Shown: piece by piece, positions 1-64,000 of the stretch | How the letters are laid out: every line of letters starts with the position of its first letter | Numbering within the stretch: the first letter of the stretch is position 1 | Origin: Candidatus Woesearchaeota archaeon | GTDB lineage: Archaea; Nanobdellota; Nanobdellia; Woesearchaeales; WJIZ01 | Direction: 5' to 3' | Assembly: GCA_018221205.1 (NCBI GenBank) | Contig: JAAOYF010000045.1 | Coordinates: 3,264 to 67,263 of the forward strand | Length of the DNA: 64,000 bases | Notes under the pieces: model-generated | What the model saw: only the letters and a program-made list of their open reading frames with translations | Database searches by the model: none | Told to the model about the DNA's origin: nothing | Program-made: the position numbers and the translations under genes

Positions 1-572
1 TGAAAATCATCAACAAGAAAAAATTTGCCAGGCTGCCAGTGTATGAAGGCCATAAAGACAAGATTATGGGCATGTTCTATTACAAAGATGCATTTTCATA
101 TATCCAGAAAGGTAAATTCGATACCCCCATTGCAAAGTTGTTGAGAAGGCCGCTATTCATTCCAGAAACAAAGAAGATCGATGAGATGCTGAAATTGTTC
201 CAGATGAAAAAGCAGCAGATGGCCATCATCGTTGATGAACATGGAGGAGTGTCTGGATTGGTGACGGTCGAGGATATCCTGGAAGAGATCGTCGGTGAGA
301 TTGCAGATGAGGCAGAGCCGGTGGAGCAGGAAATCATCAAGCAGAGCGGTGACACCTATAAAATCCTGGGCAAAGCCAGCATCCATGAAGTCAACAGGAA
401 GACAAAGACCAAATTCATAGCCACAGAGGATTTTGACACCATCTCAGGATTGATCATGCATGAGCTTGGCAGCATCCCAAAAGTTGGAGAGGAGATTGTG
501 GTTGAGGGAGTCAAGCTGAAAGTGAAGAAGATTGAGGAACATAGGATTATCGAAGTTGAGCTAAAGAAATAA
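1..572 (+). CDS. CorC/HlyC-family protein, C-terminal part (CBS pair plus transporter-associated domain). The 5' end lies outside the window.
   Basis: The reading frame is open from nucleotide 3. The motif LPVYEG..IMGMFYYKD matches the CorC signature, followed by IIVDEHGGVSGLVTVEDILEEIVGEI (CBS2/CorC_HlyC junction). Confidence 0.6.
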   Translation, partial: KIINKKKFARLPVYEGHKDKIMGMFYYKDAFSYIQKGKFDTPIAKLLRRPLFIPETKKIDEMLKLFQMKKQQMAIIVDEHGGVSGLVTVEDILEEIVGEIADEAEPVEQEIIKQSGDTYKILGKASIHEVNRKTKTKFIATEDFDTISGLIMHELGSIPKVGEEIVVEGVKLKVKKIEEHRIIEVELKK

Positions 573-653
573 CAAAAACCTTTATAAATGGGTTCTTTAT
601 CCTTTGACATACGCTATTCGTAGCGATTCTAATGCCGCAAGGCATGGTGAAAA

Positions 654-1148
654 ATGGCAACAGTATATGATGTGGAAGCTCAAAAGCTTATCGAACAAGT
701 AGCTAAGGAACTATCAAATAAGGATAATCTGAAAGCTCCTGATTGGAGCAGATTCGTGAAAACAGGACCTTCTAAGGATAGAGTGCCACTTGATGCAGAT
801 TGGTGGTATGTCCGGAGTGCTGCAGTCTTGAGGACTATGTATAAGGCAAATGGTCCATTAGGTGTGCAGAAATTGCGGATCAAATACGGCAGCAAGAAAA
901 ATCGCGGCCACAAACCTGAAAAATTCTACAAATCATCCGGGAAGATCATCCGAACAATCCTTCAGAGCCTAGAGAAAGAAGGCCTTATCCAGAAAGCTGA
1001 TATCGGTGTCCATAAGGGCAGAGTGATATCCGGCAAAGGAAAATCATTATTAGATAAATCAGCATCTGCTCTTGCAGGCAAACCTGCTAAAAAACCAGTA
1101 GGAAAGCCTGTTAAGAAGCAAGCTGAGAAACCTGCGAAAAATGAGTGA
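654..1148 (+). CDS. rps19e: Ribosomal protein S19e with a K/P-rich C-terminal tail.
   Basis: The N-terminus MATVYDV...DWWYVRSAAVLR is the hallmark of S19e. A TATA-like ctttataaat lies about 55 nt upstream. Confidence 0.9.
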   Translation: MATVYDVEAQKLIEQVAKELSNKDNLKAPDWSRFVKTGPSKDRVPLDADWWYVRSAAVLRTMYKANGPLGVQKLRIKYGSKKNRGHKPEKFYKSSGKIIRTILQSLEKEGLIQKADIGVHKGRVISGKGKSLLDKSASALAGKPAKKPVGKPVKKQAEKPAKNE

Positions 1149-1464
1149 TCTTGACGAGATCAGAAAGAAGAAACTGGCTGAGCTGCAACAGCATGTTAAT
1201 CAGCAGCAAGATCAGGAACAGCAGATGCAGCAGCAGGTTGCACAACTCGAGCATATGGTGAAGCAGCACCTCACCAAGGATGCCATTGAGCGATATGGTA
1301 ACCTGAAGACAGCGCATGCTGAAAAAGCATTGCGATTAATTGCAGTTGTTGCACAGGCTATCCAGCAAGGACAGATCAAAGAGAAGATCACTGATGAGCA
1401 GCTGAAGAGACTGCTGCAGGGAATAGAGCCTGCAAAGAAGGATTTCACAATCAAGCGGAAATAA
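1141..1464 (+). CDS. PDCD5/TFAR19-like double-stranded DNA-binding protein.
   Basis: Helical, Q-rich protein of 107 aa. It overlaps the rps19e stop, which is the conserved archaeal S19e-PDCD5 arrangement. Confidence 0.7.
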   Translation: MSDLDEIRKKKLAELQQHVNQQQDQEQQMQQQVAQLEHMVKQHLTKDAIERYGNLKTAHAEKALRLIAVVAQAIQQGQIKEKITDEQLKRLLQGIEPAKKDFTIKRK

Positions 1465-1465
1465 G

Positions 1466-1639
1466 ATGGCACGAGCAAAACACCCTGGAAAAAAGAAAAG
1501 GCTAGTGAAAGCGTCGAGACAGACGAGATGGGCGCCTTTCTGGACCGTACCAAAGATGTACGGCAAAGCACGAAGGGTGCATCCTGGCAGACATACCTCT
1601 GTCAAGAGAAGCTGGAAACGTGGCAAGATAAAGGCATAA
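1466..1639 (+). CDS. rpl39e: Ribosomal protein L39e. It is absent from the ORF track because it is shorter than 60 aa.
   Basis: Manual translation gives MARAKHPGKKKRLVKASRQTRWAPFWTVPKMYGKARRVHPGRHTSVKRSWKRGKIKA. It lies between the PDCD5-like gene and rpl31e. Confidence 0.8.
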   Translation: MARAKHPGKKKRLVKASRQTRWAPFWTVPKMYGKARRVHPGRHTSVKRSWKRGKIKA

Positions 1640-1640
1640 G

Positions 1641-2180
1641 ATGGCAAAAGACAAAAAGAAGGAAGTGAAGATTGTCTTAGAGAGGACATTCAACGTCCCT
1701 TTACGCAGCTCATGGCTCAAATCTCCTAAATACCGAAGAAGCAAGAGAGCGATGACTGCTTTGAAAGCGTATCTTGTGAAGCATATGAAATCAGATGCTA
1801 TTTCCATCGGAAGGTATGCTAACATGAAAATCTGGGAACATGGTATCAGGAATCCTCCTCACCATATCAAGGTCATTGCCAAGAAAGATGAAGAAGGTAA
1901 GGTCAAAGCTGAGCTGGATGGTGCTCCTGAAGAGAAGCCTCCGGAGCCGATCAAGAAAAGAGTGAAGAAGGAAGAGCCTGAAGCAAAGGCTTTGGAAGAG
2001 AAAGTCGAGAAAGTGAAAGAAGAGAAAGCAGAAAAAGGAAAGGAAATCGAGAAAGAAGAGATCAAGGAGCTGAAGAAAGAGAAACCCCTCCAGCACGCCC
2101 CTAAGAAAGAAGCAAAACAGAAAGATGTTCATGCTCAGCCGACTGCCCCTGCTGGCAAATCTGAGATGAGAAAGCCCTAA
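1641..2180 (+). CDS. rpl31e: Ribosomal protein L31e with a K/E-rich C-terminal extension of about 90 aa.
   Basis: The core KIVLERTFNVPLR...RRSKRAMTALKAYL...IWEHGIRNPP matches L31e. The tail is low-complexity EEKxEK repeats. Confidence 0.85.
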   Translation: MAKDKKKEVKIVLERTFNVPLRSSWLKSPKYRRSKRAMTALKAYLVKHMKSDAISIGRYANMKIWEHGIRNPPHHIKVIAKKDEEGKVKAELDGAPEEKPPEPIKKRVKKEEPEAKALEEKVEKVKEEKAEKGKEIEKEEIKELKKEKPLQHAPKKEAKQKDVHAQPTAPAGKSEMRKP

Positions 2181-2236
2181 TTCTAACACAAAGATTTTTA
2201 AACAGCAAATACCTTTAATTGGAAAAAGAGATTAGA

Positions 2237-2716
2237 ATGAAGAAAGCGCAGGCTGCTATGGAATTTCTCATCACCCATGGGTGGACTATCCTTGTTGTTA
2301 TGCTTGCCCTCATCGCTCTCTCTTTTGTGGGTGTGCAAGTCACTAGACAGGCTCCTTCCCCTTGTATCGGCGAACCAGGACTGGACTGCATCGACAAAGC
2401 ATTCATTTCTGCAGAGACCAATCAGATCCAGTTTATATTGAGGAACAATATGGGTGTGGGCCTTAGCAGACTTTCTGTCATTGGTGGAGGAAATAAGTGT
2501 ACGGTAGAGAAAAGCAATACTACCTATCTACAGCCTGACGGCAGCTGGAAGAATATCAGCAATATACCCAACCATCTGCCGATTCGCATCAGTGTAGACT
2601 GCAGCAACGACATCCGCAAGGGCAAATTCAAGACATTAGTCGATGTCCAATATACCAACAATCAATCTCAATTGACACATATCAGTTCTGTTTCCATCAA
2701 TGGTGTAGCATCCTAA
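2237..2716 (+). CDS. Archaeal type IV pilin-like protein with a class III signal peptide.
   Basis: The N-terminus MKKAQAAMEFLITHGWTILVVMLALIAL has a positive charge, then QAAMEFL, then a hydrophobic helix. The C-terminal region is Cys-containing and beta-rich. Confidence 0.5.
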   Translation: MKKAQAAMEFLITHGWTILVVMLALIALSFVGVQVTRQAPSPCIGEPGLDCIDKAFISAETNQIQFILRNNMGVGLSRLSVIGGGNKCTVEKSNTTYLQPDGSWKNISNIPNHLPIRISVDCSNDIRKGKFKTLVDVQYTNNQSQLTHISSVSINGVAS

Positions 2717-2749
2717 AGATTTATTAAACTCCTTCTTGTCCCCTATCAT

Positions 2750-3715
2750 ATGAAATTACCGTTTGAGCAGATCAAAAAAGAATTGATCATCAGAAAGGAA
2801 GCGATAAGCGATCCGAATCTTGGTGAGAATCCTCTTACAAGGCCGATAAAAGAGTTGGTCTGTTTTGGTGTGGTCAATATCGACAAGCCTAAGGGACCTA
2901 CCTCTCATCAAGTCAGCGACTATGTACAGAGGATTCTCGGCATCAAAAAAGCAGGCCATTCTGGCACGCTTGATCCTGGAGTTACGGGTGTATTGCCGAT
3001 TGCACTCGGAAGAGCTACCCGGATTGTGCAGATCTTACTGCCGGCAGGCAAGGAATACCTCTGCGTCATGCATCTTCATGAAAACGTTTCTGAGAGGAAG
3101 ATACGAAAGGTGTTCAAGGACTTTACAGGAAAGATCATGCAGATGCCTCCGATAAAGTCTGCGGTCAAGAGGCAGCTCAGGGAGAGAGAGATCTATTATC
3201 TTGAGATCCTAGAGATTGAAGGGAAAGATGTCCTTTTCAGAGTTGGTTGTCAGGCAGGCACCTATATCCGGAAGCTTTGCTCTGACATAGGGAAAAAGAT
3301 CGGGAAAGGAGCGCATATGGCAGAATTACGGAGGACAAAAGCAGGGTGCTTTGATGAACAAAACCTGGTTACCCTACAAGAGCTCACTGATGCCCTGCAT
3401 TATTGGAAAGAAGGGAACGAGGAAAAGATAAGGAAGATCATCCAGCCAATCGAGGATGCTGTCAACCATCTGCCGACTGTCTTTGTGCATGACACTGCTG
3501 TCAACTCTTTATGCCATGGGCAGGATTTAGCTGTCCCAGGAATCTCAATGCTCCATAACACCATCAACCCTGGAGATCTTGTCGGGGTGATGACACTCAA
3601 GAAGGAACTGGTCGCGATAGGCGAAGCAAACCTTACCTCTATCGCGATGATCAAGAAGAAGAAAGGGGTTGCCATCAAGACAAATAAAGTGTTCATGAAG
3701 AAAGGGCTGTACTAA
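2750..3715 (+). CDS. cbf5: tRNA/rRNA pseudouridine synthase Cbf5 (TruB family) with a PUA domain.
   Basis: Motifs GHSGTLDPGVTGVLPIALGRATR and the C-terminal PUA-like region VHDTAVNSLCHGQDLAVPGI. Confidence 0.9.
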   Translation: MKLPFEQIKKELIIRKEAISDPNLGENPLTRPIKELVCFGVVNIDKPKGPTSHQVSDYVQRILGIKKAGHSGTLDPGVTGVLPIALGRATRIVQILLPAGKEYLCVMHLHENVSERKIRKVFKDFTGKIMQMPPIKSAVKRQLREREIYYLEILEIEGKDVLFRVGCQAGTYIRKLCSDIGKKIGKGAHMAELRRTKAGCFDEQNLVTLQELTDALHYWKEGNEEKIRKIIQPIEDAVNHLPTVFVHDTAVNSLCHGQDLAVPGISMLHNTINPGDLVGVMTLKKELVAIGEANLTSIAMIKKKKGVAIKTNKVFMKKGLY

Positions 3716-4002
3716 TCTGCTTTGTTCATGATCTCATGCTGTATTCTTTTCGCTTCATTGAAGATGCTCAAGAAGATCTCTTCAACAAAGTCTTCAGAAA
3801 TCTGATAGTCTTTCGCGAGCTTCTTCAGGCGCTTCATGATCTGCTGCTCGCGTTTCTCCTGGAAGATGGGAACATTGTTCTTTTTCTTGTACTCTCCGAT
3901 CTCGGGCATCAAGGACATCCGCTCTCCTAATGCTGTTATCAAGACCTTATCAACACGGTCAATCTGCTTCCTGATCTTCTGGATTTTGTCCATCTTCCCC
4001 AC
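3712..4002 (-). CDS. Chorismate mutase, AroQ class.
   Basis: IRKQIDRVDKVLITALGERMSL...KKKNNVPIFQEKREQQIMKRL is a typical AroQ helix bundle. Confidence 0.65.
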   Translation of the reverse strand: MGKMDKIQKIRKQIDRVDKVLITALGERMSLMPEIGEYKKKNNVPIFQEKREQQIMKRLKKLAKDYQISEDFVEEIFLSIFNEAKRIQHEIMNKAD

Positions 4003-4083
4003 ATTGTCTTAGTGGTCCATATTTAAAAAGGTTTTGAAAAAGATAAGTTTTATATATTGGCCGATATTCCATAGACTAACTTT

Positions 4084-4323
4084 TTGGGGGTTATTACCAT
4101 GGAAACATCACGACCATTAGATGCATTGAATCGGGCAAGAGACAAGAAAGTCATTGTCGAACTGAAGAATCAGAAACAATTTATTGGCAAGTTAAAAGCA
4201 TTTGACATCCATATCAATGTCGTTCTTGAAGATGCTGAAGAAAGAGTAGATGGTGAAATGAAACGAAAGCTTGGAGTGGTCTTCCTCAGAGGAGATACCA
4301 TCACTATCATCTCACCGGAGTAG
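4084..4323 (+). CDS. Sm-like archaeal protein (SmAP).
   Basis: The Sm1 motif (KVIVELKNQKQFIGKLKAFDIHINVVLEDAEE) and the Sm2 motif (VFLRGDTITIIS) are both present. Confidence 0.85.
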   Translation: MGVITMETSRPLDALNRARDKKVIVELKNQKQFIGKLKAFDIHINVVLEDAEERVDGEMKRKLGVVFLRGDTITIISPE

Positions 4324-4330
4324 AATTCTT

Positions 4331-4492
4331 ATGGGAACCGCATCAATGGGCAAAAAATCTGGGAAGAAGAATTTTGTACAGTGTCGACGTTGCGGAAAGA
4401 GGACTATGCATGTCCGTAAAAAGAAATGCTCAAGCTGCGGCTATGGCGATTCTCCTAGAAAAAGAAGCTATGCCTGGCAGAAGAAAAAATAA
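4331..4492 (+). CDS. rpl37e: Ribosomal protein L37e (C4 zinc ribbon).
   Basis: MGTASMGKKSGKKNFVQCRRCGKRTMHVRKKKCSSCGYG. The Sm-L37e adjacency is conserved in archaea. Confidence 0.85.
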   Translation: MGTASMGKKSGKKNFVQCRRCGKRTMHVRKKKCSSCGYGDSPRKRSYAWQKKK

Positions 4493-5134
4493 TCAAGTCA
4501 ATGGATCAACGTCGTTCTTGCAGTCTCGTTTGAGGAAAGAAAACTCGATATTGTCGCATATCTGCTGCTTGCCTGTCGCTTTGGCCAACCTATAGTAGCA
4601 GTTTGCTTTCATTATCTCACTATCGATATAGAAGCACTGGTTGGAATCGGTCAATGATTCTGCCTGCCTGAAGATGCAGCCATCTCTTATCGTTGTCTCT
4701 CGGATAAAAAAGCACTCATCTGTACTATTCAGCTGCTTTGCCATGATCTTATAGCATTCGTCCCTTGTCTCGAAACCGATAACTTGCCTGCATGCATCGC
4801 TTGTCTCGACTTTTCCAGCAACAGTGATAAGGCATTGATCGTGCAGTTTCTGTTCGCCAATCATGAGGCAGACCTCTTGGTCGCCCTGTAATTCTGCGAT
4901 AGAAGCAATACAAGTCCCACTTCCGAGGGTGATGCACGTCTTGATATCCTGATTCTGGATAGCTACCTCGGTCTGGCATGAGCGCTGTACGATATCATTC
5001 TGGATCTGGCTGCAGAAAGAACTATCTTGCAGTTCAAGAGCTTTCTCGAACAGGCAGTCGTCATCTGTGCAATCTGTAGATGGTCGGCATGCTATGAGAA
5101 ATAATACACCCAGCAACCAATAGATTTTTTTCAT
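4493..5134 (-). CDS. Cys-rich secreted or lipoprotein-like repeat protein.
   Basis: Signal peptide MKKIYWLLGVLFLIAC. About 12 quasi-periodic x-C units recur every 15-18 residues (DDC, SFC, RSC, KTC, GTC, EVC, DQC, DAC, DEC, DGC, NQC, ANC, QIC, RDC). Confidence 0.5.
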   Translation of the reverse strand: MKKIYWLLGVLFLIACRPSTDCTDDDCLFEKALELQDSSFCSQIQNDIVQRSCQTEVAIQNQDIKTCITLGSGTCIASIAELQGDQEVCLMIGEQKLHDQCLITVAGKVETSDACRQVIGFETRDECYKIMAKQLNSTDECFFIRETTIRDGCIFRQAESLTDSNQCFYIDSEIMKANCYYRLAKATGKQQICDNIEFSFLKRDCKNDVDPLT

Positions 5135-5219
5135 CGTGCCTGGATTTTCTTCTGGCTTTAAATAGCTTTTGTATGAGTTAAGTTTTTAAATAAGTGTTAG
5201 ATACAATAGATATTCCTAT

Positions 5220-5343
5220 GCGGGGTTGCCGGAGTGGTCAAACGGGATAGGCTTAGGTCAGTCATGGTATGATGAGCGAACGCGATGACTGGAAGATACC
5301 TATTGGCTTAGTGCCTACGCAGGTTCGAACCCTGCATCCCGCA
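5220..5343 (+). tRNA. tRNA-Leu with anticodon TAG and an intron of about 40 nt at the canonical 37/38 position.
   Basis: Acceptor GCGGGGT/ATCCCGC. Three-bp D-stem, as in type II tRNAs. Anticodon stem ATAGG/CCTAT, loop CTTAGG|intron|A. Long variable arm. T-arm GCAGGTTCGAACCCTGC. Confidence 0.75.
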
Positions 5344-5353
5344 TCTTTTTTAA

Positions 5354-5839
5354 ATGGTTGATGTATCCTTCTTCAGTATGGTCAAAGGCATCATCTTCGA
5401 TTACAATCGCACCCTTTTTGACCCTGTGAATAAGTCCCTTATTCCTGGTGCAAAAGAAGTTCTTGATAATCTCTCTCAAAATGGATTCAAAATAGCGCTC
5501 ATGAGCAGAACAAGTGACAAAACAAAGCGCATGGAGCAGATCCATCGGATCGGAATCATGGATAATTTCAGCCATATCCAACTCATTCAAAAAGATACTG
5601 AAGATAAGGGCTTCCACCATCTTAAGGCCTGTGCTGATAAAATGAGCTTACCTGCATCAGAGCTTGCTGTTGTTGGAGATCGTGTAAGATCTGAGATACG
5701 ATTAGGTAAAAAATTGGACATGCTCACTATTTGGTATAAGGCAGGAAAATATTCTGACGAGATGCCTATGGCTGAAGATGAAGCCCCTCACCACACCATC
5801 ACTCAACTTGGTGAAGTAATACGTATCGTGAGGGATTGA
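5354..5839 (+). CDS. HAD-superfamily hydrolase-like protein with a degenerate motif I.
   Basis: IIFDYNRTL is motif I with DxN instead of DxD. A conserved K is present and AVVGDRVRSEI provides motif IV (GDxxxD). Confidence 0.45.
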   Translation: MVDVSFFSMVKGIIFDYNRTLFDPVNKSLIPGAKEVLDNLSQNGFKIALMSRTSDKTKRMEQIHRIGIMDNFSHIQLIQKDTEDKGFHHLKACADKMSLPASELAVVGDRVRSEIRLGKKLDMLTIWYKAGKYSDEMPMAEDEAPHHTITQLGEVIRIVRD

Positions 5840-5842
5840 ACC

Positions 5843-6646
5843 ATGAAAACTATCTTGATTACTGGCTGTTCTTCTGGTATAGGATTATGCCTTGCACAAG
5901 GGCTTCGAAAAAGAGGGTATCATGTCATCGCTAGTGCACGTAAAGATAAAGATGTCCACATGCTGAAGAAAGAAGGTTTCGATACCTTGTTGTTAGATGT
6001 CGACGATTCTTCTTCTATAAAGAATGTGGTGAAGAAACTCAAGAAGATAGATGTCCTGATCAACAATGCTGGCTACGGCCAGCCGGGTGCAGTAGAGGAT
6101 CTGAAAAGAGAAGATGTCAGAAAACAGTTTGAGACGAATGTCTTCGGCGCGATGGAATTGTCTGCTGCAGTCTTGCCCCTTATGCGCAAACAAGGCAGAG
6201 GAAGGATCATCAATATCAGCTCTATTCTGGGAATCGTCGCATTGCCGCACCAAGGTGCCTATAATGCTTCTAAATATGCTCTGGAAGGTTTTACTGATAC
6301 ACTGCGTCTGGAATTAAAGAATAAGAACATAAAGGCCATCCTAGTCGAGCCTGGTCCTATTGAAACGAATTTCCGTCATAATTTCAAGTCGAATTATCGG
6401 CCGCACTATAAAAAAAGCAGCCATCAGCAAGGATATGAAAAAAGAAAGAAAAGAGCAAAGAAAAAATACCCTTTCACCAAAGGGCCTGAAGCGGTTCTGC
6501 GGAAGGTCATCCATGCTGTCGAATCCAGGAATCCAAAGATACGCTATCCTGTCACCTTTCCTAGCTACTTCTTCATGGCATTGAAATGGCTTCTTACTGA
6601 TAAGATGCTTGATAAGGCCATCAAAAGGATCTATAGAAATCTCTAA
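5843..6646 (+). CDS. Short-chain dehydrogenase/reductase (SDR).
   Basis: ILITGCSSGIGLCLA (TGxxxGIG), NNAG, and the catalytic S...YNASKYALEGF (YxxxK). Confidence 0.85.
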   Translation: MKTILITGCSSGIGLCLAQGLRKRGYHVIASARKDKDVHMLKKEGFDTLLLDVDDSSSIKNVVKKLKKIDVLINNAGYGQPGAVEDLKREDVRKQFETNVFGAMELSAAVLPLMRKQGRGRIINISSILGIVALPHQGAYNASKYALEGFTDTLRLELKNKNIKAILVEPGPIETNFRHNFKSNYRPHYKKSSHQQGYEKRKKRAKKKYPFTKGPEAVLRKVIHAVESRNPKIRYPVTFPSYFFMALKWLLTDKMLDKAIKRIYRNL

Positions 6647-8328
6647 CCGAACGTCAAGGCAAACCAATCCCTGAATGAAAGGAATATCTCTGTGACACTT
6701 GCCCGCCAAGAACGCTTCTGGATTTCATCAGAAGAATAGCCTAATGCGAGAGCGATCTGCTCGTATGCTCTCTTGCATTTTACCGGATCTTTCAGGTCAA
6801 AATGATTACACGGCACGACAGCATTGAAGACTGCGCCCTTGAGCTGCACACTTTTAAGCGTGACCATGCTGTCTCCTATGGGATCTATAGAACCGGCTAC
6901 AGTATAATACTCCACTATTCCTGGAGTCTCATCCTGGTTCAATATGGGATGGGAAATCTGGCCTGCCTTCTGCAGCTGTTCGCATTGTGAGGTATAATCT
7001 CGTCCATCCACAAGAGTAAGCACCATGGAAGGGACACCAATAGCTGCACAGTCCTGGATCAGCTGCTTGTTCTCTCCTAAAGGGACTTCGAGACCTTTGA
7101 ACAATTCGTACGTCTGCTCACCGTAGAGGCCTCCACGGCTTGGAGCACCCAAAAGGATGAGCTTGTGGACATTGCGGATATTGTCATCAGTAAGCATATA
7201 TGACTTCGAGATAAGTCCGCCTAAGCTATGGGCTATGATATTGACCTTGTCAGAGCCGGTGCATGCCTTGATCTTATCCACCACTTCTGAGAATGTGTTG
7301 ATGAACTGGGGCTCTTGCTTCTTATCAGACTCGACAATCCGGAGGTATGCTTCCTGTATCACATTGGAAAGCTTTGATTCTTTCTGCACGCCTTGCTTCT
7401 CATAATAGCTCGCTACAAACACTGATTTTGAGCTGATTTCTGGACATGAAGCATCGAAGATGTCCAGCTCGTGTCCATTCTCGTAGCCCAACCCGTTCAC
7501 GAGCGCCCTCTGTAATTTGCGCAGCCTGATAGGGGAACTGGCAAAACCATGGAGAAGAATTGTCGGATAGGTATCCTTTCCTGCAGATACCTGCTGATCT
7601 TCACAGCTACAATCAGGAGAGGAACATCCTTCACGGGGATACGTGCAGATACCATCACCTTCGACAAAAGAGTTTCTTGAGCACTTCCCCACTACACATT
7701 GTTCACCATACCTGCAGTCCACGTCGCTTACACAGAAGCTCGGCGGTATGATGCAATCCTTGCAGGTGAAGGAGGATTCTGGCAATGAACAAAGCCTGTC
7801 GCCGCATTGTGTACAGGTCTGTGGTGTGCAGAGCGAGCTGCATTCTTCTAATTTCTCAAGAGGCCTGCCGCAATTATCAATGAGCCATCTTTCGTTGTCC
7901 CTGCAGCCTACTTGGGCATAGAGGCTGCATCCGATGGTGCAGTTCTTCGCACAGAGACTGAAATACTCGTCAAAATTCTTCATGAAGCTGACGAATCCAT
8001 TTTCCAGACAGACTTCCTCGCAGGCAAATGGAGTATTGCCAGAGATGACAAATGATGCAGAAAGATCATTGAGAGAAGTTCCTGATCTCCCGATATAGGT
8101 AAAATCGACAGGTCCGATGGGGGCGCCTTGCAGAGTGATAAATCCGTACGCATTGCCGTTGATGATGAAATGAGCCCTATCTTTTATAGGATCGATAGTA
8201 GTAAAAGAGACAGATATGTTAATCTCTGGGGTGACAAAGTAGCTTGTGTGGCCGAACTTCACTGAGCTGGAGATATCAGCGTATACTAACGGGATAAGTA
8301 AGATAATCAAGAGCCACGCCTTTTTCAT
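6643..8328 (-). CDS. Secreted alpha/beta-hydrolase (lipase/PGAP1-like) with an N-terminal Cys-rich domain.
   Basis: Signal peptide MKKAWLLIILLIPLVYA. A Cys-dense region of about 120 aa. The lipase nucleophile elbow is present in IIAHSLGGLISKSY. Confidence 0.6.
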   Translation of the reverse strand: MKKAWLLIILLIPLVYADISSSVKFGHTSYFVTPEINISVSFTTIDPIKDRAHFIINGNAYGFITLQGAPIGPVDFTYIGRSGTSLNDLSASFVISGNTPFACEEVCLENGFVSFMKNFDEYFSLCAKNCTIGCSLYAQVGCRDNERWLIDNCGRPLEKLEECSSLCTPQTCTQCGDRLCSLPESSFTCKDCIIPPSFCVSDVDCRYGEQCVVGKCSRNSFVEGDGICTYPREGCSSPDCSCEDQQVSAGKDTYPTILLHGFASSPIRLRKLQRALVNGLGYENGHELDIFDASCPEISSKSVFVASYYEKQGVQKESKLSNVIQEAYLRIVESDKKQEPQFINTFSEVVDKIKACTGSDKVNIIAHSLGGLISKSYMLTDDNIRNVHKLILLGAPSRGGLYGEQTYELFKGLEVPLGENKQLIQDCAAIGVPSMVLTLVDGRDYTSQCEQLQKAGQISHPILNQDETPGIVEYYTVAGSIDPIGDSMVTLKSVQLKGAVFNAVVPCNHFDLKDPVKCKRAYEQIALALGYSSDEIQKRSWRASVTEIFLSFRDWFALTFG

Positions 8329-8401
8329 TACGATAATCCTAGAAGGAAGGCTATAAAAACATTTCTGAAAAGTTTATAAGCTTCAGCATAATTTTACCTG
8401 T

Positions 8402-8734
8402 ATGGCCATTGCAATACTGATGATCATCATTATCATCCTCTTCTCCTTCTGGATGCTTTTCCTTTTTTTGGAGTGGGCAATCATGGGAATAGTGAATTTT
8501 CTGCTTCTGATCGTCATCATACTGCGAGAATATGCTGATCTGCATACAAGGAAATACCTAGCCTATTATGTCATCGGGGCAGCAGTTGGGTGGCTGGCCC
8601 TGTTCTCTGGCATAGCAGATCTCTTGTCTCGATTACAGGTGTTGCTGCCTGTACAATTCTTATTGGTTGCGTTTGTTGTGGCTCAGATCCTGATTTTCAT
8701 TGATAAGAAATATATGCAGCCGAAAATACCCTAG
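8402..8734 (+). CDS. Small integral membrane protein with about three transmembrane helices.
   Basis: Hydrophobic segments only. No recognisable family. Confidence 0.35.
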   Translation: MAIAILMIIIIILFSFWMLFLFLEWAIMGIVNFLLLIVIILREYADLHTRKYLAYYVIGAAVGWLALFSGIADLLSRLQVLLPVQFLLVAFVVAQILIFIDKKYMQPKIP

Positions 8735-8881
8735 TATACTCTTCTCCTCCAAAATGGGGCAAAGGTTTATATATGGCTAAACTCAAAAAGTTAGTACGAG
8801 TTGGGGGTGGTTTAGGAGCGGTTGCTTCTTTTTTTTCTTCTAAAGTAAAAATATTTAAGCTAGCGATTTCTTAATCAGCCT

Positions 8882-10141
8882 ATGTTAATTTCTTTCAATG
8901 ATAAGATAGAACTGCTTGCGCATGCAAGCTTAGTACTTCCAGGAGTGAAGACAGATCTGAAGAAAAATACACTCAATCTTCTTGCGCAAGCTCTAGAGAG
9001 CCGGCAAGAGCAGATCATGAAGGCGAATGAAGAAGATGTGCAAGAGAAGAAAGGGAGGATTGATAAGAACAAATATCTGGAGATCATCAAAGGCATAAAG
9101 GAATTGGTCGAATTGGGTGAACCTACTGGCCAAACGCTGAAGACTGTGGAGCTGGATGAAGGATTCGAGCTCTACTGCATGAGCTGCCCCATAGGTATTA
9201 TCGGAGCGGTGCTGGATGAGAACCTTTTGGCCCTCCTGGAGATCATAGCATTATGCATCAAGTCAAGCAATGCGTTGATGGTGCACCTGCCAGAGAGCAA
9301 GACCGCTGAGAAGATCATGGAGCTTATCGGCAGTGTCTGTGGAGACTTGCCTGATGGCTGGCTTCAGATCATCAAGAAGAAGGAATTGAAGAAGATGTTC
9401 GATGCCCCTCTCGATCTGATGATCCCTATCGGCTCTCGGCAATTCGTAGATGATATCAGGCAGAGCACGAAGATTCCGATCATCGGCCATAAGGGAGGTG
9501 TGTGCCATATCTACGTCGATCAGGATGCCAACGTAGAGATGGCAGTCTCGATCTGTTATGATGCAAAATGCCAGAACCCACTTGCAAAAAATGCGATGGA
9601 AACGCTGCTGGTGCATACAGACATCGCTTCAGCATTCCTGAACAAGCTGAAAGAGACAATGGATGTTGCGCCGGTGAAATTTGTGGGGGATGATAATACT
9701 CTCAAGATATTAAGCATCGAGCATGCGAGAGAAAAAGATTGGGAGACTTCCTATCATGGATTGGCCCTTTCAATCAAGATAGTTACCAGCATTGATGAAG
9801 CGATTGACCATATCAACAGATTCGGCAGCAGCCATACTGATGCCATCGTAACGAGTTCTGACAGGAAAGCGAGGAAGTTCCTGGAGAAAGTCGACTCTGC
9901 TAATGTGTTCTGGAACTGCTCTACCCGTTTCTCTGACGGCTTCCGATATGGCATGGGTGCTGAAGTGACCACCTCGAGCTATAAGATCCACGCGCGCGGT
10001 CCTGTCGGACTGGAAGGATTAGTTACGTACAAATGGAAGCTCCTGGGCAAGGGAAATATCCTTGCAGATTATTCTGGAAAAGATCCGAAGAAAAAGTTCA
10101 ATCATAAATCAATGAGCAAGGATTTTCCCCTTAAAGAATAG
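8882..10141 (+). CDS. proA: Gamma-glutamyl phosphate reductase (glutamate-5-semialdehyde dehydrogenase).
   Basis: CSTRFSDGFRYGMGAEVTTSSYKIHARGPVGLEGLVTYKW is the ProA C-terminal signature. The N-terminal part is aldehyde-dehydrogenase-like. Confidence 0.85.
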   Translation: MLISFNDKIELLAHASLVLPGVKTDLKKNTLNLLAQALESRQEQIMKANEEDVQEKKGRIDKNKYLEIIKGIKELVELGEPTGQTLKTVELDEGFELYCMSCPIGIIGAVLDENLLALLEIIALCIKSSNALMVHLPESKTAEKIMELIGSVCGDLPDGWLQIIKKKELKKMFDAPLDLMIPIGSRQFVDDIRQSTKIPIIGHKGGVCHIYVDQDANVEMAVSICYDAKCQNPLAKNAMETLLVHTDIASAFLNKLKETMDVAPVKFVGDDNTLKILSIEHAREKDWETSYHGLALSIKIVTSIDEAIDHINRFGSSHTDAIVTSSDRKARKFLEKVDSANVFWNCSTRFSDGFRYGMGAEVTTSSYKIHARGPVGLEGLVTYKWKLLGKGNILADYSGKDPKKKFNHKSMSKDFPLKE

Positions 10142-10188
10142 CCGATAGATTTAAATATCAACTAGGACCAATCTTCATCAGAGATTCT

Positions 10189-12030
10189 ATGGCCAAAAAA
10201 AAGAAGGATAAAGTCGATGATGAATTAGCAAAGATGCCTATGCCGAAGCAGCCTGGCATGCCTGAGATGAGCAAGGAAGCTGAGGAGAAACTAAAATCTA
10301 TCAAGCAGAAGCTTGAGAAATTCAAGAACAAGGTCCTTGAGAAATTCGACAAATATATCATGGGCATCACCTTACTTCCTCCTCCTAAGCCGCGAGAGGG
10401 CGAGAAGATCAACAAGGATATGGTCTCTTTGCTCATTTTAGTCGATGATACTGACAGCAGAAAGATGACCAAATATGAATTGAGGTCGAAACTGCAGTCT
10501 ATCGTCGATAATCTCTCAAAAGAGATCGACAAGAATATTGTCCCTGATGTGGTTATCTTATCAGAACTGTGGCAGAACTGCTATGATGCAAAATATGATC
10601 TTCTTCAGCTGATCTCGATGGGTGCACCGATCCATGACACTGGCATGTTGGCAGCAATCAAGATTGCTGAGATCCATAAGACCATGGTGCTGAAGAAATT
10701 CGAGAAATATATCGTGAGCTATGTCTTAGCAGGCAGTCTGACACAAGGAAGGGCCACCAAGACGAGCGATATCGATGTATGGATTGTCATCGACGATACT
10801 GATGTCAAGAAGATGACCCGGGCCGAGTTAAAAGATAAATTGCGAGCCATCATCATCGGTATGGGCATCGAGGCCGGAGATATCACCGGCATCAAGAACA
10901 AATTGAATATCCAGGTGTATATCCTGACAGATTTCTGGGACAGCCTGAAAGAAGCAAACCCTATCATCTTTACCTTACTTAGGGATGGTGTTCCCTTCTA
11001 TGATCGCGGAATCTTTATGCCGTGGAAGCAATTATTGAAAATGGGAAAGATCAAGCCCTCTACAGAGGCTATCGACATGTTCATGAGCTCTGGAGAGCAG
11101 ATGCTGAAAAGGGTCGAATTCACGCTGAAGAACATCGGCATGGAAGATATCTACTATGCTATCCTGACGCCTTCACAGGCAGCTTTGATGCTCTATGGTA
11201 TACCTCCTCCAGCTCCACGGGAGACTGCTGAGCTGATGAAAGAGATATTTGTCAAGAAAGAGAAACTGCTCGAGGAGAAATTCGTGAATATCCTTGAGAG
11301 TAATATCAATATCCGGAAGGACATCGAGCACGGAGACAAGAAAGGCCTTACAGGAAAACAGGTCGATCAGCTGTTGAGTGACGCTGATAAATATCTCAAA
11401 AGAATCAAGCGTCTTTTTGGACAGATCGAGAAGATGAAAGAAGAGGAAGATATGGTCAAGATCTATGATAATGTCCTTACGATCATCAGAGATGTCATGC
11501 GGTTAGAAGGCATCGAGAAAGTCAGCGATGTTGAGATCGTGAATGTGTTCGAGAATGAGCTTATCTCTAAAGGCCTCATTCCAGCTAAATACCTTCGTAC
11601 GCTGAATGATATCATCAAAGCAAAGAAAGATTATGAGCAGAAGAAGCTGACGAAGCAGGAAGTGGAGATGGTGAAGAAAGAAAGCCGAAGCTTCATCAAA
11701 TATCTTGTTGAGCATATCCAGAGAAAGCGCGGAAGGGAGATGGAGCGAGCGAAGATACGTGTTAAATATGGTGATAAATTCGGAGAAGTGCTGCTGCTGG
11801 GCAAGAATGCGTTCATTGTGCATGATATTGATAAAGAGGAAAGAGAGATAACCAAAGGAAAAATAACTCCTGATGGGAAGATCGAGAATATTCAAAAGAG
11901 TTCACTTGAAGAGATGGAGAAGGCGATCGCCAAAGTTGAGATTCCAGAGAAAGTGTTCATCAAAGAGAGCATATTTGAGGACCTGAAGGGTTTATTCGGC
12001 AAAGATGTCAAGGTTATGGTGAATTTCTAA
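10189..12030 (+). CDS. Duplicated Pol-beta-type nucleotidyltransferase (MNT) protein with helical HEPN/KNTase-like domains, 613 aa.
   Basis: The second repeat has the intact motif GSLTQGRATKTSDIDVWIVIDDTD (GS-x-DxD). The first repeat (VSLLILVDDTDSRKMT) has lost the GS. Each repeat is followed by an alpha-helical domain. Confidence 0.6.
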   Translation: MAKKKKDKVDDELAKMPMPKQPGMPEMSKEAEEKLKSIKQKLEKFKNKVLEKFDKYIMGITLLPPPKPREGEKINKDMVSLLILVDDTDSRKMTKYELRSKLQSIVDNLSKEIDKNIVPDVVILSELWQNCYDAKYDLLQLISMGAPIHDTGMLAAIKIAEIHKTMVLKKFEKYIVSYVLAGSLTQGRATKTSDIDVWIVIDDTDVKKMTRAELKDKLRAIIIGMGIEAGDITGIKNKLNIQVYILTDFWDSLKEANPIIFTLLRDGVPFYDRGIFMPWKQLLKMGKIKPSTEAIDMFMSSGEQMLKRVEFTLKNIGMEDIYYAILTPSQAALMLYGIPPPAPRETAELMKEIFVKKEKLLEEKFVNILESNINIRKDIEHGDKKGLTGKQVDQLLSDADKYLKRIKRLFGQIEKMKEEEDMVKIYDNVLTIIRDVMRLEGIEKVSDVEIVNVFENELISKGLIPAKYLRTLNDIIKAKKDYEQKKLTKQEVEMVKKESRSFIKYLVEHIQRKRGREMERAKIRVKYGDKFGEVLLLGKNAFIVHDIDKEEREITKGKITPDGKIENIQKSSLEEMEKAIAKVEIPEKVFIKESIFEDLKGLFGKDVKVMVNF

Positions 12031-12042
12031 TAGGGTTTTTTG

Positions 12043-12054
12043 TATACTAGTATA
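12043..12054. promoter_or_regulatory. A 12-bp perfect palindrome TATACTAGTATA followed by the TATA box TTTTATATATAAA, upstream of the paralog operon.
   Basis: Read directly from the sequence. The palindrome lies about 45 nt and the TATA box about 20 nt before the ATG at 12098. Confidence 0.45.
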
Positions 12055-12097
12055 AAAAAACATAAACTTTTTATATATAAAGAGCTTTTGAGCCGTT

Positions 12098-12673
12098 ATG
12101 GCTAAATATAAGAATATTCAAACACAAGGTAAGCCAGTTCCAGGTGATCTGAAGATCCGTTTCAAAGGCACATGGGATATGCAGGATCTGTATGAAAGTG
12201 TTGCTCATTGGTTAAGGGATAGGAAATGGAAGTTCCATGAGAAGGAGATTGAACAGGAACCTCCTACTCCTTACGGCCAAGAAAAGAAGTATACGTGGTA
12301 TGCTGAGAGGGATATGGATGAATGGGTCAGATTGAAGCTGAATATCTTTATCCATACTTATGATCTGCAGGATATTGTGGTTGTGGGTAATGACGGTGGC
12401 CAGAAAACAGTCCAGAAAGGAAAGATGTGGATCTACATGAAGATCAATGATACCTGGGACTATGAAGAGAATTGGGATAAAAAAAGATTCTTCGGCCAGC
12501 TGAAAGATTTTTACATCAAGTATATCGTGAAAAAAAGAAGGATGCAAGGTTGGTCTCCTCGGACAAGGACTGAACTTGTACAGCTCTATCATTTCATCCA
12601 GAACAAACTGAAGACAGAATCAAGGCAATTTGAGCACAAGCACATCGCTGGTGTGCATAGGAGAGGGCCATGA
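12098..12673 (+). CDS. Paralog A of a four-member family of unknown function. About 190 aa, rich in W, Y, F and H.
   Basis: Shares RFKGTWDMQDLYE, W..RK.KFHEK and IHTYDLQDI blocks with paralog B. The A stop overlaps the B start (ATGA). Confidence 0.6.
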   Translation: MAKYKNIQTQGKPVPGDLKIRFKGTWDMQDLYESVAHWLRDRKWKFHEKEIEQEPPTPYGQEKKYTWYAERDMDEWVRLKLNIFIHTYDLQDIVVVGNDGGQKTVQKGKMWIYMKINDTWDYEENWDKKRFFGQLKDFYIKYIVKKRRMQGWSPRTRTELVQLYHFIQNKLKTESRQFEHKHIAGVHRRGP

Positions 12674-13290
12674 TGGGGAATATGGAGAAGAAGCTCCGGG
12701 AAAAACTCAGGAAAAAGATCAAATGGCAGTATGAACAATATAAGAGTGTAGGAAAGATCCCTCACCCCTTGTCCCATATCAGATTCAAAGGAGTGTGGGA
12801 CATGCAGGATCTGTATGAATTTGTCGCCAATTTCTTACGGGAGAGAAAATATAAGTTCCATGAGAAGATTTACAAGCACAAACACCCTTCGCCCTATGGT
12901 GTTGAGCAGCAATTAGTGTGGGAAGCCAACCAAGTTGTGGATGATGTCTATACCTATGTCATCAATTTTTATGTGCATACCTATGATGCCCAGGACATCC
13001 AAGTAAAGATGAAGGATGGCTCTGTGAGGACATTCACCAAAGGAAGGGTCTGGATCGAGATAACGAGCCATATCGACATGTATGAGCATATAGGCTTCGG
13101 GAAGAATGCGTTCCTCGCCTATCTGAAGATCGTCATGCAAAGCTATTTATTGAGAAAGAGGCATGGATGGATCGAATGGGATGTCATGATGTATCGAGAA
13201 GTGCAGAAGCTGATCTGGCTGATGAGAAGACGATTAAAGATGGAATATGATGAGTACGAACAGAAAGACTGGATGGGAGTGCATACCTGA
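12670..13290 (+). CDS. Paralog B of the same family.
   Basis: RFKGVWDMQDLYEFVANFLRERKYKFHEK...VHTYDAQDI. Its stop overlaps the start of C (TGATG). Confidence 0.6.
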   Translation: MMGNMEKKLREKLRKKIKWQYEQYKSVGKIPHPLSHIRFKGVWDMQDLYEFVANFLRERKYKFHEKIYKHKHPSPYGVEQQLVWEANQVVDDVYTYVINFYVHTYDAQDIQVKMKDGSVRTFTKGRVWIEITSHIDMYEHIGFGKNAFLAYLKIVMQSYLLRKRHGWIEWDVMMYREVQKLIWLMRRRLKMEYDEYEQKDWMGVHT

Positions 13291-13826
13291 TGGGTGAAGT
13301 CAATCAGGTTGTGGACCATCTGAAGCTCGAGTATAAGGGCATCTTCAATATCAAAGAGCTCTTCGGTATGTTCGGCAGATGGTATAAAGAAAGTCCGTAC
13401 GAAAAAGGAGGAGACTATATCTCTGAACAACGGACACACCATGGGAAATGCATCGAATATGTCTACTGGCCGTGGAAGAAACAGACTGACTATATCAGGC
13501 ATTACATGAAACTGAGGATATTGATCTATGATGCGAAAAAAGTGGATGTCATGGTCGATGGAAAGAAGCAACGGCTGGACCATGCCAGGTTTTTATTGTA
13601 CCTTGATGGGTTTGTCGAAAACGACTATGAGAGCAGGTGGAGAGATACTCCGTTGTTCATGTTCATCCGGACTCTGGCCTCAAAGTTTTTTTACAAGCGC
13701 TATGCAAAGTTCATGGAGAGGATGGTCATCGATGACTGCCATCACCTCTATGAGAAATTCGAACGGTTCTTCAACATGTACCGAAGCTTCAGACCAGTGA
13801 AGAAACAACCACACTTTTACTACTAA
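13290..13826 (+). CDS. Paralog C, a second subfamily of the same fold.
   Basis: LKLEYKGIFNIKELFGMFGRWYKE...LLYLDGFVENDYESRW...FMFIRTL aligns with paralog D and more distantly with A and B. Confidence 0.6.
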   Translation: MGEVNQVVDHLKLEYKGIFNIKELFGMFGRWYKESPYEKGGDYISEQRTHHGKCIEYVYWPWKKQTDYIRHYMKLRILIYDAKKVDVMVDGKKQRLDHARFLLYLDGFVENDYESRWRDTPLFMFIRTLASKFFYKRYAKFMERMVIDDCHHLYEKFERFFNMYRSFRPVKKQPHFYY

Positions 13827-13827
13827 A

Positions 13828-14325
13828 ATGGCAGAGAAAAAACTCGTTGTTGATGGGTTGCAGCTTACCTATACTGGAATGTTCGACATAGAAGAATTCT
13901 TCATGGAAGTGGACAGATGGATGGAAGGCCACCATATGGAACGGGAGATCAAGAAAAAACTGGAGCATGTCGAACAGCACGGCAAGAAGATGGAGTATAT
14001 CTTTGAATTGTGGGAGCAGCATGATTATTCTCGTGTTGTTGTCAGGATGAAGGCATTGTTCAGAGATGTGGTCGAATTTGATCTGAAGAGGAATGATGTT
14101 ACAAGACACATGCAGAAGGGGCATTGTCTTATTGTGATTGATGGGTTTGTCGAAGAGGATCTGGAGCATCGTTGGGTACAGAAGCCTGGTTTTGTCTTTA
14201 TCCGTACGTTATATGACAAACTGATCTGGAAATACTGGAGCAGTGCACATGATTCGCACTGCATCAAATTATCGAATGGACTCTATAATGAGTTATTGAA
14301 TTACTTTAAGAAGTATAAGTACTAA
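13828..14325 (+). CDS. Paralog D of the same family.
   Basis: LQLTYTGMFDIEEFFMEVDRWMEG...LIVIDGFVEEDLEHRW...FVFIRTL. It begins 1 nt after the C stop. Confidence 0.6.
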   Translation: MAEKKLVVDGLQLTYTGMFDIEEFFMEVDRWMEGHHMEREIKKKLEHVEQHGKKMEYIFELWEQHDYSRVVVRMKALFRDVVEFDLKRNDVTRHMQKGHCLIVIDGFVEEDLEHRWVQKPGFVFIRTLYDKLIWKYWSSAHDSHCIKLSNGLYNELLNYFKKYKY

Positions 14326-14326
14326 G

Positions 14327-14770
14327 ATGAAACAATACCTTGCACTTGTGGTTTTGATTTTGGTAGCTTGCACACCTCAAGCATTGTGCAATGCCCCTTA
14401 TTTTGAGTATAAGACTGGAGAATGCTGTCTGGACCAAGATGGAAATAATATCTGCGACAGTGATGAAAATGTAGTGGAGAAAGTCATTGAGGTGAAGCAA
14501 GAGGAGATACTCTATGATATCGATGTGGCGCGAAATAATGCTCTGGATGCGGCCAAAGAGTATGTCCGGTCCAACCGTATAGGCATCAGTCCTTCATTCA
14601 CCTTCCTTGAGGAAGAGATTAAAGAAGAGACATATACTGGAGTCTATCATATCAAGTATCTGGAGAATCTCAATGATTTCAATACTGGATATGTGAAAAC
14701 AAACTATGACCTTGTAGATGAAAAAGTCATTTCTGTAATTTTTGCACATGAATTGAGCGGGCTTGAGTAG
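14327..14770 (+). CDS. Small lipoprotein, co-operonic with the paralog cluster.
   Basis: Signal plus lipobox MKQYLALVVLILVAC. A Cys-rich N-terminal stretch CCLDQDGNNIC. Its start codon lies 1 nt after the D stop. Confidence 0.55.
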   Translation: MKQYLALVVLILVACTPQALCNAPYFEYKTGECCLDQDGNNICDSDENVVEKVIEVKQEEILYDIDVARNNALDAAKEYVRSNRIGISPSFTFLEEEIKEETYTGVYHIKYLENLNDFNTGYVKTNYDLVDEKVISVIFAHELSGLE

Positions 14771-14815
14771 GAAATCGTGACATTTATAAATCAAGTTGGA
14801 CTTTTTCTCAATTGC

Positions 14816-14929
14816 GAGAGGGTAGCGAAGTCTGGTTAAACGCGCAGGACTTAAGAGGAACACCTAGTGTTGTACATTAGGAGATCCTGTCCCTTAGTGG
14901 GTCCGAGGGTTCAAATCCCTTCCCTCTCA
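14816..14929 (+). tRNA. tRNA-Leu with anticodon TAA and an intron of about 28 nt at the canonical position.
   Basis: Acceptor GAGAGGG/CCCTCTC. Anticodon stem CAGGA/TCCTG, loop CTTAAG|intron|A. Long variable arm. T-arm GAGGGTTCAAATCCCTT. A T-tract follows the 3' end. Confidence 0.75.
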
Positions 14930-14979
14930 TTCCTTTTTTAACATATAGCCTTATATATCCATATGAGTTCCAGAATATT

Positions 14980-15336
14980 ATGGCATCATTTGAACGTTCA
15001 AGAGAGAGAAAAGGTCGGAAAAAAGATTTTAGAGGTAATCCTTCACGAGGGGGTCCTAGAGGTCGAACAAGCAGTAGAGATAATTTTAGGGGCAAGCGTG
15101 ATTCTGACAAAGATTTCAAAAGGTCTGGTAGGCGTGAGTTGGAATTTACTAAAGTGATGTGCGCATCTTGTGGAGGTAAGTGTGAGGTGCCGTTCAAGCC
15201 GACAGGAAACAAACCTGTTTATTGCAGCGATTGTTTTAAGAAAGAGGATAAGCGAAGTTCCAGTAAGCCTTCTAACAAAGATTTTGATGTGATCAATGAA
15301 AAGCTTGACAAGATCATGGAAGCGTTAGGTCTTTAA
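14980..15336 (+). CDS. Arg/Lys-rich protein with a C-terminal CxxC...CxxC zinc ribbon.
   Basis: The N-terminus is a basic RG-rich low-complexity stretch. CASCGGKCEV...YCSDCFKK forms a four-Cys ribbon. Confidence 0.5.
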   Translation: MASFERSRERKGRKKDFRGNPSRGGPRGRTSSRDNFRGKRDSDKDFKRSGRRELEFTKVMCASCGGKCEVPFKPTGNKPVYCSDCFKKEDKRSSSKPSNKDFDVINEKLDKIMEALGL

Positions 15337-15406
15337 TAAGAATCCAGTCAAGATGTGATCTAAAATTAATAACTTTTATAAATCGTCTAAAAACTAGATT
15401 TCTCGT

Positions 15407-15519
15407 GCTCCCGTAGCTCAGCTGGTAGAGCGTTACCTTGGTAACTTCGAGCGAAGCAAGAAGGCTTGGAACGAAGTTCAAAGAGGTAAAGGTCCCGAGT
15501 TCAAATCTCGGCGGGGGCT
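15407..15519 (+). tRNA. tRNA-Thr with anticodon GGT and an intron of about 40 nt.
   Basis: Acceptor GCTCCCG/CGGGGGC. D-arm GCTCAGCTGGTAGAGC. Anticodon stem TTACC/GGTAA, loop TTGGTA|intron|A. T-arm CCGAGTTCAAATCTCGG. Confidence 0.75.
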
Positions 15520-15568
15520 TGTTCATTGGACACAGTCCTTTATAAACTAAAAAGCGTTCTTCTCGAAT

Positions 15569-16693
15569 ATGGCGTTGGAAGATAGTATCTATGATATTGA
15601 TTATTATATTGGTGTTTGTAGTGATGCAAACACTCTGGCCTTGGCTAGGTTATCGGAAACTAGCAGCGCCATACTTAATATCCTTTCTACAAGAAGATAT
15701 CCAAGATCTTCACATCTCCTTGATCACTATGCTCAGCTTTTATCAGCTCTAGAACATTTTGAAGAGGTATTTGCGGCAAGATCTAAAATGGGTGATGAAT
15801 TGCTCGCTACCTTAAAATCAAAGAGAGAGGGAATCACTTCCTTACTTAGACCTTCTCTTGAAACCCTCCATCACTTGTTCAATGGGGACCATCTTGAGGA
15901 CTGTCTCTACATGGATACGCTTCCAGAACCGATAAAAAGTGCGAAGGATACTGCTTTTTTCTATCTAGCTGGAAGAGATGATCTAACTGTGACTGAAGAG
16001 GGTATTGTGACAGTGGAAGAATGGATAAGGGTAGTTCATCGGTATACTGTATGGAATCTCGCTGTTCTTCATAGTGAAGAAGCAGAGTTTGGAGGAAAAC
16101 CCGCAACATACGTATTTGAGGACACTGGGATACCTTTCTGTGGGGTGGATGCTGATGCCTTTTTCTCCTCTTATTTACCTGAAATCAATCGAGCTATTGC
16201 TGACTTTGAGATAGCTCGTGGTGAAATCAAATTTGAAGATGTAATATTCACTAATCTCGGTTTTTCAGCATTCAAAAGAATAAAACATCATAATGCGCAA
16301 ATCCGTGTCATTTTAGACGGTGATCACTACCATATCCGATTCACTATGGGGGAGGCAGGTTATGGTACTAGTAGAGTTGAATATTGTAGTGAGCTCTTCA
16401 AACCAACGGAATTCACCCATAGAAGTGTCTACCATAATGTTCATAGCGCAACAGCAAGGACAGATGGAAGTACATTGCATCATGATATAACTTTTTTGCT
16501 TTGTGTAGCAGAAAACTTGACTGATGTGGATATTGGCTCAGGTCCTTGTCGACCAGAAGACTTCTATAGGAAATTCAGAATGATTTATGACGGTAAGACA
16601 CAACCAGAAGAACCAGGAAGACCGTTTAAAGTAGGCCATTTGGAAAACGGAGAACGTGTTTGTCATATCGGCTACACACTGTTTTCCTTTTGA
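15569..16693 (+). CDS. Hypothetical protein, 374 aa, lysine-poor and rich in His, Asp and Glu.
   Basis: Long ORF immediately 3' of tRNA-Thr. Its composition differs from the neighbouring K-rich genes. No recognisable motifs. Confidence 0.5.
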   Translation: MALEDSIYDIDYYIGVCSDANTLALARLSETSSAILNILSTRRYPRSSHLLDHYAQLLSALEHFEEVFAARSKMGDELLATLKSKREGITSLLRPSLETLHHLFNGDHLEDCLYMDTLPEPIKSAKDTAFFYLAGRDDLTVTEEGIVTVEEWIRVVHRYTVWNLAVLHSEEAEFGGKPATYVFEDTGIPFCGVDADAFFSSYLPEINRAIADFEIARGEIKFEDVIFTNLGFSAFKRIKHHNAQIRVILDGDHYHIRFTMGEAGYGTSRVEYCSELFKPTEFTHRSVYHNVHSATARTDGSTLHHDITFLLCVAENLTDVDIGSGPCRPEDFYRKFRMIYDGKTQPEEPGRPFKVGHLENGERVCHIGYTLFSF

Positions 16694-16773
16694 ATCTTTG
16701 ACTCGATCTTGGTAGGTGCTTCTTCAGTTTCATATGGCTTCTCCTCAGGCATCGCCAAATTAGATCTTTTTTC

Positions 16774-17043
16774 TTGCACAATCCTTATATATTGTACTCT
16801 TTTTCAAATATCATGCGCATCCCCAAAAAATATGGCTTTTCCAGGAAAATAAACTGTCCGTTCTGCCAGAAGCCATCATTGACTGAGAATCAGCAAGGGG
16901 TACCTGTATGCATCCAGCATAAAAATAAGGTTCTTGAGATTAAATGTCTCTGTGGAGATTGGCTTGATATCAGGAAAGGTAAATTTGGTGGCTATGGTAA
17001 ATGTATGAAATGTGGAAATGTCAATCTGAGCAAAGTTCTTTAA
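16774..17043 (+). CDS. Small zinc-ribbon protein with two CxxC pairs.
   Basis: CPFCQK...CIQH...CLCGDW...CMKCGN. Confidence 0.45.
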   Translation: MHNPYILYSFSNIMRIPKKYGFSRKINCPFCQKPSLTENQQGVPVCIQHKNKVLEIKCLCGDWLDIRKGKFGGYGKCMKCGNVNLSKVL

Positions 17044-17050
17044 GAAACAA

Positions 17051-17488
17051 TTATCCTGCCTGCTTGACTTTCTCGATAAAATCATCCAGTTCTTCTTTCA
17101 GAAAGAGGTTCTTCTTGGTATAGAACAGGTCTGCGATCAGTTTGGTGTTTATTATGAGAGAGAGCATCTCAGCAAAGGCATGCCTTATAGCGCGTGATTT
17201 TCCGACTAAGATGAATGCTGATTTGGTGATGATGTTGGTATTCAGATAGGTCCTCACTGCTGGCGGAATGGCATTGAAATGAGCCGGAGTCACGATGACA
17301 GTCATGTCATAATTCTCTGGTTTGTTATTGTGTGTTATCAATGTCGGTTTCTTGAGAAGGCTCATGAGAAAATATTTGAAGCCTTTATAGTCGTTGGCAT
17401 CTATCACTTCATCGAGATCAGCATCCAGCCTCTTTGCGACATAGTCTGCTATCTTTTCCTGACCGAAATGAACAACAAGTATTCTCAT
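17051..17488 (-). CDS. Flavodoxin-like-fold protein (putative).
   Basis: The start MRILVVHFG is chosen so the gene abuts the purB stop. Alternating beta/alpha pattern. Family not secure. Confidence 0.35.
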   Translation of the reverse strand: MRILVVHFGQEKIADYVAKRLDADLDEVIDANDYKGFKYFLMSLLKKPTLITHNNKPENYDMTVIVTPAHFNAIPPAVRTYLNTNIITKSAFILVGKSRAIRHAFAEMLSLIINTKLIADLFYTKKNLFLKEELDDFIEKVKQAG

Positions 17489-18873
17489 AGTTCTTGGAGC
17501 TTCTCTTCCCATTCCTTGCATATGCCCTTCACTTTCTTCTCTGCTATCCCTATATAGGTTGCCGGATCCTTGAGAATGGCCAATTGCTCTTTGGTGAGTT
17601 TATTAAGATATTGCTTTAATTCTTTGTCTTCTAGGATCAGTATATGTAAAGGTGTCTTTGTCTTTTGGGACTTCAGCGTCAATGTGCGGATATATTCATG
17701 CGCATCTGGATGGTTCTGGAAGGCCAGGAGCATGTATGCGGGCTCGGCTGCGACCATATCCTTATGGAGATTGAAGTTCTTCTCCAATGCTTCTTTGTCT
17801 ACAACCAAATTAGACATCACCCTATTGAGTCTTGATGTCGATAGGTATAATCCTGCAAGAATCTCTGGAACAAATCTTGATGATGCAGAATTTGTCAAAT
17901 CTCTCTGGTGTTCTGAGATCTGGTCCATGTATACTGTCGAGATTCTCGGCATGAACTCTTTCCACATTGACTTGACATTCTCGAAATTGATAGGATTGCG
18001 TTTATGGGGCATGGTGGAGGAGCCAACTTGGTCTTTGCCGAAGGATTCAGCCACCTCATTTATCTCAGTCCTTTGCAGATGTCTCATATCGTCTGCTACA
18101 TTAGCTAAAACACCAAAAGCTGAGATGATTGCATGGATGAAATCTGCCATATACTCAGCTTCCACTACTTGGGTAGAGATAGGGGAAGGTTTTATTCCTA
18201 GCTCCTGGAGCACTTCATACTCAAACACTTCTGGGTCTTTTATGAATAATGAAGAGGCATTATATGCACCTACTGCTCCTGCTATCTTTCCTCTCAGATT
18301 ATCTGCTGATCTCTTTATCTCTTGGATCCTTCTTCCTAATCTGGAGACATATTGGGCAATGGCAAATCCGAATGTTATTGGCTCGGCATGCTGGCCATGC
18401 GTCCTTCCTATCTGCAAGGTAGATCTTTCTCTCAGTGCCAAGGCGATAAGGGTCTTCTCGAGTTCTTTGAGTTTTGGGATAAGGACCTTATTTGTGCAGT
18501 CTTTCAGTCTGGCTGCATCTGCTGAGCAGATGATATCATGGCTAGTGGCTGAGAAATGGACAAAGGGCTTTGCCTCGTCACTCACTTTGTTCCTGATTGA
18601 ATTGGCCAAGGCGCGAATATTGTGTTTGATGCGGTCTTCTTCCTCGTAGACTTCTTCAGCAGTTATCTGCCTTGAAGCATGCTCAATCTCTTCTGCGATC
18701 TTCTTTGAGCAGATTCCTTTTTTTGCCAGGATATTCACCAAAGCTGCCTCTACTTTTGCTAAATAGGTCGTGAATCCTGCTTCAGAAAGATAAGGCTGCA
18801 GAGCTTCGAATGCCTTCTTGTTCCTGCCATAATAGCGGAAATCCAAAGGTGAGATATTGTCGAAGATGTCCAT
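17485..18873 (-). CDS. purB: Adenylosuccinate lyase.
   Basis: The fumarate-lyase signature GSSTMPHKRNP and a typical PurB N-terminus (LDFRYYG). Confidence 0.9.
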   Translation of the reverse strand: MDIFDNISPLDFRYYGRNKKAFEALQPYLSEAGFTTYLAKVEAALVNILAKKGICSKKIAEEIEHASRQITAEEVYEEEDRIKHNIRALANSIRNKVSDEAKPFVHFSATSHDIICSADAARLKDCTNKVLIPKLKELEKTLIALALRERSTLQIGRTHGQHAEPITFGFAIAQYVSRLGRRIQEIKRSADNLRGKIAGAVGAYNASSLFIKDPEVFEYEVLQELGIKPSPISTQVVEAEYMADFIHAIISAFGVLANVADDMRHLQRTEINEVAESFGKDQVGSSTMPHKRNPINFENVKSMWKEFMPRISTVYMDQISEHQRDLTNSASSRFVPEILAGLYLSTSRLNRVMSNLVVDKEALEKNFNLHKDMVAAEPAYMLLAFQNHPDAHEYIRTLTLKSQKTKTPLHILILEDKELKQYLNKLTKEQLAILKDPATYIGIAEKKVKGICKEWEEKLQEL

Positions 18874-18910
18874 ATATGTAAGAGAAATATAAGGGTTTTA
18901 AAGCTTTGTG

Positions 18911-19465
18911 CTATCTACGATTGATCTCTATGCGAACCTTTCCTGGTTTGAAATCTCTCACTGATTTCTCAATTTCTTGGAGTAGGACCATCTCACCAAT
19001 TACTCTGTTGGCTCGATGCTCTTCGTTTGTATCAGCAGGCTCATGATAAGTCCTTATGCCTATTGTATACAATGCTTCAGGAGGTACTGTCTCATGGAGA
19101 TGTACATTCCCATCTGGATAGAACGTTGGGATTTGTAGCCCTGCTTCTTTGATTGCATCTATTGTCGTCAAAACCATGGAAAGAGAAGATTCTCTCCCAT
19201 CTTCAGACGGCCCTCCAGAATAAGAGAAAAATGAAGATGCTATTGCAGGAGAAAATAGTAATTGCCCTGTCGACCAGCAGCTGCATTGACCTCCTTCAGG
19301 GGTCAATGGCTTAAGTCCGTTGTCGGCTATTGTTTCAAGATCTTTCCCGTGCTTAATGCCGTGGAAAAGGAACATTCCTTCATTTGATTGGTCCACTAGA
19401 TTACGGATATGCGGAGCTAGATCTCCTCCGAGGTATCCTGCTACTTTTTGTGCATAATCTTCCAT
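18911..19465 (-). CDS. Hypothetical protein, 184 aa.
   Basis: ORF with plausible codon usage. No recognised motif. Confidence 0.4.
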   Translation of the reverse strand: MEDYAQKVAGYLGGDLAPHIRNLVDQSNEGMFLFHGIKHGKDLETIADNGLKPLTPEGGQCSCWSTGQLLFSPAIASSFFSYSGGPSEDGRESSLSMVLTTIDAIKEAGLQIPTFYPDGNVHLHETVPPEALYTIGIRTYHEPADTNEEHRANRVIGEMVLLQEIEKSVRDFKPGKVRIEINRR

Positions 19466-19477
19466 TTAGTTTACCTT

Positions 19478-20509
19478 TTAACGATATTCTATAGTTGTTC
19501 CGAGATGGACGCGGGCGAGGATTGCTGCAGAAGTTCCTTTGAGGATACTTCTCCTCACATCAAGAATCTGGTTTTTTTCCCTCTCTTCTGGTTGTTCAGA
19601 ACCGTGATTTTCTGAAGATGCATTAATATAGTGTATCATCTTATTTGGAACTTGCATAGGTATTTCTATGGCTCCATTAGCTCTATAGTCTCCAATTGTC
19701 ATGTGGTCGTCTTCTGAAAGCACTTGATGGCTCGCCACTGCCAGTACTGCTGTAGGATTTCCGTTATCATCATGGTAGAAATTCCTAGAAGGAGCAGTCT
19801 CCGGAGTAAAAAGCTTATCTCCTGTGTGCCATTCTGTCGGTTCATCTTCAAGAGGGAAGATTCCATCTAATCGAATGGCAATATCATAATTATGTACTGT
19901 CCTAAAGAGGAGCCTTTTTTCGTTGGCTACCCTTGTTATCTCTCTTAAAAGCAAAGGATTATTGATTCCAAAATCATAACAGACACTAAGATATTTCTCA
20001 ATAGGGAGTTCTCCATTATCTTGTACTTTGGGACGATCATATTTAGTGAACCAAAGTCCTAATTCCCTTTTTGCTGATTCTTTGGAATCAGACGAATGCA
20101 CCATGTTCTCCATTGCGCGATGCTCTAAATCTGCTAGAGCAAAACTGTCAATGGCTTTGTCTCGCCTTATTGTTCCTCTGGGATTATCAATTGGTTGTGT
20201 TTTCTCTCCAGCGAGTCTCCTGACTTGCTTAATAGCACCACCTCCTGCTATTCTTGCTACTACTACATGACTTCTCCTCATATATGACATGAGCTGATCA
20301 TAGAATTCTTCAAAAATTTCCTTACCCTTTTTTCTGAATTTCTCGAGCACTTCTTCGTAATGTTCCTCTAGTGCTCCTTTTGTCGGGTGTGTAACGAATA
20401 AGTCACCTACTTCCAGTCCGCTGCGTTGGAGCCTATCTATAATTCCGAGGGCTTCGCCTTTTTCTACTGCATCAGGCTTGATAATAAGCAGAGTCTCTTC
20501 AATTGCCAT
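19478..20509 (-). CDS. ndk: Nucleoside diphosphate kinase domain fused to a C-terminal domain of about 175 aa of unknown function.
   Basis: The NDK motifs LLIIKPDAV, TIRRD and NMVHSSDS (NxxHGSD-like) occupy the first ~165 aa. The start is taken at the internal MAIEETLL. The remainder has no match I recognise. Confidence 0.7.
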   Translation of the reverse strand: MAIEETLLIIKPDAVEKGEALGIIDRLQRSGLEVGDLFVTHPTKGALEEHYEEVLEKFRKKGKEIFEEFYDQLMSYMRRSHVVVARIAGGGAIKQVRRLAGEKTQPIDNPRGTIRRDKAIDSFALADLEHRAMENMVHSSDSKESAKRELGLWFTKYDRPKVQDNGELPIEKYLSVCYDFGINNPLLLREITRVANEKRLLFRTVHNYDIAIRLDGIFPLEDEPTEWHTGDKLFTPETAPSRNFYHDDNGNPTAVLAVASHQVLSEDDHMTIGDYRANGAIEIPMQVPNKMIHYINASSENHGSEQPEEREKNQILDVRRSILKGTSAAILARVHLGTTIEYR

Positions 20510-20644
20510 ATAATGGGGAATAAAAATAGCATTTATAAAGCTTCCCTTTTTGTTACTATTATATAGTGATATATAAATTGTATAATTTATTTTATCGTCT
20601 TTCTTGCTTATTTTCAATATAGAAAATAATTAAGGCAAAAAAAA

Positions 20645-21415
20645 TTATCCTAATACTTCCAGTACTTTAGCATGAATTTTCTTGTTTGTAGCAACAACAT
20701 AGCTTGATTTTATAGGCAATTTCTTTCCTTGCTTATTCGTTACAGTACCGCCTGCTTCCTGGACAATCAGGCTTCCTGCTGCAAAGTCCCATGGATTCAG
20801 CTTAAATTCCCAATAGCCATCAAATCTGCCAGAGGCTACGTAGCAGAAATCCAATGCTGCGCTGCCTAAACGTCTGATGCCGATGATTCCTTTGTTGAAG
20901 AACTTTCTGATGTTATTCAGGGCATCTAATGCTGGCTTGCCCCGATCATAATAGAAACCAGTCACTAAGATCGATTGTTTCAAGGATGCGGCTTTTGTGA
21001 CAGAGATCCTTTTTCCATTCAGGAAAGCGCCTTTTCCTTTCTCTGCGACAAACATCTCCTTTCTTGTTGGATCAAGAATAACTCCCAGTATGATATCTCC
21101 TTTCTTCGCCAAAGCAATAGAGGTGCAGAATATAGGGATGCCATGCGCATAATTATTCGTGCCGTCCAGAGGATCGATGATCCACGTGTAAGGAGAGGGG
21201 GTCTTCTTATAGTCATGCTCTTCGCAAAGAAAGTTATGATCCGGGAAAGACTTTCGTATTATCCTCACAATCGCTTTCTCTGATTCTATATCTGCTACAG
21301 TGACTTGATCATGGTGAGAAGACTTTGTCTTTATATCTAATTCAGTACGAAAATATTTGAGATGGATCTTAGCAGCTGCTTTCGCTGCTTTTATAGCGAC
21401 CTCTTTAGGATTCAT
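20645..21415 (-). CDS. suhB: Inositol monophosphatase / fructose-1,6-bisphosphatase family (archaeal IMPase/FBPase).
   Basis: WIIDPLDGTNNYAHGIP and the downstream WDFAAG motif. Confidence 0.85.
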   Translation of the reverse strand: MNPKEVAIKAAKAAAKIHLKYFRTELDIKTKSSHHDQVTVADIESEKAIVRIIRKSFPDHNFLCEEHDYKKTPSPYTWIIDPLDGTNNYAHGIPIFCTSIALAKKGDIILGVILDPTRKEMFVAEKGKGAFLNGKRISVTKAASLKQSILVTGFYYDRGKPALDALNNIRKFFNKGIIGIRRLGSAALDFCYVASGRFDGYWEFKLNPWDFAAGSLIVQEAGGTVTNKQGKKLPIKSSYVVATNKKIHAKVLEVLG

Positions 21416-22355
21416 ATTCTTTCAGATTCTCTTTTATCCGTTGAGAAACATCTGCCACTTCTGCCTTGAAGATCTCTCCTGTTACCTCTTCGTAGATCTT
21501 CATGTATTTCTGTGATACTTCTGCAATAATATCCTCAGGAATCTCTGGAATGTCTCCGTCGCCCATGAAATTCTTCTCTTTGATGAGCCACTGCCTCAGA
21601 TATTCCTTATCGAGCATCCGTTGATCTTTTCCTGCTTCGAATAATTCTTCATAGGTATCTACATACCAGTACCGAGAAGAATCTGGTGTATGTATTTCGT
21701 CTGCGAGAATCAACACTCTATTCCCATCAAGACCAAACTCATATTTGGTATCGACTAAAATCATGCCGTTTTTCAGAGAGATCTCTTGGCCGCGTTTGAA
21801 GAGTTCTAATGCTGTTTCCTTGACTTTCTGCAATAATTCTTTTTCCATTATCCCTTTCTCAACAATCTCTTTTTCAGAAATAGGTAAGTCATGACCTTCC
21901 TCTTCCTTGGTAGAAGGAGTGAATAATGGAGTATCAAACTTCTGGTCTTTTTTCATGCCTTCTGGCAAAGTGATACCGGAAACTGCATTGCCCTTCTGAT
22001 AATCTCTCCAGGCAGAACCAGTCAGATAACCACGGATGATGACTTCGATAGGGAGGATCTTCACTTTCTTTCCTACAGTCACATTGGGATCAGGTATGCT
22101 AAGAATATGGTTCTTGCAAATGTCTTTTGTCTTTTCGAACCAGAAAGCTGAGATCTGATTCAATACCTGTCCTTTGAAGGGGATGGTTGTCAGCACTTTG
22201 TCAAATGCACTTATCCTATCTGTTGTTATGAGAAAAACCTTATCTTCGCCAATATAGGTGTCCCTTACTTTTCCTTCATACTTCTTCCCTAAGGCAAGAG
22301 CTGTTCCTTTCAGTGCCAAAGGGATCTGTTTTTTTATCTGGTCTTCAGATATCAT
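21405..22355 (-). CDS. purC: SAICAR synthetase.
   Basis: GKVRDTY...LITTDRISAFD. Long-form PurC. Confidence 0.85.
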   Translation of the reverse strand: MISEDQIKKQIPLALKGTALALGKKYEGKVRDTYIGEDKVFLITTDRISAFDKVLTTIPFKGQVLNQISAFWFEKTKDICKNHILSIPDPNVTVGKKVKILPIEVIIRGYLTGSAWRDYQKGNAVSGITLPEGMKKDQKFDTPLFTPSTKEEEGHDLPISEKEIVEKGIMEKELLQKVKETALELFKRGQEISLKNGMILVDTKYEFGLDGNRVLILADEIHTPDSSRYWYVDTYEELFEAGKDQRMLDKEYLRQWLIKEKNFMGDGDIPEIPEDIIAEVSQKYMKIYEEVTGEIFKAEVADVSQRIKENLKEYES

Positions 22356-22795
22356 TGTGTCACCTGCTGAATAATGTCTTTGCTATGCTTTTGTCCGTTG
22401 AAATAATCTTCTACCATCTTCTTGAGACTGTTATTGCGGAATTCTGAAGCCTGCATTGCATCTATCTCTGCCTTGGAAAACCATTTCACAGCCAATATCT
22501 CGCTTGATGATGATCTTTCTTTGCCGCTGACAACATCCATTGCATAATGCATCCGGAATTTATGCTTTCCATCTTTCTGGTACTCATAGATTCCGACAAG
22601 ATATCTGATGCTGCACCGATAACCGGTCTCTTCTTCGACTTCTCTTATTGTGCCTTCCTCAACTGTTTCATTCTGATCCAGTTTTCCGGTAGGAAGATTC
22701 CATTTGCCATAGCATTTCTTCTCTGCCTCTTGGACAAGGAGAATCTTTCCATCTTTCTCCACAAATCCTGCTACGATAATCTGGAAATCAGGCAT
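22352..22795 (-). CDS. NUDIX hydrolase.
   Basis: The Nudix box GKLDQNETVEEGTIREVEEETGY. Confidence 0.75.
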   Translation of the reverse strand: MPDFQIIVAGFVEKDGKILLVQEAEKKCYGKWNLPTGKLDQNETVEEGTIREVEEETGYRCSIRYLVGIYEYQKDGKHKFRMHYAMDVVSGKERSSSSEILAVKWFSKAEIDAMQASEFRNNSLKKMVEDYFNGQKHSKDIIQQVTQ

Positions 22796-23555
22796 TTTGC
22801 AGTTCCTTATCTGACTCGCGCACCTTTTCTGCATGCGTCTCTCTATATGCCTGGAGTTGATCATACTTCTTCATGATCTCTGCTGCTGCGATGGCTGCAT
22901 TCTCTCCCCTATTCAGGCCGACCCAGAGACCGTTCTTGGAATGCTTCAATACATTCAAGGCAGCTTCTGCAGAATCATCATCTTTATCCATAAGAGGGAC
23001 ATAGATGACCAATTCATTCGTATCGATCGCATCTTCATTCAGACTGGCAAACTTGATGTTCAGTGAGTTTGTTAGTTGATCTGACCATTCATACGGAAGG
23101 GAAAACTCATCTAAAAGTGAAGTGCATTTCTGCGCTGCCTTTGCATCCTTATCGCCGATAAGGTTGATCTTTTCTGCTCCTTTGAGGATGTGCAAGGCCA
23201 TAACAGCAGCAACGCCTGCCTTGTCCACTCCGACTCCCAAGACAGGGATGCCTGGAGGCATCTGCATGATCGAAAGAACCGCATCTAATCCTTCATAATT
23301 TGATTTTACAGGGACACCTATGACTGGACAGAGCACTTTAGAAGCGACGACTCCAGGTAGATGGGCTGCTAATCCAGCACCTGCGATAATGAGGTCATAC
23401 GGATTCTGAAGAATCTCATGGACTTCATCAGGGGTGCGATGTGCAGAGCTTATCCTTACATCATGATCGATCTTCTTTTCTTTCAATTCTTTAGAAATTT
23501 CCTTATAGATATGCTGGTCTGATTTTGAGCCGAAGATAATCAATACTTTAGGCAT
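22788..23555 (-). CDS. purE: N5-CAIR mutase PurE with a C-terminal extension of about 100 aa that repeats the PurE C-terminal motif.
   Basis: SAHRTP, AGAGLAAHLPGVVAS..PVIGVP. The extension ends in a GENAAIAAAEI-like motif. Confidence 0.8.
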   Translation of the reverse strand: MPKVLIIFGSKSDQHIYKEISKELKEKKIDHDVRISSAHRTPDEVHEILQNPYDLIIAGAGLAAHLPGVVASKVLCPVIGVPVKSNYEGLDAVLSIMQMPPGIPVLGVGVDKAGVAAVMALHILKGAEKINLIGDKDAKAAQKCTSLLDEFSLPYEWSDQLTNSLNIKFASLNEDAIDTNELVIYVPLMDKDDDSAEAALNVLKHSKNGLWVGLNRGENAAIAAAEIMKKYDQLQAYRETHAEKVRESDKELQNA

Positions 23556-23596
23556 TTTATCACCAAGAAAAAGCAAACAAAGTAGGTTTAAATAGT

Positions 23597-25321
23597 TTAT
23601 GACTTTCTCTGCAGGGCAGCTTTCACAAAGCCAAAGAACAAGGGAGCAGGGCTTCCTAAAGCTGATTTGAACTCTGGATGGGCCTGTGTTGCGATAAAGT
23701 AAGGATGATCTGGCAATTCAATAAATTCCATCAGTTTGGTATCGTCATCCCTGATATGGTGGCCGGAAAAGATGATGCCTCGCTGTTCCATCTTCTCAAC
23801 AAACTCTGGATTTACCTCATATCTGTGGCGATGCCTTTCAAGGACAGTATCTTCTTTAACTAACTTGCCCAACCTGAATTTGTTATTCTTATCGTGTTTC
23901 AAGCTCTCAAACTGCTCATTGTCTTTCTCGAGCCTTCCTGATTCTTTATAGAGCTTATACACCCGAGAGTTCTTCTTTAAGGTGGCTGCGTATGCACCTA
24001 GACGCATCGTGCCGCCGTAATCGCTTTTCTCTAAAATGGCCTTTTGCGTCGGTAAGATGTCAATGACCGGATGAGGGGTCTTCTTCTGATTTTCAGTTGT
24101 GTTGGCCCCTTCTAGTTTTGCGACATTCCTCGCATATTCGACAACTGCCAGCTGCATACCATAGCATAACCCCAAGTAAGGCACTTTATGCTCTCGTGCA
24201 TACTGGACAGCATTGATCTTTCCTTCCACTCCTGAAGAGCCGAAGCCTCCTGGGACCAAGATGCCGTCGAAATCTTTCAACGCTTCTTTGGTCGTCTGCT
24301 TATCGGTAAGTGTCTTCGCATCTATCCAGGAAATGTCAACACCTGCATCAATGGATGCACCTGCGTGCAGCAATGATTCGTTAACAGAGATATAGGAATC
24401 TTTGAGACTGAAATCACCGATGTCTGCATACTTGCAGATCATCGCAATCTTGACGCGATGTTTTGGTTCGGCAATCCTCTTCACTAGTTTTTTCCATTCC
24501 TTGAAATCAGGCTGTTTTTTGAGCTTGATCCTGAATTCAGAGAGTAATTTCAATCCCAGATTCTCTTTTTCCAGATCAAGAGGAATTCGGTAGATGGTGT
24601 CTATATCTGGTTCGGATATCACATATGATGAGGAGATATTTCCATACAACTCAATCTTTTTCTTCCTGATATCATCCAGCGGCTTTCTTGCCCTGCAAAT
24701 CACGAAATCCGGCAAGATACCATTCTCAGAGAGCATCCTGATAGCCTGTTGAGTCGGCTTGGATTTCATCTCCCCCATATGTCCTGGAATAGGGAAATAA
24801 CTGACCAAGAAATAGACCATGTTTTCCTTGCCAAGCTCCCTCTCTAATCTCTTCATCGCAAACAAGAACGGGACGTTCTCATGATCCCCGATCGTGCCGC
24901 CGATCTCGATGATGGCAAAATCAAAGCCTTTTGCAGATTCTTTTATCCTTCGTTCAATCTCTTGAGGGATATGAGGTATGAATTGTACGGTCTTGCCAAG
25001 GTATTCGCCTTTCCTCTCTTTATCGATGACTGTCTTATACACCTGGCCTGAAGTGATATTGTTCCTTTTTGGAATATGTATCTGTAGAAATCTTTCATAA
25101 TTCCCGAGATCCTGATCGATCTCTCCGCCGTCATCTGTTACCCAGACTTCGCCATGCTCTGTCGGGCGCATGGTGCCGGCATCATAATTAAGATAAGGAT
25201 CTATCTTGATAGCAGTAACCTTATACCCATATTCCTGAAGAATCTTGCCGATTGAAGCGGAAGTCACGCCTTTACCTACGCCGGAAATAACTCCCCCTGC
25301 AACAACGATATATTTTGTCAA
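23597..25321 (-). CDS. pyrG: CTP synthase.
   Basis: MTKYIVVAGGVISGVGKG plus a C-terminal glutamine amidotransferase domain (GLCYGMQ). Confidence 0.92.
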   Translation of the reverse strand: MTKYIVVAGGVISGVGKGVTSASIGKILQEYGYKVTAIKIDPYLNYDAGTMRPTEHGEVWVTDDGGEIDQDLGNYERFLQIHIPKRNNITSGQVYKTVIDKERKGEYLGKTVQFIPHIPQEIERRIKESAKGFDFAIIEIGGTIGDHENVPFLFAMKRLERELGKENMVYFLVSYFPIPGHMGEMKSKPTQQAIRMLSENGILPDFVICRARKPLDDIRKKKIELYGNISSSYVISEPDIDTIYRIPLDLEKENLGLKLLSEFRIKLKKQPDFKEWKKLVKRIAEPKHRVKIAMICKYADIGDFSLKDSYISVNESLLHAGASIDAGVDISWIDAKTLTDKQTTKEALKDFDGILVPGGFGSSGVEGKINAVQYAREHKVPYLGLCYGMQLAVVEYARNVAKLEGANTTENQKKTPHPVIDILPTQKAILEKSDYGGTMRLGAYAATLKKNSRVYKLYKESGRLEKDNEQFESLKHDKNNKFRLGKLVKEDTVLERHRHRYEVNPEFVEKMEQRGIIFSGHHIRDDDTKLMEFIELPDHPYFIATQAHPEFKSALGSPAPLFFGFVKAALQRKS

Positions 25322-28300
25322 CGATGTACCCCCTCTTCTCGATATGCTGACCAGGGCTTGACCAGCAGATCTTTCTCTTGATATTGCGAGATTGCTTGTA
25401 TAAAAAGCTTTGCAACCTGAGTATTGGTGATGAGAGGAGTATTATAATCTACTGCTGTTCTTCTGATGTAGTAATCATTTGTTACTTCTTCCCTCTCAAA
25501 ATTTTTCGGGATGTTGATGACCAGATCGATCTTGCGGTTCTTGAGATAGTCCATGACATTGGGCTTCTTGTCTTCCAAGGGCCAATAGAGGGGAGTAGTA
25601 GAAACTCCGTGCTCTTTGAGATAGGCATGTGTGCCGAATGTTGAATACAATGTATAGCCCATCTTCTTGAGCAAATGGCAGCTTTCGAGCAGGATGGCTT
25701 TTGTCTCTGGAGTTCCTGTAGAGAGGAAAATATTCTTCTTGGGAATGGTATAGCCGACTGAAAGGAATGATTTCAAGAATGCTTCATGGATATCATCACC
25801 GAAACAGGCCACCTCTCCAGTGGAAGCCATCTCCACTGACAGGATAGGATCTGAGCCTTTCAGCCGTGAGAAGGAGAATTCCGGCGCTTTTACACCGACA
25901 TAATCGAGCTCGAAAGCTGATTTCTCTATCTTCGGCAATTTCTCGTTCATGATGGCTCGAGTTGCGACATCGATGAAATTGACCTTGAATATCTTTGAGA
26001 CAAAAGGAAAGCTTCTTGATGCTCTTAAGTTGCACTCAATGACTTTGACTTGGTTTTCTTTTGCAAGGAACTGGATGTTGAAGGGGCCAGTTATGTTGAG
26101 CTTTTTTGCTATGGCTTTGGCGATATTCTTTATCCTCCTCGCAGTCTCTAAGTACAGGTATTGCGGCGGGAGAACTATTGTCGCGTCTCCGGAATGCACT
26201 CCTGCATTCTCAACATGCTCGGAGATGGCCCAGCAGACCAATTTCCCTTTAAAAGCCACTGCATCACATTCTACTTCCTTTGCGTTGTTGATGAACTTGC
26301 TGATGACAACTGGATATTCCTTTGAGACTTTTGAAGCAAGCTTAAGGAAAGCGTTCATGCTTTGATCATTGAAGGCGACTGACATGGCAGCTCCGCTGAG
26401 GACATAACTTGGCCTTATTAAAACAGGATATCCCACTCTCTTGACGAATCTCTTTGCCTCTTTTATGCTTGAGAGCTCTTTCCACTCTGGCTGGTCTATG
26501 CCGAGATCGTCCAATAATCTGGAGAATTTATGGCGGTTTTCAGCGTTGTCGATCGAATCGGGAGAGGTGCCTAAGATCGGAACCTTTCGCTCATGGAGTT
26601 TTGCTGCCAGATTATTGGGAATCTGGCCGCCCATCGAAACGATAAGGCCAAGAGGCTTTTCTTTCTCATAGATGTCTAAAACTGTTTCCAGGCTCACTTC
26701 ATCAAAGATCAGCTTGTCGCAGATGTCATAATCTGTTGAGACAGTCTCTGGATTGTAGTTGAGCATGATGGTCTTATAGCCTAATTTTCTTAATGTCAAG
26801 GCAGTGCTGACGCAGCACCAGTCAAACTCCACAGAACTGCCTATCCTGTAAGCGCCGCTGCCCAGGACCATGACCTGCTTTCCTTTATTGAACACTATAT
26901 CGTTTTCTTGTGCATTATAGGTGAGATAGAGGTAATTGGTCCGAGCAGGATATTCTGCTGCTAAAGTGTCTATCTGCTTGATGAAAGGCGTTATCTTTAA
27001 CTGAAGGCGTTTCTTTCTCACCTCATCTGGATTTGTTTTCAGTAAATGTGCAAGCTGATAGTCTGAGAAGCCGTTCTGCTTCGCTTCTTTGAGAATCTCT
27101 TTAGAAAGCTTTGATAATTTTCGTGCGCTCTTGATCTTTTTTCCCATCTTGACTATATTCCCTAACTTATGCAAGAACCATCTATCGATTTTCGACAATG
27201 CATAGATCCTATCGACAGAATAGCCCTGCTGGAATGCTTTAGCGATAGCAAAGACGCGTTCATCTGTCGGCTGCTGAAGTTCTTTCTCGAGATTCTTGAA
27301 CTTGATATCATTACAGACAAGTCCGTGCATGTCCTTTCCGAGCATCCTGATGGCTTTTTGGAGCGTCTCCTCAAAGCTTCTGCCAATAGCCATTATCTCC
27401 CCTACACTTTTCATCTCTGAGCCGATCTCTCTTTTCACTAACCTGAATTTTTCTAGGTCCCATCTCGGGATCTTTATGACAATGTAATCTAATGAGGGTT
27501 CGAAGCAGGCTTTAGTCGCTAAAGTGATGGAATTCTTGACTTCTGTCAGTGAATATCCTAATCCTAATTTTGCAGCGACAAAGGCTAATGGATAGCCTGT
27601 TGCTTTCGAAGCCAAAGCTGAACTTCTTGACAATCGTGCATTGACCTCTATGATCCTATAATCTTCTGATCTTGAATCTAGTGCATATTGGATATTGCAT
27701 TCTCCGATAATGCCGAGATGTCTGATGACCTTGATGGCGATATCTCTCAATTTATGGTATTCTTTATTCGTCAGAGTCTGTGAAGGCGCTACTACTATGC
27801 TCTCGCCAGTATGGATGCCCATGGGATCGAAGTTTTCCATGTTGCAGACCGTGATGCAGTTGTCATATTGGTCCCTCACTACTTCGTACTCAATCTCTTT
27901 CCAACCTGCGAGATATTCCTCTATCAGCACCTGCTTGACTTTTGAGAATGCCTGCTTTGCCTTTTCAGCCAACTCCTGCTCATCTATGCACATCCCTGAG
28001 CCAAGTCCTCCTAACGCGAACGCAACGCGAGTCATGACTGGATAGCCTATCTTTTTCGCTGCTTTGATCGCTTCCTTCACACTAGATGTAGCTATGCTTC
28101 TTGGTGTTTTGACCTTGATCTGATCCAATTTATCGACAAAGAGTTTTCTGTCTTCTGTCACCTCTATGGTCTTGACTGGAGTGCCAAGAACTTTCACCTT
28201 GTGTTTCCTGAGAATCCCTCTCTTGTATAGCTCAACACCGCAATTCAAGGCAGTCTGGCCGCCGAAACTCAACATGATCGAGTCTGGCTTTTCTTTCTTG

Positions 28301-28518
28301 ATTATCTTCTCCACAGTCTCTGGTGTTATGGGATTGAAGTAGACTTCATCTGCCAAATGCTCAGAGGTCTGGATTGTCGCGATGTTTGGATTGATGAGAA
28401 TGGTCTTGATGCCTTCTTCTTTCAAGGCTTTGATGGCTTGGCTTCCTGAATAATCAAACTCTCCTGCCTGGCCTATCTTGATGGCGCCGCTACCTAAGAT
28501 CAAAGTCTTCTTAGCCAT
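25318..28518 (-). CDS. carB: Carbamoyl-phosphate synthase large subunit.
   Basis: Two ATP-grasp halves plus an MGS-like C-terminus, 1066 aa. The stop overlaps the pyrG start. Confidence 0.95.
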   Translation of the reverse strand: MAKKTLILGSGAIKIGQAGEFDYSGSQAIKALKEEGIKTILINPNIATIQTSEHLADEVYFNPITPETVEKIIKKEKPDSIMLSFGGQTALNCGVELYKRGILRKHKVKVLGTPVKTIEVTEDRKLFVDKLDQIKVKTPRSIATSSVKEAIKAAKKIGYPVMTRVAFALGGLGSGMCIDEQELAEKAKQAFSKVKQVLIEEYLAGWKEIEYEVVRDQYDNCITVCNMENFDPMGIHTGESIVVAPSQTLTNKEYHKLRDIAIKVIRHLGIIGECNIQYALDSRSEDYRIIEVNARLSRSSALASKATGYPLAFVAAKLGLGYSLTEVKNSITLATKACFEPSLDYIVIKIPRWDLEKFRLVKREIGSEMKSVGEIMAIGRSFEETLQKAIRMLGKDMHGLVCNDIKFKNLEKELQQPTDERVFAIAKAFQQGYSVDRIYALSKIDRWFLHKLGNIVKMGKKIKSARKLSKLSKEILKEAKQNGFSDYQLAHLLKTNPDEVRKKRLQLKITPFIKQIDTLAAEYPARTNYLYLTYNAQENDIVFNKGKQVMVLGSGAYRIGSSVEFDWCCVSTALTLRKLGYKTIMLNYNPETVSTDYDICDKLIFDEVSLETVLDIYEKEKPLGLIVSMGGQIPNNLAAKLHERKVPILGTSPDSIDNAENRHKFSRLLDDLGIDQPEWKELSSIKEAKRFVKRVGYPVLIRPSYVLSGAAMSVAFNDQSMNAFLKLASKVSKEYPVVISKFINNAKEVECDAVAFKGKLVCWAISEHVENAGVHSGDATIVLPPQYLYLETARRIKNIAKAIAKKLNITGPFNIQFLAKENQVKVIECNLRASRSFPFVSKIFKVNFIDVATRAIMNEKLPKIEKSAFELDYVGVKAPEFSFSRLKGSDPILSVEMASTGEVACFGDDIHEAFLKSFLSVGYTIPKKNIFLSTGTPETKAILLESCHLLKKMGYTLYSTFGTHAYLKEHGVSTTPLYWPLEDKKPNVMDYLKNRKIDLVINIPKNFEREEVTNDYYIRRTAVDYNTPLITNTQVAKLFIQAISQYQEKDLLVKPWSAYREEGVHR

Positions 28519-29584
28519 TTTTTACCCTCTTGATGAATCTATCAAACAAGAATGCTGTATCCACCGGCCCTGGACTGGCTTCTGGATGGAACTGCACACT
28601 GAAAAAAGGCTTTCTCTTGTGGATGATACCTTCATTCGTCCCATCATTAGCATTCACAAACCATTCTTCCCATCCTACGGGGAGCTTTTTCGGATTGACG
28701 GCAAAACCATGATTTTGAGAGGTAATGAAACAGCGTTTTGTGCCTTTCTCTATGCAGGGCTGGTTCTGGGAGCGATGGCCGAACTTCAGCTTGTAGGTAT
28801 CGCCGCCGGCAGCTAAAGCGAGAAGTTGGTTTCCCAGGCAGATTCCAAAGATAGGCTTCTCTTTCTGGAGTGCAATCTTGATATTTTCTATGGTCTCCTG
28901 CGCCATCTTTGGGTCGCCAGGGCCATTAGAGATGAAAAGGCCGTCATACTGATGCTTGTTGAAATTATAGTCAAAAGGAACCCTGGTTACTTTCACCTTT
29001 CTCCGGATGAATGACCTGATGATGTTGTATTTACATCCTGTATCGACAATCATGATCCTCCTTTTCCCTTTTCCATACTGAGTAACCTTTTTAGGGGAGA
29101 CCTGTTCAACGAGATTCTCTTTATTGGGATTATAGAAACTGATATTTTCCTTATTGATGATTTTGCCAAGCATGCTGCCCTTTGTCCTGAGCTTTTTTGT
29201 CAGGGCGCGAGTGTCTATGCCGTAGATGCCTGGAATGTTCCCATCTTTCATCCAGTCGGATAATGAAGAAGAGGCATTCCAATGGCTATAGTTATGGGAA
29301 TAATCTGAGATGATCAATCCTTTGATATGGATTCTTGAAGATTCAAAGAACTTCAAGAGCTTATGCTCCACCTCTTTCGGAGGGACACCATAATTGCCTA
29401 TCAAGGGATATGTCAAAACGAGAATCTGTCCCCGATATGATGGGTCAGTCATGGTCTCGGGATAGCCTACCATACCGGTGTTGAAGACAACCTCTCCTGC
29501 TTCAGAACTGTCTGCACCAAACGGCTTTCCTTCAAAGACAGAGCCATCTTTGAGAACAAGTCTTGCCAGAGTTTTTTCTTTCAT
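28511..29584 (-). CDS. carA: Carbamoyl-phosphate synthase small subunit.
   Basis: The GATase motif GICLGNQLL and an N-terminal CPSase small-chain domain. Confidence 0.92.
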   Translation of the reverse strand: MKEKTLARLVLKDGSVFEGKPFGADSSEAGEVVFNTGMVGYPETMTDPSYRGQILVLTYPLIGNYGVPPKEVEHKLLKFFESSRIHIKGLIISDYSHNYSHWNASSSLSDWMKDGNIPGIYGIDTRALTKKLRTKGSMLGKIINKENISFYNPNKENLVEQVSPKKVTQYGKGKRRIMIVDTGCKYNIIRSFIRRKVKVTRVPFDYNFNKHQYDGLFISNGPGDPKMAQETIENIKIALQKEKPIFGICLGNQLLALAAGGDTYKLKFGHRSQNQPCIEKGTKRCFITSQNHGFAVNPKKLPVGWEEWFVNANDGTNEGIIHKRKPFFSVQFHPEASPGPVDTAFLFDRFIKRVKNG

Positions 29585-29713
29585 CTCTGGGATATTTCAG
29601 AAGACAGACCGATTAATAAGCTTTTGTATTATGGAATGGCTATTTTACCGTCGAGAAGAGAGCACTCTCAATATGTTGATTTCGGAGTGAGTTTCTGTTT
29701 TTAAATGTTGTGG

Positions 29714-30154
29714 CTAGATAAATTCATACTCTTGATAGTGTTCGCTATATAATAAATCCTTGAGAATCTTTTCGGCTGTCTCTTTGCTATCGACATGCAT
29801 CTTCCATAACACACCTTGACGCATGCTATGGAGGTTGTCGAAGCCTAATTGTTCTCTCAAAGTTTTGAACAAGGGAGCGTCTCCTTTATTTATGACCACT
29901 GCATTGAATGTTTCGTGTTTGGGTGCGTCTTCTACCTTGTAGATCGAGGTGGAATGCTTATTTGCATTGACGACGATATCTGTCTGGACAATATCCTTCA
30001 TGAACTTTTCTGCATCTTTTAAGACTTCAAATTCATAGAAGTCTTCTCTTTCTAGCTTTTTTAATTCTTTGAAACCCATCTTCTCAAGAGTATGGAAGGC
30101 AGTTATGCAGGTAGTGTCGGGAATCTTGAGTTTGACCAATAGCCGTATCTTCAT
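29714..30154 (-). CDS. purS: FGAM synthase PurS subunit; it appears to be a tandem duplication of the PurS fold.
   Basis: It sits directly downstream of and overlapping purQ. Two repeats of about 70 aa show the PurS-like beta-alpha pattern. Confidence 0.55.
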   Translation of the reverse strand: MKIRLLVKLKIPDTTCITAFHTLEKMGFKELKKLEREDFYEFEVLKDAEKFMKDIVQTDIVVNANKHSTSIYKVEDAPKHETFNAVVINKGDAPLFKTLREQLGFDNLHSMRQGVLWKMHVDSKETAEKILKDLLYSEHYQEYEFI

Positions 30155-30912
30155 CTTATGTATTCCCTCATGGATTCAAAGATTTTAGCAGCGGCTGCTA
30201 ATGACATAGCATCTTCGAAGTTGTTCATGGTCTTCTCTTTGAGATGCTTCTTGAAAAATGCCCTTTCGGGATGAGGCATCATCGCCAACACATTCCCTTT
30301 CTTATTGGAAATGCCAGCAATGTTTGCTGTGGAGCCGTTTGGATTAGCAGCAGCATTGATAGTTCCGTTCTCGTCGCAATATTTGAAGACTATCTGATCA
30401 TTCTTCTCAAGCCCCTCTACCAATTGAACATCATTCGTTACAAATCTTCCTTCGCCGTGAGCAATGGGGATGTCGATGATATCTTCTTCGTAGAATGCAT
30501 TGAATGCGTTCTTCTTTCCGACATTCTTGATCTTGACCCAGGTGCAGTAATAGCCGCTCACGACAGGATTGATATTCGGGGCGACAGCCATATGCACCTT
30601 ATCCTTCAGTCCGGGAATCAGTCCAGCTTCCACCAATATCTGGCAGCCGTTGCAGATGCCCAAGACAGGCTTTCCTTTTTTTGCCTGCTCCTTTATCTTC
30701 TGCATCAACGGATCCTTGGCAGAGATGACTCCGGCCCGGATACGGTCTTCATAGGACCAGCCGCCTGGCAAAACAAAGCCATCATACTCATCCAGGTCTT
30801 TCTTGGTGTTCCATCTAAGGATATCTGCCTGCATCCCTACTGCATCGCACGCTAGCTTGGTCTCATTTTCGCAGTTGGTTCCGGGAAAATAAATCACGGC
30901 TATTTTTTTCAT
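30151..30912 (-). CDS. purQ: FGAM synthase glutamine amidotransferase subunit.
   Basis: MKKIAVIYFPGTNCE, GICNGCQIL, and a catalytic His-Glu near the C-terminus. Confidence 0.9.
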   Translation of the reverse strand: MKKIAVIYFPGTNCENETKLACDAVGMQADILRWNTKKDLDEYDGFVLPGGWSYEDRIRAGVISAKDPLMQKIKEQAKKGKPVLGICNGCQILVEAGLIPGLKDKVHMAVAPNINPVVSGYYCTWVKIKNVGKKNAFNAFYEEDIIDIPIAHGEGRFVTNDVQLVEGLEKNDQIVFKYCDENGTINAAANPNGSTANIAGISNKKGNVLAMMPHPERAFFKKHLKEKTMNNFEDAMSLAAAAKIFESMREYIR

Positions 30913-30913
30913 T

Positions 30914-31324
30914 TTAGCTTGCGTAGCAATCCTCCTTGATCTGCTGCAGCGTAGCTATCCTCTGTTGAGAGGGATCTAATTGTTCATCGAGCTCTTGCTG
31001 CAATGTATCATCAATCTCAATATATGCTTCTTCAAACGCATCTTGGGTCATGGCGAGCTTCTCTTCCGGATGGATCTCACCGCACCATCTTTCGGGAATC
31101 TCCTTTTCCTGTGCTAATGCATGCTGGACTATGGTCATAAAACACTCATTCCTTGCGATAACTGTCCTTTTACAGGCATTCTCTGCCTGCTGCATATCTT
31201 CTCTCTGGATGAACTTTGATGCATAATCATGATAGGTCAGATCCAGCTTATACCGTTGGGCAAGCTGTTCATCATACTGGGTGCAGGCTGTCATGAGTAT
31301 CAACAATGCTATGAGCCATCTCAT
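30914..31324 (-). CDS. Small lipoprotein, hypothetical.
   Basis: Lipobox MRWLIALLILMTAC. Its ATG overlaps the purL stop (ATGA coupling). Confidence 0.45.
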   Translation of the reverse strand: MRWLIALLILMTACTQYDEQLAQRYKLDLTYHDYASKFIQREDMQQAENACKRTVIARNECFMTIVQHALAQEKEIPERWCGEIHPEEKLAMTQDAFEEAYIEIDDTLQQELDEQLDPSQQRIATLQQIKEDCYAS

Positions 31325-33642
31325 TGTAGCGCCTCTGTAAATCCAGAGGTCCATGCTTTTTTCATCTCTTCAATAGATAATCGGAATTGTTTATCTTTTG
31401 CGGTGAATCTCAGATCTGAACCTCCGGTCTCACCGAGGATCATTGCATCTGGAAACATCTTCTTGATTTTTGGGATGTGTCCATTATCAACCTCGAACAC
31501 AAAGCCAGAGCTTTCGCTGAACAATATCTTTGATAAAGGTAAGGAAGAGAAATCTAAGTTAATAGAAGCTCCAATCTTTCCATCTGCCTCTCCTCCCAAC
31601 ATCATCTCAGCTACGGTTGTCAACAATCCGCCATCTGAGATGTCATGGCAGCTCAGGATAAGTTTCTTTTCTATGGCATCGATAATGGAATGGATCATCT
31701 TTTTTTCTTTCTCATAATCGATTTCAGGAACATTCTTTCCGAGATGATCATGGAGCTCGTAATATACTGAACCCCCTAACTCATCCTTCCTTTCGCCGAC
31801 CAGGAATAAGGTAGAGTTCTCTTTCTTGATCTTCATGGTTATTGCTTTGCTCACATCTTCCAATTTGCCCAGACAGGCGACAACTGGAGAGGGCGCTACT
31901 GATTTTCCGGCTGCGCTTTCGTTATAGAAGGAGACGTTTCCTCCGATGAACGGAACTGGTCCTTGTGTTCCTTTCAGATGGAGCCTGGAAGTGGCTTCTG
32001 CCAATCCTTTCACTGCTTCAGTGAATTCTGCAAACTGCTCTGGCTTCTCTGGGTTGCCAAAGTTCAGGCAGTCAGTCATCGCGATTGGAACGGCTCCTAC
32101 TGCTGCAACATTCCTCATCGACTCTGCGACTGCATTGATGGCAGCCTGTTTTGGATCAATCAATGCATAACGAGGATTTGCGTCTGCTGACAAAGCCAGA
32201 CCTGCAGGACAGCCGTCTATCGGAGCCTGCACTCCTGCATCTGCCTCTCCTGCTCTGATGACTGCCAATCCTTGGACTTCAGTATCATAGTGCTTATAGC
32301 ACGCTAATTTAGAAGCGACTGTAGGGTGAGAGAGCACTTTCAGGCACATGTCCTTATAATCTGGTTCAGCTATTGATGGCTCTTTTCCTGTATATTTTTT
32401 TTGGCGAGATTCTCTTTTATATTTTATGCCTTGAGTTATCTGGTTGACATCAGCATTGCAGATGATCTTTCCTTTATGTCTCAGGACATAGTTGTTCTCT
32501 TTCGTTACGGTGCCGACAACAGATGCTTTGGCGCCTTCTGAGACACTGGGCAAATCAAAATCTTCATTATAGATTTTAAGAATAGTAGGGGTAAAATCTT
32601 TCGGGCAGATCCAGGTGAATCGCTCTTGGGTTTCAGAGCATGTTATCATGTAGGGAGGAAGATTATGCATCGAGACATGGATCTTATCAATGTCAATGTC
32701 TGCTCCGAAACATGCTGAGCTTGTCAGCTCGGTTGTGGCGCACATTATGCCGCCAGCGCCCATATCCTTGAAGCCGACTGGAATATTTTTTTCTCTTACA
32801 ATTTTGAAGACTGCTTCTGTTGCCCTGAAGAGAACATTCTTCAGGAATGGATCAGGCACTTGCACTGCTCCCCTGTTGCTTTCCCTATCATCTTCATCTA
32901 GGATAACTGAAGCGAATGTTGTGCCGCCGAAACCAGAATTGTCTGTCGCTTTTCCTACAATGATGATATCGAAACCTTCTGCATCCTTGGGAGCATGGCT
33001 ATGGATGATTTCCTTTTCCTTGATGAGCCCTAATGTAATGACATTCACCAGACAGTTGTCATCAAAGCTTTCATTGAAATAGACATCTCCACAGATGACT
33101 GGAACACCTAGGGGATTTCCATATCCTGCTATGCCTTCAATTACTTGCGATGCGATATATTTTGTGCGATTTTTATTTTTGCCAAAGGGATTTCCGAATC
33201 GTAATGGATCGCCGCAAGCAATAACTCTGGCACCCATACAAAGAACATCTCTTACATTGCCGCCTATGCCTGTTGCCGCACCTTCAAAAGGAATAACTTG
33301 GCTTGGATGATTGTGAGATTCATGCGACATAGCAATGCCATACTTATCGCCCTGCCATTCTGTGAACAAAGCAATGCCTGCATCTTCCTTCGGGCCGAGG
33401 ATGACTGTAGGGCCCTCTGTAGGTAGTTGCTTAAGAATATCCTTGGAACTCTTATAGCTGCTATGCTCAGACCATTGTGTATTGAAGATATGCAGTTCGG
33501 TAATAGTAGGATCTCTTCCGAGAATCTTAGGCAGTTTCTTTATCTCTTCTATGCTAAAACCCAGGCCATTCTCTTTAATGAGCGCAGAAAGCTCTTTATC
33601 TGAAAGGTCGAGATTTATCGTGTTTATGTCGATATCCCCCAT
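31321..33642 (-). CDS. purL: FGAM synthase II (large subunit).
   Basis: AIR-synthase-related N- and C-domains, 773 aa. Confidence 0.92.
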   Translation of the reverse strand: MGDIDINTINLDLSDKELSALIKENGLGFSIEEIKKLPKILGRDPTITELHIFNTQWSEHSSYKSSKDILKQLPTEGPTVILGPKEDAGIALFTEWQGDKYGIAMSHESHNHPSQVIPFEGAATGIGGNVRDVLCMGARVIACGDPLRFGNPFGKNKNRTKYIASQVIEGIAGYGNPLGVPVICGDVYFNESFDDNCLVNVITLGLIKEKEIIHSHAPKDAEGFDIIIVGKATDNSGFGGTTFASVILDEDDRESNRGAVQVPDPFLKNVLFRATEAVFKIVREKNIPVGFKDMGAGGIMCATTELTSSACFGADIDIDKIHVSMHNLPPYMITCSETQERFTWICPKDFTPTILKIYNEDFDLPSVSEGAKASVVGTVTKENNYVLRHKGKIICNADVNQITQGIKYKRESRQKKYTGKEPSIAEPDYKDMCLKVLSHPTVASKLACYKHYDTEVQGLAVIRAGEADAGVQAPIDGCPAGLALSADANPRYALIDPKQAAINAVAESMRNVAAVGAVPIAMTDCLNFGNPEKPEQFAEFTEAVKGLAEATSRLHLKGTQGPVPFIGGNVSFYNESAAGKSVAPSPVVACLGKLEDVSKAITMKIKKENSTLFLVGERKDELGGSVYYELHDHLGKNVPEIDYEKEKKMIHSIIDAIEKKLILSCHDISDGGLLTTVAEMMLGGEADGKIGASINLDFSSLPLSKILFSESSGFVFEVDNGHIPKIKKMFPDAMILGETGGSDLRFTAKDKQFRLSIEEMKKAWTSGFTEALQ

Positions 33643-33665
33643 GAGAAAATCAAGCGGAACTTGGT

Positions 33666-34514
33666 TTATATAGTTTTTGCTCCTTCACGGATTATCCAGA
33701 TTCCTGAGCCTATGATCAAGAGGCCTCCAAGGAAGGAAAGCATATGAAGAGTTTCCTGGAATATCAGGAAACCAAAGAACACTGTGAAGACTATCTCGAT
33801 ATAGGCGATGATGCCTGCATGCTGTGCCAGCACTATTTTCAGTCCCTTTAAGAAGAGCAGTACTGCAATAACTCCTCCCACTACAGCAAGATATGCCATC
33901 AATCCAAAATCAACGAGTGATGGTATTACTCTTGGTAGAAACGGCAGGGCAAGAACTGCAAGGCCGAGATTTGTGTAGAACATAAGTCTTAATAGGGGAT
34001 TTTTTGCCACATATGCTTTGTAGACTGTCAAGTTCACTGCATAAGCCAACGCAGAACCAAGTCCGAGCCAGATTCCCCAGACATCTTTCTGAGAGATAGC
34101 CCCGAACTGGAACAATAATGCCAGACCTGCCATAGATATGACTATGGCAACAAGGCTTTTCCAATGGAATTTCTCTTTCAGGAAAAAGACTGAGAGGATC
34201 AAGACAAAAACAGGCATGGTATAATGGCTGAACATAGCGTTGGCAAAAGAAGTCAAGCGGAGAGCAGAGAAGGTAAGAGCGATATTACCTAATGCAGAAA
34301 GGATGATTAGGGGATAGAGTTTTATGGGCTGAGGGAACTTCAACAGGTTTCTGTCCCTGATCACTATGGCAAGCATAACGACGAACTGAAGGACGAAAAC
34401 AACAGCCAAGAGCTGCATCAGAGGGAGAGAGATGAAACGGACAAAAACCGACTGTATAGAAAAAAGAAGCATAGCAAGAATGATGAACATACTGCCTTTA
34501 ATATAAGAATTCAT
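33666..34514 (-). CDS. EamA/DMT-family transporter.
   Basis: Ten predicted transmembrane helices. The duplicated EamA pattern. Confidence 0.65.
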   Translation of the reverse strand: MNSYIKGSMFIILAMLLFSIQSVFVRFISLPLMQLLAVVFVLQFVVMLAIVIRDRNLLKFPQPIKLYPLIILSALGNIALTFSALRLTSFANAMFSHYTMPVFVLILSVFFLKEKFHWKSLVAIVISMAGLALLFQFGAISQKDVWGIWLGLGSALAYAVNLTVYKAYVAKNPLLRLMFYTNLGLAVLALPFLPRVIPSLVDFGLMAYLAVVGGVIAVLLFLKGLKIVLAQHAGIIAYIEIVFTVFFGFLIFQETLHMLSFLGGLLIIGSGIWIIREGAKTI

Positions 34515-35011
34515 CCTAATACTCTCACGACAAAGATAACCTCAATGATCGCGAGAAGAATTCCTCCAAAGATGTCAACTATAAAATGCTTCTTGGAGAT
34601 ATAACGGTGGAGAAAGACCAGGACTGCGAGCATTCCTGAGAAGATCATCACCCAAAGGAAAGGGTACTGCAGACTGAAGAGGATCGCTAAAATGGTGACA
34701 TTCAGACTGTGGGAACTTGGGAAGGAAGACGCAAGGACTTTTTCTATGAAAATGGAAAATTCCTCTTTCTGCGGCCTGTCCTTGAAATGGACGCTCTTGA
34801 TGACAATGATAAGTGCCATGGCTATGAGGAACGAGTAGAACAGCCGGAAAAAGAACTCTCCTCTCTCTATGAAGAGCATCGCAGCCAGAATAAGGATATA
34901 GAAAGGGATGCTGCCGAAATTGGATATATCATCCAGGATAATCCTAAGGATCTTCCTGGACATGAACTGCTTCGGAAGCTTCCTGATGGATTTTTTCATA
35001 GTATAAAGCAA
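34511..35011 (-). CDS. PAP2-family membrane phosphatase.
   Basis: SSFPSSHS (the PSGH-like motif) embedded in hydrophobic helices. Confidence 0.5.
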   Translation of the reverse strand: MLYTMKKSIRKLPKQFMSRKILRIILDDISNFGSIPFYILILAAMLFIERGEFFFRLFYSFLIAMALIIVIKSVHFKDRPQKEEFSIFIEKVLASSFPSSHSLNVTILAILFSLQYPFLWVMIFSGMLAVLVFLHRYISKKHFIVDIFGGILLAIIEVIFVVRVLG

Positions 35012-35034
35012 TAATCTGCATTATTTAAAGGTTG

Positions 35035-36204
35035 TCAAATTTCTCCCACTGTATAGATAGATCCGGTCACGATTATGAGATCTGTCGGCTGGGCAAGTTT
35101 TTCAGCCTTCTTGAGCGCTTTCTTCACATCATTGATCATCTCAGACGGCAACGAGGTATACTGGGCAAGATCCTCTGGCTTGGATGCCCTATGGAATTTC
35201 GGCTGGGTAAAGATGATATAATCAGAGAATTGGGAGAATATGGTTACCATGCTTTCGATATCCTTATCTGACATGATGCCGATGACCGAGATGACCTTCT
35301 CATATCTTTTCCGTATGGTCTTGATCTCTTTCTTCAACGTGAGTGCACCTCCTGGATTATGGGTGCAGTCCAGCAATATGTTATTTCGGAACTCGAATCT
35401 TCCAGGCCAACTCGTATTTCCGAGCCCTTTTCTTATAGCATCTTCAGAAATAGTGACCTTGAGCATGTCAACAGCCTGGACAGCCAAAGCTGCATTCTCC
35501 AACTGGAAGTTCCCTTCCAGCGAGAGTTTGAGATCCTCATAGGCATTGATGCTGAAATGGGCATTGTGATTCCTATAGGAATGCGGGGTATGTATCTTGG
35601 CATGCTTTTTCCTGGCGATCTCCTTTATCACTTTCAATGCTTTTCCTTTGGCAGCAGTGATCACCGGAACATTCTCTTTGATGATGCCTGCCTTCTCAAA
35701 AGCGATCTGTTCTAATAAAGCGCCTAAATAATCAGTATGCTCCTCTGAGATATTGGTTATGATGGAGAGAAGAGGGGTAATGACATTGGTTGCGTCCAGT
35801 CTTCCACCCAGACCTACTTCCAAGACAAGGAAATCAACATCCTGGAAATAGAGAAAGGCTATGGCTGTTGCTGCTTCAAAGAACGTCTGATTTGTATGAA
35901 CACTCCTGACTGTAGCTATATGCCTCTCGAGTTCTTCCTCATCTATCTCCTTCCCGTCCTTCTGGAAACGTTCATTGAACCTTTTAAGATGGGGAGAAGT
36001 ATACATGCCTACCTTGAAGCCCTGCTCTTTCAGGATCGAAGAGAGCATGGCACAGACAGAGCCTTTGCCGTTTGTTCCGGCGACATGGATGCACTTTATT
36101 TCTTTATGGGGGTTGCCTAGCTTTTCCAAGAGAGCAGTCATCCTTTCCAATCCTAAGACCGTTCCCGCACTCACCAGACTGAGCAGCCAGTCGAGGTTTT
36201 TCAT
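35035..36204 (-). CDS. folC: Folylpolyglutamate synthase / dihydrofolate synthase (Mur-ligase family).
   Basis: The P-loop HVAGTNGKGSV and Mur-ligase middle and C-terminal domains. Confidence 0.85.
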   Translation of the reverse strand: MKNLDWLLSLVSAGTVLGLERMTALLEKLGNPHKEIKCIHVAGTNGKGSVCAMLSSILKEQGFKVGMYTSPHLKRFNERFQKDGKEIDEEELERHIATVRSVHTNQTFFEAATAIAFLYFQDVDFLVLEVGLGGRLDATNVITPLLSIITNISEEHTDYLGALLEQIAFEKAGIIKENVPVITAAKGKALKVIKEIARKKHAKIHTPHSYRNHNAHFSINAYEDLKLSLEGNFQLENAALAVQAVDMLKVTISEDAIRKGLGNTSWPGRFEFRNNILLDCTHNPGGALTLKKEIKTIRKRYEKVISVIGIMSDKDIESMVTIFSQFSDYIIFTQPKFHRASKPEDLAQYTSLPSEMINDVKKALKKAEKLAQPTDLIIVTGSIYTVGEI

Positions 36205-36288
36205 AATGCAGCATACTTTATCTCAATTTATAAACTTATTGTAAAAAAATATTATATTATGAACTTAATCTTATTTTAGATATATATC

Positions 36289-36308
36289 AATACTATTTTA
36301 ATAGTATT
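36289..36308. promoter_or_regulatory. A 20-bp palindrome AATACTATT-TT-AATAGTATT in the promoter of the wHTH-ATPase operon.
   Basis: Perfect 9-bp arms with a 2-nt spacer. The TATA-like CTTTATAAATT lies about 25 nt downstream, and the wHTH ORF starts at 36353. Confidence 0.45.
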
Positions 36309-36352
36309 TTAAGTTTAAAATCGAAAGCTTTATAAATTCGTCATCAGGATAA

Positions 36353-36589
36353 GTGTATGTGGCAGGAACAGGGAAAAGAACGTTCAAACAACTGCAGAAA
36401 CTTATTCTTAGAAGCCTGAAGGCTCGTCCTCTAACGATCAATGAGATCTCTTCTAAAAGTAGAGTGAACTGGAATTCTACTGCAAAGCAATTGATCCTAT
36501 TGAAAGGCCATGAATTAGTCAAAGAGATAATCAGTCACCGAAGATTAAGGGTATTTGAGCTTACCAAAAAAGGGAGAAAACTGTTATGA
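36353..36589 (+). CDS. Small winged-helix transcriptional regulator.
   Basis: LQKLILRSLKARPLTINEISSKSRVNWNSTAKQLILL is helix-turn-helix plus wing. A 20-bp palindrome lies in its promoter. Confidence 0.55.
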   Translation: MYVAGTGKRTFKQLQKLILRSLKARPLTINEISSKSRVNWNSTAKQLILLKGHELVKEIISHRRLRVFELTKKGRKLL

Positions 36590-39024
36590 AGCGACTATTG
36601 ATTTTAGGGCTCCTTCTTTTTGCGAGCTTTGCTGCTGCTGTCACGACCGAATCCTATGTCCTCGAGCCAGCGATGATCACTGGCGCCCTGGAACTGGATG
36701 ACCACTTCACCCAAAGCCTGTTTATCCAGAGCAGGGGACGTGAACTGAGCGGGACGTTATCTGTCTCAGGAAATGCCTCTTCTTTAGTGAGCTTCAACAG
36801 GCATGAATTCACTGTCCAAGCACTGCAGGAGACAATCCTCAATATCAATCTCTTCGGCATCGAAGAGACAAACTTCAACGAACAGGAACTCATCGCCTAT
36901 CCCAGATACTACAGCGGCATCATCCATGTCAAAGGTGATATCAACCAGGATATCCCTCTGGAGATTGTGGTCAACCAGCGAGGGAACAAGAATGCAGGCT
37001 CTTTGATCCTGCAACTCAAGCCTCTCCGCACCAATGTCATCGTCGGCAGAAATCTGAGATATGTCGTCGACCTGCAGAATGTCTTTGCGAGCAAGCAGTT
37101 CGACGTCAAGCTGAGACATCGCCTGGTGAGACTGAGGAACGACCTCAATAGGACGTCGGGACCTATCCGGTTCGATAAGGAAGAGATCAATGAGAGCGTC
37201 CTCCTCAGCGAGGACAATCTCACGCTGATCAAGAGCTTCTCCCTGCCAAAGGATTTTGCTATCGAGAAAAACTTCACGACTGGAGAGTATATCCTGCTCA
37301 TCCAGGCAGAATATTTAGGATTGCTGTCAGAGAGCGCTGCTCTCATCGAGTTCCAACTTCCGTTTCTCAAGAAGAGGGCTTTCGGCTTTTTCCCCTATTG
37401 GCTCATTCTCTTGCTCCTTACTCTAGGGGCAGTTGGTTTTGTCACCTATAAGATCATCAAGCATGAGATGTCAAAAAGAAAGAGATTCAATGCCAAGGTG
37501 GATTATAAGGAAGTGCCTAAAGAAGGGCCGAGAAGCCTGTTTGTGGGAATGATAGCAGAGACTAATAAGCGGGCTTATTTTGATATGGATATCTTGACTG
37601 TCCATAGTATTGTGGCTGGATCTACAGGTGGAGGAAAGAGTATCGCAGCGCAGGATATTGTCGAAGAAGCATTGATCAAGGGAACTGCAATCGTTGTGTT
37701 TGATCCGACTGCTCAATGGTCTGGCATGTTGCGGAAGTGCGTCGATAAGAAGATGTTGAGTTTCTATCCTAATATGGGCATGAAAGCAAAAGAGGCCCGA
37801 TCTTTCCCGGGAAACATCAGGGCAGTCAAGGATGGAAGAGAGGTCATCGACATCCATAAGTACTGGAAACCTGGAGAGATCCAAGTCTTCACCACCTCTA
37901 CTTTAGATCCAAAGGATTATGACATCTTTGTCGCTAATACAGTAAGAGAAATCTTTCACAGCAACCTCCAGGAATTCAGGGGTTTGAGACATATGCTCGT
38001 GTATGATGAGATCCATCGTATCTTGCCGAAATTCGGCGGCTCTGGACAAGGTTTTATCCAGATTGAACGTGGATGCCGAGAGTTCCGAAAGTGGGGAATC
38101 GGCATCTTGCTGATCTCTCAGGTGCTGCAGGACTTTGTCGGACAGATCAAGGCCAACATCAATACCAACGTACAGATGAAGACACGAGATGAGGGCGACT
38201 TGAACAGGATCAAGACCAACTATGGAGAGCAGTTCATCCAGGCATTGATCAAAGCTCCTGTAGGCAGCGGGATGGTCCAGAACTCTGCTTGGAACAGAGG
38301 AAGGCCGTATTACGTGACATTCCGTCCTATCCTGCATTCGGTGATCAGGCTGAGCGATGAAGAGCTTGAGAAATATAATCAATATAATGATGTTGTCGAC
38401 GATCTGGAATTCCAGTTTGAACAGCTGGAAAAAGAAGACCAGGATGTGTTCGACCTCAAACTTGAATTGAAACTGGCCAAAGATAAAGTCAAATCGGGCA
38501 ACTTCAACATGGTGCAAATCTATCTTGATGGCCTTACCCCTCGTGTCGAGAAGATCTGGAATAAGATAGGGAAGAAGCCCCAGAAAATGGAGAGAAAGCT
38601 CATTGATGTTGGGGCGATGGAAGCAGAGCTACAGCAGGCAAAAGAAGAGCATGAGCAAGCTGCAGACAAGGAGAAGCAAGAAAAGAAGAAAAAGGTGGAG
38701 ACGAGGAAGGAAGAGAAAAAAGAGGTCAAGCTGAGCAAAGAGCAGATCGCTGCCAATATTGAGAGCATAGGCCAGTTGGGCAAGCAGATAGAGGGATTGA
38801 TACTCCATAAAGACTGGATGACCATCAATGATCTCCTGATGGAGATCAAGAACATTCCTTTGCCTAAGGAGAGTGCTGCGAAGAAAGAGGCAACAGTCAA
38901 GAAACTCGAGGAGGCTATTGAGCTGGGGAAGAATCCGCCTAAGGAAGAGAAGAAGGAAGCGGTAAAACCACAGGAAGCGGTAAAACCAGCTGCCACAAAT
39001 GGAACTCCTAAGGCAAAGACCTGA
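36586..39024 (+). CDS. Membrane-anchored HerA/FtsK/VirB4-superfamily ATPase. It has a signal peptide, an extracellular beta-rich domain, one transmembrane helix, a cytoplasmic P-loop ATPase, and a K/E-rich coiled-coil tail.
   Basis: Signal MKRLLILGLLLFASFAAA. Transmembrane helix FFPYWLILLLLTLGAVGFVTY. Walker A VAGSTGGGKSIAAQDI. Walker B LVYDEIHRI. Overlaps the wHTH gene stop. Confidence 0.65.
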   Translation: MKRLLILGLLLFASFAAAVTTESYVLEPAMITGALELDDHFTQSLFIQSRGRELSGTLSVSGNASSLVSFNRHEFTVQALQETILNINLFGIEETNFNEQELIAYPRYYSGIIHVKGDINQDIPLEIVVNQRGNKNAGSLILQLKPLRTNVIVGRNLRYVVDLQNVFASKQFDVKLRHRLVRLRNDLNRTSGPIRFDKEEINESVLLSEDNLTLIKSFSLPKDFAIEKNFTTGEYILLIQAEYLGLLSESAALIEFQLPFLKKRAFGFFPYWLILLLLTLGAVGFVTYKIIKHEMSKRKRFNAKVDYKEVPKEGPRSLFVGMIAETNKRAYFDMDILTVHSIVAGSTGGGKSIAAQDIVEEALIKGTAIVVFDPTAQWSGMLRKCVDKKMLSFYPNMGMKAKEARSFPGNIRAVKDGREVIDIHKYWKPGEIQVFTTSTLDPKDYDIFVANTVREIFHSNLQEFRGLRHMLVYDEIHRILPKFGGSGQGFIQIERGCREFRKWGIGILLISQVLQDFVGQIKANINTNVQMKTRDEGDLNRIKTNYGEQFIQALIKAPVGSGMVQNSAWNRGRPYYVTFRPILHSVIRLSDEELEKYNQYNDVVDDLEFQFEQLEKEDQDVFDLKLELKLAKDKVKSGNFNMVQIYLDGLTPRVEKIWNKIGKKPQKMERKLIDVGAMEAELQQAKEEHEQAADKEKQEKKKKVETRKEEKKEVKLSKEQIAANIESIGQLGKQIEGLILHKDWMTINDLLMEIKNIPLPKESAAKKEATVKKLEEAIELGKNPPKEEKKEAVKPQEAVKPAATNGTPKAKT

Positions 39025-39073
39025 TTCTGGAGTCATAACACATCTTTATATATGATGACGCTATTATAGGACT

Positions 39074-39364
39074 ATGGTTGATGAGAAGATAAAGTTGAGA
39101 CGGCCTAATCTGTTTGAGAATATGCTGCTCGTCATGAGCATCCTGGCAACAGGCATCGGCTATTTCTTTGTCCATCAGATGGTGTTGCAATATAGCTTAA
39201 TCAGTTTTGAGAGTACGATGGCAGTGCTGCTCTGGCTGCTGCTCATCATCTTCATCATCAATGTCTCGGTAAATGAGAACTCGAAAGAGGAACTGAAGAT
39301 CCTCATCAAGCAGCAGCATGAAGAGATGAGAATATTAAGGCATGATCTGAGAAGAAAACGTTAA
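39074..39364 (+). CDS. Small membrane protein.
   Basis: Two hydrophobic helices. No family. Confidence 0.35.
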   Translation: MVDEKIKLRRPNLFENMLLVMSILATGIGYFFVHQMVLQYSLISFESTMAVLLWLLLIIFIINVSVNENSKEELKILIKQQHEEMRILRHDLRRKR

Positions 39365-39633
39365 CGCCTTGCGAGGCTCCTTCTTTTATTGAAAAGATTC
39401 AGGATATTATCTGAGAACAATAATCCAAGGAAGAAGAGATAGCCGAGGGTGAAGAACACAAGGCCGACAAACAAAGGCTTGTTCTCTATAGGGGAGAATT
39501 TCTCATTTGGGGCGATTTCAATCTGCCAAGAGGATCTTAATGCGACCAAGAAGGTGGTGCTTAAAATAAGCGGCATGGTTAGGAATGAAAAAATCATGAT
39601 CTTCTTACCCTGTGACCAGTTTTCGATATTCAT
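39361..39633 (-). CDS. Small membrane protein.
   Basis: Two to three hydrophobic helices. Overlaps the pilin gene start. Confidence 0.3.
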   Translation of the reverse strand: MNIENWSQGKKIMIFSFLTMPLILSTTFLVALRSSWQIEIAPNEKFSPIENKPLFVGLVFFTLGYLFFLGLLFSDNILNLFNKRRSLARR

Positions 39634-40064
39634 TGGCAGTTCCTCAGCCTTTCTAATTCAACTCTCTTGCTGATGCAATCCTCCTCTCCACTAGAAGGTA
39701 TCACCCTTATTTTTAAAATTTGTGTCACTTCCAATCCTGAAAGGGGAAACGAGACCTTCTTGAAACTCCCGGGAGCGATGCCTTCTGTCATCTCCTCTGT
39801 GAGGACCGCGTCCTGGGTGAGAAGCACAATCTTCAGCCTGTCGATGTGTGTTGGGCCGTTGTTCTCGACAACAGCCTCAATCGATGAGGGTGTGAGGCAG
39901 ATCTCTTTTCTCTCTTCAAGCGTCACGATGCCGAGTTCGACCTCTTTGCAGGAAAAGTCCTTCACTGCACCCCATGACATCACCAAAGTACCAAGTCCGA
40001 TGGCAAATCCTAACAGAAGAATGGTGCTCACTAAGGGTGTTATGCCTTTTTTCATTTCAGCCAT
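39630..40064 (-). CDS. Archaeal type IV pilin-like protein with a class III signal peptide.
   Basis: MAEMKKGITPLVSTILLLGFAIGLGTLV, the classic KG/ITPV pattern. Confidence 0.55.
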   Translation of the reverse strand: MAEMKKGITPLVSTILLLGFAIGLGTLVMSWGAVKDFSCKEVELGIVTLEERKEICLTPSSIEAVVENNGPTHIDRLKIVLLTQDAVLTEEMTEGIAPGSFKKVSFPLSGLEVTQILKIRVIPSSGEEDCISKRVELERLRNCQ

Positions 40065-40318
40065 TTATCGATCTTTTTTTCTTCCCTATGGGTTATGCGA
40101 ACGTACGGAACAGCTCCTGCAAGAAGGATTATGATGCCCAATAGGATCAGGGTATTGAGCATGAAAGGATCGATATAGTCAAAGAAGAAACCTAAAACTG
40201 CAATGAGCATGAATATGATATACAAAGCGAGGCTTTTGTCGAGAATTAATTTTGCTTTTTCTCTGGCTATGCGTGATTTTTCGAGTTCTAGATGGATCTT
40301 CATATCCTTAGATACCAT
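40052..40318 (-). CDS. Small membrane protein.
   Basis: Two transmembrane helices. Co-operonic with the pilin. Confidence 0.3.
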   Translation of the reverse strand: MVSKDMKIHLELEKSRIAREKAKLILDKSLALYIIFMLIAVLGFFFDYIDPFMLNTLILLGIIILLAGAVPYVRITHREEKKIDKWLK

Positions 40319-40393
40319 AGCAAAACTTTTGCTTGTAGATTATATAAATGTTTGCCCGATAGATTTATATAAATTCATTCAAGCAAAAAAGGT

Positions 40394-41140
40394 ATGGCTG
40401 AGATGACTCCAGAGCAGCAAGCTGAACTCAGGAAAAAGCTCGAAAGCATGAGTCCTGAGGAATTAAAGGAATTCCAGAAGAAGCAATGCATCTTCTGCCA
40501 TATGGTTTCTGGAAAGGTTGCTGTGAAGAAGATCTATGAAGATGATAAAGTTCTTGGAGTGTTAGACATCAATCCTGCCAATCCGGGACATGTCCTCCTT
40601 CTTCCCAAAGAACACCACATGATCATGCCTCAGCTTCCTGAGGATGAGCTGCAGCATATCTTCAAAATATCTAAACAGCTGAGCAACACTGTCCTTCGTG
40701 CATTAGATGTCAGGGGGACAAATATCATCGTTGCCAACGGGCCGGCTGCAGGGCAGAGAGCGCAGCATTTCATGGTGCATATCATCCCGAGAAAAGAGAA
40801 GGATGGATTGGAGTTTTCGTTGCCCTCTCATCAATATGCTGAGGAGCAGCTTGAGCAGACAGCTCAAGTCGTGAAGCAAAAACTCAATGCGCTGCTAGGA
40901 ATTGATGAAAAACCAGTGCCCAAATTAGTTGATGATGAATTCAAGCCAAAAGAAGAACCCGATGAGGAATCTGATGAAGATGCTGATGATGAAGATGCTG
41001 ACGACTCGGAAGATGATGATTCTGATGAAGAAAAAACAGATGATGAAACTGATGAAGATGACTCGGATGAAGGAGATGATTCTGATGAGAAGGATAGTGG
41101 ATTAGACCTTGATGCGATTGGGAGGCTGGTCAATGGCTGA
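40394..41140 (+). CDS. HIT-family hydrolase with a poly-acidic D/E/S C-terminal tail.
   Basis: The histidine triad HFMVHIIPR. A tail of about 70 residues of D, E and S. Confidence 0.8.
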   Translation: MAEMTPEQQAELRKKLESMSPEELKEFQKKQCIFCHMVSGKVAVKKIYEDDKVLGVLDINPANPGHVLLLPKEHHMIMPQLPEDELQHIFKISKQLSNTVLRALDVRGTNIIVANGPAAGQRAQHFMVHIIPRKEKDGLEFSLPSHQYAEEQLEQTAQVVKQKLNALLGIDEKPVPKLVDDEFKPKEEPDEESDEDADDEDADDSEDDDSDEEKTDDETDEDDSDEGDDSDEKDSGLDLDAIGRLVNG

Positions 41141-41660
41141 TTGCGTCATTTGCAAGATCATCAAGGGAGAAGTTCCTGCCAAAAAGATCTATGAAGATGA
41201 TGATATCCTCGCTTTCTTAGATGTGAATGGTGCGGCAGAAGGGCATACGTTTGTTGTGCCCAAGCATCATTATCCAATCTTCGAACAAGTGCCTGATCCT
41301 TTAGTAGGGAGATTGTTCTCTGTCTCAAATAAGATATCTACTGCGCTTTTTGAGACCCTCAATGTGCAAGGAACAAATCTTTTTGTGACGAACGGAGTGA
41401 GCGCAGGACAGAGTGTAGCGCATTTTGTCATCAATATCATTCCGCGAAAAGAAGGAGACGGCATCAACCTGCAATGGCAGACCAGGCAGCTCTCTGAAGA
41501 GGAGATGTCCACTGTAGAACTTAAACTGAAAGATGGGGCAGCACATGTGGGCGTGACTGAGAGTGAGGATGTCATTGAGAAGCCCATAGAAAAACGTAAG
41601 GTCGTTTCTGGTAGGGAAGAAGACTATCTCTGGCGGAGCGTCAACAAAAAGATAGGTTAG
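41133..41660 (+). CDS. HIT-family hydrolase, a second tandem paralog.
   Basis: AHFVINIIPRKEGD. The start is taken at MADCVICKI. Confidence 0.8.
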   Translation: MADCVICKIIKGEVPAKKIYEDDDILAFLDVNGAAEGHTFVVPKHHYPIFEQVPDPLVGRLFSVSNKISTALFETLNVQGTNLFVTNGVSAGQSVAHFVINIIPRKEGDGINLQWQTRQLSEEEMSTVELKLKDGAAHVGVTESEDVIEKPIEKRKVVSGREEDYLWRSVNKKIG

Positions 41661-42511
41661 AATAGCAGATATAATATATTTCCAAAGAATAATGTCAGGA
41701 TCCAGCCGAACAGAAAGCTCGGCACAAAGGGAATGCCTTCTTTCACTAAGATTCTCTTGATCTTCTTTTGTTTATAGAGCCTTTTCAAGATGGCTATCTG
41801 CTTCTTCGTCACTCCTAGATCCTTCGGACCGGTGACGTGTTTTCCTGCATGCTTGATCTCTTTTGCTATCCAGTCTCCTTCTGTCAACAATGAAGGCTCG
41901 ACAAGCTTATACATCGATGATTTCTCCACTGCCTTTATCAATATCCAGAGATAAAAGGTGAAGAAGACCGCTACTGCAAAGGTGAGGAGCATCATCCTGA
42001 TACCGAAGTGCGGAAAGAAAAACCCGCCCAAAAGAAACACTATAGTGAAGGCCAGCATGACTCTTCTTTGTCTTCTCGCCTTCTGGATCACTTTTAGATA
42101 TTCTTTCGTGAACTTTTTTCTATTCTTGAACGCAAGGACAATGCTCCATATCAATCCATAGACTGCACCCGCTATCAAGGTGTTTATGAGGAATCCTACT
42201 AAAAAGAGAGAGTCAATATTGAAGCCGTATAATGCTCCCAGACCCATAAGCAGCTTGGCGTCTCCGCCTCCCCATTGGCCAGTATAGAACATCGCCAATG
42301 CAAGGACAATGAATATGGCCAGCCCGAAGAGACTATTCATTATATACATCGGATCATGATGCACCAAAGAGAAGGTGAGGTTTGCAGCAAGGGCGAATGC
42401 GATAAGGCCATAATTTGCCCAGTCTGCTATCTCGCGAGTCTTCAGATCTGAGATGGAACCGGTAAGCAGATAGATTCCTGAGATGACATGCTTTATGAGT
42501 AATTCAATCAT
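41657..42511 (-). CDS. Archaeal prepilin/preflagellin peptidase (A24 family, PibD/FlaK-like).
   Basis: A polytopic membrane protein. It has the first catalytic Asp region (SDLKTRE) and the GGGDAKLL motif. Confidence 0.7.
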   Translation of the reverse strand: MIELLIKHVISGIYLLTGSISDLKTREIADWANYGLIAFALAANLTFSLVHHDPMYIMNSLFGLAIFIVLALAMFYTGQWGGGDAKLLMGLGALYGFNIDSLFLVGFLINTLIAGAVYGLIWSIVLAFKNRKKFTKEYLKVIQKARRQRRVMLAFTIVFLLGGFFFPHFGIRMMLLTFAVAVFFTFYLWILIKAVEKSSMYKLVEPSLLTEGDWIAKEIKHAGKHVTGPKDLGVTKKQIAILKRLYKQKKIKRILVKEGIPFVPSFLFGWILTLFFGNILYLLF

Positions 42512-42585
42512 GATTATATTTCAAAGAACTGAGTTTATAAAGATATCTAGAAAATTATTTATATCAGCGTCACCAAATAGGGAAT

Positions 42586-42741
42586 ATGAAATGGGAATGT
42601 TCAAATTGTCAGTATGTGTTGAATAAGGAAGAATTTCCAGACAGATGCCCTTACTGTGGAGAAAAAGGTACGATGGGTAAAGTGAAATCAGCCCAGGATA
42701 TCATTGATGGCAGCAAAGTAGAAAGATTGCCTAAGGATTAA
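42586..42741 (+). CDS. Zinc-ribbon or rubredoxin-like protein of 51 aa. Not in the ORF track.
   Basis: Manual translation gives [51 protein letters not shown], with two CxxC pairs. Confidence 0.4.
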
Positions 42742-43145
42742 TGGCTTAATTTATTATCGATATTTCTTGCAGCTTCTATCAAATCAAGCAAAGTCCTCTG
42801 GATGTCTTTCTCGAGTTCTTCAATAAGATCTGAGAGGCTGTCTACACGCAGCAGATAAGAACTTCCCTGGTGCACTACCAGGCCCGATTCTATGAGGTGA
42901 TGCATATGGTGGATCACTGTGCCCCTGCTTAAATAAAGATGTTCAGCAAGCTCATCCGAACTCAATGGTTTATTTTTCTTTGTGGATTTAAGCAATTCAA
43001 TGAATATTCTGAAACATGACTTATTCTTATCTCGTAGGTTGAATAATCCGAGAGAACTGCCTAACCACTGCAATTGCTGATTCAGGCTTTTCTCAGCTGG
43101 CTTCCTGATGTTCATGATGGTTATGCGCTGATGGATAATTCTCAT
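42738..43145 (-). CDS. Winged-helix (ArsR-like) transcriptional regulator, divergent from grpE-dnaK-dnaJ.
   Basis: [31 protein letters not shown]. Confidence 0.6.
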
Positions 43146-43283
43146 AATCGACGTATGGGGAAGGTAGTATAAAAAGGTTTGCCGGAAGGTTTAAATATAA
43201 CTTGTTTACTACATATCTATCTGGTTGATTTAAGGTCAACTCAGAAACAAATGTTTAAATAGTGATTTGGGATCCATGCTAAG

Positions 43284-43745
43284 ATGAAAGACGAAAAGAA
43301 AGTGAAGAAAAATCTGAAAGATGGGAAGATAGCAGAGCTGACCGATACTTTACAGCGGCTGCAGGCAGAATTTGAGAACTATAAGAAACGGGTTGAGAAA
43401 GACAATCTTGAGTTCAGGAAATATGCTGATGCAAAGATCATTGAGAAGATACTTCCTATTGTCGATAGTTTTGAGCTGGCATTGAAAAACAATGACAACG
43501 CTGAAGAATTCAAAAAAGGTGTCAAGATGATCTACGGCCAGCTTTTTGATACACTAGAGAAGGAAGGAGTAAGGCCTATAAAAGCAGAGGGAGAGAAGTT
43601 CGATCCGTACAAGCATGAAGTGCTGCTCAATGAGAAGACAGAGAAGGAAGAAGAGGATGGGCAGATTGTTGAGGAACTGCAGAAAGGATACATGCTCAAA
43701 GATAAAGTATTGCGCTATGCAAAAGTGAAGGTGAAGAAAAAATGA
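43284..43745 (+). CDS. grpE: Nucleotide exchange factor GrpE.
   Basis: LQRLQAEFENYKKRVEKD plus a C-terminal beta domain. Confidence 0.85.
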   Translation: MKDEKKVKKNLKDGKIAELTDTLQRLQAEFENYKKRVEKDNLEFRKYADAKIIEKILPIVDSFELALKNNDNAEEFKKGVKMIYGQLFDTLEKEGVRPIKAEGEKFDPYKHEVLLNEKTEKEEEDGQIVEELQKGYMLKDKVLRYAKVKVKKK

Positions 43746-43910
43746 TCCATTATGAACCTAAGCCAAAGCCTCAACAGGAAGACTATTTCTTGCTGCATGT
43801 CGATACTGTGCTGGATAATGCTCAACGAATAATTGATCGTACCTCTAAAACCATTGAACGAGAAGAACAGCATTTGCGCACTATGAAAGAAAAATACAAA
43901 AGGTGATACT

Positions 43911-44252
43911 ATGGAAAAAAAGATCAACTTAAGCATCAATGAAGGGACAGCATTCTTTGCTCATGAAGCAAGCATCAATTTCGGACCTACTCAAGTCATC
44001 ATGGATTTTCGATGCATCACACCTCGCGTCGATCCTCGGAGCAATGAGGCTCCTACGCTGAATATGGCCCATAATGTCATCATGGTGGAGCCATATCATG
44101 CGAAGAGACTCTTTGAGCTCTTGGGGACAACTATCGAGAAGTATGAGAAAGAATTCGGGAAGATCGAAAAGAGCAAGGCAATGAAATCTGCTGAGAAGAA
44201 ACGAAAAGAGATGAAGAAAGATCCTCAAGTTTCGCCCAGTTATTTTGGTTAA
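43911..44252 (+). CDS. Hypothetical protein between grpE and dnaK.
   Basis: 113 aa. No recognised motif. Confidence 0.45.
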   Translation: MEKKINLSINEGTAFFAHEASINFGPTQVIMDFRCITPRVDPRSNEAPTLNMAHNVIMVEPYHAKRLFELLGTTIEKYEKEFGKIEKSKAMKSAEKKRKEMKKDPQVSPSYFG

Positions 44253-44271
44253 AAGTTGCTTCGCAACTTTT
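44251..44271 (+). terminator. A stem-loop AAAAGTTGC-TTC-GCAACTTTT between the hypothetical gene and dnaK.
   Basis: A 9-bp stem with a 3-nt loop. The T-run is part of the 3' arm. It could be an intra-operon attenuator or terminator. Confidence 0.3.
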
Positions 44272-44352
44272 CAAACCTCCCCACTAGTGCATAAAAGGTG
44301 CGTTTCCCGCCCCTAACAATGAAATCATAATCAAACACAAAGGTGATCAAAC

Positions 44353-46218
44353 ATGGCAAAAGAAAAAATAATCGGAATTGATTTAGGAACAAGCAACAGT
44401 GCGGCTTCTGTTTTGCAGGCCGGTAAGCCTATCATCATACCGTCTGCAGAGGGCGCTACACAATATGGGAAAGCTTTCCCCAGCGTGGTCGCGTTCACGA
44501 AGGACGGTCAGATGCTGGTCGGAGAGCCTGCGCGAAGGCAAGCGACCTCCAACCCAGACCGGACAATCGCTGCTGCCAAGAGGAAGATCGGTACTGACTT
44601 CAAATACAACATCAATAACAAAGAATACACTCCGCAGCAGATCTCTGCATTCATCTTACAGAAGATCAAGAAAGATGCCGAGGATTTTCTCGGAGAGAAG
44701 GTAACCAGAGCAGTCATCACTGTACCTGCTTATTTTGACGACAACCAGAGGCAGGCAACGAAAGATGCTGGAACGATCGCGGGCCTTGATGTTGTCAGGA
44801 TAATCAACGAGCCTACGGCTGCTTCATTGACCTATGGACTGGATAAGTCTGGGAAAGACCTTAAGATCCTTGTCTTTGATCTTGGCGGCGGAACATTTGA
44901 TGTCACGGTCATGGAATTTGGCGAGGGAGTCTTTGAGGTAAAATCAACATCAGGAGACACCCAATTGGGTGGAACAGATATGGATGAATCTCTAGTGGAA
45001 TTCATCGCTAAAGAATTCAAATCCAAAGAAGGCATCGATCTGACAAAAGACTCAACAGCGATGCAGCGATTGAGGGAAGCGGCTGAAAAAGCAAAGATTG
45101 AATTGAGCACGACTGTCGAGACCGATATCAACCTGCCATTCATCACTGCCGGTCAGGAAGGCCCTAAGCATCTGCAGATGAAATTGACACGGGCAAAGCT
45201 CGAAGAATTGGTCGAACCCATCATCAAAAGAGTGCACAAGCCAATGGATCAGGCCATCAAGGATGCAGGCCTGAGCAATACTGACATCGGCAAAGTCATC
45301 TTAGTGGGCGGCCCTACCAGGATGCCTATCGTACAGAAGGCTATTGAGGATTTTACAGGAAAGAAAGCTGAACGAGGAGTGGATCCGATGGAATGTGTCG
45401 CCATGGGAGCGGCAATCCAAGGAGGAGTATTGGCTGGAGAGGTCAAAGATGTCCTGCTTCTGGATGTTACCCCTCTTACCCTTGGCATCGAGACTTTAGG
45501 AGGAGTGATGACAAAGCTTATCGAAAGGAACAGCACTATTCCGACAAAGAAGAGCCAGATATTCTCAACAGCATCAGACAATCAGCCTGCTGTTACCATC
45601 AACGTACTGCAAGGCGAGAGACCGATGGCTGCAGACAACAAGGCATTGGGAAGATTCGATCTAGTAGGCGTACCTCCTGCACCTCGGGGAGTGCCTCAGA
45701 TCGAGGTTACTTTCGACATCGATGCGAACGGCATCGTGCATGTGCATGCAAAAGACCTGGGAACAGGCAAAGAACAGAGCATCAAGATAACAGCAACGCA
45801 GAAATTAAATGATGAAGACATCGAGAAGATGAAAAAAGATGCAGAAGCGCATGCTGAAGAAGACAAGCAACGGCTGGAAAGAGTGACCGTGCTGAATGAG
45901 GCAGAGTCTTTGGTCTTTCAGTATGAAAAGACTATTAAAGACCTTGGAGATAAAGTCAGCAAGAAAGACATCGAGCCTATCAAGAAAGACATCGACGGCT
46001 TGAAAGAGCTGCTTAAAGACAAAGAGAAGAACTTTGAGGCGATCAAGAAAGCCAAAGATGCCTTGGTGCAGAAATTCCAGAAAGTCTCTGAGGAACTGTA
46101 CAAGAAAGTTGCTGAAGAGCAGGCAAAGAAGCAGGCAGAACAACCGAAAACTGAGAAGAAAAAAGATGATAAGGTTGTTGATGCTGACTTCAAAGTCGAG
46201 GACGAGAAGAAGAAATGA
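44353..46218 (+). CDS. dnaK: Hsp70 chaperone.
   Basis: [22 protein letters not shown], and the full Hsp70 architecture. Confidence 0.95.
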
Positions 46219-47309
46219 GCAAGGATTACTATGATGTTTTGGGAGTGAGCAAGAGTTCCACCAAAGAAGAGATCAAGAAAGCATATAAGAATCTCGCCAA
46301 GAAATACCATCCTGACATCAATAACGAGGATGGTGCTGAGCAGAAGTTCAAAGACCTCAATGAGGCTGCCTCTGTCTTGGGAGATGATGCGAAGAGACAG
46401 CAATATGACCAGTTCGGAGATGCAGAAGCGTTCAAGAGAGCTGGCGGCCAAGGGTTTGGCGGCTTTGATTCTGGTGGTTTCGGTGATTTTGCAAGCTTTG
46501 ACTTCGGTGATATCTTTGACCAGTTCTTCTCTGGTGGCGGCTTCCGCTCACGAAGCAGAGCAAGGAATGGGGCAGATATCAGGGCAGACATCGAGATAAG
46601 CCTCGAAGAGGCTTCTTCTGGTGTGGAGAAAATCCTCACCCTCCCCAGGATAGAGCAATGCCATAGCTGCGATGGCTCTGGTGCAGCAACACCTTCTGAT
46701 CTCAAAGAATGCTCTGAATGTGGGGGGGCGGGCACGAGCAGACGCACGCAACGGACTCCTTTTGGTGTCTTTACTACCACTTCCACCTGCCGGACATGCA
46801 AAGGAAAAGGGAAGAGCATAACAAAGGAATGCAAGACATGCGACGGCACCGGACTTATCAGGAAACAGCGGAAGATCGAGATCAAGATCCCGGCAGGAGC
46901 AGAAGAGGGAACAAATCTGCGATTGACAGGACAAGGAGAAGCTGGAGAATCTGGTGCGGTAAGCGGTGATCTGTACATCGTCATCCATATCAAAGAGCAT
47001 GATACTTTCGAGAGGCATGGTGATGACCTCTATCTCAAGATATCTGTCCTTTTTGTCACTGCTGCACTAGGCGGCGAGATCGATGTCGATACGCTAGGCG
47101 GAAAGGCCAAGCTGAAGATACCTTCTGGCACGCAGTCCAATACGGTCTTCAGGATGAGAGGAAAAGGGATACCTCACCTTCATGGTTCAGGCAAGGGAGA
47201 CCAGCATGTCGAGGTCGTAATCGAAGTTCCTGAGAAATTAAGCAAAAAGCAGAAAGACCTCCTTAAAGAGTTTGGAAAAATAGGAATGAAGAAAGGATTA
47301 TTTAGCTAG
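46215..47309 (+). CDS. dnaJ: Hsp40 co-chaperone.
   Basis: J-domain with HPD, a G/F region, and four CxxCxGxG zinc motifs. Confidence 0.92.
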
Positions 47310-47783
47310 GCGTTCTTCAGCATTGATTGAATCAAGATATACTGCCACTGATTTCGGCACCAGATGATTCCATGTCTTTCCTTCCTGGATCCTCTGCCTG
47401 ATATCAGTTCCATTCATGCCATGAATAAAGCGGACCTCCCTCACAGGAATGTCCTTGTCCCAGAACAATGATTTCACCTTCTGGTTTCCTGATAACACAC
47501 AGTGGAACTCTCCGACTGTCTTTTCGACATGATCGACCCATTTGTTGTCGTCATTGACATCGGGCACAGCGATGATCTCGACAGGCTCAAGCTTGTCTTC
47601 CTCTACAGCCTTCTTTATCATCTCTTTGCGCTCTTCAAAAGAGAAAGGATTCTCTACAGTATCTTTTTCTTGAGAACTGCCTATGCCTATGATGACTTTT
47701 GAAGAGATATACAATGCACTCCTGATATCCTCCAAGTGGCCATTATGGAACGGCTGGAATCGTCCGATGAAAAGGGTAATCAT
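47298..47783 (-). CDS. nadM: Archaeal nicotinamide-nucleotide adenylyltransferase.
   Basis: MITLFIGRFQPFHNGH. Confidence 0.85.
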   Translation of the reverse strand: MITLFIGRFQPFHNGHLEDIRSALYISSKVIIGIGSSQEKDTVENPFSFEERKEMIKKAVEEDKLEPVEIIAVPDVNDDNKWVDHVEKTVGEFHCVLSGNQKVKSLFWDKDIPVREVRFIHGMNGTDIRQRIQEGKTWNHLVPKSVAVYLDSINAEERLAK

Positions 47784-47792
47784 ACTATCACC

Positions 47793-48599
47793 TCACTCCT
47801 TTAATTCTAAGACGGGCACAGGGCCCCTTTTATGCTTCTGCTTCTCAATCCTTTGCAGGGTTTTCTTCACTAAATTGTCCTTCTTATTTAACTTTTCCCC
47901 TTTGAGCACCCTCTTGAGGATTGAATCTAATTTGGAATAAGAAGCGCCTAAATCAGCTTCGTCTGTCTGGCCGACTGTCAATTCTGCAGAGGGCCTCTTG
48001 CGGATGATAGAAGGAGGTAGTTTAAGATATCTTGATATTTCCATGATCTCTGTCTTCAGCAGATCCCCTATGATCATCACATCACTTGCTAAGTCTCCAT
48101 ATTTTGTGCCATAACCGAGCATCAACTCAGATTTATTTGAAGTTCCTACAACAATGGCATTGTTGCTGTTTGCATAATTGTATAAGAGGACTGCCCGTGC
48201 TCTTGCCTTGGTATTCATCAACGCTATCTTGCTCTGCTTCCAGGCAAGATGATGATAGCTCTCTAAGTGGGGATTTATTTCAACAAGAAAATGTTTCACT
48301 CTCAGCTTTTTTGCCCAGTTCAACGCATCCTGGATATTCTTCTCTTTTGTGAGGCCTTTTTCCGGCATCATCAACGCAGTTACATTCTTTGCGCCCAAGG
48401 CATCGCAGCATAGTTTAAGGCATAGTGCAGAGTCAACGCCTCCGCTCAAACCTATAACTGCCTTATGGTGATGGTGTCTTTTGAACCAGCCCTTGATCTG
48501 TTCCAATAGCAGGTAATACGTCGTTTTCATGCACCTTTGGGAACAATGGGGGGTATAAAAAGCTTGCGGGCTGTAATGAAAACGAGATGGATGCGTCAC
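47793..48599 (-). CDS. nadE: NH3-dependent NAD+ synthetase.
   Basis: The PP-loop GLSGGVDSAL. Confidence 0.85.
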   Translation of the reverse strand: MTHPSRFHYSPQAFYTPHCSQRCMKTTYYLLLEQIKGWFKRHHHHKAVIGLSGGVDSALCLKLCCDALGAKNVTALMMPEKGLTKEKNIQDALNWAKKLRVKHFLVEINPHLESYHHLAWKQSKIALMNTKARARAVLLYNYANSNNAIVVGTSNKSELMLGYGTKYGDLASDVMIIGDLLKTEIMEISRYLKLPPSIIRKRPSAELTVGQTDEADLGASYSKLDSILKRVLKGEKLNKKDNLVKKTLQRIEKQKHKRGPVPVLELKE

Positions 48600-48991
48600 T
48601 TCAACTTTGAACTTTTAAAAATATGCTCTTTATAGGGTTCGAGCCGGATAATCTTTGCTTTTATTCTTCTTTTTTTCAGCTCTTCTTCCAAATTAGCTGT
48701 GAATGCTTTCTGATCATAACCTAGACAGATGATATCTGGCTTGAGTTCCTCAATAATCTCATATTTATCTTCCTTATGGCCAAAGACCACTTTATGAGGA
48801 ATGCCTGTCAGTTCGAGATGGGATTTCCTTTCCTTTTCTGAGTATTTTGGGGGCTTTCCTTTGATCTCTTTTATGGTCTCATCTCTTGCCAGGACAACAA
48901 TAAGCTCTCCTAATTTTCTTGCCTCTAATAAATAGGCGAAATGTCCTGGATGCAGCTGGTCAAAGCTGCCGAATGCCATTACTCGTTCCAT
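48596..48991 (-). CDS. Cytidylyltransferase-fold protein (RibL-like FAD synthase or similar).
   Basis: AFGSFDQLHPGHFAYL, an (H/T)xGH nucleotidyltransferase motif. Confidence 0.55.
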   Translation of the reverse strand: MERVMAFGSFDQLHPGHFAYLLEARKLGELIVVLARDETIKEIKGKPPKYSEKERKSHLELTGIPHKVVFGHKEDKYEIIEELKPDIICLGYDQKAFTANLEEELKKRRIKAKIIRLEPYKEHIFKSSKLK

Positions 48992-49740
48992 GATAATGAA
49001 GAATATTTCTCTCTGCTCAACTCTTTTGCTTTTTTCAGCTCTTCTTGAGTGAGTATTGAAGGGATGAATTGAAGCTTGAGCGCTTTCTGGAAGCCTTGCT
49101 TCATGGCCTCTGCGACTTGGGCATAATCAACTTTTTTTCCTTCATCGTTGATCGAGGTTATCCTGCTCTTCAGAGCTTCTTTTTGTTTATCTGATAATCC
49201 TTTGAAGCAGCCTGCATATTTCTCAATGTCCATATCGATGAGGACAGCACCATGCTGCAGCACTTTTCCTTTTGTCCTTTTTTGCGCGGAACCGACGATC
49301 TTCTTTCCATTCACGAGAATCTCATACCAGCTTGGATCATGGAAACAGACCGGGGATTTTTCCACTTTATGCACCTCGTCATTGAGCTCTGGCTGTAATC
49401 CCAGGATTTCGAAAGCTTTGACAATCCCTTTACTGATCTCCTTGTAGGATTCGATGACTGATTTAGGCATACGGTCTTGAGAGATGATGAAAGAATAGGT
49501 CAATTCCTTATCATGCAATACTGCATTCCCCCCTGTCGGCCTTCTGACGATCTGGATTCCTTTTTCTAGGCAGAATTCTTTATCAATGTTTATGGCTGAC
49601 TGATCATAGCCAATAGATAATCCTGGTGGGATCCATTGATAGAATCTCAGTACTGGTAGCTCAGAATCCAACAATACCTCATCGATCGCCATATTCATGG
49701 ATGGTGTATTAGGACTGGAGTTGATCAATCTGCATTTCAT
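48979..49740 (-). CDS. lplA: Lipoate-protein ligase A, catalytic domain.
   Basis: BPL/LPL catalytic-domain pattern. It is adjacent to lipA. Confidence 0.75.
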   Translation of the reverse strand: MKCRLINSSPNTPSMNMAIDEVLLDSELPVLRFYQWIPPGLSIGYDQSAINIDKEFCLEKGIQIVRRPTGGNAVLHDKELTYSFIISQDRMPKSVIESYKEISKGIVKAFEILGLQPELNDEVHKVEKSPVCFHDPSWYEILVNGKKIVGSAQKRTKGKVLQHGAVLIDMDIEKYAGCFKGLSDKQKEALKSRITSINDEGKKVDYAQVAEAMKQGFQKALKLQFIPSILTQEELKKAKELSREKYSSLSWNE

Positions 49741-50657
49741 CGGAAATCATCTTCATTGACAAGCTCGTCAGCATGAAAGCTGCTCCTCACTAACGGACCG
49801 GAAAATACGTTCTTGAATCCTAGCTTTTTTCCTTCTTGTTCAAATGACTTGAACTCATCTGGTGTTACGTAACGATGCACTTTCTCATGCCTCTCTGTCG
49901 GTCTTAGATATTGGCCTATGGTGACAATGTCTATACTCTGTTCTCTTAAATCTTTCAAAGTTGAAAGGATCTCTTCATTCGTCTCTCCAAGGCCGACCAT
50001 CATTCCAGATTTTGTAATCATTTTCGGATCAAATTCTTTCGCTTTCCTTAAAAGTTCTAATGAATAATCATAATCGCCTTTTGCCCTTACCTTCTTATGC
50101 ACTCTCCTTACGGTCTCGATATTATGGCCGAACACATCGGGCCGGGCATCAACGACTGACTTGAGGGAATCCTTATAATCTGGAGTGAGGAGTTCTATCC
50201 TGATAGTTGGATCGATCTTCCTGATCTCTTCTATGGTCTTGATATACTGTGATGCACCGCCATCTTCCAGATCATCTCGATCAACTGAGGTGATGACTGC
50301 ATATTTTATGCCCATGACTTTGATGCTTTCTGCGACTTTTCTGGGCTCTTCTGGATCTACGGCTTGGCCTTGATTTCCTGTCTTGACATTGCAATAGCGG
50401 CAAGCCCTTGTACAGGTATCTCCTAGAAGCATAAATGAAGCTGTCCTTCGATTCCAGCAATCTCCGATGTTAGGGCATTTGCCTTCCTGGCAGATTGTGT
50501 GAATATTGTTCTGCTTCACCAATTCCCTGACTTCTCGATAATTCTGGCCATCAGGAAACTGCACCTTGAACCAAGAGGGCTTCTTCGAGATCTGAATGAG
50601 TTCTGACATAGTGATGATTAAATACAAGCGATTTAAAAATCTATTGTCAAACAGCAA
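49737..50657 (-). CDS. lipA: Lipoyl synthase.
   Basis: Radical-SAM CxxxCxxC (CTRACRYC) plus the N-terminal auxiliary cluster Cys. Confidence 0.92.
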   Translation of the reverse strand: MLFDNRFLNRLYLIITMSELIQISKKPSWFKVQFPDGQNYREVRELVKQNNIHTICQEGKCPNIGDCWNRRTASFMLLGDTCTRACRYCNVKTGNQGQAVDPEEPRKVAESIKVMGIKYAVITSVDRDDLEDGGASQYIKTIEEIRKIDPTIRIELLTPDYKDSLKSVVDARPDVFGHNIETVRRVHKKVRAKGDYDYSLELLRKAKEFDPKMITKSGMMVGLGETNEEILSTLKDLREQSIDIVTIGQYLRPTERHEKVHRYVTPDEFKSFEQEGKKLGFKNVFSGPLVRSSFHADELVNEDDFR

Positions 50658-50688
50658 GATTTATTAATAATCCTGCTAAAATTAGGGT

Positions 50689-52032
50689 ATGGCACATATA
50701 GATGTCAGCTTTGTGACTGGGCTGTTGGATACTAAGCAAGATGTTCAGCTGCGAAAGCTCATCAAGAACTCGGAGATTCCTGATCTTGCTATCCTTATAG
50801 ACCAGCTCAAGGAAAGGCATAAGATCAAATTCTATCTCCTGTTTCCTTCCAAGATCTCTTCAGAAGTGCTGCTGGAAGTGAGCTCTCACTCTAGGCGATT
50901 TATCCTCAAAAGTATGAAGGATAAATATATTGTGAGCATGATCGAAGAAACTGCTTCTGATGACTCTGCAGATATCTTGAGTGAGGTTCCTGAGCATAAA
51001 TTGCCCCACATCCTCCAGCGGCTGACCAAAAAGAAGCAAGAGGCTTTAGAGCCAATCATGAAGCATGAAGAAGATACGGCTGGACACCTTATGCAGAGTG
51101 AACTTATTGAAGTTTATCAGTCTATACTTGTGAAGGATGCTATCGAACAAGTGAAAAAGCAACTTTCTAAAGTAGAAGGAGTCAACTATGTGTATGCTGT
51201 CGATAGTAATCATCGCTTAAAGGGTGTTGTTACGATCCATAATCTCTTCACTTCTTCTCCTCAGAAAAAGATTGCCCAGATCATGAACAAGAATGTTGTC
51301 ACTCTTCGGCCTGAGTTGAAGAAGAAGAAAGTTGCGGATGTGTTCATGAAAGAAGATATCCATGTGTTGCCAGTTGTCAATAAAAAAGGAGTCATAAGAG
51401 GAATTGTTACCGTAGATGATGTCCTTGATGTCATCGAGGAAGAGGCAACTGAGGATATGTTCCAGCTGGCAGGAGTGCATCCTGATGAGAGTCCTTTCGA
51501 TCCTTTATCAAAATCCTTGAAAAGAAGATTGCCTTGGCTGGTGATCAACCTCGGCACCTCTGTCCTTGCAGGATTGACGGTTGCTGCTTTTGCTGATACT
51601 CTTGGAGCACTTGTCATCCTGGCTGCATTCTTACCGATCATCGCAGGTATGGGAGGGAATGCTGGTACGCAAACACTCACTTTGATTGTTCGGGGACTTG
51701 CACTCAACCAATTGACTTTACATAACTATCAGAAAGTACTGTTGAAAGAGGTCCTTCTCGGACTTCTCAATGGACTCATCACTGGATTGGTGCTGGCAAT
51801 AGGCGTATACTTCTGGCTGGGCAATATCTTCATCAGCCTTGTTCTGTTGATGGCAATGACCATCAACTTAGTTGTTGCTGGCTTGATCGGTACATCAGTT
51901 CCGATCATCCTCAAACGCTTCAAAGTAGATCCTGCTGTAGCAAGCAGCATCTTCTTGACAACCTTCACCGATGTTATCGGATTTCTTGCTTACCTAGGAA
52001 TAGCTACGCTTTTCTTGCACTGGATCGTTTAA
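50689..52032 (+). CDS. mgtE: Magnesium transporter MgtE.
   Basis: N-domain, CBS pair, and a 5-TM MgtE domain with GNAGTQ. Confidence 0.9.
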   Translation: MAHIDVSFVTGLLDTKQDVQLRKLIKNSEIPDLAILIDQLKERHKIKFYLLFPSKISSEVLLEVSSHSRRFILKSMKDKYIVSMIEETASDDSADILSEVPEHKLPHILQRLTKKKQEALEPIMKHEEDTAGHLMQSELIEVYQSILVKDAIEQVKKQLSKVEGVNYVYAVDSNHRLKGVVTIHNLFTSSPQKKIAQIMNKNVVTLRPELKKKKVADVFMKEDIHVLPVVNKKGVIRGIVTVDDVLDVIEEEATEDMFQLAGVHPDESPFDPLSKSLKRRLPWLVINLGTSVLAGLTVAAFADTLGALVILAAFLPIIAGMGGNAGTQTLTLIVRGLALNQLTLHNYQKVLLKEVLLGLLNGLITGLVLAIGVYFWLGNIFISLVLLMAMTINLVVAGLIGTSVPIILKRFKVDPAVASSIFLTTFTDVIGFLAYLGIATLFLHWIV

Positions 52033-52100
52033 AATCTGTTTTAATACATAAACCTCAGTAATAAAAGCCTTGCACTTAGTCTTATCGATAGATACCTTTA

Positions 52101-52124
52101 AATATCTTCCAGAAGGAAGATATT
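52101..52124. promoter_or_regulatory. A 24-bp palindrome AATATCTTCC-AGAA-GGAAGATATT upstream of doxX.
   Basis: Perfect 10-bp arms. Followed by a GGGGGTG Shine-Dalgarno-like element and the ATG at 52143. Confidence 0.4.
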
Positions 52125-52142
52125 CAATAAGGGGGTGAACCT

Positions 52143-52562
52143 ATGTTAAAAAATATGTGTGAAAAATATACTGATCACTTCTACTTTCTCATGAGGGTGA
52201 TCGTAGGATATATGTTCTTTCTGCATGGACTGCAGAAATTTGGAATGTTAGGTGGACCGGGGATCGACGGCTTTGCTGGATTCATGGCAGGTGGAGATCC
52301 TACTGGATTATTCATCTTCTTCGCATATATAGTAGCGATTGTTGAGACTGTCGGCGGATTATTCATCGCACTCGGCGTGATGACCAGACTTGCTGCTGGC
52401 TTAGGAGCCATTACCATGTTAGTTGCATTCTTGTGGATGCATCTCAGCTGGAATCCTTTAGCAAGCGGTGGAGAAGCAGCATTGCTCTATTTGGTGATCT
52501 TTTTGGTTCTAAAGACCAAAGGACCTGGCAAGTGGGCTTTGATGAAGAAAGAGGTCGTCTAG
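52143..52562 (+). CDS. DoxX-family membrane protein.
   Basis: A four-TM DoxX pattern. A 24-bp palindrome lies upstream. Confidence 0.65.
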   Translation: MLKNMCEKYTDHFYFLMRVIVGYMFFLHGLQKFGMLGGPGIDGFAGFMAGGDPTGLFIFFAYIVAIVETVGGLFIALGVMTRLAAGLGAITMLVAFLWMHLSWNPLASGGEAALLYLVIFLVLKTKGPGKWALMKKEVV

Positions 52563-52581
52563 ACTTTTTTTTCTTTTCTTT

Positions 52582-53148
52582 ATGGTACTCGTCATCTATG
52601 TTCATCCGCAAACACCAGGACATGGTCCTGTGATGCTGGAGGAACTGAAAAAGGCTCTTTCTGAACGGAAAGAGAAATTTGAAATTCTTGATTTGTATAA
52701 AATAAAGTACGATCCGGTGCTGCATGAGAATGAGCATTATACTTCTGGTGGGAGAGAGATCTCAAAACAAAACAAGGACATACAGAAAAAGATCTCAAAA
52801 GAGAAGAAACTCATCTTTTTGTATCCGGTCTGGTGGTATAGCATGCCAGCTATGCTGAAAGGATTCCTTGACCGAATACTTACTGCCCGTTTTGCTTTCA
52901 CGTACAAAGGGGCCATTCCGGTTAAATTGCTCAAAGGAAAGAAAGCAAGGGTGTTGATCACTACTGGGGCTCCATCATGGGCCTGGTTCTTGCCAGGCAT
53001 ACGAGCTGCAAAGCTCTTGACCAAAGAGATATTGCAGTTCTGCGGCATAAAGACTAAAGTGTTCTGCCTCCATGGCGCTCAGAGATATTCTGAGGATAAA
53101 TTACCCAAGATACGTCTCCTTATCCAGAACGCATTACGTGATTTTTGA
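52582..53148 (+). CDS. Flavodoxin-like NAD(P)H dehydrogenase (quinone) family.
   Basis: VLVIYVHPQ...[20 protein letters not shown] matches the Flavodoxin_2/MdaB-like pattern. Confidence 0.7.
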
Positions 53149-53828
53149 TGCAGCTTACAAAAGATCTTAAAGATTTAGCGAATCCTAAGAAAAAGAAGAT
53201 TCTTCAACGGTTTTTCAAGACTGGTAAAGGAGAGTATGGTGAGGGAGATATCTTTCTTGGAGTGATGGTGCCTGAGCAGAGGAAGATTGCGAAGAAATAC
53301 AAGGATCTTCCCTTGAAGGATATCCAGTCCTTATTGAACAGCAAGATCCATGAGCATCGATTAGTTGCGTTGTTTATCCTTGTCGGGCAGTATAGCAAGT
53401 CCAAAGATAAAAAGTATGTTGATTTTTATCTGAAGAATACTAAACGGGTGAATAATTGGGATCTTGTAGACCTGTCTGCGCATAAGATCCTTGGAGATTA
53501 CTTATTGGATAAGAAACGAGATATCTTGTATATGTTAGCTCGATCTAAGAATCTGTGGGAGAGAAGAATATCTATTCTTTCTACTTTTGCATTCATCAAT
53601 AATGGCGAGTATAGAGATTCTTTGCGGATAGCTGAGATGTTGCTCCATGACAAACATGATCTTATCCATAAAGCTGTAGGCTGGATGTTACGTGAAGTTG
53701 CTAAACGAGTGAATAAATCCAAAGCAAAAGCATTTCTTGTCAAACATAAGAAAGACATGCCTCGGACGATGCTGAGATATGCTATCGAACGTTATCCTGA
53801 AAAAGAACGGAAGATGTTGATGAGCTAA
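53145..53828 (+). CDS. DNA alkylation repair (AlkD-like HEAT-repeat) protein.
   Basis: [29 protein letters not shown], which I recall as the alkylation-repair family (Pfam PF08713). Confidence 0.7.
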
Positions 53829-54070
53829 TTCTCCTTATTCTCTGGTATTATCTCTGTATACGGACATAAGGTGGGATCGTCATTCTCTACAATCTGCTTT
53901 GCATATGCGTAGCATGTTGTATGACCGCACTTCCCGCAGTTGAGACCTGGAAGCTGTCTCTCAAGTATCTTTATCCTTGGCTCATGGAACGCTTTGATCT
54001 TTTTCGGGAGGAAATGCAAAATAAGCCCGATGATAAGAATAAAGAATCCTATCACTAGTATCCCTATCAT
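53825..54070 (-). CDS. RnfB N-terminal-domain-only protein (a membrane anchor plus a Cys-cluster region).
   Basis: [25 protein letters not shown]...CP parallels the RnfB N-terminal Fe-S domain. No ferredoxin domains. Confidence 0.55.
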
Positions 54071-54633
54071 GGTGCCACCCCGATAAATGCTGCTGAGATG
54101 ATGGCTGCGATGATCAGTGCAATGGGAAGGCCTTTGAATGGCTTTGGGATATTCAGCTTATCTACTTTCTCTTTCAGGGCTGAGAAGATGAATAAAGCAA
54201 GGGAAAAGCCTAAAGCAGCTGAGAATCCTGCTACGATAGATTGGACCAACGTGAATTGTTCCTGGAGATTAAAGAATACTATTCCGAGAATCGCAGTATT
54301 CGTTGTCAATACTGGCAGATATCTGCCGAAAGATCTGTGCCATTCAAAGAGGTATTTCTCAATGAATATGTGGAAGAGCTGTGCGAAGAACATGATGGAT
54401 ATAACAAAAGCCACTATAAAGAGATATTCCACTTCAAAGGGGATGAGGATAAAGAAGTTGATCAACCAGGCAATAACACTTGAGAAAGTCATGAAGATTA
54501 TCATAGCTAGGCTTAAGCCTAGAGTGTGCCTCCTTTCTGATAGGCCAAGGAGGGGGTGAAAGCCCAGAAACTTGGTGAGGACAATATTATTGGCGAAGAT
54601 CATGCTCAACCCTAACAAGAGCAGCTCATTCAT
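54067..54633 (-). CDS. rnfA: Rnf/Nqr complex subunit A (RnfA/NqrE family).
   Basis: FANNIVLTKFLGFHPLLGLS. Confidence 0.7.
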   Translation of the reverse strand: MNELLLLGLSMIFANNIVLTKFLGFHPLLGLSERRHTLGLSLAMIIFMTFSSVIAWLINFFILIPFEVEYLFIVAFVISIMFFAQLFHIFIEKYLFEWHRSFGRYLPVLTTNTAILGIVFFNLQEQFTLVQSIVAGFSAALGFSLALFIFSALKEKVDKLNIPKPFKGLPIALIIAAIISAAFIGVAP

Positions 54634-55363
54634 CTTTCTTTTCCTCCTTCCTTTCTTCCTTCTTCTCCAGTTTCTTTATTTTTTGCAGCTTTTTTCTCTG
54701 ATCGTGGATAAAGGCATGCATGGCGATGATCAATGCCAGAACGATCAAGGCTCCTGGTGCTAATCCCAGCAATGGGAAGGCTCCAAGATATTTTGCCTTC
54801 ACCACCTGGATCCCGAATACCATAAGCCTGCCTGTCGAGAACAGCTCTCTCAACAGAGCGATGAGTATGACGAGAAGAGAGAGTGCGACGCTGAAGCCGA
54901 GCGCATCCAAGATTGCCCTCAATGGGTTGTGCTTTGAGGAAAAGGTCTCTGCCCGTGCATAGAGCATGCCGTTCACTGCAATCAACGGAAAAAATATCCC
55001 TAGAGATTCCTGCATGCCGGAGAAGTTCTCCTGGAACAGTATGTATACAGCTGTTGTCAAGATCGTTGTGATGACCGTGACAATGAACCTTTTCTGCTCA
55101 AGAGAATATTTCAAGAGCGACATGAAAAAAGCAGAGAGGACAAATATGCCAGTGAATGCTACCATCATGCTGAGCGCATTATCTAATGAGATGGTAATAG
55201 CGAGAATAGGAAAAAGACCCCATAGAAGGAATGAGGAGTTCTTGAGTGAAAATGCTTTGGTACATTCAGACAGATAACTGACAATAGCGCTGCCTATGTG
55301 GATGAGCTTATCTTTTGTCTCTTTCGGAATCAGCTCGATTCCTGTGTCTTCGTCTTCTGCCAT
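54626..55363 (-). CDS. rnfE: Rnf/Nqr complex subunit E (RnfE/NqrD family) with a K/E tail.
   Basis: SLGIFFPLIAVNGMLYARAETF...LDALGFSVALSLL. Confidence 0.7.
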   Translation of the reverse strand: MAEDEDTGIELIPKETKDKLIHIGSAIVSYLSECTKAFSLKNSSFLLWGLFPILAITISLDNALSMMVAFTGIFVLSAFFMSLLKYSLEQKRFIVTVITTILTTAVYILFQENFSGMQESLGIFFPLIAVNGMLYARAETFSSKHNPLRAILDALGFSVALSLLVILIALLRELFSTGRLMVFGIQVVKAKYLGAFPLLGLAPGALIVLALIIAMHAFIHDQRKKLQKIKKLEKKEERKEEKKDE

Positions 55364-56118
55364 CTTTCTATCAAAGGAGTGAGGAAACTCATGAAAAGTA
55401 TAGCATATAGCACTGCATGCAATGGATTGAAACTTCGTATAAGGACTGTCAGCATGCCTGCACCTATGGCGTAGGTCGCTTTGCCTTCGATATGTCTTGG
55501 AAAGGTATTGAATGTCGGGAGGAGGAAGAATGCTGCCAAGAGGAGATCGGTATTGAGAAGCTGGAAGACGTTCTGCTGCAAGACAAATATCAAGCCATAG
55601 ACTGATATGAGGAAAAAGAGAGGTATGCGCCAGTCAATCACTCTTGCGATCATGAGGATTAAGCCGCCGATGATGAGGGCGAATGGAGATATCGTCCCGA
55701 AGGTAACTTGATTGAAAAGCAAGGGAAAGGAGATGATGAGGAAGACGATCGAGACAATAGAAGGGTGGAAAGGGATATTGGATCCGAAGATATTGATGAG
55801 AGCGACTGCAACTATCGATGAGAGGATGGGAAGCCACAATGGAGCATTCACCGGCAGCAACATCGCACTCAATAAAGAAGCTGCAATCGCTGCTCCGATC
55901 GATTTGTAGGATGGCACACTCAAGAGAATGTTTATCAGCGACTGGGTGAGCATTCCCAGCAATACTGCTATGATCTGGATGACCAATGCCTTATTGCCAA
56001 GAACAAAAACTGAGGCAAATGATGCCGGCAAAAGCGCGATGACGACAAGCCAAAGCCTCCTGTCGATGTAATTTGAGAAATATTCTCCTAAAAGCTTGAG
56101 CTCAAATGATTTCTGCAT
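55330..56118 (-). CDS. rnfD: RnfD/NqrB-like polytopic membrane subunit (putative).
   Basis: Polytopic membrane protein directly upstream of rnfE and rnfA, with an NIPFHP motif. Its position supports the call. Confidence 0.45.
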   Translation of the reverse strand: MQKSFELKLLGEYFSNYIDRRLWLVVIALLPASFASVFVLGNKALVIQIIAVLLGMLTQSLINILLSVPSYKSIGAAIAASLLSAMLLPVNAPLWLPILSSIVAVALINIFGSNIPFHPSIVSIVFLIISFPLLFNQVTFGTISPFALIIGGLILMIARVIDWRIPLFFLISVYGLIFVLQQNVFQLLNTDLLLAAFFLLPTFNTFPRHIEGKATYAIGAGMLTVLIRSFNPLHAVLYAILFMSFLTPLIERWQKTKTQESS

Positions 56119-56151
56119 ATGTTCATTCTAGAAGGGGAGATATATAAAGAT

Positions 56152-57036
56152 TTACTCTTTGGTGCCTTGGAATGCAAGCAGGTCTTCTGTCGTCAGTTTC
56201 ATCCTTTTCTTTATCTTCTCTTCGACAGAGAGCTTCTTCTCTTCAAGCGCTTTTTCTTTCTTCTTCTCTGATTCTTTTCTTGAATCATGCTTATGTATCG
56301 AGAGCTTTTCGTTCAATTGCTTCAGTTCAGTGAGCCTCTCTTTCAAGGCGTCATTCAGCTCGTTGAATTTCTTTTTCTGCTCGACGAATTGTTTGAACTC
56401 TTCCTCTTCCTTGGCCTTCATATCATCAATATCCTTGGAAGCGCTTATGAGCGTCTCATGCCTGCCTTGGCTCTCTTTGGCGATGTTCTGGATCTTCTTA
56501 TGGCTTTCCTGGGCGACACGCTTCTTTTCGTCGGTCTCTTTCGAAAGCTCTTGGATCTGCTTGACGATGCCTGACACTACTTCCGCTTCCTTGAACTTCT
56601 TCTTCAGATCCTTGATCTGTTTCATCAGGCCTTTCTCCTTCTCAAAGGACATAGGCTCTGTCTCGATCTTCAATTCCATCTCAGCAATCTGCTTGACGAT
56701 CTGAGTAGGGTCTTTTATCTTGTGCTTTCTCAATACCTCATCCCGTTTTTTCTCGAGATCCTTTATTTTAGTGACTGATTCTTTGACCTGGACATTTTTT
56801 TTATTCCTGTCGACTTTCTGCTTCCTCACCTTATTTGTCAACGTATCACGTTCAGATCTGCTTTCCTTTATCTCAGAAATCAAACTTGCAATGCGCTCAG
56901 AAATCTCTGTTTTCTTCTTATAATGGTGCTCTTTTTTATCGTTGATGCTATTTAACTCAGCCTGGAGCTGAGAAATTTCCTTTCTTTTCTCCGAGATTCT
57001 TTTGAGGGTCTCTTTTCTCTCTTCAACTGTCAGCAT
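56152..57036 (-). CDS. K/E-rich coiled-coil protein.
   Basis: 294 aa of heptad-like charged repeats. No enzymatic motif. Confidence 0.45.
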   Translation of the reverse strand: MLTVEERKETLKRISEKRKEISQLQAELNSINDKKEHHYKKKTEISERIASLISEIKESRSERDTLTNKVRKQKVDRNKKNVQVKESVTKIKDLEKKRDEVLRKHKIKDPTQIVKQIAEMELKIETEPMSFEKEKGLMKQIKDLKKKFKEAEVVSGIVKQIQELSKETDEKKRVAQESHKKIQNIAKESQGRHETLISASKDIDDMKAKEEEEFKQFVEQKKKFNELNDALKERLTELKQLNEKLSIHKHDSRKESEKKKEKALEEKKLSVEEKIKKRMKLTTEDLLAFQGTKE

Positions 57037-57067
57037 ATGGTGTCACTTCATAGTAAAATAGGGTGCC

Positions 57068-57373
57068 TTATCCAAATAAGGCGCCCAATCCGGCAGCAGC
57101 CTGCTCTTCAGACTTCTTATCGTCTGCTGCCTTCTCCTTCTTCTCTGCTGGTTTGTCAGCAGCGGCAGGAGCAGCGGCAGGAGCAGCGGCAACAGCTACA
57201 GAAGCTTTTTCGATCGCTTCATCGATGTTAACGCCTTCGAGGCTGGCCACCAAGGCCTTTACACGGGCATCATCTGTTTTGACGCCTGCACTTTCAAGCA
57301 CTTTTTTGACAGTGGCTTCATCAACTTTGCCACCTGCTTTGTGGATCAACATTGCTGCATATATATATTCCAT
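57068..57373 (-). CDS. rpl12e: Acidic ribosomal stalk protein P1 (L12e).
   Basis: [15 protein letters not shown], an Ala-rich hinge, and the C-terminal GLGALFG. Confidence 0.9.
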
Positions 57374-57387
57374 TTTAATACCTCCAA

Positions 57388-58434
57388 TTAGGATTGTTCC
57401 TTTGTTTCTTTTTTCTCCTCAGGCTTATCAGCCTTTGGCTCTTCTTTCTTCTCCTCTGATCTCTCTTCAGTCTTCTCCTGGGCCTCGGGTTTCTGCTCTT
57501 TTGGAGCTTCTTCCTTTTTTGGCTCTTCTTTCGGAGTTTCAGGTTTGGGCTCTTCTTTCGGAGCCTCTTCCTTAGGAGCATCAGGGATATTAGCTGTCTG
57601 CTTTAATGATTGCATCTGGTTTTCTGCTTTAGCGAGTAACTCTGCTGTCACTGCATCAGCCATGAAATTCGCCTCTAAAGCGAGTGCTTTAGAATCTCTG
57701 AATGCCTTTGCGACAAGCTCTGGCATCAGTTCCTTTGTCAGATGGCCAATGTCCATAGCAAGATTCCTTGCCCAGCTAGCTGCTTGCTGTAGATCGGCCA
57801 TGAATCGATCTTCATCAACATCCAATACTTTTCGATCATAAATCGTTCCTGCCTCATAGATCCCTGTTATGTCCAAACCGATCTCCATGGGCTTGATGTC
57901 GAGCCTTGCCAAGACGCTCGCGACATTTGCCTGGATCACTTCGCCTTCCTTGACAACGACAGAATCTTCTTTGATGGCGACCTTTCCGTTTTCCACGCCT
58001 GTCTTGATGCCTATCTGGCCCAGCTCTCCGATAATGGGGCCGGGCATGAATGGGGTGGTGCCTGCCTTGACCATGATGTCTTTCGGAGCCTTCTGTCCTG
58101 CTTTGGCAACGGCTGGAGATTTTGACTTCTTGATTATCTTGTAAATAGCAAAGGGGTTTTCTTTCGTGAATAAAAGTGCGGGCATGCCATCCAAGCGTTC
58201 AACAAGGGTGTTGATGCCTTTTTTTGATTTCTCAGCCTCTTCGAACGCTAATTTCATCAATCTTCGCTTTGCCATGAATATCTCTGCTTTTCCTCTTAGC
58301 TTGGCACGCATGGTCTGGACAGCGCTTGCAGGCAGATTCTCCATGTTGACAGCGCCGATTATAGGAGCATCTACAATAAGCTTCACGAGCTTCTTTACCA
58401 GCTCTTTCTTATACGATGCTGCTTTTGTTTTCAT
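57388..58434 (-). CDS. rplP0: Ribosomal stalk protein P0 (L10e) with a K/E/P-rich tail.
   Basis: The N-terminal L10 domain and a C-terminal low-complexity extension. Confidence 0.9.
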
Positions 58435-59251
58435 CTTCGGTTTCAGGCTTTGATTCTATGTTAGGAGCAGGTTTTTCTTCAGGTTTGGCCTTTACTTCTT
58501 TCTTAGGTTTTGTCTCGGGATCGGCCTTTGCTTTCTTCTTAGGAGTAGGTTTTTTCTTAGGCTTCTCCTTCGGTGCTTCTTTCTCTTGCGGCTTATACTC
58601 TTCGCCTACTTTGAACGCCTGGCCCATGGTCATCTTCAGATAGACTTCCCGGATGTTATGGATATCACTAGGAAGGGCGTGGACCAATGCATTGTAGAGT
58701 GTCATGATATTATCTATGATATGTTCTTCATCCATCTCCTCTGTCCCTACGCGAGACTGGAAGATTGGAGCAGCATCTATCCGTATCCTGACTGTCTTCT
58801 GCAGCTTTTCTGCTACAGCCTGTAGGTTCGCATTAGGGGGAACGACACAGCCTGCTTTTGGATTAGGCATCTTTCCTCTCGGACCCAATGACCTACCGAA
58901 GGATGTAGCTACCTGAGGCATGATATTTGCCTGCGCCACAAAGAATGTATGTTCTTTAGCAAGCTTTTTCAGCACTTTCTTATCACTGAATTTTGAGAAA
59001 TCAGTTGCTGTGATAGACTTATCGAAATGCTTTTCAGCCTGATCCTTCAATTCTGGACCGACTAATCCGCAGATCTTGGTCTTCTTTCCTGTGCTGAAAT
59101 GGAGCTGGGCAAAGACATCTACCTTGTTATCCTGTTTCTTCAGATCAATGTCTTTGAGATTAACGACTATGTCTATGCTCTGCTTGAAATTCCGTTTAGG
59201 AGAATTATCTTTGATGATCTTTAAGGTCTGTTTTACTTGTGCTTTATCCAT
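58409..59251 (-). CDS. rpl1: Ribosomal protein L1 with a K/P/E-rich tail.
   Basis: L1 core followed by about 60 aa of KPxEK repeats. Confidence 0.9.
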   Translation of the reverse strand: MDKAQVKQTLKIIKDNSPKRNFKQSIDIVVNLKDIDLKKQDNKVDVFAQLHFSTGKKTKICGLVGPELKDQAEKHFDKSITATDFSKFSDKKVLKKLAKEHTFFVAQANIMPQVATSFGRSLGPRGKMPNPKAGCVVPPNANLQAVAEKLQKTVRIRIDAAPIFQSRVGTEEMDEEHIIDNIMTLYNALVHALPSDIHNIREVYLKMTMGQAFKVGEEYKPQEKEAPKEKPKKKPTPKKKAKADPETKPKKEVKAKPEEKPAPNIESKPETEDENKSSIV

Positions 59252-59345
59252 CTTCTCGCCCCTGCTAGCTGCGTGCAGTTAGTTTACGGGTATTACTGCT
59301 CTAGTCAAGGATTGAGAAGGGGTATATAAAGATTACGGATAAGGA

Positions 59346-59696
59346 TTAGAGGTATGGTTGAATATTCTTATGGGCTTCTCGGATTAACTCTGGACGACAT
59401 TCTCCATATGTAAATCCTGTTAAGGCTTCTGCGTCTCGAATGCCCAAAAATGACCATGCAAAGCGTGCTACTGCCTCTTGATAAGGATCATATGAACTTG
59501 TAGAAACATAACTTATGCCCCTGAGACCTTCGATAGCTTCATCCACGAATCTGTTCAAAATCATGCGATCCCCTGTAGAAAGATGCATCCGAAATCCATT
59601 TCTCACTAGAAGGTATGCTTTTCTCTTGAATTCTGATCTATATCTGCATGCTATTGCATGGATATCAATTTTCCTCACAAAACCTTCTAAGTCCAT
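59346..59696 (-). CDS. Hypothetical protein of 116 aa, lysine-poor.
   Basis: ORF preceded by a TATA-containing 25-nt element that is repeated upstream of the next gene. Confidence 0.45.
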   Translation of the reverse strand: MDLEGFVRKIDIHAIACRYRSEFKRKAYLLVRNGFRMHLSTGDRMILNRFVDEAIEGLRGISYVSTSSYDPYQEAVARFAWSFLGIRDAEALTGFTYGECRPELIREAHKNIQPYL

Positions 59697-59703
59697 AGTC
59701 GAG

Positions 59704-59728
59704 AAGAATGAATATCAGTATATAAAAT
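59704..59728 (-). promoter_or_regulatory. A 25-nt element AAGAATGAATATCAGTATATAAAAT (plus strand), copy 1. It contains a TATA box about 28 nt upstream of the 116-aa gene start.
   Basis: An exact second copy lies at 61502-61526. On the minus strand it reads ATTTTATATACTGATATTCATTCTT. Confidence 0.55.
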
Positions 59729-61452
59729 CAGGTGGCATATTGAACAAAATTCTTCTGTAAGAATGCTGAGACTTTTTCATCGCCGAGTCTGTCTGTTATT
59801 CTTTTTGCGCCTAGTGCAGATGTTAAATCTGCTTTTACAGTATCTCGTCTTGCATCTGCTATATCCAGAAATGCTAATCCGACAGCATATTGTCGGATTT
59901 CTGTTGGAGCTTCTTGTTCTTTTTCAAAATCGAAAATTGGAGTAGGGTCATCTATATTGTACAGGTACTCAGCACCATTTTCTAGTCTGTGTTCTGCAAT
60001 TCTTTCATAAATACTTGGTGCGGCTGATCTAGGATCCCAATCGTGAGCAGCGAGGATAACATGTACTGGATCAACATCTTCTCTTTTTACATCACTCTCT
60101 TTAAAGGGACCCCAATATGAATCGACTAGTCTTTCTACATAATGTATTAGATTACTATCACCATCAAGCCTTTGAACTAAATCCTTAAATCCGTCTAACT
60201 CCATCAATTCATGGGCTATCATAGTTTTGCCCATAAACCGATATCGATTTCCGCGTTCTTCTGATCGTGCTGCTTCTGCCCTTCTTTCATCTCTTCGTGA
60301 TTGGTACGTTTTATACTCTGAATCGATAGCCTGTAGGCTTCTTTTATCTCCTAATGATCCATATGCTTCTTTTACAAAATTGACTCCTGTATGCAAGTAA
60401 AAAGAGTCTCCTCCCTCTTTCATCACTTGTTGAGCGTGCTGATGGGTCCTGATAGCTGCACTCCTAAGCGTTTCACCCTCTAAGTCCATCAAGATACGCT
60501 TGAAATGCGCAGATTCCATAAGGATTAATCCATCTGCGTCTGTCATCTTCTCATGCAATCGTGTTAAGACTTTTTCATAATCAAATTCAGTCTGAGTTGC
60601 TACTCGCAATGCATATTCCCAGGCATATCTCCCTTTTTCCCCTAGTTGCCTTGCTATCTTGACGACTTCTTCTTTGACTTTTTCATCCATCTTTAATGCA
60701 CTTTCTGCATATACCTCAGCCAAAGTGTACATTTTTCTTTCTATAAGGTGGTGTGAAATAGCAATATAATCAGTAGCAGTTTGCTCTAGCGTTGGCTTAA
60801 TTCTCTGAAGAATCTCAGCGACTGGTGCCTTATCATAAGTGCTCGGGTAGGCGAACCAATTACATAATAGATCTTCACTACGCATCCAAAGCATTTCTCT
60901 ATTTTGAACAGACACTCCTGGCTCCCTTCCTAATTTTTCAAAGAATTTCAAAGCTTGATTTAATGCCTCTGGAGATGGATGGTCTTCCATGTAAGTTTGT
61001 GCTATCTCTGCACGACGGTCATCATCAATATCTTCTGTTTGTTCAAATAGGGATATGATTGTTTCGAGAGGTTTGTAGGATATTACACCATTTTCCCATT
61101 GTGGATGGAGAAAATCATGAGCGATTTCTTTTACCTTATCTTTTCTTCCGATTTGTGAAAATATTTCGGCCTGATATTCCTTATGTACTGCTGATATCCT
61201 CTGTACAGCGACCTCTTTGGCTTCTTCTGGAAGGAGTGCATATAACGCACCGATTCTTTCAGCAACAAAATCAATGGCTATTCCTCCTTGAGAGAGTCGT
61301 TCTACGAGATAATTAATGCCATGTTGAGCGATTCCAGTTCGTTCATCTTCATCAAACATAGAAAGATCTGGAGCAGTTTTTATATCGCCTGCCCTCTTCA
61401 CAGCTGATGCTGCAGCACCCATGGTCTGGAGTAAAAACTTTGGTATAGTCAT
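59728..61452 (-). CDS. Hypothetical alpha-helical protein of about 575 aa, Arg-rich and Lys-poor.
   Basis: Long ORF. The track start at 61461 is a TTG; the first ATG is at 61452. A GAGGAG Shine-Dalgarno-like element lies upstream. Confidence 0.5.
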   Translation of the reverse strand: MTIPKFLLQTMGAAASAVKRAGDIKTAPDLSMFDEDERTGIAQHGINYLVERLSQGGIAIDFVAERIGALYALLPEEAKEVAVQRISAVHKEYQAEIFSQIGRKDKVKEIAHDFLHPQWENGVISYKPLETIISLFEQTEDIDDDRRAEIAQTYMEDHPSPEALNQALKFFEKLGREPGVSVQNREMLWMRSEDLLCNWFAYPSTYDKAPVAEILQRIKPTLEQTATDYIAISHHLIERKMYTLAEVYAESALKMDEKVKEEVVKIARQLGEKGRYAWEYALRVATQTEFDYEKVLTRLHEKMTDADGLILMESAHFKRILMDLEGETLRSAAIRTHQHAQQVMKEGGDSFYLHTGVNFVKEAYGSLGDKRSLQAIDSEYKTYQSRRDERRAEAARSEERGNRYRFMGKTMIAHELMELDGFKDLVQRLDGDSNLIHYVERLVDSYWGPFKESDVKREDVDPVHVILAAHDWDPRSAAPSIYERIAEHRLENGAEYLYNIDDPTPIFDFEKEQEAPTEIRQYAVGLAFLDIADARRDTVKADLTSALGAKRITDRLGDEKVSAFLQKNFVQYAT

Positions 61453-61501
61453 ATGTATCAAACTCCTCAGAAATCTGAGGTTTTACCCTCTTTTTTAACG
61501 C

Positions 61502-61526
61502 AAGAATGAATATCAGTATATAAAAT
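61502..61526 (-). promoter_or_regulatory. The same 25-nt TATA-containing element, copy 2, upstream of the 575-aa gene.
   Basis: Exact repeat of 59704-59728. Confidence 0.55.
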
Positions 61527-61533
61527 TACTGAA

Positions 61534-62280
61534 CTATAATTTAAACACGTCTAATGGTTCTGGCAGAATCACTTTTATCGTGGAATCTTTCATCGCTTTC
61601 TTGATCTCTTCTTTCTTATCTCTGCGGCAGCTTCTATGGATATGAGTCAATGCTAATGCTCGAATCTTTCTTCTCTCTGCCATCTCGATTGTTTTCTTGA
61701 TCGATGAATGGCCTTGCTTTTCCTGTTCGAAGAAAAACGTCTCCTGGATCAATAGATCGCAGTTCTCATAGAGCTTCTCTGTCTCTGGGGTAAATTGGCC
61801 ATCGCCGGAATAGCAGACAGAATGCTTATTGTCAGTCACCCTTACTGCAAGATTAGGGACAGGATGGATAGTAGGGGCAAAGGTCAATTTCAGCTCGTTC
61901 AACGTGAGATCCTCTCCTGCTTGCACTTCGATGATGCTGAAAGGAAAAGTAAATCGTTCTTGCAGTTTGCTATAGCCTAATTTTATTATCTCTTCGATGA
62001 GCTTCTTTACCCCTTTTTGGCAGACTATGGTCAGTTTTTTTGTTCTCTGCTCTTCTGCCATCCTCACCAGTAAGGCTGGCAGGCCAAAATAATGGTCTGC
62101 ATGCCTATGGGAGATGTAGATCGCGTCAAGAAAATCTCTCTCGTCAGTATACTTCCATAATTGCCTCGGTACGGAATAGCCGCAGTCTAAAAGAAGATTA
62201 GTCTTTGAATGGATAAGATGAGAATTATTCGGAAAGCGTTCATCAGCTGCCTCTCCTACACCGATATGGATTAGTTTCAT
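61534..62280 (-). CDS. Metallo-beta-lactamase-fold hydrolase.
   Basis: The HRHADHYFGL (HxHxDH) motif. Confidence 0.7.
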   Translation of the reverse strand: MKLIHIGVGEAADERFPNNSHLIHSKTNLLLDCGYSVPRQLWKYTDERDFLDAIYISHRHADHYFGLPALLVRMAEEQRTKKLTIVCQKGVKKLIEEIIKLGYSKLQERFTFPFSIIEVQAGEDLTLNELKLTFAPTIHPVPNLAVRVTDNKHSVCYSGDGQFTPETEKLYENCDLLIQETFFFEQEKQGHSSIKKTIEMAERRKIRALALTHIHRSCRRDKKEEIKKAMKDSTIKVILPEPLDVFKL

Positions 62281-63362
62281 CCTGCTAGAGAAGGGATGGG
62301 GATATATATAGGTTTTCTTCTTTCCAATTGATTATATATCACCCCCACAATACTTTCTACTCCATTTTCTGGATGATAGGTATTCAATGGCAAAACAGTC
62401 CGCGGATTTCCAAACCTTTCGAGAGCATTACTAAGTTCTCTTTGCAGCTCTTCTTTGTTTTTTGCGATAGGCACCCGAGATTCAAATACATCTGCCCTTA
62501 TTGTATCACCCGGCCATGGCTGATAGCTCACACCAGGCACATCCGCAATACTTGCGTCAAGAAGTGTTGTTGAATAGGAACTTACAGCAACATCAGAGTT
62601 TGCAATGATAGTTATACAATCCCCTTGAACAAAGGGTATCCCTTCTGATCTGGCTCTTTCGAAGTGAGATTCGTTTGATTGTCCATGTTTCTTTATCTGA
62701 AACTTCACTTCTTGACCTAACCTTCTTATTGCATCCATAACCCCATCAAGAAATTGGCCTTGAGAATAAGGGCCTATTCTCAGAATCCCTCTTTCATAGT
62801 CAAGCTCGAAAGGACAGTCAAGATAAGTGACTACTGGAGTTTCATTAGCAGTAGCTGAAGCTCTTTTAACTCTTTCATATACCCCATCGAAATGAGGATT
62901 TCCAACTTCAATGAATGCCTGCGGATCGATTCCATGATCCTGCATATACGTATGGGTCGCGGGGTCTGTTATCAGTATTTTTGTTGGTAGCAATAACTGC
63001 CCATCAAGACGTTCAGAGAATTTGGCTAAACCAATCTGCCCCCCCATATCGGGTATGAGCATAAGATAGGTCGTATCGAGCTCACGGCATAAGCGCATCA
63101 GGGTATTTTCTGAGGGTTCCCGATAGGATTTGCCGCTCAGTACGAGGTCTGCCTGTTCTACCAACTGTCTTGCTTCTTCTTCGAAGGAGGCTTCTATCAA
63201 TTGATAATCTATCCCCATCTGATCCAATGTTGCTGCTCCAAATCCATCGTTAATGACTAGAAGTTCAAGTGAGGTATCTTGGCGTAAGGTATCTATTACG
63301 GGTTTAAGAGCCCGAGCAGCTAAAACTTCGCTTAGTAAGATAAGAATTTTTTCTTTTGACAT
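62277..63362 (-). CDS. Two-Rossmann-domain (GT-B-like) protein, hypothetical.
   Basis: Overlaps the MBL gene (ATGA coupling). Alternating beta/alpha pattern in two halves. Family not secure. Confidence 0.35.
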   Translation of the reverse strand: MSKEKILILLSEVLAARALKPVIDTLRQDTSLELLVINDGFGAATLDQMGIDYQLIEASFEEEARQLVEQADLVLSGKSYREPSENTLMRLCRELDTTYLMLIPDMGGQIGLAKFSERLDGQLLLPTKILITDPATHTYMQDHGIDPQAFIEVGNPHFDGVYERVKRASATANETPVVTYLDCPFELDYERGILRIGPYSQGQFLDGVMDAIRRLGQEVKFQIKKHGQSNESHFERARSEGIPFVQGDCITIIANSDVAVSSYSTTLLDASIADVPGVSYQPWPGDTIRADVFESRVPIAKNKEELQRELSNALERFGNPRTVLPLNTYHPENGVESIVGVIYNQLERRKPIYIPIPSLAG

Positions 63363-63479
63363 GGTAACTCCGAACGTTAGATATGTCTAGCAGACTCATT
63401 ATTGATTTATATATTATATCTGAATTATTTTTGTAAAAACAGAATATTTTTATATAATAACTATAATATTACAAAGATA

Positions 63480-64000
63480 TGGATCAAATCTTCAGATTAT
63501 CGGGAAACGAGCTCTCTGTTCTCCGCCAATTGGAGTCAAACGCGCGGATGTCTTACTCGACAATCGGCAAGAAAACAAGAAAAAGCCAGCAGCGGGTAAG
63601 CTATGCTGTGGCATCAATGGTAAAGAAAGGCATCATCACAAAATTGTATCCGTTGATTGATTATGCCAAATTAGGAATCTTGAGCTTCCGGGTTTACTTC
63701 AAGCTCTCCTATAAAAGCGAGCGTGAAGTGAAGGAATTTGTCGATCATCTTGCTTCCCGGAACTTTACATACTGGATTGCCCATACTGGTGGAGTATATG
63801 ATTTAATTTGTACCTTCTTTTCACCGAATGTTTCGCAGTTTTATAAGAATTTACGTCGGGTTATGGCGACATTTCCTACACTCATCCGTGACTATGCTGT
63901 GCTTACCACAATCGTCACCAGGAGATTCGGCAGAAAATATCTCAGAGTCGATGATCCTTCGAAGATAATCTATCTCGGCGGTGATCGTCCGAGGGAAGAG
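63480..64000 (+). CDS. Lrp/AsnC-family HTH regulator. The 3' end lies outside the window.
   Basis: LSGNELSVLRQLESNARMSYSTIGKKTRKSQQRVSYAVASMVKKGII is HTH_AsnC-like. The frame is open to the window end. Confidence 0.65.

What the first reader, a model, noticed from the sequence alone, without database searches (positions are those of the whole stretch)
12043..14770. Translationally coupled operon of four paralogous W/Y/F/H-rich proteins of unrecognised family, plus a lipoprotein
Four consecutive ORFs of 165-206 aa are clearly homologous to each other. There are two subfamilies: A/B share RFKG(T/V)WDMQDLYE...KFHEK...(I/V)HTYD(L/A)QDI, and C/D share Y(K/T)G(I/M)F(N/D)I(K/E)E(L/F)F...(L/I)DGFVE(N/E)D(Y/L)E(S/H)RW...F(M/V)FIRTL. 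Their stop and start codons overlap or abut (ATGA, TGATG, +1, +1). A fifth coupled gene encodes a lipobox lipoprotein. None has a transmembrane helix, signal peptide or motif I can assign to a known family. The beta-rich, aromatic-rich ~20 kDa units suggest a ligand-binding or self-assembling fold. The operon has its own promoter with a 12-bp palindrome and a strong TATA box. It sits directly after a duplicated nucleotidyltransferase gene.
Basis: seen in the sequence. Interest (0 to 1): 0.8.

Follow-up and report, generated by a model that had tools for sequence, protein, structure and literature searches.

The report
Conserved orphan paralog operon in Woesearchaeota
Four back-to-back genes in a tiny symbiotic archaeon (Woesearchaeota) encode related proteins of a large family that no database describes. 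The family is strongly conserved, usually sits next to a DPANN-signature nucleotidyltransferase/RNase-like gene, and probably forms a multi-subunit complex whose function is still unknown.

Summary
Four translationally coupled ORFs, A 12098-12673, B 12670-13290, C 13290-13826 and D 13828-14325, are paralogs of two ancient types, A/B and C/D (profile-profile probability 99.6%).

They are rich in aromatic residues and histidine (18-25%) and have no membrane segments. They match nothing in Pfam, NCBIfam, PHROGs, PADLOC or PDB sequences.

The family is large: about 1,900 clusters at 50% identity. Every named record is from Woesearchaeota, Nanoarchaeota or Pacearchaeota. It occurs as ordered arrays of 1-4 genes, always AB-type before CD-type, and is more conserved than the enzyme proA.

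In 21 of 32 informative loci it follows the very highly conserved MNT-HEPN fusion gene (10189-12030). This is probably the DPANN-specific "NEQ050" family noted by Makarova et al. 2019. A CBS/zinc-ribbon gene often lies in between.

The promoter palindrome and TATA box are conserved in six lineages. The lipoprotein gene is a local add-on, not part of the conserved unit.

My best reading is a stoichiometric hetero-oligomeric accessory or scaffold complex that works with the MNT-HEPN enzyme. The function is not established.

The parts
10189..12030 (+). Linked upstream gene (NT): a 613-aa fusion protein. In order it has a degenerate NTase-like repeat, an intact MNT/KNTase-type nucleotidyltransferase, a HEPN domain with invariant R376-x4-H381, a helical domain and a small C-terminal alpha/beta domain.
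   Evidence: - Pfam NTP_transf_2 hit.
- The profile matches the UPF0332 HEPN protein AF0298.
- AF2 model pLDDT 78.
- The 120 listed relatives share at least 71% identity, out of 4,234 clusters at E<=0.001.
- It lies upstream of the paralog array in 21 of 32 informative loci.
12042..12054 (.). Palindrome GTATACTAGTATA, a probable transcription-factor site just upstream of the BRE/TATA region.
   Evidence: Sequence and inverted repeats. It is unique in the window, with 0.09 matches expected by chance. The core ATACTAnTATA recurs once per locus, directly upstream of the first paralog gene, in five further species-level lineages: L002, L005, L007, L016 and L017. L001 carries a one-base variant.
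12068..12079 (+). TATA-box-like element about 20-30 nt before the ATG. This spacing is consistent with a leaderless or near-leaderless archaeal transcript.
   Evidence: Sequence. TTTTATA(G/T) aligns in all five syntenic genomes. The transcription start is inferred, not measured.
12098..12673 (+). Paralog A (191 aa, AB-type, pI 9.6).
   Evidence: ORF. 39% identical to B. Orthologs share 48-57% identity. No library hit.
12670..13290 (+). Paralog B (206 aa, AB-type, basic N-terminal extension). Its start overlaps A's stop (ATGA).
   Evidence: Orthologs in syntenic loci share 55-66% identity.
13290..13826 (+). Paralog C (178 aa, CD-type). Its start overlaps B's stop (TGATG).
   Evidence: Orthologs share 60-74% identity. 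AF2 model pLDDT 84.6 with beta-alpha-beta4-alpha topology.
13828..14325 (+). Paralog D (165 aa, CD-type, pI 6.6), one base after C's stop.
   Evidence: Orthologs share 54-64% identity.
14327..14770 (+). Gene E (147 aa): signal peptide plus a lipobox-like LVAC, Cys- and Asp-rich, acidic. It is coupled to D in this genome but is not part of the conserved unit.
   Evidence: Its only relative among 61 loci is a 64-residue match in L019 (E 4e-6). Downstream genes differ in nearly all loci.

Best explanation
A, B, C and D are subunits of one cytoplasmic, soluble hetero-oligomeric complex specific to Woesearchaeota, Pacearchaeota and related Nanoarchaeota.

The complex is built from two ancient paralog types. 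The AB-type is always encoded first and the CD-type second. In this lineage each type has duplicated once, giving four genes.

Each subunit is predicted as a two-layer alpha/beta domain with beta-alpha-beta4-alpha topology. A short helix and a 42-residue aromatic helix cover one face of a long five-stranded sheet. The other face carries a conserved ladder of Lys/Arg and Glu/Asp residues, which I take to be the interaction surface.

The genes are transcribed from their own regulated promoter (conserved palindrome plus TATA box). Translational coupling would deliver fixed stoichiometry.

I propose that the complex acts as an accessory module (scaffold, adaptor or substrate-presenting partner) for the neighbouring, extremely conserved MNT-HEPN enzyme. 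In most lineages a CBS/zinc-ribbon nucleotide sensor would also take part, in a housekeeping RNA- or nucleotide-linked process.

**Shown:** paralogy, conservation, gene order, genomic linkage, predicted fold, and absence from known families.

**Inferred:** physical assembly, the functional link to MNT-HEPN and CBS, and the binding role.
For: **Real, selected genes.**
- 1,898 representatives of 50%-identity clusters match at E<=0.001.
- In the closest syntenic genomes A-D orthologs are 48-74% identical, while the enzyme proA is only 43-51%.

**Fixed order and variable copy number.**
- AB-type always precedes CD-type. The patterns are AB-C-D in 22 loci, A-B-C-D in 8 (the window included), AB'-C or AB-C in 12, and a singleton in a Pacearchaeota genome.
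- Start and stop codons overlap or abut.
- This is the pattern expected for paralogous subunits of one complex.

**Linkage.**
- The MNT-HEPN gene lies on the same strand within 4 kb upstream in 21 of 32 loci. A CBS/Zn-ribbon gene lies immediately upstream in 13 of 32.
- The outer flanks differ widely between loci: proline genes, PolB, Rad50, a glycosyltransferase and others.

**Neighbouring enzyme.**
- The catalytic motifs of MNT-HEPN are invariant: G182-S183, D194/D196 and R376-x4-H381.
- Its NTase plus HEPN fold is confirmed.
- Makarova et al. 2019 (PMC6393860) describe a DPANN-specific MNT-HEPN fusion 'typically in house-keeping context'.

**Subunit features.**
- No residue is invariant across the 150-sequence family alignment, and only M1, G17 and W117 are nearly invariant (>=90%). 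This argues for a binding or structural role rather than an enzyme.
- The conserved charged residues lie at alternating positions on the strands.
- The proteins are soluble and have no TM segment.

**Promoter.** The promoter elements are conserved in six lineages.
Against: - There is no direct evidence of assembly; a multimer prediction could not be run.
- Nine of 32 informative loci have neither the MNT-HEPN nor the CBS gene nearby. Linkage is therefore frequent but not obligatory.
- The MNT-HEPN family reportedly extends more widely across DPANN than the paralog family appears to. The enzyme therefore does not need these proteins everywhere.
- A singleton form exists.
- The weak structural neighbours include many lipid or small-molecule binders, which fits a different role.
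- Basic pI is common in these proteomes; the MNT-HEPN protein itself has pI 9.0.
Confidence: 0.4

Rival explanations
1. The proteins are carriers of hydrophobic ligands or lipids. Each paralog would be a divergent helix-grip (SRPBCC/START/Bet v1-like) protein that holds a lipid, isoprenoid or other hydrophobic molecule between the sheet and the long C-terminal helix. This would be relevant to archaea that must scavenge lipids from a host.
For: - The best Foldseek rows are PYL10 and PYL3.
- The proteins are aromatic-rich.
- A long amphipathic C-terminal helix packs on the sheet.
Against: - No Foldseek hit reaches E<=0.001, and TM-scores are 0.32 or less.
- The topology lacks the second helix and two strands of the canonical helix-grip.
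- No Pfam SRPBCC-type hit appears in 150+58 members.
- The proteins are very hydrophilic (GRAVY -0.55 to -1.07).
- This reading does not explain the fixed paralog order or the linkage to MNT-HEPN and CBS.
Confidence: 0.15
2. The proteins form a self-assembling or membrane-peripheral scaffold that works independently of the MNT-HEPN enzyme. The paralogs would polymerise or dock on the inner face of the membrane through basic surfaces, as KA1 domains do. The adjacency to MNT-HEPN would be inherited synteny only.
For: - A, B and C are basic.
- In the two-gene lineages the AB' proteins carry a conserved N-terminal amphipathic peptide, KRGFLQGILQSIPxxG, followed by a Pro-rich linker.
- Here and in two other loci a lipoprotein-like gene follows the array.
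- Nine of 32 loci lack the MNT-HEPN and CBS neighbours.
Against: - The amphipathic peptide is confined to one clade.
- There is no evidence of polymer formation.
- The NT-(CBS)-paralog block persists while its flanks turn over, which argues for selection on the linkage.
- The structural similarity to KA1 is no stronger than to many other folds.
Confidence: 0.15
3. The cluster is an accessory part of a toxin-antitoxin or anti-virus defence module, or cargo of a mobile element, with the MNT-HEPN pair as its core.
For: - The NTase region hits PADLOC candidate systems weakly (PDC-S09, E 8e-5).
Against: - A-D have no PADLOC or PHROG hit.
- No relative was found in 2.9 million viral contigs.
- The module is vertically inherited, very highly conserved (the 120 listed MNT-HEPN relatives are at least 71% identical) and embedded in housekeeping genes. 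This is the opposite of the patchy distribution of defence islands. Makarova et al. make the same point.
Confidence: 0.05

Closest known systems
SRPBCC / START / Bet v 1 helix-grip superfamily
   Different: - No sequence or profile similarity.
- Foldseek TM of 0.32 or less and no E<=0.001.
- One helix and two strands fewer, and much longer strands.
- No evidence of a cavity.
- It occurs as ordered paralog arrays.
TBP-like fold, including KA1 domains and the AMPK alpha C-terminal domain
   Different: The domains here are about twice as long. There is no detectable sequence relationship. Similarity scores are no better than to unrelated alpha+beta folds. The AMPK analogy is architectural only and untested.
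DPANN-specific MNT-HEPN fusion family (cls.004259, NEQ050; Makarova, Wolf and Koonin 2019, PMC6393860). This applies to the neighbouring gene, not to A-D.
   Same: A fusion of a minimal nucleotidyltransferase and HEPN, conserved across DPANN and found in housekeeping context. The gene at 10189-12030 has exactly these domains and this conservation.
   Different: Identity with NEQ050 itself was not tested because no sequence was available. The paper does not mention the paralog array or the CBS gene as partners.
Type VII toxin-antitoxin HepT/MntA
   Same: The same two folds. The NTase G-S/DxD and HEPN Rx4H motifs are both retained.
   Different: Here they are fused in one 613-aa chain with an extra degenerate NTase repeat and two further domains. 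The gene is vertically inherited and highly conserved rather than patchy, and it is followed by the paralog operon.

Membership tests
SRPBCC/START/Bet v 1 superfamily (A-D) | Significant sequence or profile match to a member family (Pfam Polyketide_cyc, START, Bet_v_1, AHSA1 and similar). | tested here: not met
   None of the four window proteins has a hit reaching its Pfam cutoff. The same holds for 150 diverse members and 58 AB-type members. PDB profile searches found nothing.
SRPBCC/START/Bet v 1 superfamily (A-D) | Helix-grip fold: beta-alpha-alpha-beta6-alpha, with strong structural superposition on members. | tested here: inconclusive
SRPBCC/START/Bet v 1 superfamily (A-D) | A deep hydrophobic ligand-binding cavity between the sheet and the C-terminal helix. 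| not testable with these tools
TBP-like fold / KA1 domain (A-D) | beta-alpha-beta4-alpha topology with both helices on one face of an antiparallel sheet. | tested here: inconclusive
Phage or virus structural proteins (A-D) | Homologs in viral genomes or viral protein families. | tested here: not met
   No PHROG hit. No relative in the IMG/VR contigs.
Known anti-phage defence systems (A-D) | A match to a PADLOC model. | tested here: not met
   No hit for A-D or E.
MNT/KNTase-type nucleotidyltransferase (gene 10189-12030) | hG[GS] motif plus DxD carboxylates in a Pol-beta-type fold. | tested here: met
   - G182, S183, D194 and D196 are invariant in 41 sequences.
- Pfam NTP_transf_2 scores above its cutoff.
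HEPN domain (gene 10189-12030) | A four-helix HEPN fold with the Rx4-6H motif. | tested here: met
Type VII toxin-antitoxin system (gene 10189-12030) | Two separate genes (toxin HepT, antitoxin MntA) with patchy, mobile distribution. | tested here: not met
   It is a single fused 613-aa protein. The 120 listed relatives share at least 71% identity, out of 4,234 clusters at E<=0.001. It sits in conserved housekeeping synteny.
Lipoprotein (gene E) | An N-terminal signal peptide ending in a lipobox [LVI][ASTVI][GAS]C. | tested here: met
   The N-terminus reads MKQYLALVVLILVAC, and the highest KD19 is 2.05 at residues 5-23. Whether this archaeon lipidates such sites is unknown.
Conserved five-gene unit (A-D plus lipoprotein) | A lipoprotein gene present downstream of the array in related genomes. 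| tested here: not met
   Only 3 of about 50 loci have a lipobox-like downstream gene. Only one of them shares any similarity with E.

The most novel reading that the evidence does not exclude
The MNT-HEPN enzyme, the CBS/zinc-ribbon protein and the AB/CD paralog hetero-oligomer could be parts of one lineage-specific, essential machine. It would have arisen by domestication of a toxin-antitoxin pair. Its architecture would resemble the AMPK core: a CBS nucleotide sensor docked on a KA1-like beta-sheet scaffold. That assembly would control a conserved HEPN RNase/NTase acting on RNA. If so, it would be a previously unrecognised housekeeping system in the most abundant DPANN archaea.
Probability: 0.12. 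Interest if true: 0.85.

Novelty: new variant of a known kind. Interest (0 to 1): 0.6.

Why it matters
Woesearchaeota and Pacearchaeota are among the most widespread uncultured archaea, and much of their small genomes is unannotated.

This cluster is a large family of about 1,900 clusters at 50% identity that is missing from Pfam, NCBIfam and the PDB. It evolves more slowly than a core metabolic enzyme. It is also tied to what may be the most conserved 'dark' gene of DPANN archaea, the MNT-HEPN fusion.

That gives a concrete, testable handle on a lineage-defining function. The test would use four small soluble proteins, one enzyme and one sensor.

It also gives the long-noted MNT-HEPN puzzle its first candidate partners.

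At the fold level nothing new is claimed. At the family and operon level there is no described counterpart.

Tried and rejected
- **Library scans.** A-D and E have no hit that reaches a curated cutoff in Pfam or NCBIfam, and none in PHROGs or PADLOC. Pfam scans of 150 and 58 family members gave only scattered single chance hits.
- **PDB sequence searches.** Three profiles returned only chance rows: DUF1348 (E 0.5), VapW (E 0.017 over 40 residues) and Pumilio (E 0.3).
- **Structure searches.** Foldseek against AFDB50 was unavailable. Foldseek against the PDB gave nothing significant.
- **Locus scans.** The C-type alignment A4 worked.
- **Viral origin.** Rejected.
- **Other linked genes.** Pfam scans of recurrent neighbours found only unrelated housekeeping genes: a Rad50-like ATPase, a glycosyltransferase and an aminotransferase.
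- **CBS gene in the window.** The window has no ortholog of the CBS/Zn-ribbon gene. The only hit was an unrelated CBS-containing transporter-like ORF at 50734-52017.
- **Literature.** Searches for a prior description of the paralog family found none. The NEQ050 text search returned only DOI collisions.
- **Not possible with these tools.** Multimer prediction, cavity analysis and a second subunit model.
Full report
**1. What is in the sequence**

The window comes from a Candidatus Woesearchaeota MAG. Identical proteins carry NCBI tags GOV09_05325 to 05345. Two intron-containing tRNA genes fit an archaeon.

| Gene | Coordinates | Length |
|---|---|---|
| A | 12098-12673 | 191 aa |
| B | 12670-13290 | 206 aa |
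| C | 13290-13826 | 178 aa |
| D | 13828-14325 | 165 aa |
| E | 14327-14770 | 147 aa |

- The junctions are ATGA, TGATG, and one spacer base twice.
- A/B are 39% identical (E 2e-37), C/D 33% (E 3e-27) and A/C 21% (E 2e-7).
- Profiles of the two types align over 159 columns with hhalign probability 99.6% and E 5e-24.
- W+Y+F+H is 18-25% in A-D, against 10.6% with sd 3.2 for the long ORFs of the window.
- A-D are hydrophilic. A, B and C are basic (pI 9.4-9.6) and D is near neutral (pI 6.6). None has a TM-like segment.
- E has a signal peptide ending in LVAC.

**2. How big and how old the family is**

- A word-seeded search found 52 relatives. They fall into orthologs of A (50-57% identity), C (60-74%) and D (54-64%).
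- An exhaustive HMMER search with a 50-sequence profile found 1,898 representatives of 50%-identity clusters at E<=0.001, and 1,199 at E<=1e-10.
- Neither the four window proteins, nor 150 diverse members, nor 58 AB-type members match any Pfam family. NCBIfam, PHROGs, PADLOC and PDB sequence profiles are also negative.
- All 49 species-level genome loci are MAGs titled Woesearchaeota, Nanoarchaeota or Nanoarchaeia, or carry a submitter title 'uncultured Methanosarcinales'. That title looks like a placeholder: for example L019 encodes an MNT-HEPN protein 74% identical to the window's.
- One distant member is from Pacearchaeota.
- No relative exists in the viral contig collection.

**3. Anatomy of the locus across genomes**

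I called ORFs in all fetched loci and labelled them with family profiles.

- The paralogs always occur in the order AB-type then CD-type.
- The patterns are AB-C-D (22 loci), A-B-C-D (8 loci, the window included) and AB'-C or AB-C (12 loci). A Pacearchaeota genome has a single intermediate copy, and one further locus has three copies.
- The ancestral state is therefore one or two genes. The four-gene form is a derived duplication of both types.
- In the four closest syntenic genomes the orthologs are 48-54% (A), 56-66% (B), 64-74% (C) and 56-60% (D) identical.
- In the three of those genomes where a proA ortholog was found, the neighbouring enzyme proA (gamma-glutamyl-phosphate reductase) is only 43-51% identical. 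These small proteins are therefore under strong purifying selection.
- E is not conserved. Downstream genes differ almost everywhere. Only L019 and L041 have another lipobox-like gene in that position.

**4. The conserved neighbours**

*The upstream 613-aa gene (10189-12030).* In 21 of 32 loci with enough upstream sequence, its ortholog lies on the same strand within 4 kb of the first paralog.

- It is very highly conserved. The 120 best relatives listed share at least 71% identity, out of 4,234 clusters matched at E<=0.001. It keeps 59-67% identity in lineages where C is only about 35% identical.
- G182, S183, D194, D196 and R376-K377-x-x-E380-H381 (Rx4H) are invariant.
[quoted passage not shown] Makarova, Wolf and Koonin listed it as a priority unknown (PMC6393860). 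Identity with NEQ050 itself was not tested.

*The CBS/zinc-ribbon gene.* In 13 of 32 loci an orthologous CBS-pair protein of about 183 aa, with a C-terminal zinc ribbon, sits between this gene and the paralogs. The window lacks it.

*The outer flanks.* Outside the NT-(CBS)-paralog block the genes differ from lineage to lineage: proline genes, PolB, Rad50-like, a glycosyltransferase, an aminotransferase, an AI-2E transporter. The block itself is what is retained. Nine of 32 loci have neither neighbour, so the linkage is frequent but not obligatory.

**5. Promoter**

The 67-bp spacer holds the palindrome GTATACTAGTATA (12042-12054) and TTTTTATATATA (12068-12079), ahead of the ATG at 12098.

- The palindrome is unique in the window.
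- Both elements align in the syntenic genomes.
- The core ATACTAnTATA occurs once per locus, directly upstream of the first paralog gene, in five further species-level lineages. This holds even where another gene separates the NTase gene from the array, as in L016.
- This points to a regulated, separate and probably leaderless transcript. The transcription start is inferred, not measured.

**6. Fold**

The AF2 model of C used a 50-sequence alignment and has pLDDT 84.6 and pTM 0.74. It gives E3-19, H21-34, E38-49, E52-64, E69-89, E92-111 and H121-162. That is a beta-alpha-beta4-alpha topology with unusually long strands and a 42-residue C-terminal helix.

- Foldseek against the PDB finds nothing at E<=0.001, and TM-scores are 0.32 or less.
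- Column statistics over 80 CD-type sequences show one hydrophobic, aromatic face on the strands and along the whole C-terminal helix.
- The alternate strand positions carry conserved charged residues: K5, D9, K12, E46, K53, E56, R70, R74 and R76.
- No residue is invariant across the 150-sequence family alignment, and only M1, G17 and W117 are nearly invariant at 90% or more. This suggests a binding or structural role rather than catalysis.
- In the two-gene lineages the AB' proteins carry a conserved N-terminal amphipathic peptide (KRGFLQGILQSIPxxG) and a Pro-rich linker.

**7. Interpretation**

The data best fit paralogous subunits of one stoichiometric cytoplasmic complex. The supporting points are fixed gene order, translational coupling, duplication of subunit types and strong conservation.

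Recurrent linkage suggests that the complex works with the MNT-HEPN enzyme and the CBS sensor. I give this composite reading 0.4. Complex formation alone I would rate at about 0.6. None of the physical steps has been shown.

The rivals are:
- Hydrophobic-ligand carriers of helix-grip type (0.15). The nature of the weak structural neighbours supports this. The poor superposition, the missing helix-grip elements, the hydrophilicity and the unexplained operon logic argue against it.
- A membrane-peripheral or self-assembling scaffold unrelated to the enzyme (0.15).
- A toxin-antitoxin, defence or mobile module (0.05). Vertical inheritance, extreme conservation and absence from viral and defence libraries contradict it.

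**8. Novelty**

The neighbouring MNT-HEPN fusion has been noted before as an unexplained DPANN signature.

I found no description of the paralog family, of its ordered arrays, or of its linkage to MNT-HEPN and CBS in the searched literature or in the domain libraries.

The fold class is not new, but the family and the operon have no described counterpart. I rate the finding a new variant of a known kind: an orphan family with a TBP-like/helix-grip-like alpha+beta domain. Interest is 0.6. It is a well-defined, strongly selected unknown in a major uncultured lineage, and its function is still open.

Noticed in passing
window 14816-14929 and 15407-15519 (+): Rfam detects two tRNA genes of 113-114 nt (55.7 and 47.6 bits), but ARAGORN reports none. 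They presumably carry archaeal introns. The first lies 46 nt after gene E, behind its own TATA-like element.
   Followed up: partly
window 10189-12030 (+): The MNT-HEPN fusion protein is exceptionally conserved: the 120 best relatives listed share at least 71% identity, out of 4,234 clusters at E<=0.001. Long stretches are invariant, including the NTase G-S/DxD and HEPN Rx4H motifs. Its N-terminal 25-100 residues are a variable Lys/Pro/Gln-rich disordered tail.
   Followed up: yes
L009:6245-6796, L018:4235-4810, L019:4888-5403 and 15 other loci: An orthologous CBS-pair protein with a C-terminal zinc ribbon (EGxCxxCG...LxCxxC) sits immediately upstream of the paralog array in many lineages. It is absent from this 64-kb window.
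   Followed up: partly
L043:5366-5998, L044:3688-4353, L055:5310-5999 and 5 others: In lineages with only two paralogs, the first protein has a conserved N-terminal amphipathic peptide (KRGFLQGILQSIPxxG) and a Pro-rich linker. This could be a membrane- or partner-binding tag.
   Followed up: no
L062:7001-8921: A Pacearchaeota genome has a single family member, intermediate between the AB and CD types. It is followed 32 nt later by a 461-aa protein with a signal peptide and a TM segment.
   Followed up: partly
loci L019, L021, L023, L026, L031-L034, L036, L040, L041 and others: About 18 GenBank TPA records titled 'uncultured Methanosarcinales archaeon' carry this Woesearchaeota-type gene block. 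For example, L019 encodes an MNT-HEPN protein 74% identical to the window's. The organism label is probably a placeholder or an error.
   Followed up: no
P0042: One D-type ortholog is named 'putative SOS response-associated peptidase YedK' by JGI. No SRAP domain was detected in the family, so this looks like an annotation error.
   Followed up: no
window 14980-15336 (+) and 15569-16693 (+): The first is a 118-aa protein with an Arg/Lys-rich N-terminus and a treble-clef zinc finger (PF23477, E 1.5e-16). The second is a 374-aa ORF with no Pfam match. Both lie just downstream of the operon, between and after the tRNA genes.
   Followed up: no
window 8882-10141 (+) compared with L001:563-3808 and L005:1214-4343: In two related genomes proC, proA and proB precede the MNT-HEPN gene. 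In the window proA abuts it directly and no proB (amino-acid kinase) ORF lies between them.
   Followed up: no

Follow-up and report, generated by a model that had tools for sequence, protein, structure and literature searches.

The region lies within a 64,000-nucleotide stretch of Woesearchaeota (DPANN) DNA that was analysed as a whole and is referred to here as the window (Table 1). It opens with a short gene encoding a winged-helix (wHTH) protein, which matches the Pfam family HTH_45 (E 2.8e-4, short of the gathering threshold) and whose stop codon overlaps the ATG of the following ATPase gene by 4 nt (ATGA), bearing out the first-pass annotation of a winged-helix gene overlapping the ATPase start. 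The wHTH start is fixed by the orthologue at locus L084, since the latter begins MAGTGKR. Orthologues with 61-72% identity and the identical 4-nt overlap are found at L001, at L084, and on the P0004 contig, and the translational coupling is kept in 4/4 close relatives. The wHTH gene is thus translationally coupled to the ATPase gene in one operon, which its product may autoregulate. The TATA-like box begins 30 nt before GTG 36359, in a block that is kept in the alignment with L084 and L001; judging from the archaeal promoter consensus, which is established knowledge, it would be the promoter of this operon, which is probably leaderless. The candidate operator is located ~21 nt upstream of the box. 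The palindrome noted at first pass is perfect, and the core ATACTA-N6-TAGTAT recurs in the orthologous locus L084, about as far from the TATA box, while L001 has a half-site; however, the palindrome rises barely above chance, being matched by 4.9% of dinucleotide shuffles (148-nt spacer, 82% A+T; p ~0.05).

Table 1. Features of the region, in window coordinates or ATPase residues
Feature	Position	Strand	Description
Module 1	36289-39024		wHTH and short-form HerA-like ATPase operon
Inverted repeat, candidate operator	36289-36308	none	AATACTATTttAATAGTATT; AATACTATT-tt-AATAGTATT, perfect 9+2+9 palindrome
TATA-like box of wHTH-ATPase operon	36329-36336	+	TTTATAAA, preceded by a GAAAG BRE-like stretch
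wHTH	36359-36589	+	76 aa from GTG 36359; ORF opens at GTG 36353
HerA-like ATPase	36586-39024	+	812-aa type-I membrane protein
ATPase signal peptide	residues 1 to ~20		N-terminal hydrophobic signal-like segment at 1-23
ATPase ectodomains	residues 24-130, 140-257		two β-sandwich domains
ATPase TM helix	residues ~268-298		second hydrophobic helix at ~265-292
ATPase HerA-like RecA core	residues 317-580		Walker A GSTGGGKS 345-352; Walker B MLVYDE 470-475
ATPase tail	residues 591-782		helical, K/E-rich
TATA-like box of sm96	39045-39052	+	TTTATATA, 22-29 nt before ATG 39074
Module 2	39074-42511		sm88-pilin-sm90 operon, convergent sm96, two HIT genes, A24 prepilin peptidase
sm96	39074-39364	+	96-aa membrane protein, convergent with pilin operon
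sm90	39361-39633	-	90-aa 2-TM protein, third gene of pilin operon
Pilin	39630-40064	-	144-aa type IV pilin-like protein, class III signal peptide KKG|ITPLVST, four conserved cysteines
sm88	40052-40318	-	88-aa 2-TM protein, first gene of pilin operon
Two tandem HIT-family genes	40394-41660	+	Pfam HIT E 7e-19 and 3e-20
A24 (FlaK/PibD-type) prepilin peptidase	41657-42511	-	GGGD; Pfam Peptidase_A24 47 bits; NCBIfam FlaK E 1.9e-16
Second class-III-like ORF	2219/2237-2716		starts MKKAQAAMEFL...

The signal peptide, the transmembrane (TM) helix, the P-loop Walker motifs and the K/E-rich tail previously noted in the ATPase are all seen in its sequence, and the succession of an outer domain, a TM helix and an inner ATPase is family-wide, with a TM helix located 30-95 residues before Walker A in 84 of 88 relatives. 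The DUF87/HerA central domain (Pfam PF01935) matches the protein with 33.5 bits against a cut-off of 23.2, and the AF2 model reaches a pLDDT of 77. The catalytic residues K351, D474, E475, R495, R498 and Q512 are invariant across 32 homologues, and the DE-x-H motif at Walker B and the E-x-R-K-x-G...SQ motif are conserved. The RecA core is catalytically intact, with the ectodomains predicted outside the cell and the motor and tail in the cytoplasm. A profile search of the PDB reports HerA-type chains as the best hits (E 2.5e-8 to 3e-5), and these outrank VirB4 and T4CP chains both by sequence and by fold.

Beyond the ATPase, sm88, the pilin gene and sm90 form an overlapping minus-strand operon convergent with it. 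TATA-like boxes of their own precede the small genes, that is, sm96 and the pilin operon, the box at 39045-39052 being the putative promoter of sm96. Two hydrophobic stretches are visible by eye in sm96, of which a 19-residue hydropathy scan flags one. The pilin carries the class III signal motif MAEMKKGITPLVSTILLL, scores 17.8 bits with NCBIfam TIGR02537 (cut-off 20) and E 4.5e-4 with UpsA, and has an N-terminus that is invariant across the alignment. At E<1e-3, its AF2 model (pLDDT 82) matches a single PDB entry, 8fk7, an archaeal type IV pilin of Pyrobaculum. Like archaeal type IV pilins, it combines a [KR][GA]|[IL]TP N-terminus, a hydrophobic helix and a β-sandwich head with an A24 peptidase close by (1.6 kb away). 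The assignments of the pilin, of the prepilin peptidase (Pfam Peptidase_A24 and FlaK matches, GGGD) and of a second pilin-like gene far upstream in the window are all upheld. Unlike known archaeal pilus loci, the pilin is flanked by conserved 2-TM mini-proteins, sm88 and sm90; to our knowledge, such proteins have not been described as components of these loci. The 64-kb window also departs from the usual archaeal type IV pilin systems in having no gene for a PilB/ArlI ATPase or a PilC/ArlJ platform, no PilB/FlaI- or PilC-type protein being found among 43 window proteins scanned against Pfam (among them every ORF of at least 250 aa taken as a gene, except a 282-aa membrane protein at 33666-34514). 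The assembly ATPase and platform protein of the pilin module would be encoded outside the window.

The first-pass annotation assembled the regulator, the ATPase, the three small membrane proteins and the pilin into one surface or transfer apparatus, in which the HerA-like ATPase would power the building of a filament from the neighbouring pilin. The genes are adjacent in the window, and the contig of a fourth close relative, P0004, probably resembles it: on a comparison of gene size and strand, its ATPase gene is directly followed by convergent genes whose products have 90, 149 and 94 aa. Every sequence feature listed at first pass is present, yet the genes are arranged differently: the pilin, sm90 and sm88 are on the minus strand, and only sm96 shares the strand of the ATPase. 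Given the opposite strands and separate promoters, the four small genes do not extend the ATPase operon downstream. Moreover, the block from the wHTH gene through the ATPase to the pilin comes apart in other genomes, the sm88-pilin-sm90 trio being kept in independent loci devoid of ATPase and wHTH in their sequenced flanks; wherever a pilin locus comes with flanks of several kb (L086, L088, L091, L094/L095), the ATPase is missing. Within the trio, sm88 is the best-conserved gene, and sm90 is kept after the pilin in L086-L089, L091, L093-L096 and L098. Homologues of sm96 (55-60% identity) are convergent to the trio in L086-L089, again without the ATPase, and sm96 belongs to the pilin module rather than to the ATPase operon. 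HIT genes lie beside the trio in L086-L088, L092 and L097, and an A24 peptidase lies near it in L086-L088 and L097. Reciprocally, the flanks of 80 other ATPase loci (~8 kb, as far as the contig reaches) contain no homologue of sm96, sm90 or the pilin except one weak sm96-like match and one weak, distant pilin-like match, which leaves 79 of the 80 without a pilin. In addition, the assembly of type IV pilins in archaea depends on an ATPase of the PilB/ArlI type and a PilC/ArlJ platform rather than on a HerA-type ATPase (PMC4858521). A paralogous branch of sm88, C28 (HMM E 2e-20), is found directly downstream of short-form ATPases in the distant genomes of L048, L063, L076 and L080, which speaks for a joint apparatus and leaves room for some functional contact between the modules. 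The comparative data nevertheless largely refute a single machine, which we consider very unlikely. We favour, with moderate confidence, two independent abutting modules, a wHTH gene with a membrane HerA-like ATPase and a conventional type IV pilin module, which are adjacent through local genome arrangement and not as a joint apparatus. Because all the synteny was read from MAGs and metagenome contigs whose organisms are related, shared ancestry inflates the apparent conservation. An IMG/VR search returned one weak match, and the locus family is read as not viral.

The ATPase returns 591 matches, with at least 573 genomic relatives, and those with informative record titles are all DPANN. At E<=1e-30 the family comprises 347 cluster representatives of up to 6253 aa, with the motor near the C-terminus and ectodomains of ~250 to ~5,600 aa; it is a large, unstudied, DPANN-wide family of membrane-anchored HerA-like ATPases. 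Most members reside in a canonical operon comprising two RHH proteins, a ~1000-aa PKD protein, the ATPase, DUF5752 proteins and a coiled-coil protein, genes that recur in 49-67 of 81 loci. None of these partners (RHH, PKD protein, DUF5752, coiled-coil) is present in the 64-kb window, and the window ATPase is a solo short paralogue. The window ATPase is linked to the hexameric HerA DNA translocase of Saccharolobus solfataricus (PDB 4d2i) by its above-cut-off match to PF01935, the sequence family that fits it best, by a PDB profile hit (E 7.8e-7) and by the DE-x-H and E-x-R-K-x-G...SQ motifs. By sequence, its closest PDB entries are HerAs of anti-phage defence and of repair, and PADLOC reports mad8 (48 bits) and HerA (45 bits), as might be expected of a housekeeping HerA-NurA DNA-end-resection helicase or of an anti-phage HerA of the Sir2-HerA, DUF4297-HerA or MADS type. 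Unlike these, however, the DPANN ATPase is a type-I membrane protein with a Sec signal, a β-sandwich ectodomain of 250 to 5,600 aa and a single TM helix before the core; it has no N-terminal HAS-barrel, only ~45 residues separating the TM helix from Walker A, and a long helical, TPR or DUF5752 tail follows the core. The family also occupies a conserved chromosomal operon across DPANN rather than variable defence islands, and no NurA, SIR2, DUF4297 or nuclease partner is found among the scanned window proteins or at the loci with precomputed Pfam annotation. The soluble housekeeping HerA with NurA that the first pass had raised against its own proposal can hardly be what is encoded here, and an anti-phage HerA is just as unlikely.

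The Ced/Ted systems, domesticated type IV secretion systems for DNA import or export, offer another comparison, with the ATPase in the place of CedB/TedB/VirB4 and the small 2-TM proteins as counterparts of the VirB2/CedA1 pilins. The membrane anchoring of the ATPase fits this view, as do the small DNA-binding proteins coupled to it (a wHTH protein in the window, two RHH proteins in the canonical operon) and the three 2-TM hairpin proteins encoded close by. Measured against the defining features of these systems (PMC9905601), however, the window and the canonical operons contain no VirB6/CedA-like channel protein of 6-7 TM helices, and the small proteins bear no similarity to VirB2, CedA1 or TedC and instead accompany a pilin of class III and an A24 peptidase. 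The ATPase itself has a large N-terminal ectodomain unlike VirB4 and CedB as described there, is closer to HerA than to VirB4, and matches NCBIfam CedD and TraC over the P-loop only, with 20-21 bits against cut-offs of 567-600. With neither a VirB6- nor a VirB2-like partner found, membership in the Ced/Ted group is unsupported, and we regard it as improbable.

In its overall design, the ATPase is reminiscent of TrwB/VirD4 (T4CP), FtsK/SpoIIIE and EssC/EccC (type VII secretion), in which a membrane anchor at the N-terminus precedes a hexameric motor of the FtsK-HerA type; from the cytoplasm, this motor threads DNA or protein to the membrane or across it, a logic that the DPANN protein, hexamer included, may share. 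Sequence similarity to these proteins is marginal (E 0.2-0.7), and they possess 2-4 TM helices and essentially no ectodomain, whereas the DPANN family is single-pass with a large, fast-diverging extracellular part. A motor of the EssC/EccC kind could export or anchor, as a hexamer, the giant β-sandwich surface proteins whose genes neighbour most members: large secreted PKD/CarboxypepD_reg proteins are a constant of the canonical operon, giant proteins of 1000-1900 aa are often encoded there too, and the family's own ectodomains reach ~5,600 aa. Yet the closer relatives, HerA, DptH and VirB4, all handle DNA, no large secreted partner gene adjoins the solo copy in the window, and a dedicated exporter is not obviously needed because the ectodomain already has a Sec-type signal peptide. 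This specialised role is thus a possible but rather doubtful one. By analogy with all characterised membrane-bound FtsK-HerA superfamily ATPases, the protein is likely to work as a hexameric translocase at the membrane, acting on DNA or protein, with the hexamer, substrate and direction modelled on these relatives. The ATPase would most likely form a hexameric ring beneath the membrane, which would use ATP to thread a polymer towards the cell surface or away from it. The polymer would be DNA or else a protein, unfolded or secreted, and the ectodomains may form an outer collar or adhesin.

A long paralogue, P0005, probably belongs to the same MAG as the window copy, as suggested solely by the closeness of their accession numbers (same series). 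Between it and the window ATPase, the motor cores are 90% identical, against 33% for the ectodomains, so that the short form probably equips a shared motor with an alternative ectodomain. In tandem ATPase pairs elsewhere, the motor protein is 100% identical while the ectodomains are 27-36% identical. Given the β-sandwich ectodomains and the conserved neighbours carrying PKD and CarboxypepD_reg domains, a surface-related role for this ATPase family is plausible.

The window is chromosomal DNA from a Candidatus Woesearchaeota (DPANN) MAG. The 812-residue ATPase is 100% identical to NCBI MBR9699881.1, entered as a 'DUF87 domain-containing protein', and passes the corresponding Pfam model, PF01935 (33.5 bits, cut-off 23.2). 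A hydropathy scan reports a signal-like segment at its N-terminus and a second hydrophobic helix, also present in the AF2 model (pLDDT 77), that is directly followed by seven Lys/Arg within 22 residues. The model comprises two β-sandwich domains ahead of this helix, a RecA-like core behind it and a helical tail, the final 212 residues of the protein containing 43 K/R and 43 D/E. In the alignment used to test for the downstream R/K-G...SQ sensor and finger motif, ERGCREFRKWGIGILLISQ is unchanged across 32 homologues and the catalytic residues are invariant. The first-pass annotation was largely right in what it observed, every motif that it quoted being present in the sequence, and went wrong on the gene layout, in which strands were misread. 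A profile built from the 32 homologues returns confident PDB hits with HerA-type chains only (E 2.5e-8 to 3e-5), FtsK and IcmO being marginal and VirB4 not figuring among the sequence matches. The RecA-like fold superposes on that of solved HerA, and by fold VirB4 also comes below HerA (S. solfataricus HerA, 19.4; DptH C-domain, 18.8; VirB4, 16.6; Deinococcus HerA, 16.4; TrwB, 14.2; IcmO and EccC, 12.5 each; FtsK, 12.2). Bona fide HerA carries an N-terminal HAS-barrel before the core, whereas the ATPase is devoid of one: in the AF2 model only ~45 residues, with a β-hairpin, separate the transmembrane helix from the Walker A motif, leaving no space for such a domain. Given the HerA-type PDB matches, the DUF87 hit, the lack of room for a HAS-barrel and the invariant catalytic residues, the protein is a motor of the HerA branch placed in a new context, anchored to the membrane, and neither a repair HerA nor a recognisable VirB4/CedB.

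Positions of the features in the window and in loci of relatives (L numbers); residue numbers refer to the ATPase.
Feature	Locus	Position (strand)	Details
Class-III-signal-like ORF	window	2219-2716 (+)	MKKAQAAMEFLITHGW..., no Pfam match
TruB/Cbf5-type pseudouridine synthase gene	window	2750-3715	adjoins the preceding ORF
Rfam tRNA matches	window	14816-14929 (+); 15407-15519 (+)	113-114 nt
Nucleotide-synthesis genes	window	17485-33642 (-)	
Palindrome	window	36289-36308	9+2+9, perfect
wHTH gene	window	36359-36589 (+)	GTG start
ATPase gene	window	36586-39024 (+)	812 aa
Signal-like segment	ATPase	residues 1-23	hydropathy scan
β-sandwich domains	ATPase	residues 24-130; 140-257	AF2 model
Transmembrane helix	ATPase	residues ~265-292	hydropathy scan; 271-298 in AF2 model
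β-hairpin	ATPase	residues 317-333	AF2 model
RecA-like core	ATPase	residues 317-580	AF2 model
Walker A	ATPase	residue 345	GSTGGGKS
Walker B	ATPase	residues 470-477	MLVYDEIH
Helical tail	ATPase	residues 591-782	AF2 model
sm96 gene	window	39074-39364 (+)	own TATA-like box
sm90 gene	window	39361-39633 (-)	
Pilin gene	window	39630-40064 (-)	
sm88 gene	window	40052-40318 (-)	
First HIT gene	window	40394-41140 (+)	
A24 peptidase gene	window	41657-42511 (-)	GGGD motif
wHTH start	L001	5768	GTG
wHTH start	L084	2051	TTG
Canonical operon	L010	3299-15993	further examples in L039 and L026
Tandem ATPase pair	L003	1433-8373	motor core protein 100%, DNA repeat 100% across 1548 nt
Tandem ATPase pair	L005	5895-12193	motor core protein 100%, DNA repeat 98.6%
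Tandem ATPase pair	L016	4103-10523	motor core protein 100%, DNA repeat 97.4%
Tandem ATPase pair	L004	4523-10719	motor core protein 92.5%, DNA repeat 84.7%
sm88 homologue after short-form ATPase	L048	10491-10814	
sm88 homologue after short-form ATPase	L063	9771-10112	
sm88 homologue after short-form ATPase	L076	10327-10674	
sm88 homologue after short-form ATPase	L080	2358-2702	

The known systems built on such motors differ from this locus. In the HerA-NurA complex a soluble HerA is encoded next to nurA, usually with mre11/rad50, whereas the ATPase has a signal peptide and a transmembrane helix; no NurA, Mre11 or Rad50 domain was detected among the scanned window proteins or in the annotated loci L001-L006, and membership of this complex fails on the HAS-barrel and on NurA. 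The definition of the Ced/Ted systems includes VirB6-like and VirB2-like genes, a polytopic (6-7 TM) VirB6/CedA/TedA-like channel protein being encoded with the ATPase (PMC9905601). No VirB6/CedA-like polytopic channel gene adjoins the ATPase in the window, and no such family occurs among the conserved neighbours at 81 ATPase loci. The NCBIfam models CedD (21.4 bits, cut-off 600) and TraC (20.2 bits, cut-off 567) match the ATPase far under their cut-offs and over the P-loop region only. As for a VirB2/CedA1/TedC-like two-helix pilin, the hydropathy scan marks the small membrane proteins sm88 and sm90 nearby as 2-TM hairpins; inspected by eye, sm96 resembles one too, though the scan picks out a single segment. 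None of the three has a Pfam or NCBIfam family match, and they co-vary with the class III pilin and not with the ATPase. The lack of a VirB6-like gene and the low CedD and TraC scores place the locus outside the Ced/Ted systems, and no VirB2-like gene was recognised by family models. In working manner the ATPase most resembles T4CP, FtsK/SpoIIIE, EssC and CedB, pumps of the FtsK-HerA superfamily that are tethered to the membrane.

Readings of the ATPase as a housekeeping repair or a viral packaging enzyme were likewise rejected. A role in anti-phage defence was discarded since PADLOC reported just weak HerA and mad8 matches and no effector. A viral or mobile origin fares no better: IMG/VR has almost no trace of the family (one weak match), PHROG matches are weak and partial (phrog_7035, E 4.5e-9 across 75 residues; terminase, 27 bits), the window has an even G+C of 40-47%, and its flanks are housekeeping, with purine/pyrimidine synthesis genes, folC, a PAP2 gene, GrpE-DnaK-DnaJ, Rnf subunits and ribosomal proteins.

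The ATPase belongs to a large family, to which it is 44-65% identical over the full length and 57-85% in the core, and it displays the family features, namely a signal/anchor, an ectodomain, a single transmembrane helix ~70 residues before Walker A, and a helical tail; the motor is highly conserved, with FDPTAQW and REFRKWG motifs. A word-indexed protein search yields 591 matches in two size classes of ~800 and ~1300 residues, a one-genome-per-species scan at least 573 relatives, and HMMER, run exhaustively with the motor domain alone as query, 347 cluster representatives at E<=1e-30. The latter range from ~450 to 6253 residues, the motor lying close to the C-terminus in every case. A transmembrane helix lies 30-95 residues ahead of Walker A in 84 of 88 members, and 79 of the 88 have exactly two hydrophobic segments. 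Giant members include P0199 (6253 residues), P0233 (5743), P0264 (5559) and P0167 (4862, Woesearchaeota); those giants that carry an organism name come from Woesearchaeota. Arrays of β-sandwich modules make up the ectodomains of the giants, and Pfam recognises little else in them. As the same motor sits near the C-terminus of these giants, the ectodomains of the family span ~250 to ~5,600 residues. Informative record titles among the at least 573 relatives read Woesearchaeota, Nanoarchaeota, Nanoarchaeia or unclassified archaeon. Many TPA-assembly contigs with the family and the same operon (L007, L008, L010, L012 and others) are titled 'uncultured Methanosarcinales archaeon', which is probably placeholder or wrong taxonomy, all other labels of the family being Woesearchaeota, Nanoarchaeota or unclassified archaeon. 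In the library searched, no paper on the family or on its DPANN operon came up; the family is a large, DPANN-specific and apparently undescribed form of a familiar type of motor.

Clustering of the ORFs of 81 ATPase loci reveals a strongly conserved operon, the partner families recurring in 49-67 of them. Its order is two RHH proteins (one or two in 51/81 loci), a ~1000-residue protein with PKD, CarboxypepD_reg and MopE-like motifs (64/81), the ATPase, one or more DUF5752-type proteins (domain in 67/81, sometimes fused to the ATPase), a ~360-residue coiled-coil protein (49/81) and, often, a ~197-residue protein and one of giant size (1000-1900 residues). KaiC-like ATPases occur at 10 of the 81 loci. 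None of the RHH, PKD, DUF5752, coiled-coil and other canonical partners is found in the 64-kb window. Instead, the wHTH-ATPase pair stands beside folC and a PAP2 gene upstream, an arrangement kept in all four members of its clade (the window, L001, L084 and the contig of the relative P0004). The genes that follow the ATPase vary within this clade; L084 and L085 possess a ~145-residue helical and a ~265-residue basic protein there, as do loci with tandem ATPases.

In the family tree, the window ATPase and that of L001 are sister to a clade with long and short paralogues in tandem. The ectodomains of tandem paralogues are only 27-36% identical while their motor cores are nearly or fully so, and in L005 and L016 all DNA differences inside the 280-residue core are silent at the protein level. 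Identical motor proteins, silent DNA differences and divergent ectodomains together indicate concerted evolution of the motor and suggest its gene conversion, alongside diversification of the surface part. For L003, the 100% DNA identity could also be an assembly artefact. The window ATPase compares in a like manner with P0005 (1287 residues, MBR9699503.1), whose accession is from the same series: 33% identity in the ectodomain, 90% in the motor core and 77% in the tail. Because this pattern resembles the tandem pairs, the window gene is best read as the solo short paralogue of a long form that lies on another contig, probably of the same MAG.

The upstream wHTH ORF ends with ATGA, overlapping the ATPase start codon. 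Its start was placed with the L084 orthologue (72% identity, beginning MAGTGKR). All three orthologues for which DNA is available have non-ATG starts, each ~30 nt past a TATA box, which suggests a weakly translated leaderless regulator; in the window, the TTTATAAA box 30 nt ahead of the GTG would fit a leaderless archaeal promoter. The palindrome further upstream is unconvincing on its own, as 4.9% of dinucleotide shuffles equal it (p about 0.05) and the spacer is 82% A+T. Its core, ATACTA-N6-TAGTAT, is found again in L084, ~30 nt ahead of the TATA box there, and a half-site in L001; the recurrence in L084 lends some weight to the palindrome as a plausible candidate operator.

Downstream of the ATPase, the small membrane proteins and the pilin had been taken for a continuation of the same gene row, whereas sm90, the pilin and sm88 lie on the minus strand, converging on the ATPase, and sm96 is on the plus strand. 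The sm88-pilin-sm90 operon has overlaps of 13 nt and 4 nt. The pilin bears the class III motif KKG/ITPLVSTILLL, and the family N-terminus K-[AG]-[IL]-T-P-L-[IV]-S-T is invariant among 13 aligned homologues, in a family with four conserved cysteines. It scores 17.8 bits with TIGR02537, just below the cut-off of 20, and its AF2 model (pLDDT 82) exhibits an N-terminal helix (residues 9-31) and a β-sandwich, the sole PDB match at E<1e-3 being the Pyrobaculum archaeal type IV pilin 8fk7 (E 3.5e-4). The A24 peptidase matches PF01478 (47.3 bits, cut-off 26.5) and NCBIfam FlaK (E 1.9e-16). The window thus shares a class III pilin and an A24 (GxGD) prepilin peptidase with archaeal type IV pilus systems; no PilB/ArlI (VirB11-family) ATPase or PilC/ArlJ platform was detected among 43 window proteins scanned against Pfam, and PilB/PilC-type genes are presumably encoded elsewhere in the genome.

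The loci L086/L087 and L088/L089 contain the same block as the window (A24, HIT, HIT, sm88, pilin, sm90 and a convergent sm96; 46-84% identity), with neither ATPase nor wHTH gene in up to 9 kb of flank. A metagenome scan adds eight more distant pilin loci, none with the ATPase, in which the order sm88-pilin-sm90 is kept wherever the contig reaches and sm88 is the best conserved of the trio (49-59% identity). In the opposite direction, 80 other ATPase loci searched with family HMMs for sm96, sm90 and the pilin yield no match beside the ATPase, apart from one weak sm96-like match and one weak pilin-like match 7 kb from the ATPase. Since the module is kept without the ATPase and ATPase loci are without the pilin families, the pilin module is an independent unit, a normal archaeal type IV pilin locus without local ATPase or platform genes, and the single surface or transfer apparatus proposed in the first-pass annotation is unsupported. 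In several genomes the two HIT genes keep synteny with both the pilin module and the A24 peptidase gene, and the first HIT protein ends in a ~70-residue tail almost wholly of Asp/Glu and Ser. A second class-III-signal-like ORF lies near the start of the window (Table).

One protein family does occur in both settings. A 2-TM homologue of sm88 (HMM E 2e-20, ~38% identity) is encoded directly downstream of short-form ATPases in L048, L063, L076 and L080, where it precedes two or three KaiC-like ATPases. The family, assembled by HMMs on the loci (the word-indexed protein search gives 2 matches), has two contexts, as first gene of the pilin trio or between short-form ATPase and KaiC-like genes. With identities of 49-70%, against 28-49% for the pilin that follows it, sm88 is the more conserved of the two. 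The family could be a membrane adaptor shared by both modules; equally, these mini-proteins could go with KaiC- or pilus-type functions whose genes at times lie beside the ATPase.

Elsewhere in the window, Rfam reports two tRNA matches whose length is consistent with introns of the archaeal type, and ARAGORN reports none. A long minus-strand run encodes de novo nucleotide synthesis (adenylosuccinate lyase, NDK, SAICAR synthetase, AIR carboxylase, CTP synthase, large and small chains of carbamoyl-phosphate synthase, and parts of FGAM synthase). DPANN genomes are often described as devoid of such pathways, which makes this run notable.

For the ATPase, the topology signals, the intact active site and the HerA-type fold are established, as are its conserved coupling to a small DNA-binding protein and the family-wide association with secreted β-sandwich proteins. 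It would form a hexameric ring beneath the membrane and translocate a polymer. DNA is slightly favoured as the substrate, the nearest relatives being HerA, DptH, VirB4 and T4CP and the operons starting with wHTH and RHH genes; export of proteins, as by EssC/EccC, is a serious alternative. With DNA or other polymers as cargo, the family might be the motor of an undescribed DPANN-specific cell-surface translocation apparatus, a proposal that we consider rather improbable. In such an apparatus, a hexameric HerA-type pump would retain a constant cytoplasmic engine, its paralogues being kept identical by gene conversion, while interchangeable, fast-evolving ectodomains of 250 to 5,600 residues would contact the host, and polymers would be moved between symbiont and host cell. 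The wHTH-coupled solo short form would provide an alternative ectodomain or a regulatory subunit mixing into the ring, and the sm88 mini-proteins would serve as a shared membrane adaptor tying the machine to pilus biogenesis.

In annotation, the neighbouring pilin operon should be kept apart from any transfer system, and the window contains just a solo paralogue with its own regulator; it is the ATPase family that deserves follow-up. DPANN archaea need a host to supply nucleotides, lipids and, often, DNA, and to our knowledge the molecular machines at the DPANN-host contact site are largely unknown. A near-universal operon of Woesearchaeota and Nanoarchaeota, centred on a type-I membrane HerA-like ATPase that bears hypervariable β-sandwich arrays at the surface, is an obvious candidate for such a contact machine.

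Follow-up and report, generated by a model that had tools for sequence, protein, structure and literature searches.

A probable mosaic segment of the flexible genome upstream of the L1-P0-P1 ribosomal operon of a Candidatus Woesearchaeota archaeon

Positions 59346-63362 of the window (the whole 64-kb stretch of DNA that was analysed) likely belong to the flexible genome and form a lineage-specific mosaic, in which a native gene for an MBL-fold hydrolase (MBL) is accompanied by three foreign genes (p116, p574 and p361) that arrived in at least two events, and in which rpl11 was not displaced. ORF calling gives the minus-strand order P1, P0 and L1, followed upstream by p116, p574, MBL and p361, all seven at the positions originally predicted (Table 1). 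The four upstream genes share one strand and are separated by short gaps, and native and atypical genes alternate at the level of single genes along the locus (L1 / p116, p574 / MBL / p361 / regulator).

Table 1 Features at and beside the segment
Feature	Position	Strand	Description
P1 (L12e)	57068..57373	-	Ribosomal stalk protein; Pfam Ribosomal_60s 1.2e-14; final gene of the L1 operon
P0 (L10)	57388..58434	-	Long K/E/P-rich tail; Pfam Ribosomal_L10 and RL10P_insert
L1	58409..59251	-	Opens the autonomous L1-P0-P1 operon; Pfam Ribosomal_L1 6.6e-42; NCBI '50S ribosomal protein L1', MBR9699911.1
Predicted TATA-like box of the L1 operon	59323..59330	-	TTTATATA; 71 nt 5′ of the L1 ATG; putative function, from the archaeal promoter consensus
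p116	59346..59696	-	GOV09_05635; 116-aa ORFan, Arg-rich and Lys-poor, probably leaderless
25-nt direct repeat, downstream copy	59704..59728	-	Perfect repeat; ATTTTATATACTGATATTCATTCTT on the minus strand
p574	59728..61452(61461)	-	GOV09_05640; 574 aa (577 aa if start 61461); all-alpha, TPR/Sel1-like
25-nt direct repeat, upstream copy	61502..61526	-	
MBL	61534..62280	-	MBR9699914.1; putative arm-less RNase Z-like MBL-fold phosphodiesterase; Lactamase_B_2 9e-25
p361	62277..63362	-	GOV09_05650; 361 aa; predicted GT-B fold, UDP-GlcNAc 2-epimerase-like
Divergent intergenic region	63363..63478	.	AT-rich, 116 nt, between p361 and the regulator gene
Regulator	63479..64000	+	wHTH transcriptional regulator, weakly Lrp/AsnC/MarR-like; truncated at the window end

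Composition of the four upstream genes

GC3 changes in steps at the gene boundaries, from 0.33 in p361 to 0.47 in MBL, 0.28 in p574 and 0.31 in p116, compared with 0.491 ± 0.072 in the other genes. The three low values are all within the five lowest of the 69 genes, and the low-GC3 class is discrete: seven genes do not exceed 0.34, and no other lies below 0.38. The synonymous codon usage of p116, p574 and p361 taken together deviates by a G/codon of 0.204, a value that none of 998 randomly drawn gene triples reaches (mean 0.059, maximum 0.117), and GAA and GAG are used 77 and 19 times in these genes versus 650 and 652 times elsewhere (p = 5e-9). Since the native-like MBL lies between atypical genes, the block forms a mosaic instead of a single island.

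The original prediction described all four genes as poor in lysine, which holds for p116 (K 3.4%, K/(K+R) 0.24), p574 (6.1%, 0.47) and p361 (3.6%, 0.37), but not for MBL, whose values (9.7%, 0.63) compare with means of 10.1% and 0.68 in the other genes. The contrast had seemed stronger there because the immediate neighbours L1, P0, P1 and DUF7121 are extreme in the opposite direction (13-21% K). Moderately low lysine is also intrinsic to the families, with K/(K+R) of 0.52-0.65 in the homologues, a point against a foreign origin. Among the compositional measures, codon usage, GC3 and K versus R deviate in three genes, but the tetranucleotide distance across the block does not stand out (z about 0.9-1.1). 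A second patch with a matching atypical signature, also with native and atypical genes interleaved, is present at 15-20.6 kb. The foreign origin first proposed for the block as a whole is retained as probable for p116, p574 and p361, on the basis of GC3, synonymous codon usage and phyletic pattern; it is not retained for MBL, nor for a single inserted unit.

Gene families and the repeat flanking p574

The AF2 model of p361 (pLDDT 78) predicts a GT-B fold of two Rossmann domains, in agreement with its first description as GT-B-like, and this model is superposable on solved epimerases: the best Foldseek matches are UDP-GlcNAc 2-epimerases (3ot5, 4neq, 5xvs; E 3e-12, TM 0.6-0.68). The p361 sequence has no Pfam match and stays below the gathering threshold of PF02350, a family that two of its homologues match weakly (3.9e-5). 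Judging from the model, p361 is probably a UDP-GlcNAc 2-epimerase-like enzyme that uses a nucleotide sugar. Its only homologues are three proteins with about 40% identity, encoded in one Bacteroidia MAG and on unassigned contigs, where they stand alone in unrelated contexts. A transfer from a bacterium to the archaeon would be the most likely direction, since the Bacteroidia homologue has a composition typical of its own genome; as p361 is a divergent outlier within this small family, any such transfer was not recent or not direct. p361 and MBL overlap by 4 nt (ATGA) at the p361 stop codon and the MBL start, which argues for long cohabitation of the two genes despite their differing GC3. The two are now translationally coupled, as a pair divergent from the wHTH regulator.

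The profile match of MBL confirms the predicted MBL-fold hydrolase, and its translation contains the metal-binding motif HxHxDH as HRHADH. PGAP names the protein 'ribonuclease Z'; its score against NCBIfam TIGR02651, 118.4 bits, is below the equivalog cut-off of 292.95, and the flexible arm (exosite) for tRNA binding is absent between the halves of the MBL domain. The scores for Apyc1/cyclic-nucleotide-degrading phosphodiesterases are likewise far below the curated cut-offs, with 31.7 bits for PF23023 (cut-off 50) and 67.9 bits for NF041851 (cut-off 400).

The p574 protein was confirmed to be helical and relatively Arg-rich (AF2 model with all helices, pLDDT 64; 7.0% R). A homology search among 1.84 billion representatives retrieved two remote homologues (E 2e-9 and 1.5e-4), which sit alone in unrelated archaeal contexts and share with p574 a conserved N-terminal PDLSMF motif in the family alignment. 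Genes of the p574 family stand out in composition in each of three genomes, the homologues being low in GC3 and lysine within their own. No Pfam family is matched, and the fold matches are weak and generic, of the TPR/Sel1 type (Foldseek E 1.5e-3 or worse, TM <0.25). Classification as a TPR/Sel1 repeat protein is not supported, as neither a repeat motif nor a confident fold match is found and only the all-alpha architecture is common. For p116, the search among 5.8 billion proteins returned the self-match alone, and no Pfam, NCBIfam, PADLOC or PDB match was obtained. No donor was identified for p574 or p116.

The only significant repeat at the locus brackets p574 alone. Allowing up to 3 mismatches, this perfect 25-nt direct repeat occurs twice in the 64 kb, where 0 copies are expected by chance. 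Its upstream copy carries the predicted p574 TATA box, and the 49 nt between this copy and the p574 ATG contain the hairpin CCTCAGAtttCTGAGG and GAGG; its downstream copy overlaps the p574 stop codon and holds the predicted p116 TATA box, which ends 22 nt ahead of the p116 ATG, and translation of p116 is probably leaderless. One p574 homologue (P0005) is also bracketed by a repeat, of 27/32 nt, and P0006, the third member of the family, shows a weak A-rich repeat, non-significant by itself; the repeat sequence varies from host to host. Among 1129 control genes, a flanking-repeat score of at least 18 was observed in 2 and of at least 25 in 1. This suggests that p574 is a candidate single-gene cassette, inserted with duplication of a promoter. 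A promoter-less p574 cassette may have entered between the p116 promoter and p116, duplicating that promoter, so that p574 and p116 would each be transcribed from the same 25-nt core promoter sequence.

The divergent gene beyond p361 was confirmed to encode a wHTH regulator (HTH_24 4.9e-7, MarR_2) with native-like composition (GC3 0.49). The Lrp/AsnC affiliation first proposed receives weak matches (NCBIfam LysM/ChrS/Lrp), and AsnC_trans_reg (RAM) is unmatched in the visible part of the protein. The intergenic region in front of it contains TATA-like boxes in both directions, which may serve as promoters.

These observations bear on whether the three atypical genes could be native, fast-evolving or young orphans, with low GC3 and lysine reflecting weak expression or selection. 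That p116 is an ORFan and p574 close to being one, that all three have predicted TATA promoters of the host type, and that a donor and a deviant tetranucleotide signature are lacking would fit such an origin. However, the ribosomal protein genes have GC3 of 0.41-0.49, no higher than average, so GC3 does not track expression here. The discreteness of the atypical class, the outlier status of p574-family genes in three genomes and the p361 homologue that is native in a Bacteroidia MAG also speak against it, and we consider this explanation unlikely.

Less probable again is a coherent operon set under the wHTH regulator, for example a surface-glycan or nucleotide-sugar pathway in which a TPR scaffold and a small partner would act with a GT-B enzyme and a phosphodiesterase, and for which position and composition would be incidental. 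The overlap of p361 and MBL, the divergent regulator, the single strand with short gaps and the identical core promoter of p574 and p116 are compatible with co-regulation. Against this, the four genes are never found together in another genome, nor are any two of them; the p361 and p574 homologues stand alone, and neither PADLOC nor PHROGs gave a system-level match for the block genes.

The L1 operon and its upstream side in relatives

The archaeal ribosomal cluster has the order L11-L1-L10(P0)-L12(P1), and Methanococcus vannielii has an autonomous L1-L10-L12 operon. In the window L1, P0 and P1 form an unbroken run on one strand, L1 is preceded by a leader and a TATA box of its own, which would act as its promoter, and rpl11 does not lie directly 5′ of rpl1. 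Neither L11 nor Spt5 was found in the 64-kb window, which agrees with the lack of rpl11 upstream of L1 described in the original prediction.

We compared the locus with 80 related loci of Woesearchaeota/Nanoarchaeota, in which the sequence upstream of L1 exceeds 1 kb in 71 and 3 kb in 58, and reaches at most 10 kb. The downstream side (L1-P0-P1-DUF7121) is conserved, with L1 adjacent to P0 in 79 of the 80 relatives, P0 to P1 in 67 and P1 to DUF7121 in 65, and the side upstream of L1 is hypervariable, differing in every relative: clustering of the four genes 5′ of L1 gives about 190 groups, of which the biggest has 7 members. No match to p116, p574 or p361 was found in any of the 80 loci. L11 was not found within up to 10 kb of L1 in 75 of them, nor was Spt5 found near L1 in 75, and the arrangement spt5-L11-L1 is kept only in the five most distant relatives (L072, L074, L077, L078 and L080). 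The location of rpl11 away from rpl1 is thus the norm of the lineage, an outcome that the original prediction had named as speaking against it, and the proposal that the block stands in place of rpl11 is unsupported. The segment did not displace rpl11, because the L11-L1 linkage had apparently been lost already in the ancestor of the clade.

We also looked for signs of mobility. In accordance with the original prediction, no integrase or recombinase was detected in the four block genes with Pfam, NCBIfam, PHROG and PADLOC (64-kb window of the 70,257-bp source contig). There is no tRNA in or beside the block, the only tRNAs of the window being at 14.8 and 15.4 kb, and no repeats surround the block as a whole. 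For the 64 kb covered, an integrase-mediated genomic island was rejected, as the integrase, the tRNA target, the island-wide repeats and a uniform atypical composition are all missing from the block.

It is therefore very improbable that one foreign island was inserted 5′ of L1 and displaced or replaced rpl11, as first proposed. The atypical codon usage and low lysine of three of the four genes, the lack of L11 in the window and the classical order of the five most distant relatives favour such an event, but it is largely refuted by the unlinked L11 of the other 75, the native-like MBL in mid-block, the failure of the block genes to co-occur elsewhere and the missing integrase, tRNA and whole-block repeats. 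A chimeric metagenome assembly joining the DNA of two organisms, which a MAG contig with two sharply distinct codon-usage classes might bring to mind, is scarcely credible given that the atypical and the native class alternate gene by gene, with tight or overlapping junctions and shared promoters, and that the interleaving recurs at 15-20.6 kb.

A mosaic of flexible genome is the reading that we favour. The segment would sit at a rearrangement-prone boundary just 5′ of the autonomous L1-P0-P1(-DUF7121) transcription unit, where p116, p574 and p361 may have arrived around the native MBL in at least two separate events. Overall, the segment is unexceptional for a flexible genome, apart from one intriguing detail.

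Comparison with known systems

The operon has the same contiguous L1, P0 and P1 as the archaeal cluster and the M. vannielii operon, here with a TATA box and leader before L1. It differs from the cluster in the absence of upstream L11 and spt5, which is the usual state in this clade, and in DUF7121 as a conserved fourth downstream member.

The MBL fold and the HxHxDH motif are common to MBL, RNase Z/ElaC and their arm-less relatives (the 250-aa hydrolase 6kns, BA1088 1zkp and the phage anti-Pycsar nuclease Apyc1). MBL aligns over its full length with 6kns, with HST-like and C-terminal His motifs in common, and phage homologues are at most 30% identical to MBL; true RNase Z has the flexible arm that MBL lacks. 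Within the UDP-N-acetylglucosamine 2-epimerase family (PF02350), the p361 fold is best matched by the WecB, MnaA and NeuC structures, but identity to these enzymes is 12-15%, and weak matches of the p361 C-terminus favour glycosyltransferase families.

With promoter-less cassettes and target-duplicating insertions (integron cassettes, Campbell-type integration, long target-site duplications) p574 would share a lone promoter-less gene, a host promoter upstream and direct-repeat flanks. In contrast to integron cassettes and insertion systems, it has no attC-like element, integrase or transposase, and the repeats of the p574 family, at 19-32 nt, exceed classical target-site duplications in length and vary more. 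The block as a whole, with its native gene in the middle and no integrase, tRNA target or island-wide repeat, differs from horizontally acquired 'genomic islets', with which it has in common a discrete class of atypical codon usage and GC3, an orphan or patchy distribution and a site at a synteny breakpoint.

The upstream edge of the L1 operon

Every open reading frame (ORF) listed in the original prediction was found on the minus strand, and the proteins of the block under study (p116, p574, an MBL-fold hydrolase and p361, 59346-63362, upstream of the L1-P0-P1 operon) have NCBI records (GOV09_05635/05640/05650, from a 'Candidatus Woesearchaeota archaeon' MAG, 70,257-bp contig). The block had been taken to stand in place of rpl11. 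We therefore compare it here with 80 L1 loci of related Woesearchaeota and Nanoarchaeota, one genome per species, in which L1 is 44%-63% identical to that of the window and which extend past L1 on its upstream side by more than 1 kb in 71 cases, more than 3 kb in 58 and more than 8 kb in 39. The order downstream is strongly kept, with L1 adjacent to P0 in 79/80 loci, P0 to P1 in 67/80 and P1 to DUF7121 in 65/80. The four ORFs upstream of L1, on the other side, fall into about 190 sequence clusters across the comparison loci, the largest having 7 members. L11 adjoins L1, with spt5 before it, at five loci, which are the most distant of the sample (L072, L074, L077, L078 and L080), and no L11 was found near L1 in the remaining 75 by tblastn, a purpose-built HMM or iterated tblastn. 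The whole 64-kb window encodes no L11 gene.

Since the downstream order is kept, the upstream side is variable and L1 has a TATA-like box of its own, 71 nt upstream of its ATG, L1-P0-P1-DUF7121 is an autonomous unit in this clade, with a synteny breakpoint at its upstream edge; L11 unlinked from L1 is the lineage norm. Nothing replaced rpl11 here; the synteny comparison proposed with the original prediction returned the very outcome that had been named as speaking against it. What looks like a "missing rpl11" is an arrangement ancestral to a large Woesearchaeota clade and no event in this genome, so that the locus is not to be scored as an island disrupting a ribosomal operon. The chief worth of the result is this correction of an apparent loss of rpl11.

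The L11 that follows spt5 in four distant Nanoarchaeia/Woesearchaeota MAGs (L072, L074, L077 and L080) is truncated. It begins with 'MKSGPN(A/S)TSRMILKE' and consists only of the C-terminal (rRNA-binding) domain and a K/A/E-rich tail, and the N-terminal domain is absent from every frame over 450 nt upstream; at L078, a Parvarchaeota locus, L11 is full-length. In the window, both L1 (280 aa) and P0 (348 aa) have a long C-terminal extension rich in K, E and P, and the tblastn matches of L1 in relatives stop at about residue 215. On its downstream side DUF7121 is followed directly by four genes which, taken together, resemble a partial Rnf-like membrane complex, here in a DPANN genome.

Features of the window and of the comparison loci (locus handle before the colon)
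Feature	Position	Strand	Remarks
Low-GC3 class gene	14980-15336		small treble-clef zinc finger, zf_Tbcl_2, 1.5e-16
Low-GC3 class gene	15569-16693		374 aa, atypical
Low-GC3 class gene	18911-19465
Low-GC3 class gene	19478-20617		NDK domain; 379-aa NDK-domain fusion
tRNA gene	14816-14929	+	~113 nt; Rfam, 55.7 bits
tRNA gene	15407-15519	+	~113 nt; Rfam, 47.6 bits
Two Rnf-Nqr membrane-subunit genes	within 53825-56118	-	PF02508 (Pfam)
NQR2_RnfD_RnfE-family gene	within 53825-56118	-	PF03116
Small gene	within 53825-56118	-	'putative Fe-S cluster' domain, PF04060
P1	57068-57373	-	ORF present
P0	57388-58434	-	ORF present
L1	58409-59251	-	ORF present
L1 TATA-like box	59323-59330		TTTATATA
p116	59346-59696	-	116-aa ORF
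p574	59728-61452	-	574-aa ORF; alternative TTG start at 61461 gives 577 aa
25-nt repeat, downstream copy	59728-59704	-	ATTTTATATACTGATATTCATTCTT
25-nt repeat, upstream copy	61526-61502	-	ATTTTATATACTGATATTCATTCTT
MBL-fold hydrolase	61534-62280	-	248 aa
p361	62277-63362	-	361-aa ORF
13/15-nt repeat	62257-62271 / 63470-63484		around p361
wHTH regulator gene	from 63479, past window end	+	start seen in window
Truncated L11	L072:1804-2295
Truncated L11	L074:8413-8889
Truncated L11	L077:2946-3425
Truncated L11	L080:9407-9892
P0005 gene	L084:519-2471		p574 homologue
32-nt repeat around P0005	L084:356-387 and L084:2486-2517		27/32, 15 nt exact
Gene pair after P0006	L085:12134-12598		convergent, 50 aa and 107 aa, toxin-antitoxin-like
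Fic-domain gene	L040:6667-7614	-	HPFADGNGRVGR; 48-nt imperfect direct repeat
227-aa gene	L042:11657-12340	+	unknown protein; 33-nt repeat

Composition of the block and of a second patch

The four genes had all been described as poor in lysine. This is so for p116, p574 and p361, with a lysine share K/(K+R) of 0.24, 0.47 and 0.37 against 0.68 ± 0.12 in the other 66 genes, whereas the MBL gene is normal (0.63, with 9.7% K against a mean of 10.1%). The GC content at third codon positions (GC3) is a stronger signal of foreignness than lysine: it is 0.31 in p116, 0.28 in p574 and 0.33 in p361, against 0.491 ± 0.072 (z -2.3 to -2.9), and 0.47 and 0.49 in the MBL and regulator genes, with the switches coinciding with gene boundaries. 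The synonymous codon deviation of p116, p574 and p361 together reaches 0.204 G/codon, compared with a mean of 0.059 and a maximum of 0.117 among 998 random gene triples. Their GAA/GAG counts are 77/19 against 650/652 (p = 5e-9), with a like shift in CAA/CAG, TTA/CTG, ATT/ATC and TTT/TTC. Because the ribosomal protein genes are themselves not GC3-rich (0.41-0.49), the low GC3 is not an effect of expression level. The suggested foreign composition thus holds in GC3 and codon usage for p116, p574 and p361 and fails for MBL, and tetranucleotide distance does not single out the block.

Four further genes belong to the same discrete low-GC3 class, with a codon usage that statistics cannot tell apart from the block's. 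They form a second patch (14980-16693 and 18911-20617; GC3 0.31-0.34, mostly Lys-poor, 0.181 G/codon), which is broken by a native-like adenylosuccinate lyase gene and showed no att-type repeats. Two tRNAs detected by Rfam lie on either side of the zinc-finger gene and shortly before the atypical 374-aa gene; their length suggests an intron in both, and ARAGORN, unlike Rfam, reported no tRNA in the window. This DPANN genome thus has a discrete class of genes, defined by codon usage and present as two patches in the window, that were probably acquired. Such a class, which includes a GT-B enzyme with Bacteroidia relatives, fits gene uptake by DPANN archaea from community members.

Repeats around p574 and its homologues

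The model of p574 is all-alpha (pLDDT 64; residues 30-400 mostly 70-90), with generic TPR/Sel1/IFIT-like fold matches (E 1.5e-3 or worse, TM <0.25). Neither a p574 profile nor p116 matched PDB sequences, and p116 has no relatives among 5.8 billion proteins. For p574, a search of 1.84 billion cluster representatives found only two remote homologues: P0005 (650 aa, E 2e-9, on a 3.4-kb metagenome contig) and P0006 (637 aa, E 1.5e-4, on an archaeal MAG contig). The neighbours of P0006 are RtcB with an intein, gyrase B, an SMC-like ATPase and a toxin-antitoxin-like pair; the gene pair follows P0006 and an SMC/AAA_23-type ATPase precedes it, a setting that may loosely be called defence-island-like. 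The family thus has three known members, TPR-like, all on DPANN-type archaeal contigs and with an invariant N-terminal PDLSMF motif. It is compositionally foreign in each host examined, both homologues having GC3 and K/(K+R) below those of their neighbours.

In the window p574 is flanked by a perfect 25-nt direct repeat; with up to 3 mismatches allowed, the 64 kb contain just these two copies (expected 0). The upstream copy lies 7 nt past the MBL stop and 49 nt ahead of the p574 ATG, the p574 leader containing the hairpin CCTCAGAtttCTGAGG and GAGG. The downstream copy overlaps the stop codon of p574, with 7 nt between its end and the p116 ATG, and the TATA box in this copy appears to be spaced correctly for a leaderless p116 mRNA; like this assignment, the transcription layout of the block as a whole is a prediction from sequence. 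A 32-nt direct repeat flanks P0005, and P0006 has a weak A-rich 19-mer (16/19), not significant alone. The repeats differ from genome to genome, which indicates that they are host-derived, and in silico deletion of the gene with one repeat copy leaves compact, plausible intergenic regions of 39, 75 and 136 nt. The control comprised 1129 genes from related loci, each scored by the best ungapped match of the 250 nt before it to the 250 nt after it. Scores of at least 12 occurred in 74 of these, at least 18 in two and at least 25 in one, compared with 25, 18 and 12 for the three p574 family members.

We read the repeat in the window as the trace of an insertion: the p574 gene would have arrived as a single-gene cassette without a promoter of its own and landed between p116 and the p116 promoter, which would have been duplicated upon insertion. 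A speculative and, in our estimate, rather unlikely extension is that the p574 family as a whole is an unrecognised mobile cassette of one promoter-less gene, which enters right behind a promoter of the host and copies 19-32 nt of that promoter. This possibly promoter-duplicating repeat may be the single feature of the block that merits follow-up. The repeats at p574 and a homologue offer an inexpensive and testable clue to the entry of single genes into compact archaeal genomes.

The top two of the 1129 control genes, the Fic gene of L040 and the 227-aa gene of L042, are likewise single and repeat-flanked; the L042 repeat has a TATA-like box at its end, 28 nt ahead of the ATG. These two repeats hint at a more general route of gene insertion in Woesearchaeota.

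Origin of the block and its two enzymes

Three relatives of p361 were found, about 40% identical to it. The first comes from a Bacteroidia MAG, where its neighbours are a CarboxypepD_reg and a Por_Secre_tail protein and its composition is typical of its own genome; the second has an HxlR regulator beside it, on a contig of 29% GC; and the third is on a 1.2-kb contig from a metagenome scan. Metagenome scans for MBL found nothing. No other block gene occurs near the p361 or p574 homologues, so that the four genes are not a conserved module, and p116, p574 and p361 are present in 0/80 L1 loci. A literature search found nothing specific.

The block is an ordinary mosaic flexible-genome stretch at a hypervariable boundary, comprising one native gene and three that were probably acquired, in at least two events. 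The original observation largely stands, while its headline interpretation does not. The marks of a classical genomic island are missing, there being no integrase (none is found among the block's genes, as had been noted), no tRNA target and no island-wide repeats. Integration linked to a tRNA fares no better: the block has no tRNA in its vicinity, and the tRNAs at 15 kb have no repeats of att type close by. The 13/15-nt repeat around p361 is compatible with chance, both copies lying in coding sequence. A viral origin lacks support: p361 and p574 have no relatives in IMG/VR viral contigs, MBL has only a generic PHROGs match and phage homologues of at most 30% identity, and the BFVD fold matches of p574 are only generic Sel1/TPR ones. 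Membership in a defence system was dismissed, PADLOC giving nothing meaningful.

The p361 and MBL genes overlap by 4 nt (ATGA), and the pair diverges from the regulator gene across an AT-rich spacer of 116 nt. The model of p361 has a two-Rossmann-domain GT-B fold (pLDDT 78), and its best structural matches are UDP-GlcNAc 2-epimerases (E 3e-12, TM 0.6-0.68, 12-15% identity). Two of its homologues match PF02350 at 3.9e-5; p361 itself gives only weak C-terminal matches of glycosyltransferase type. We take p361 to be an enzyme that would depend on a nucleotide sugar, whether as an epimerase or as a transferase.

The MBL protein carries HRHADH, and its closest family is RNase Z. It is far below the cut-offs of Apyc1-type models, and it reaches 118 bits against TIGR02651 (RNase Z; cut-off 293), in two stretches. 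The PGAP name 'ribonuclease Z' (MBR9699914.1) is probably an over-annotation, given this score and the missing tRNA-binding arm. By its sequence the protein would be an arm-less RNase Z-like phosphodiesterase rather than a true tRNA 3' endonuclease: its alignment with 1y44 covers the N-terminal half only, and it differs from RNase Z in the absence of the tRNA-binding flexible arm, whereas with 6kns, an arm-less hydrolase of 250 aa, it aligns from end to end.
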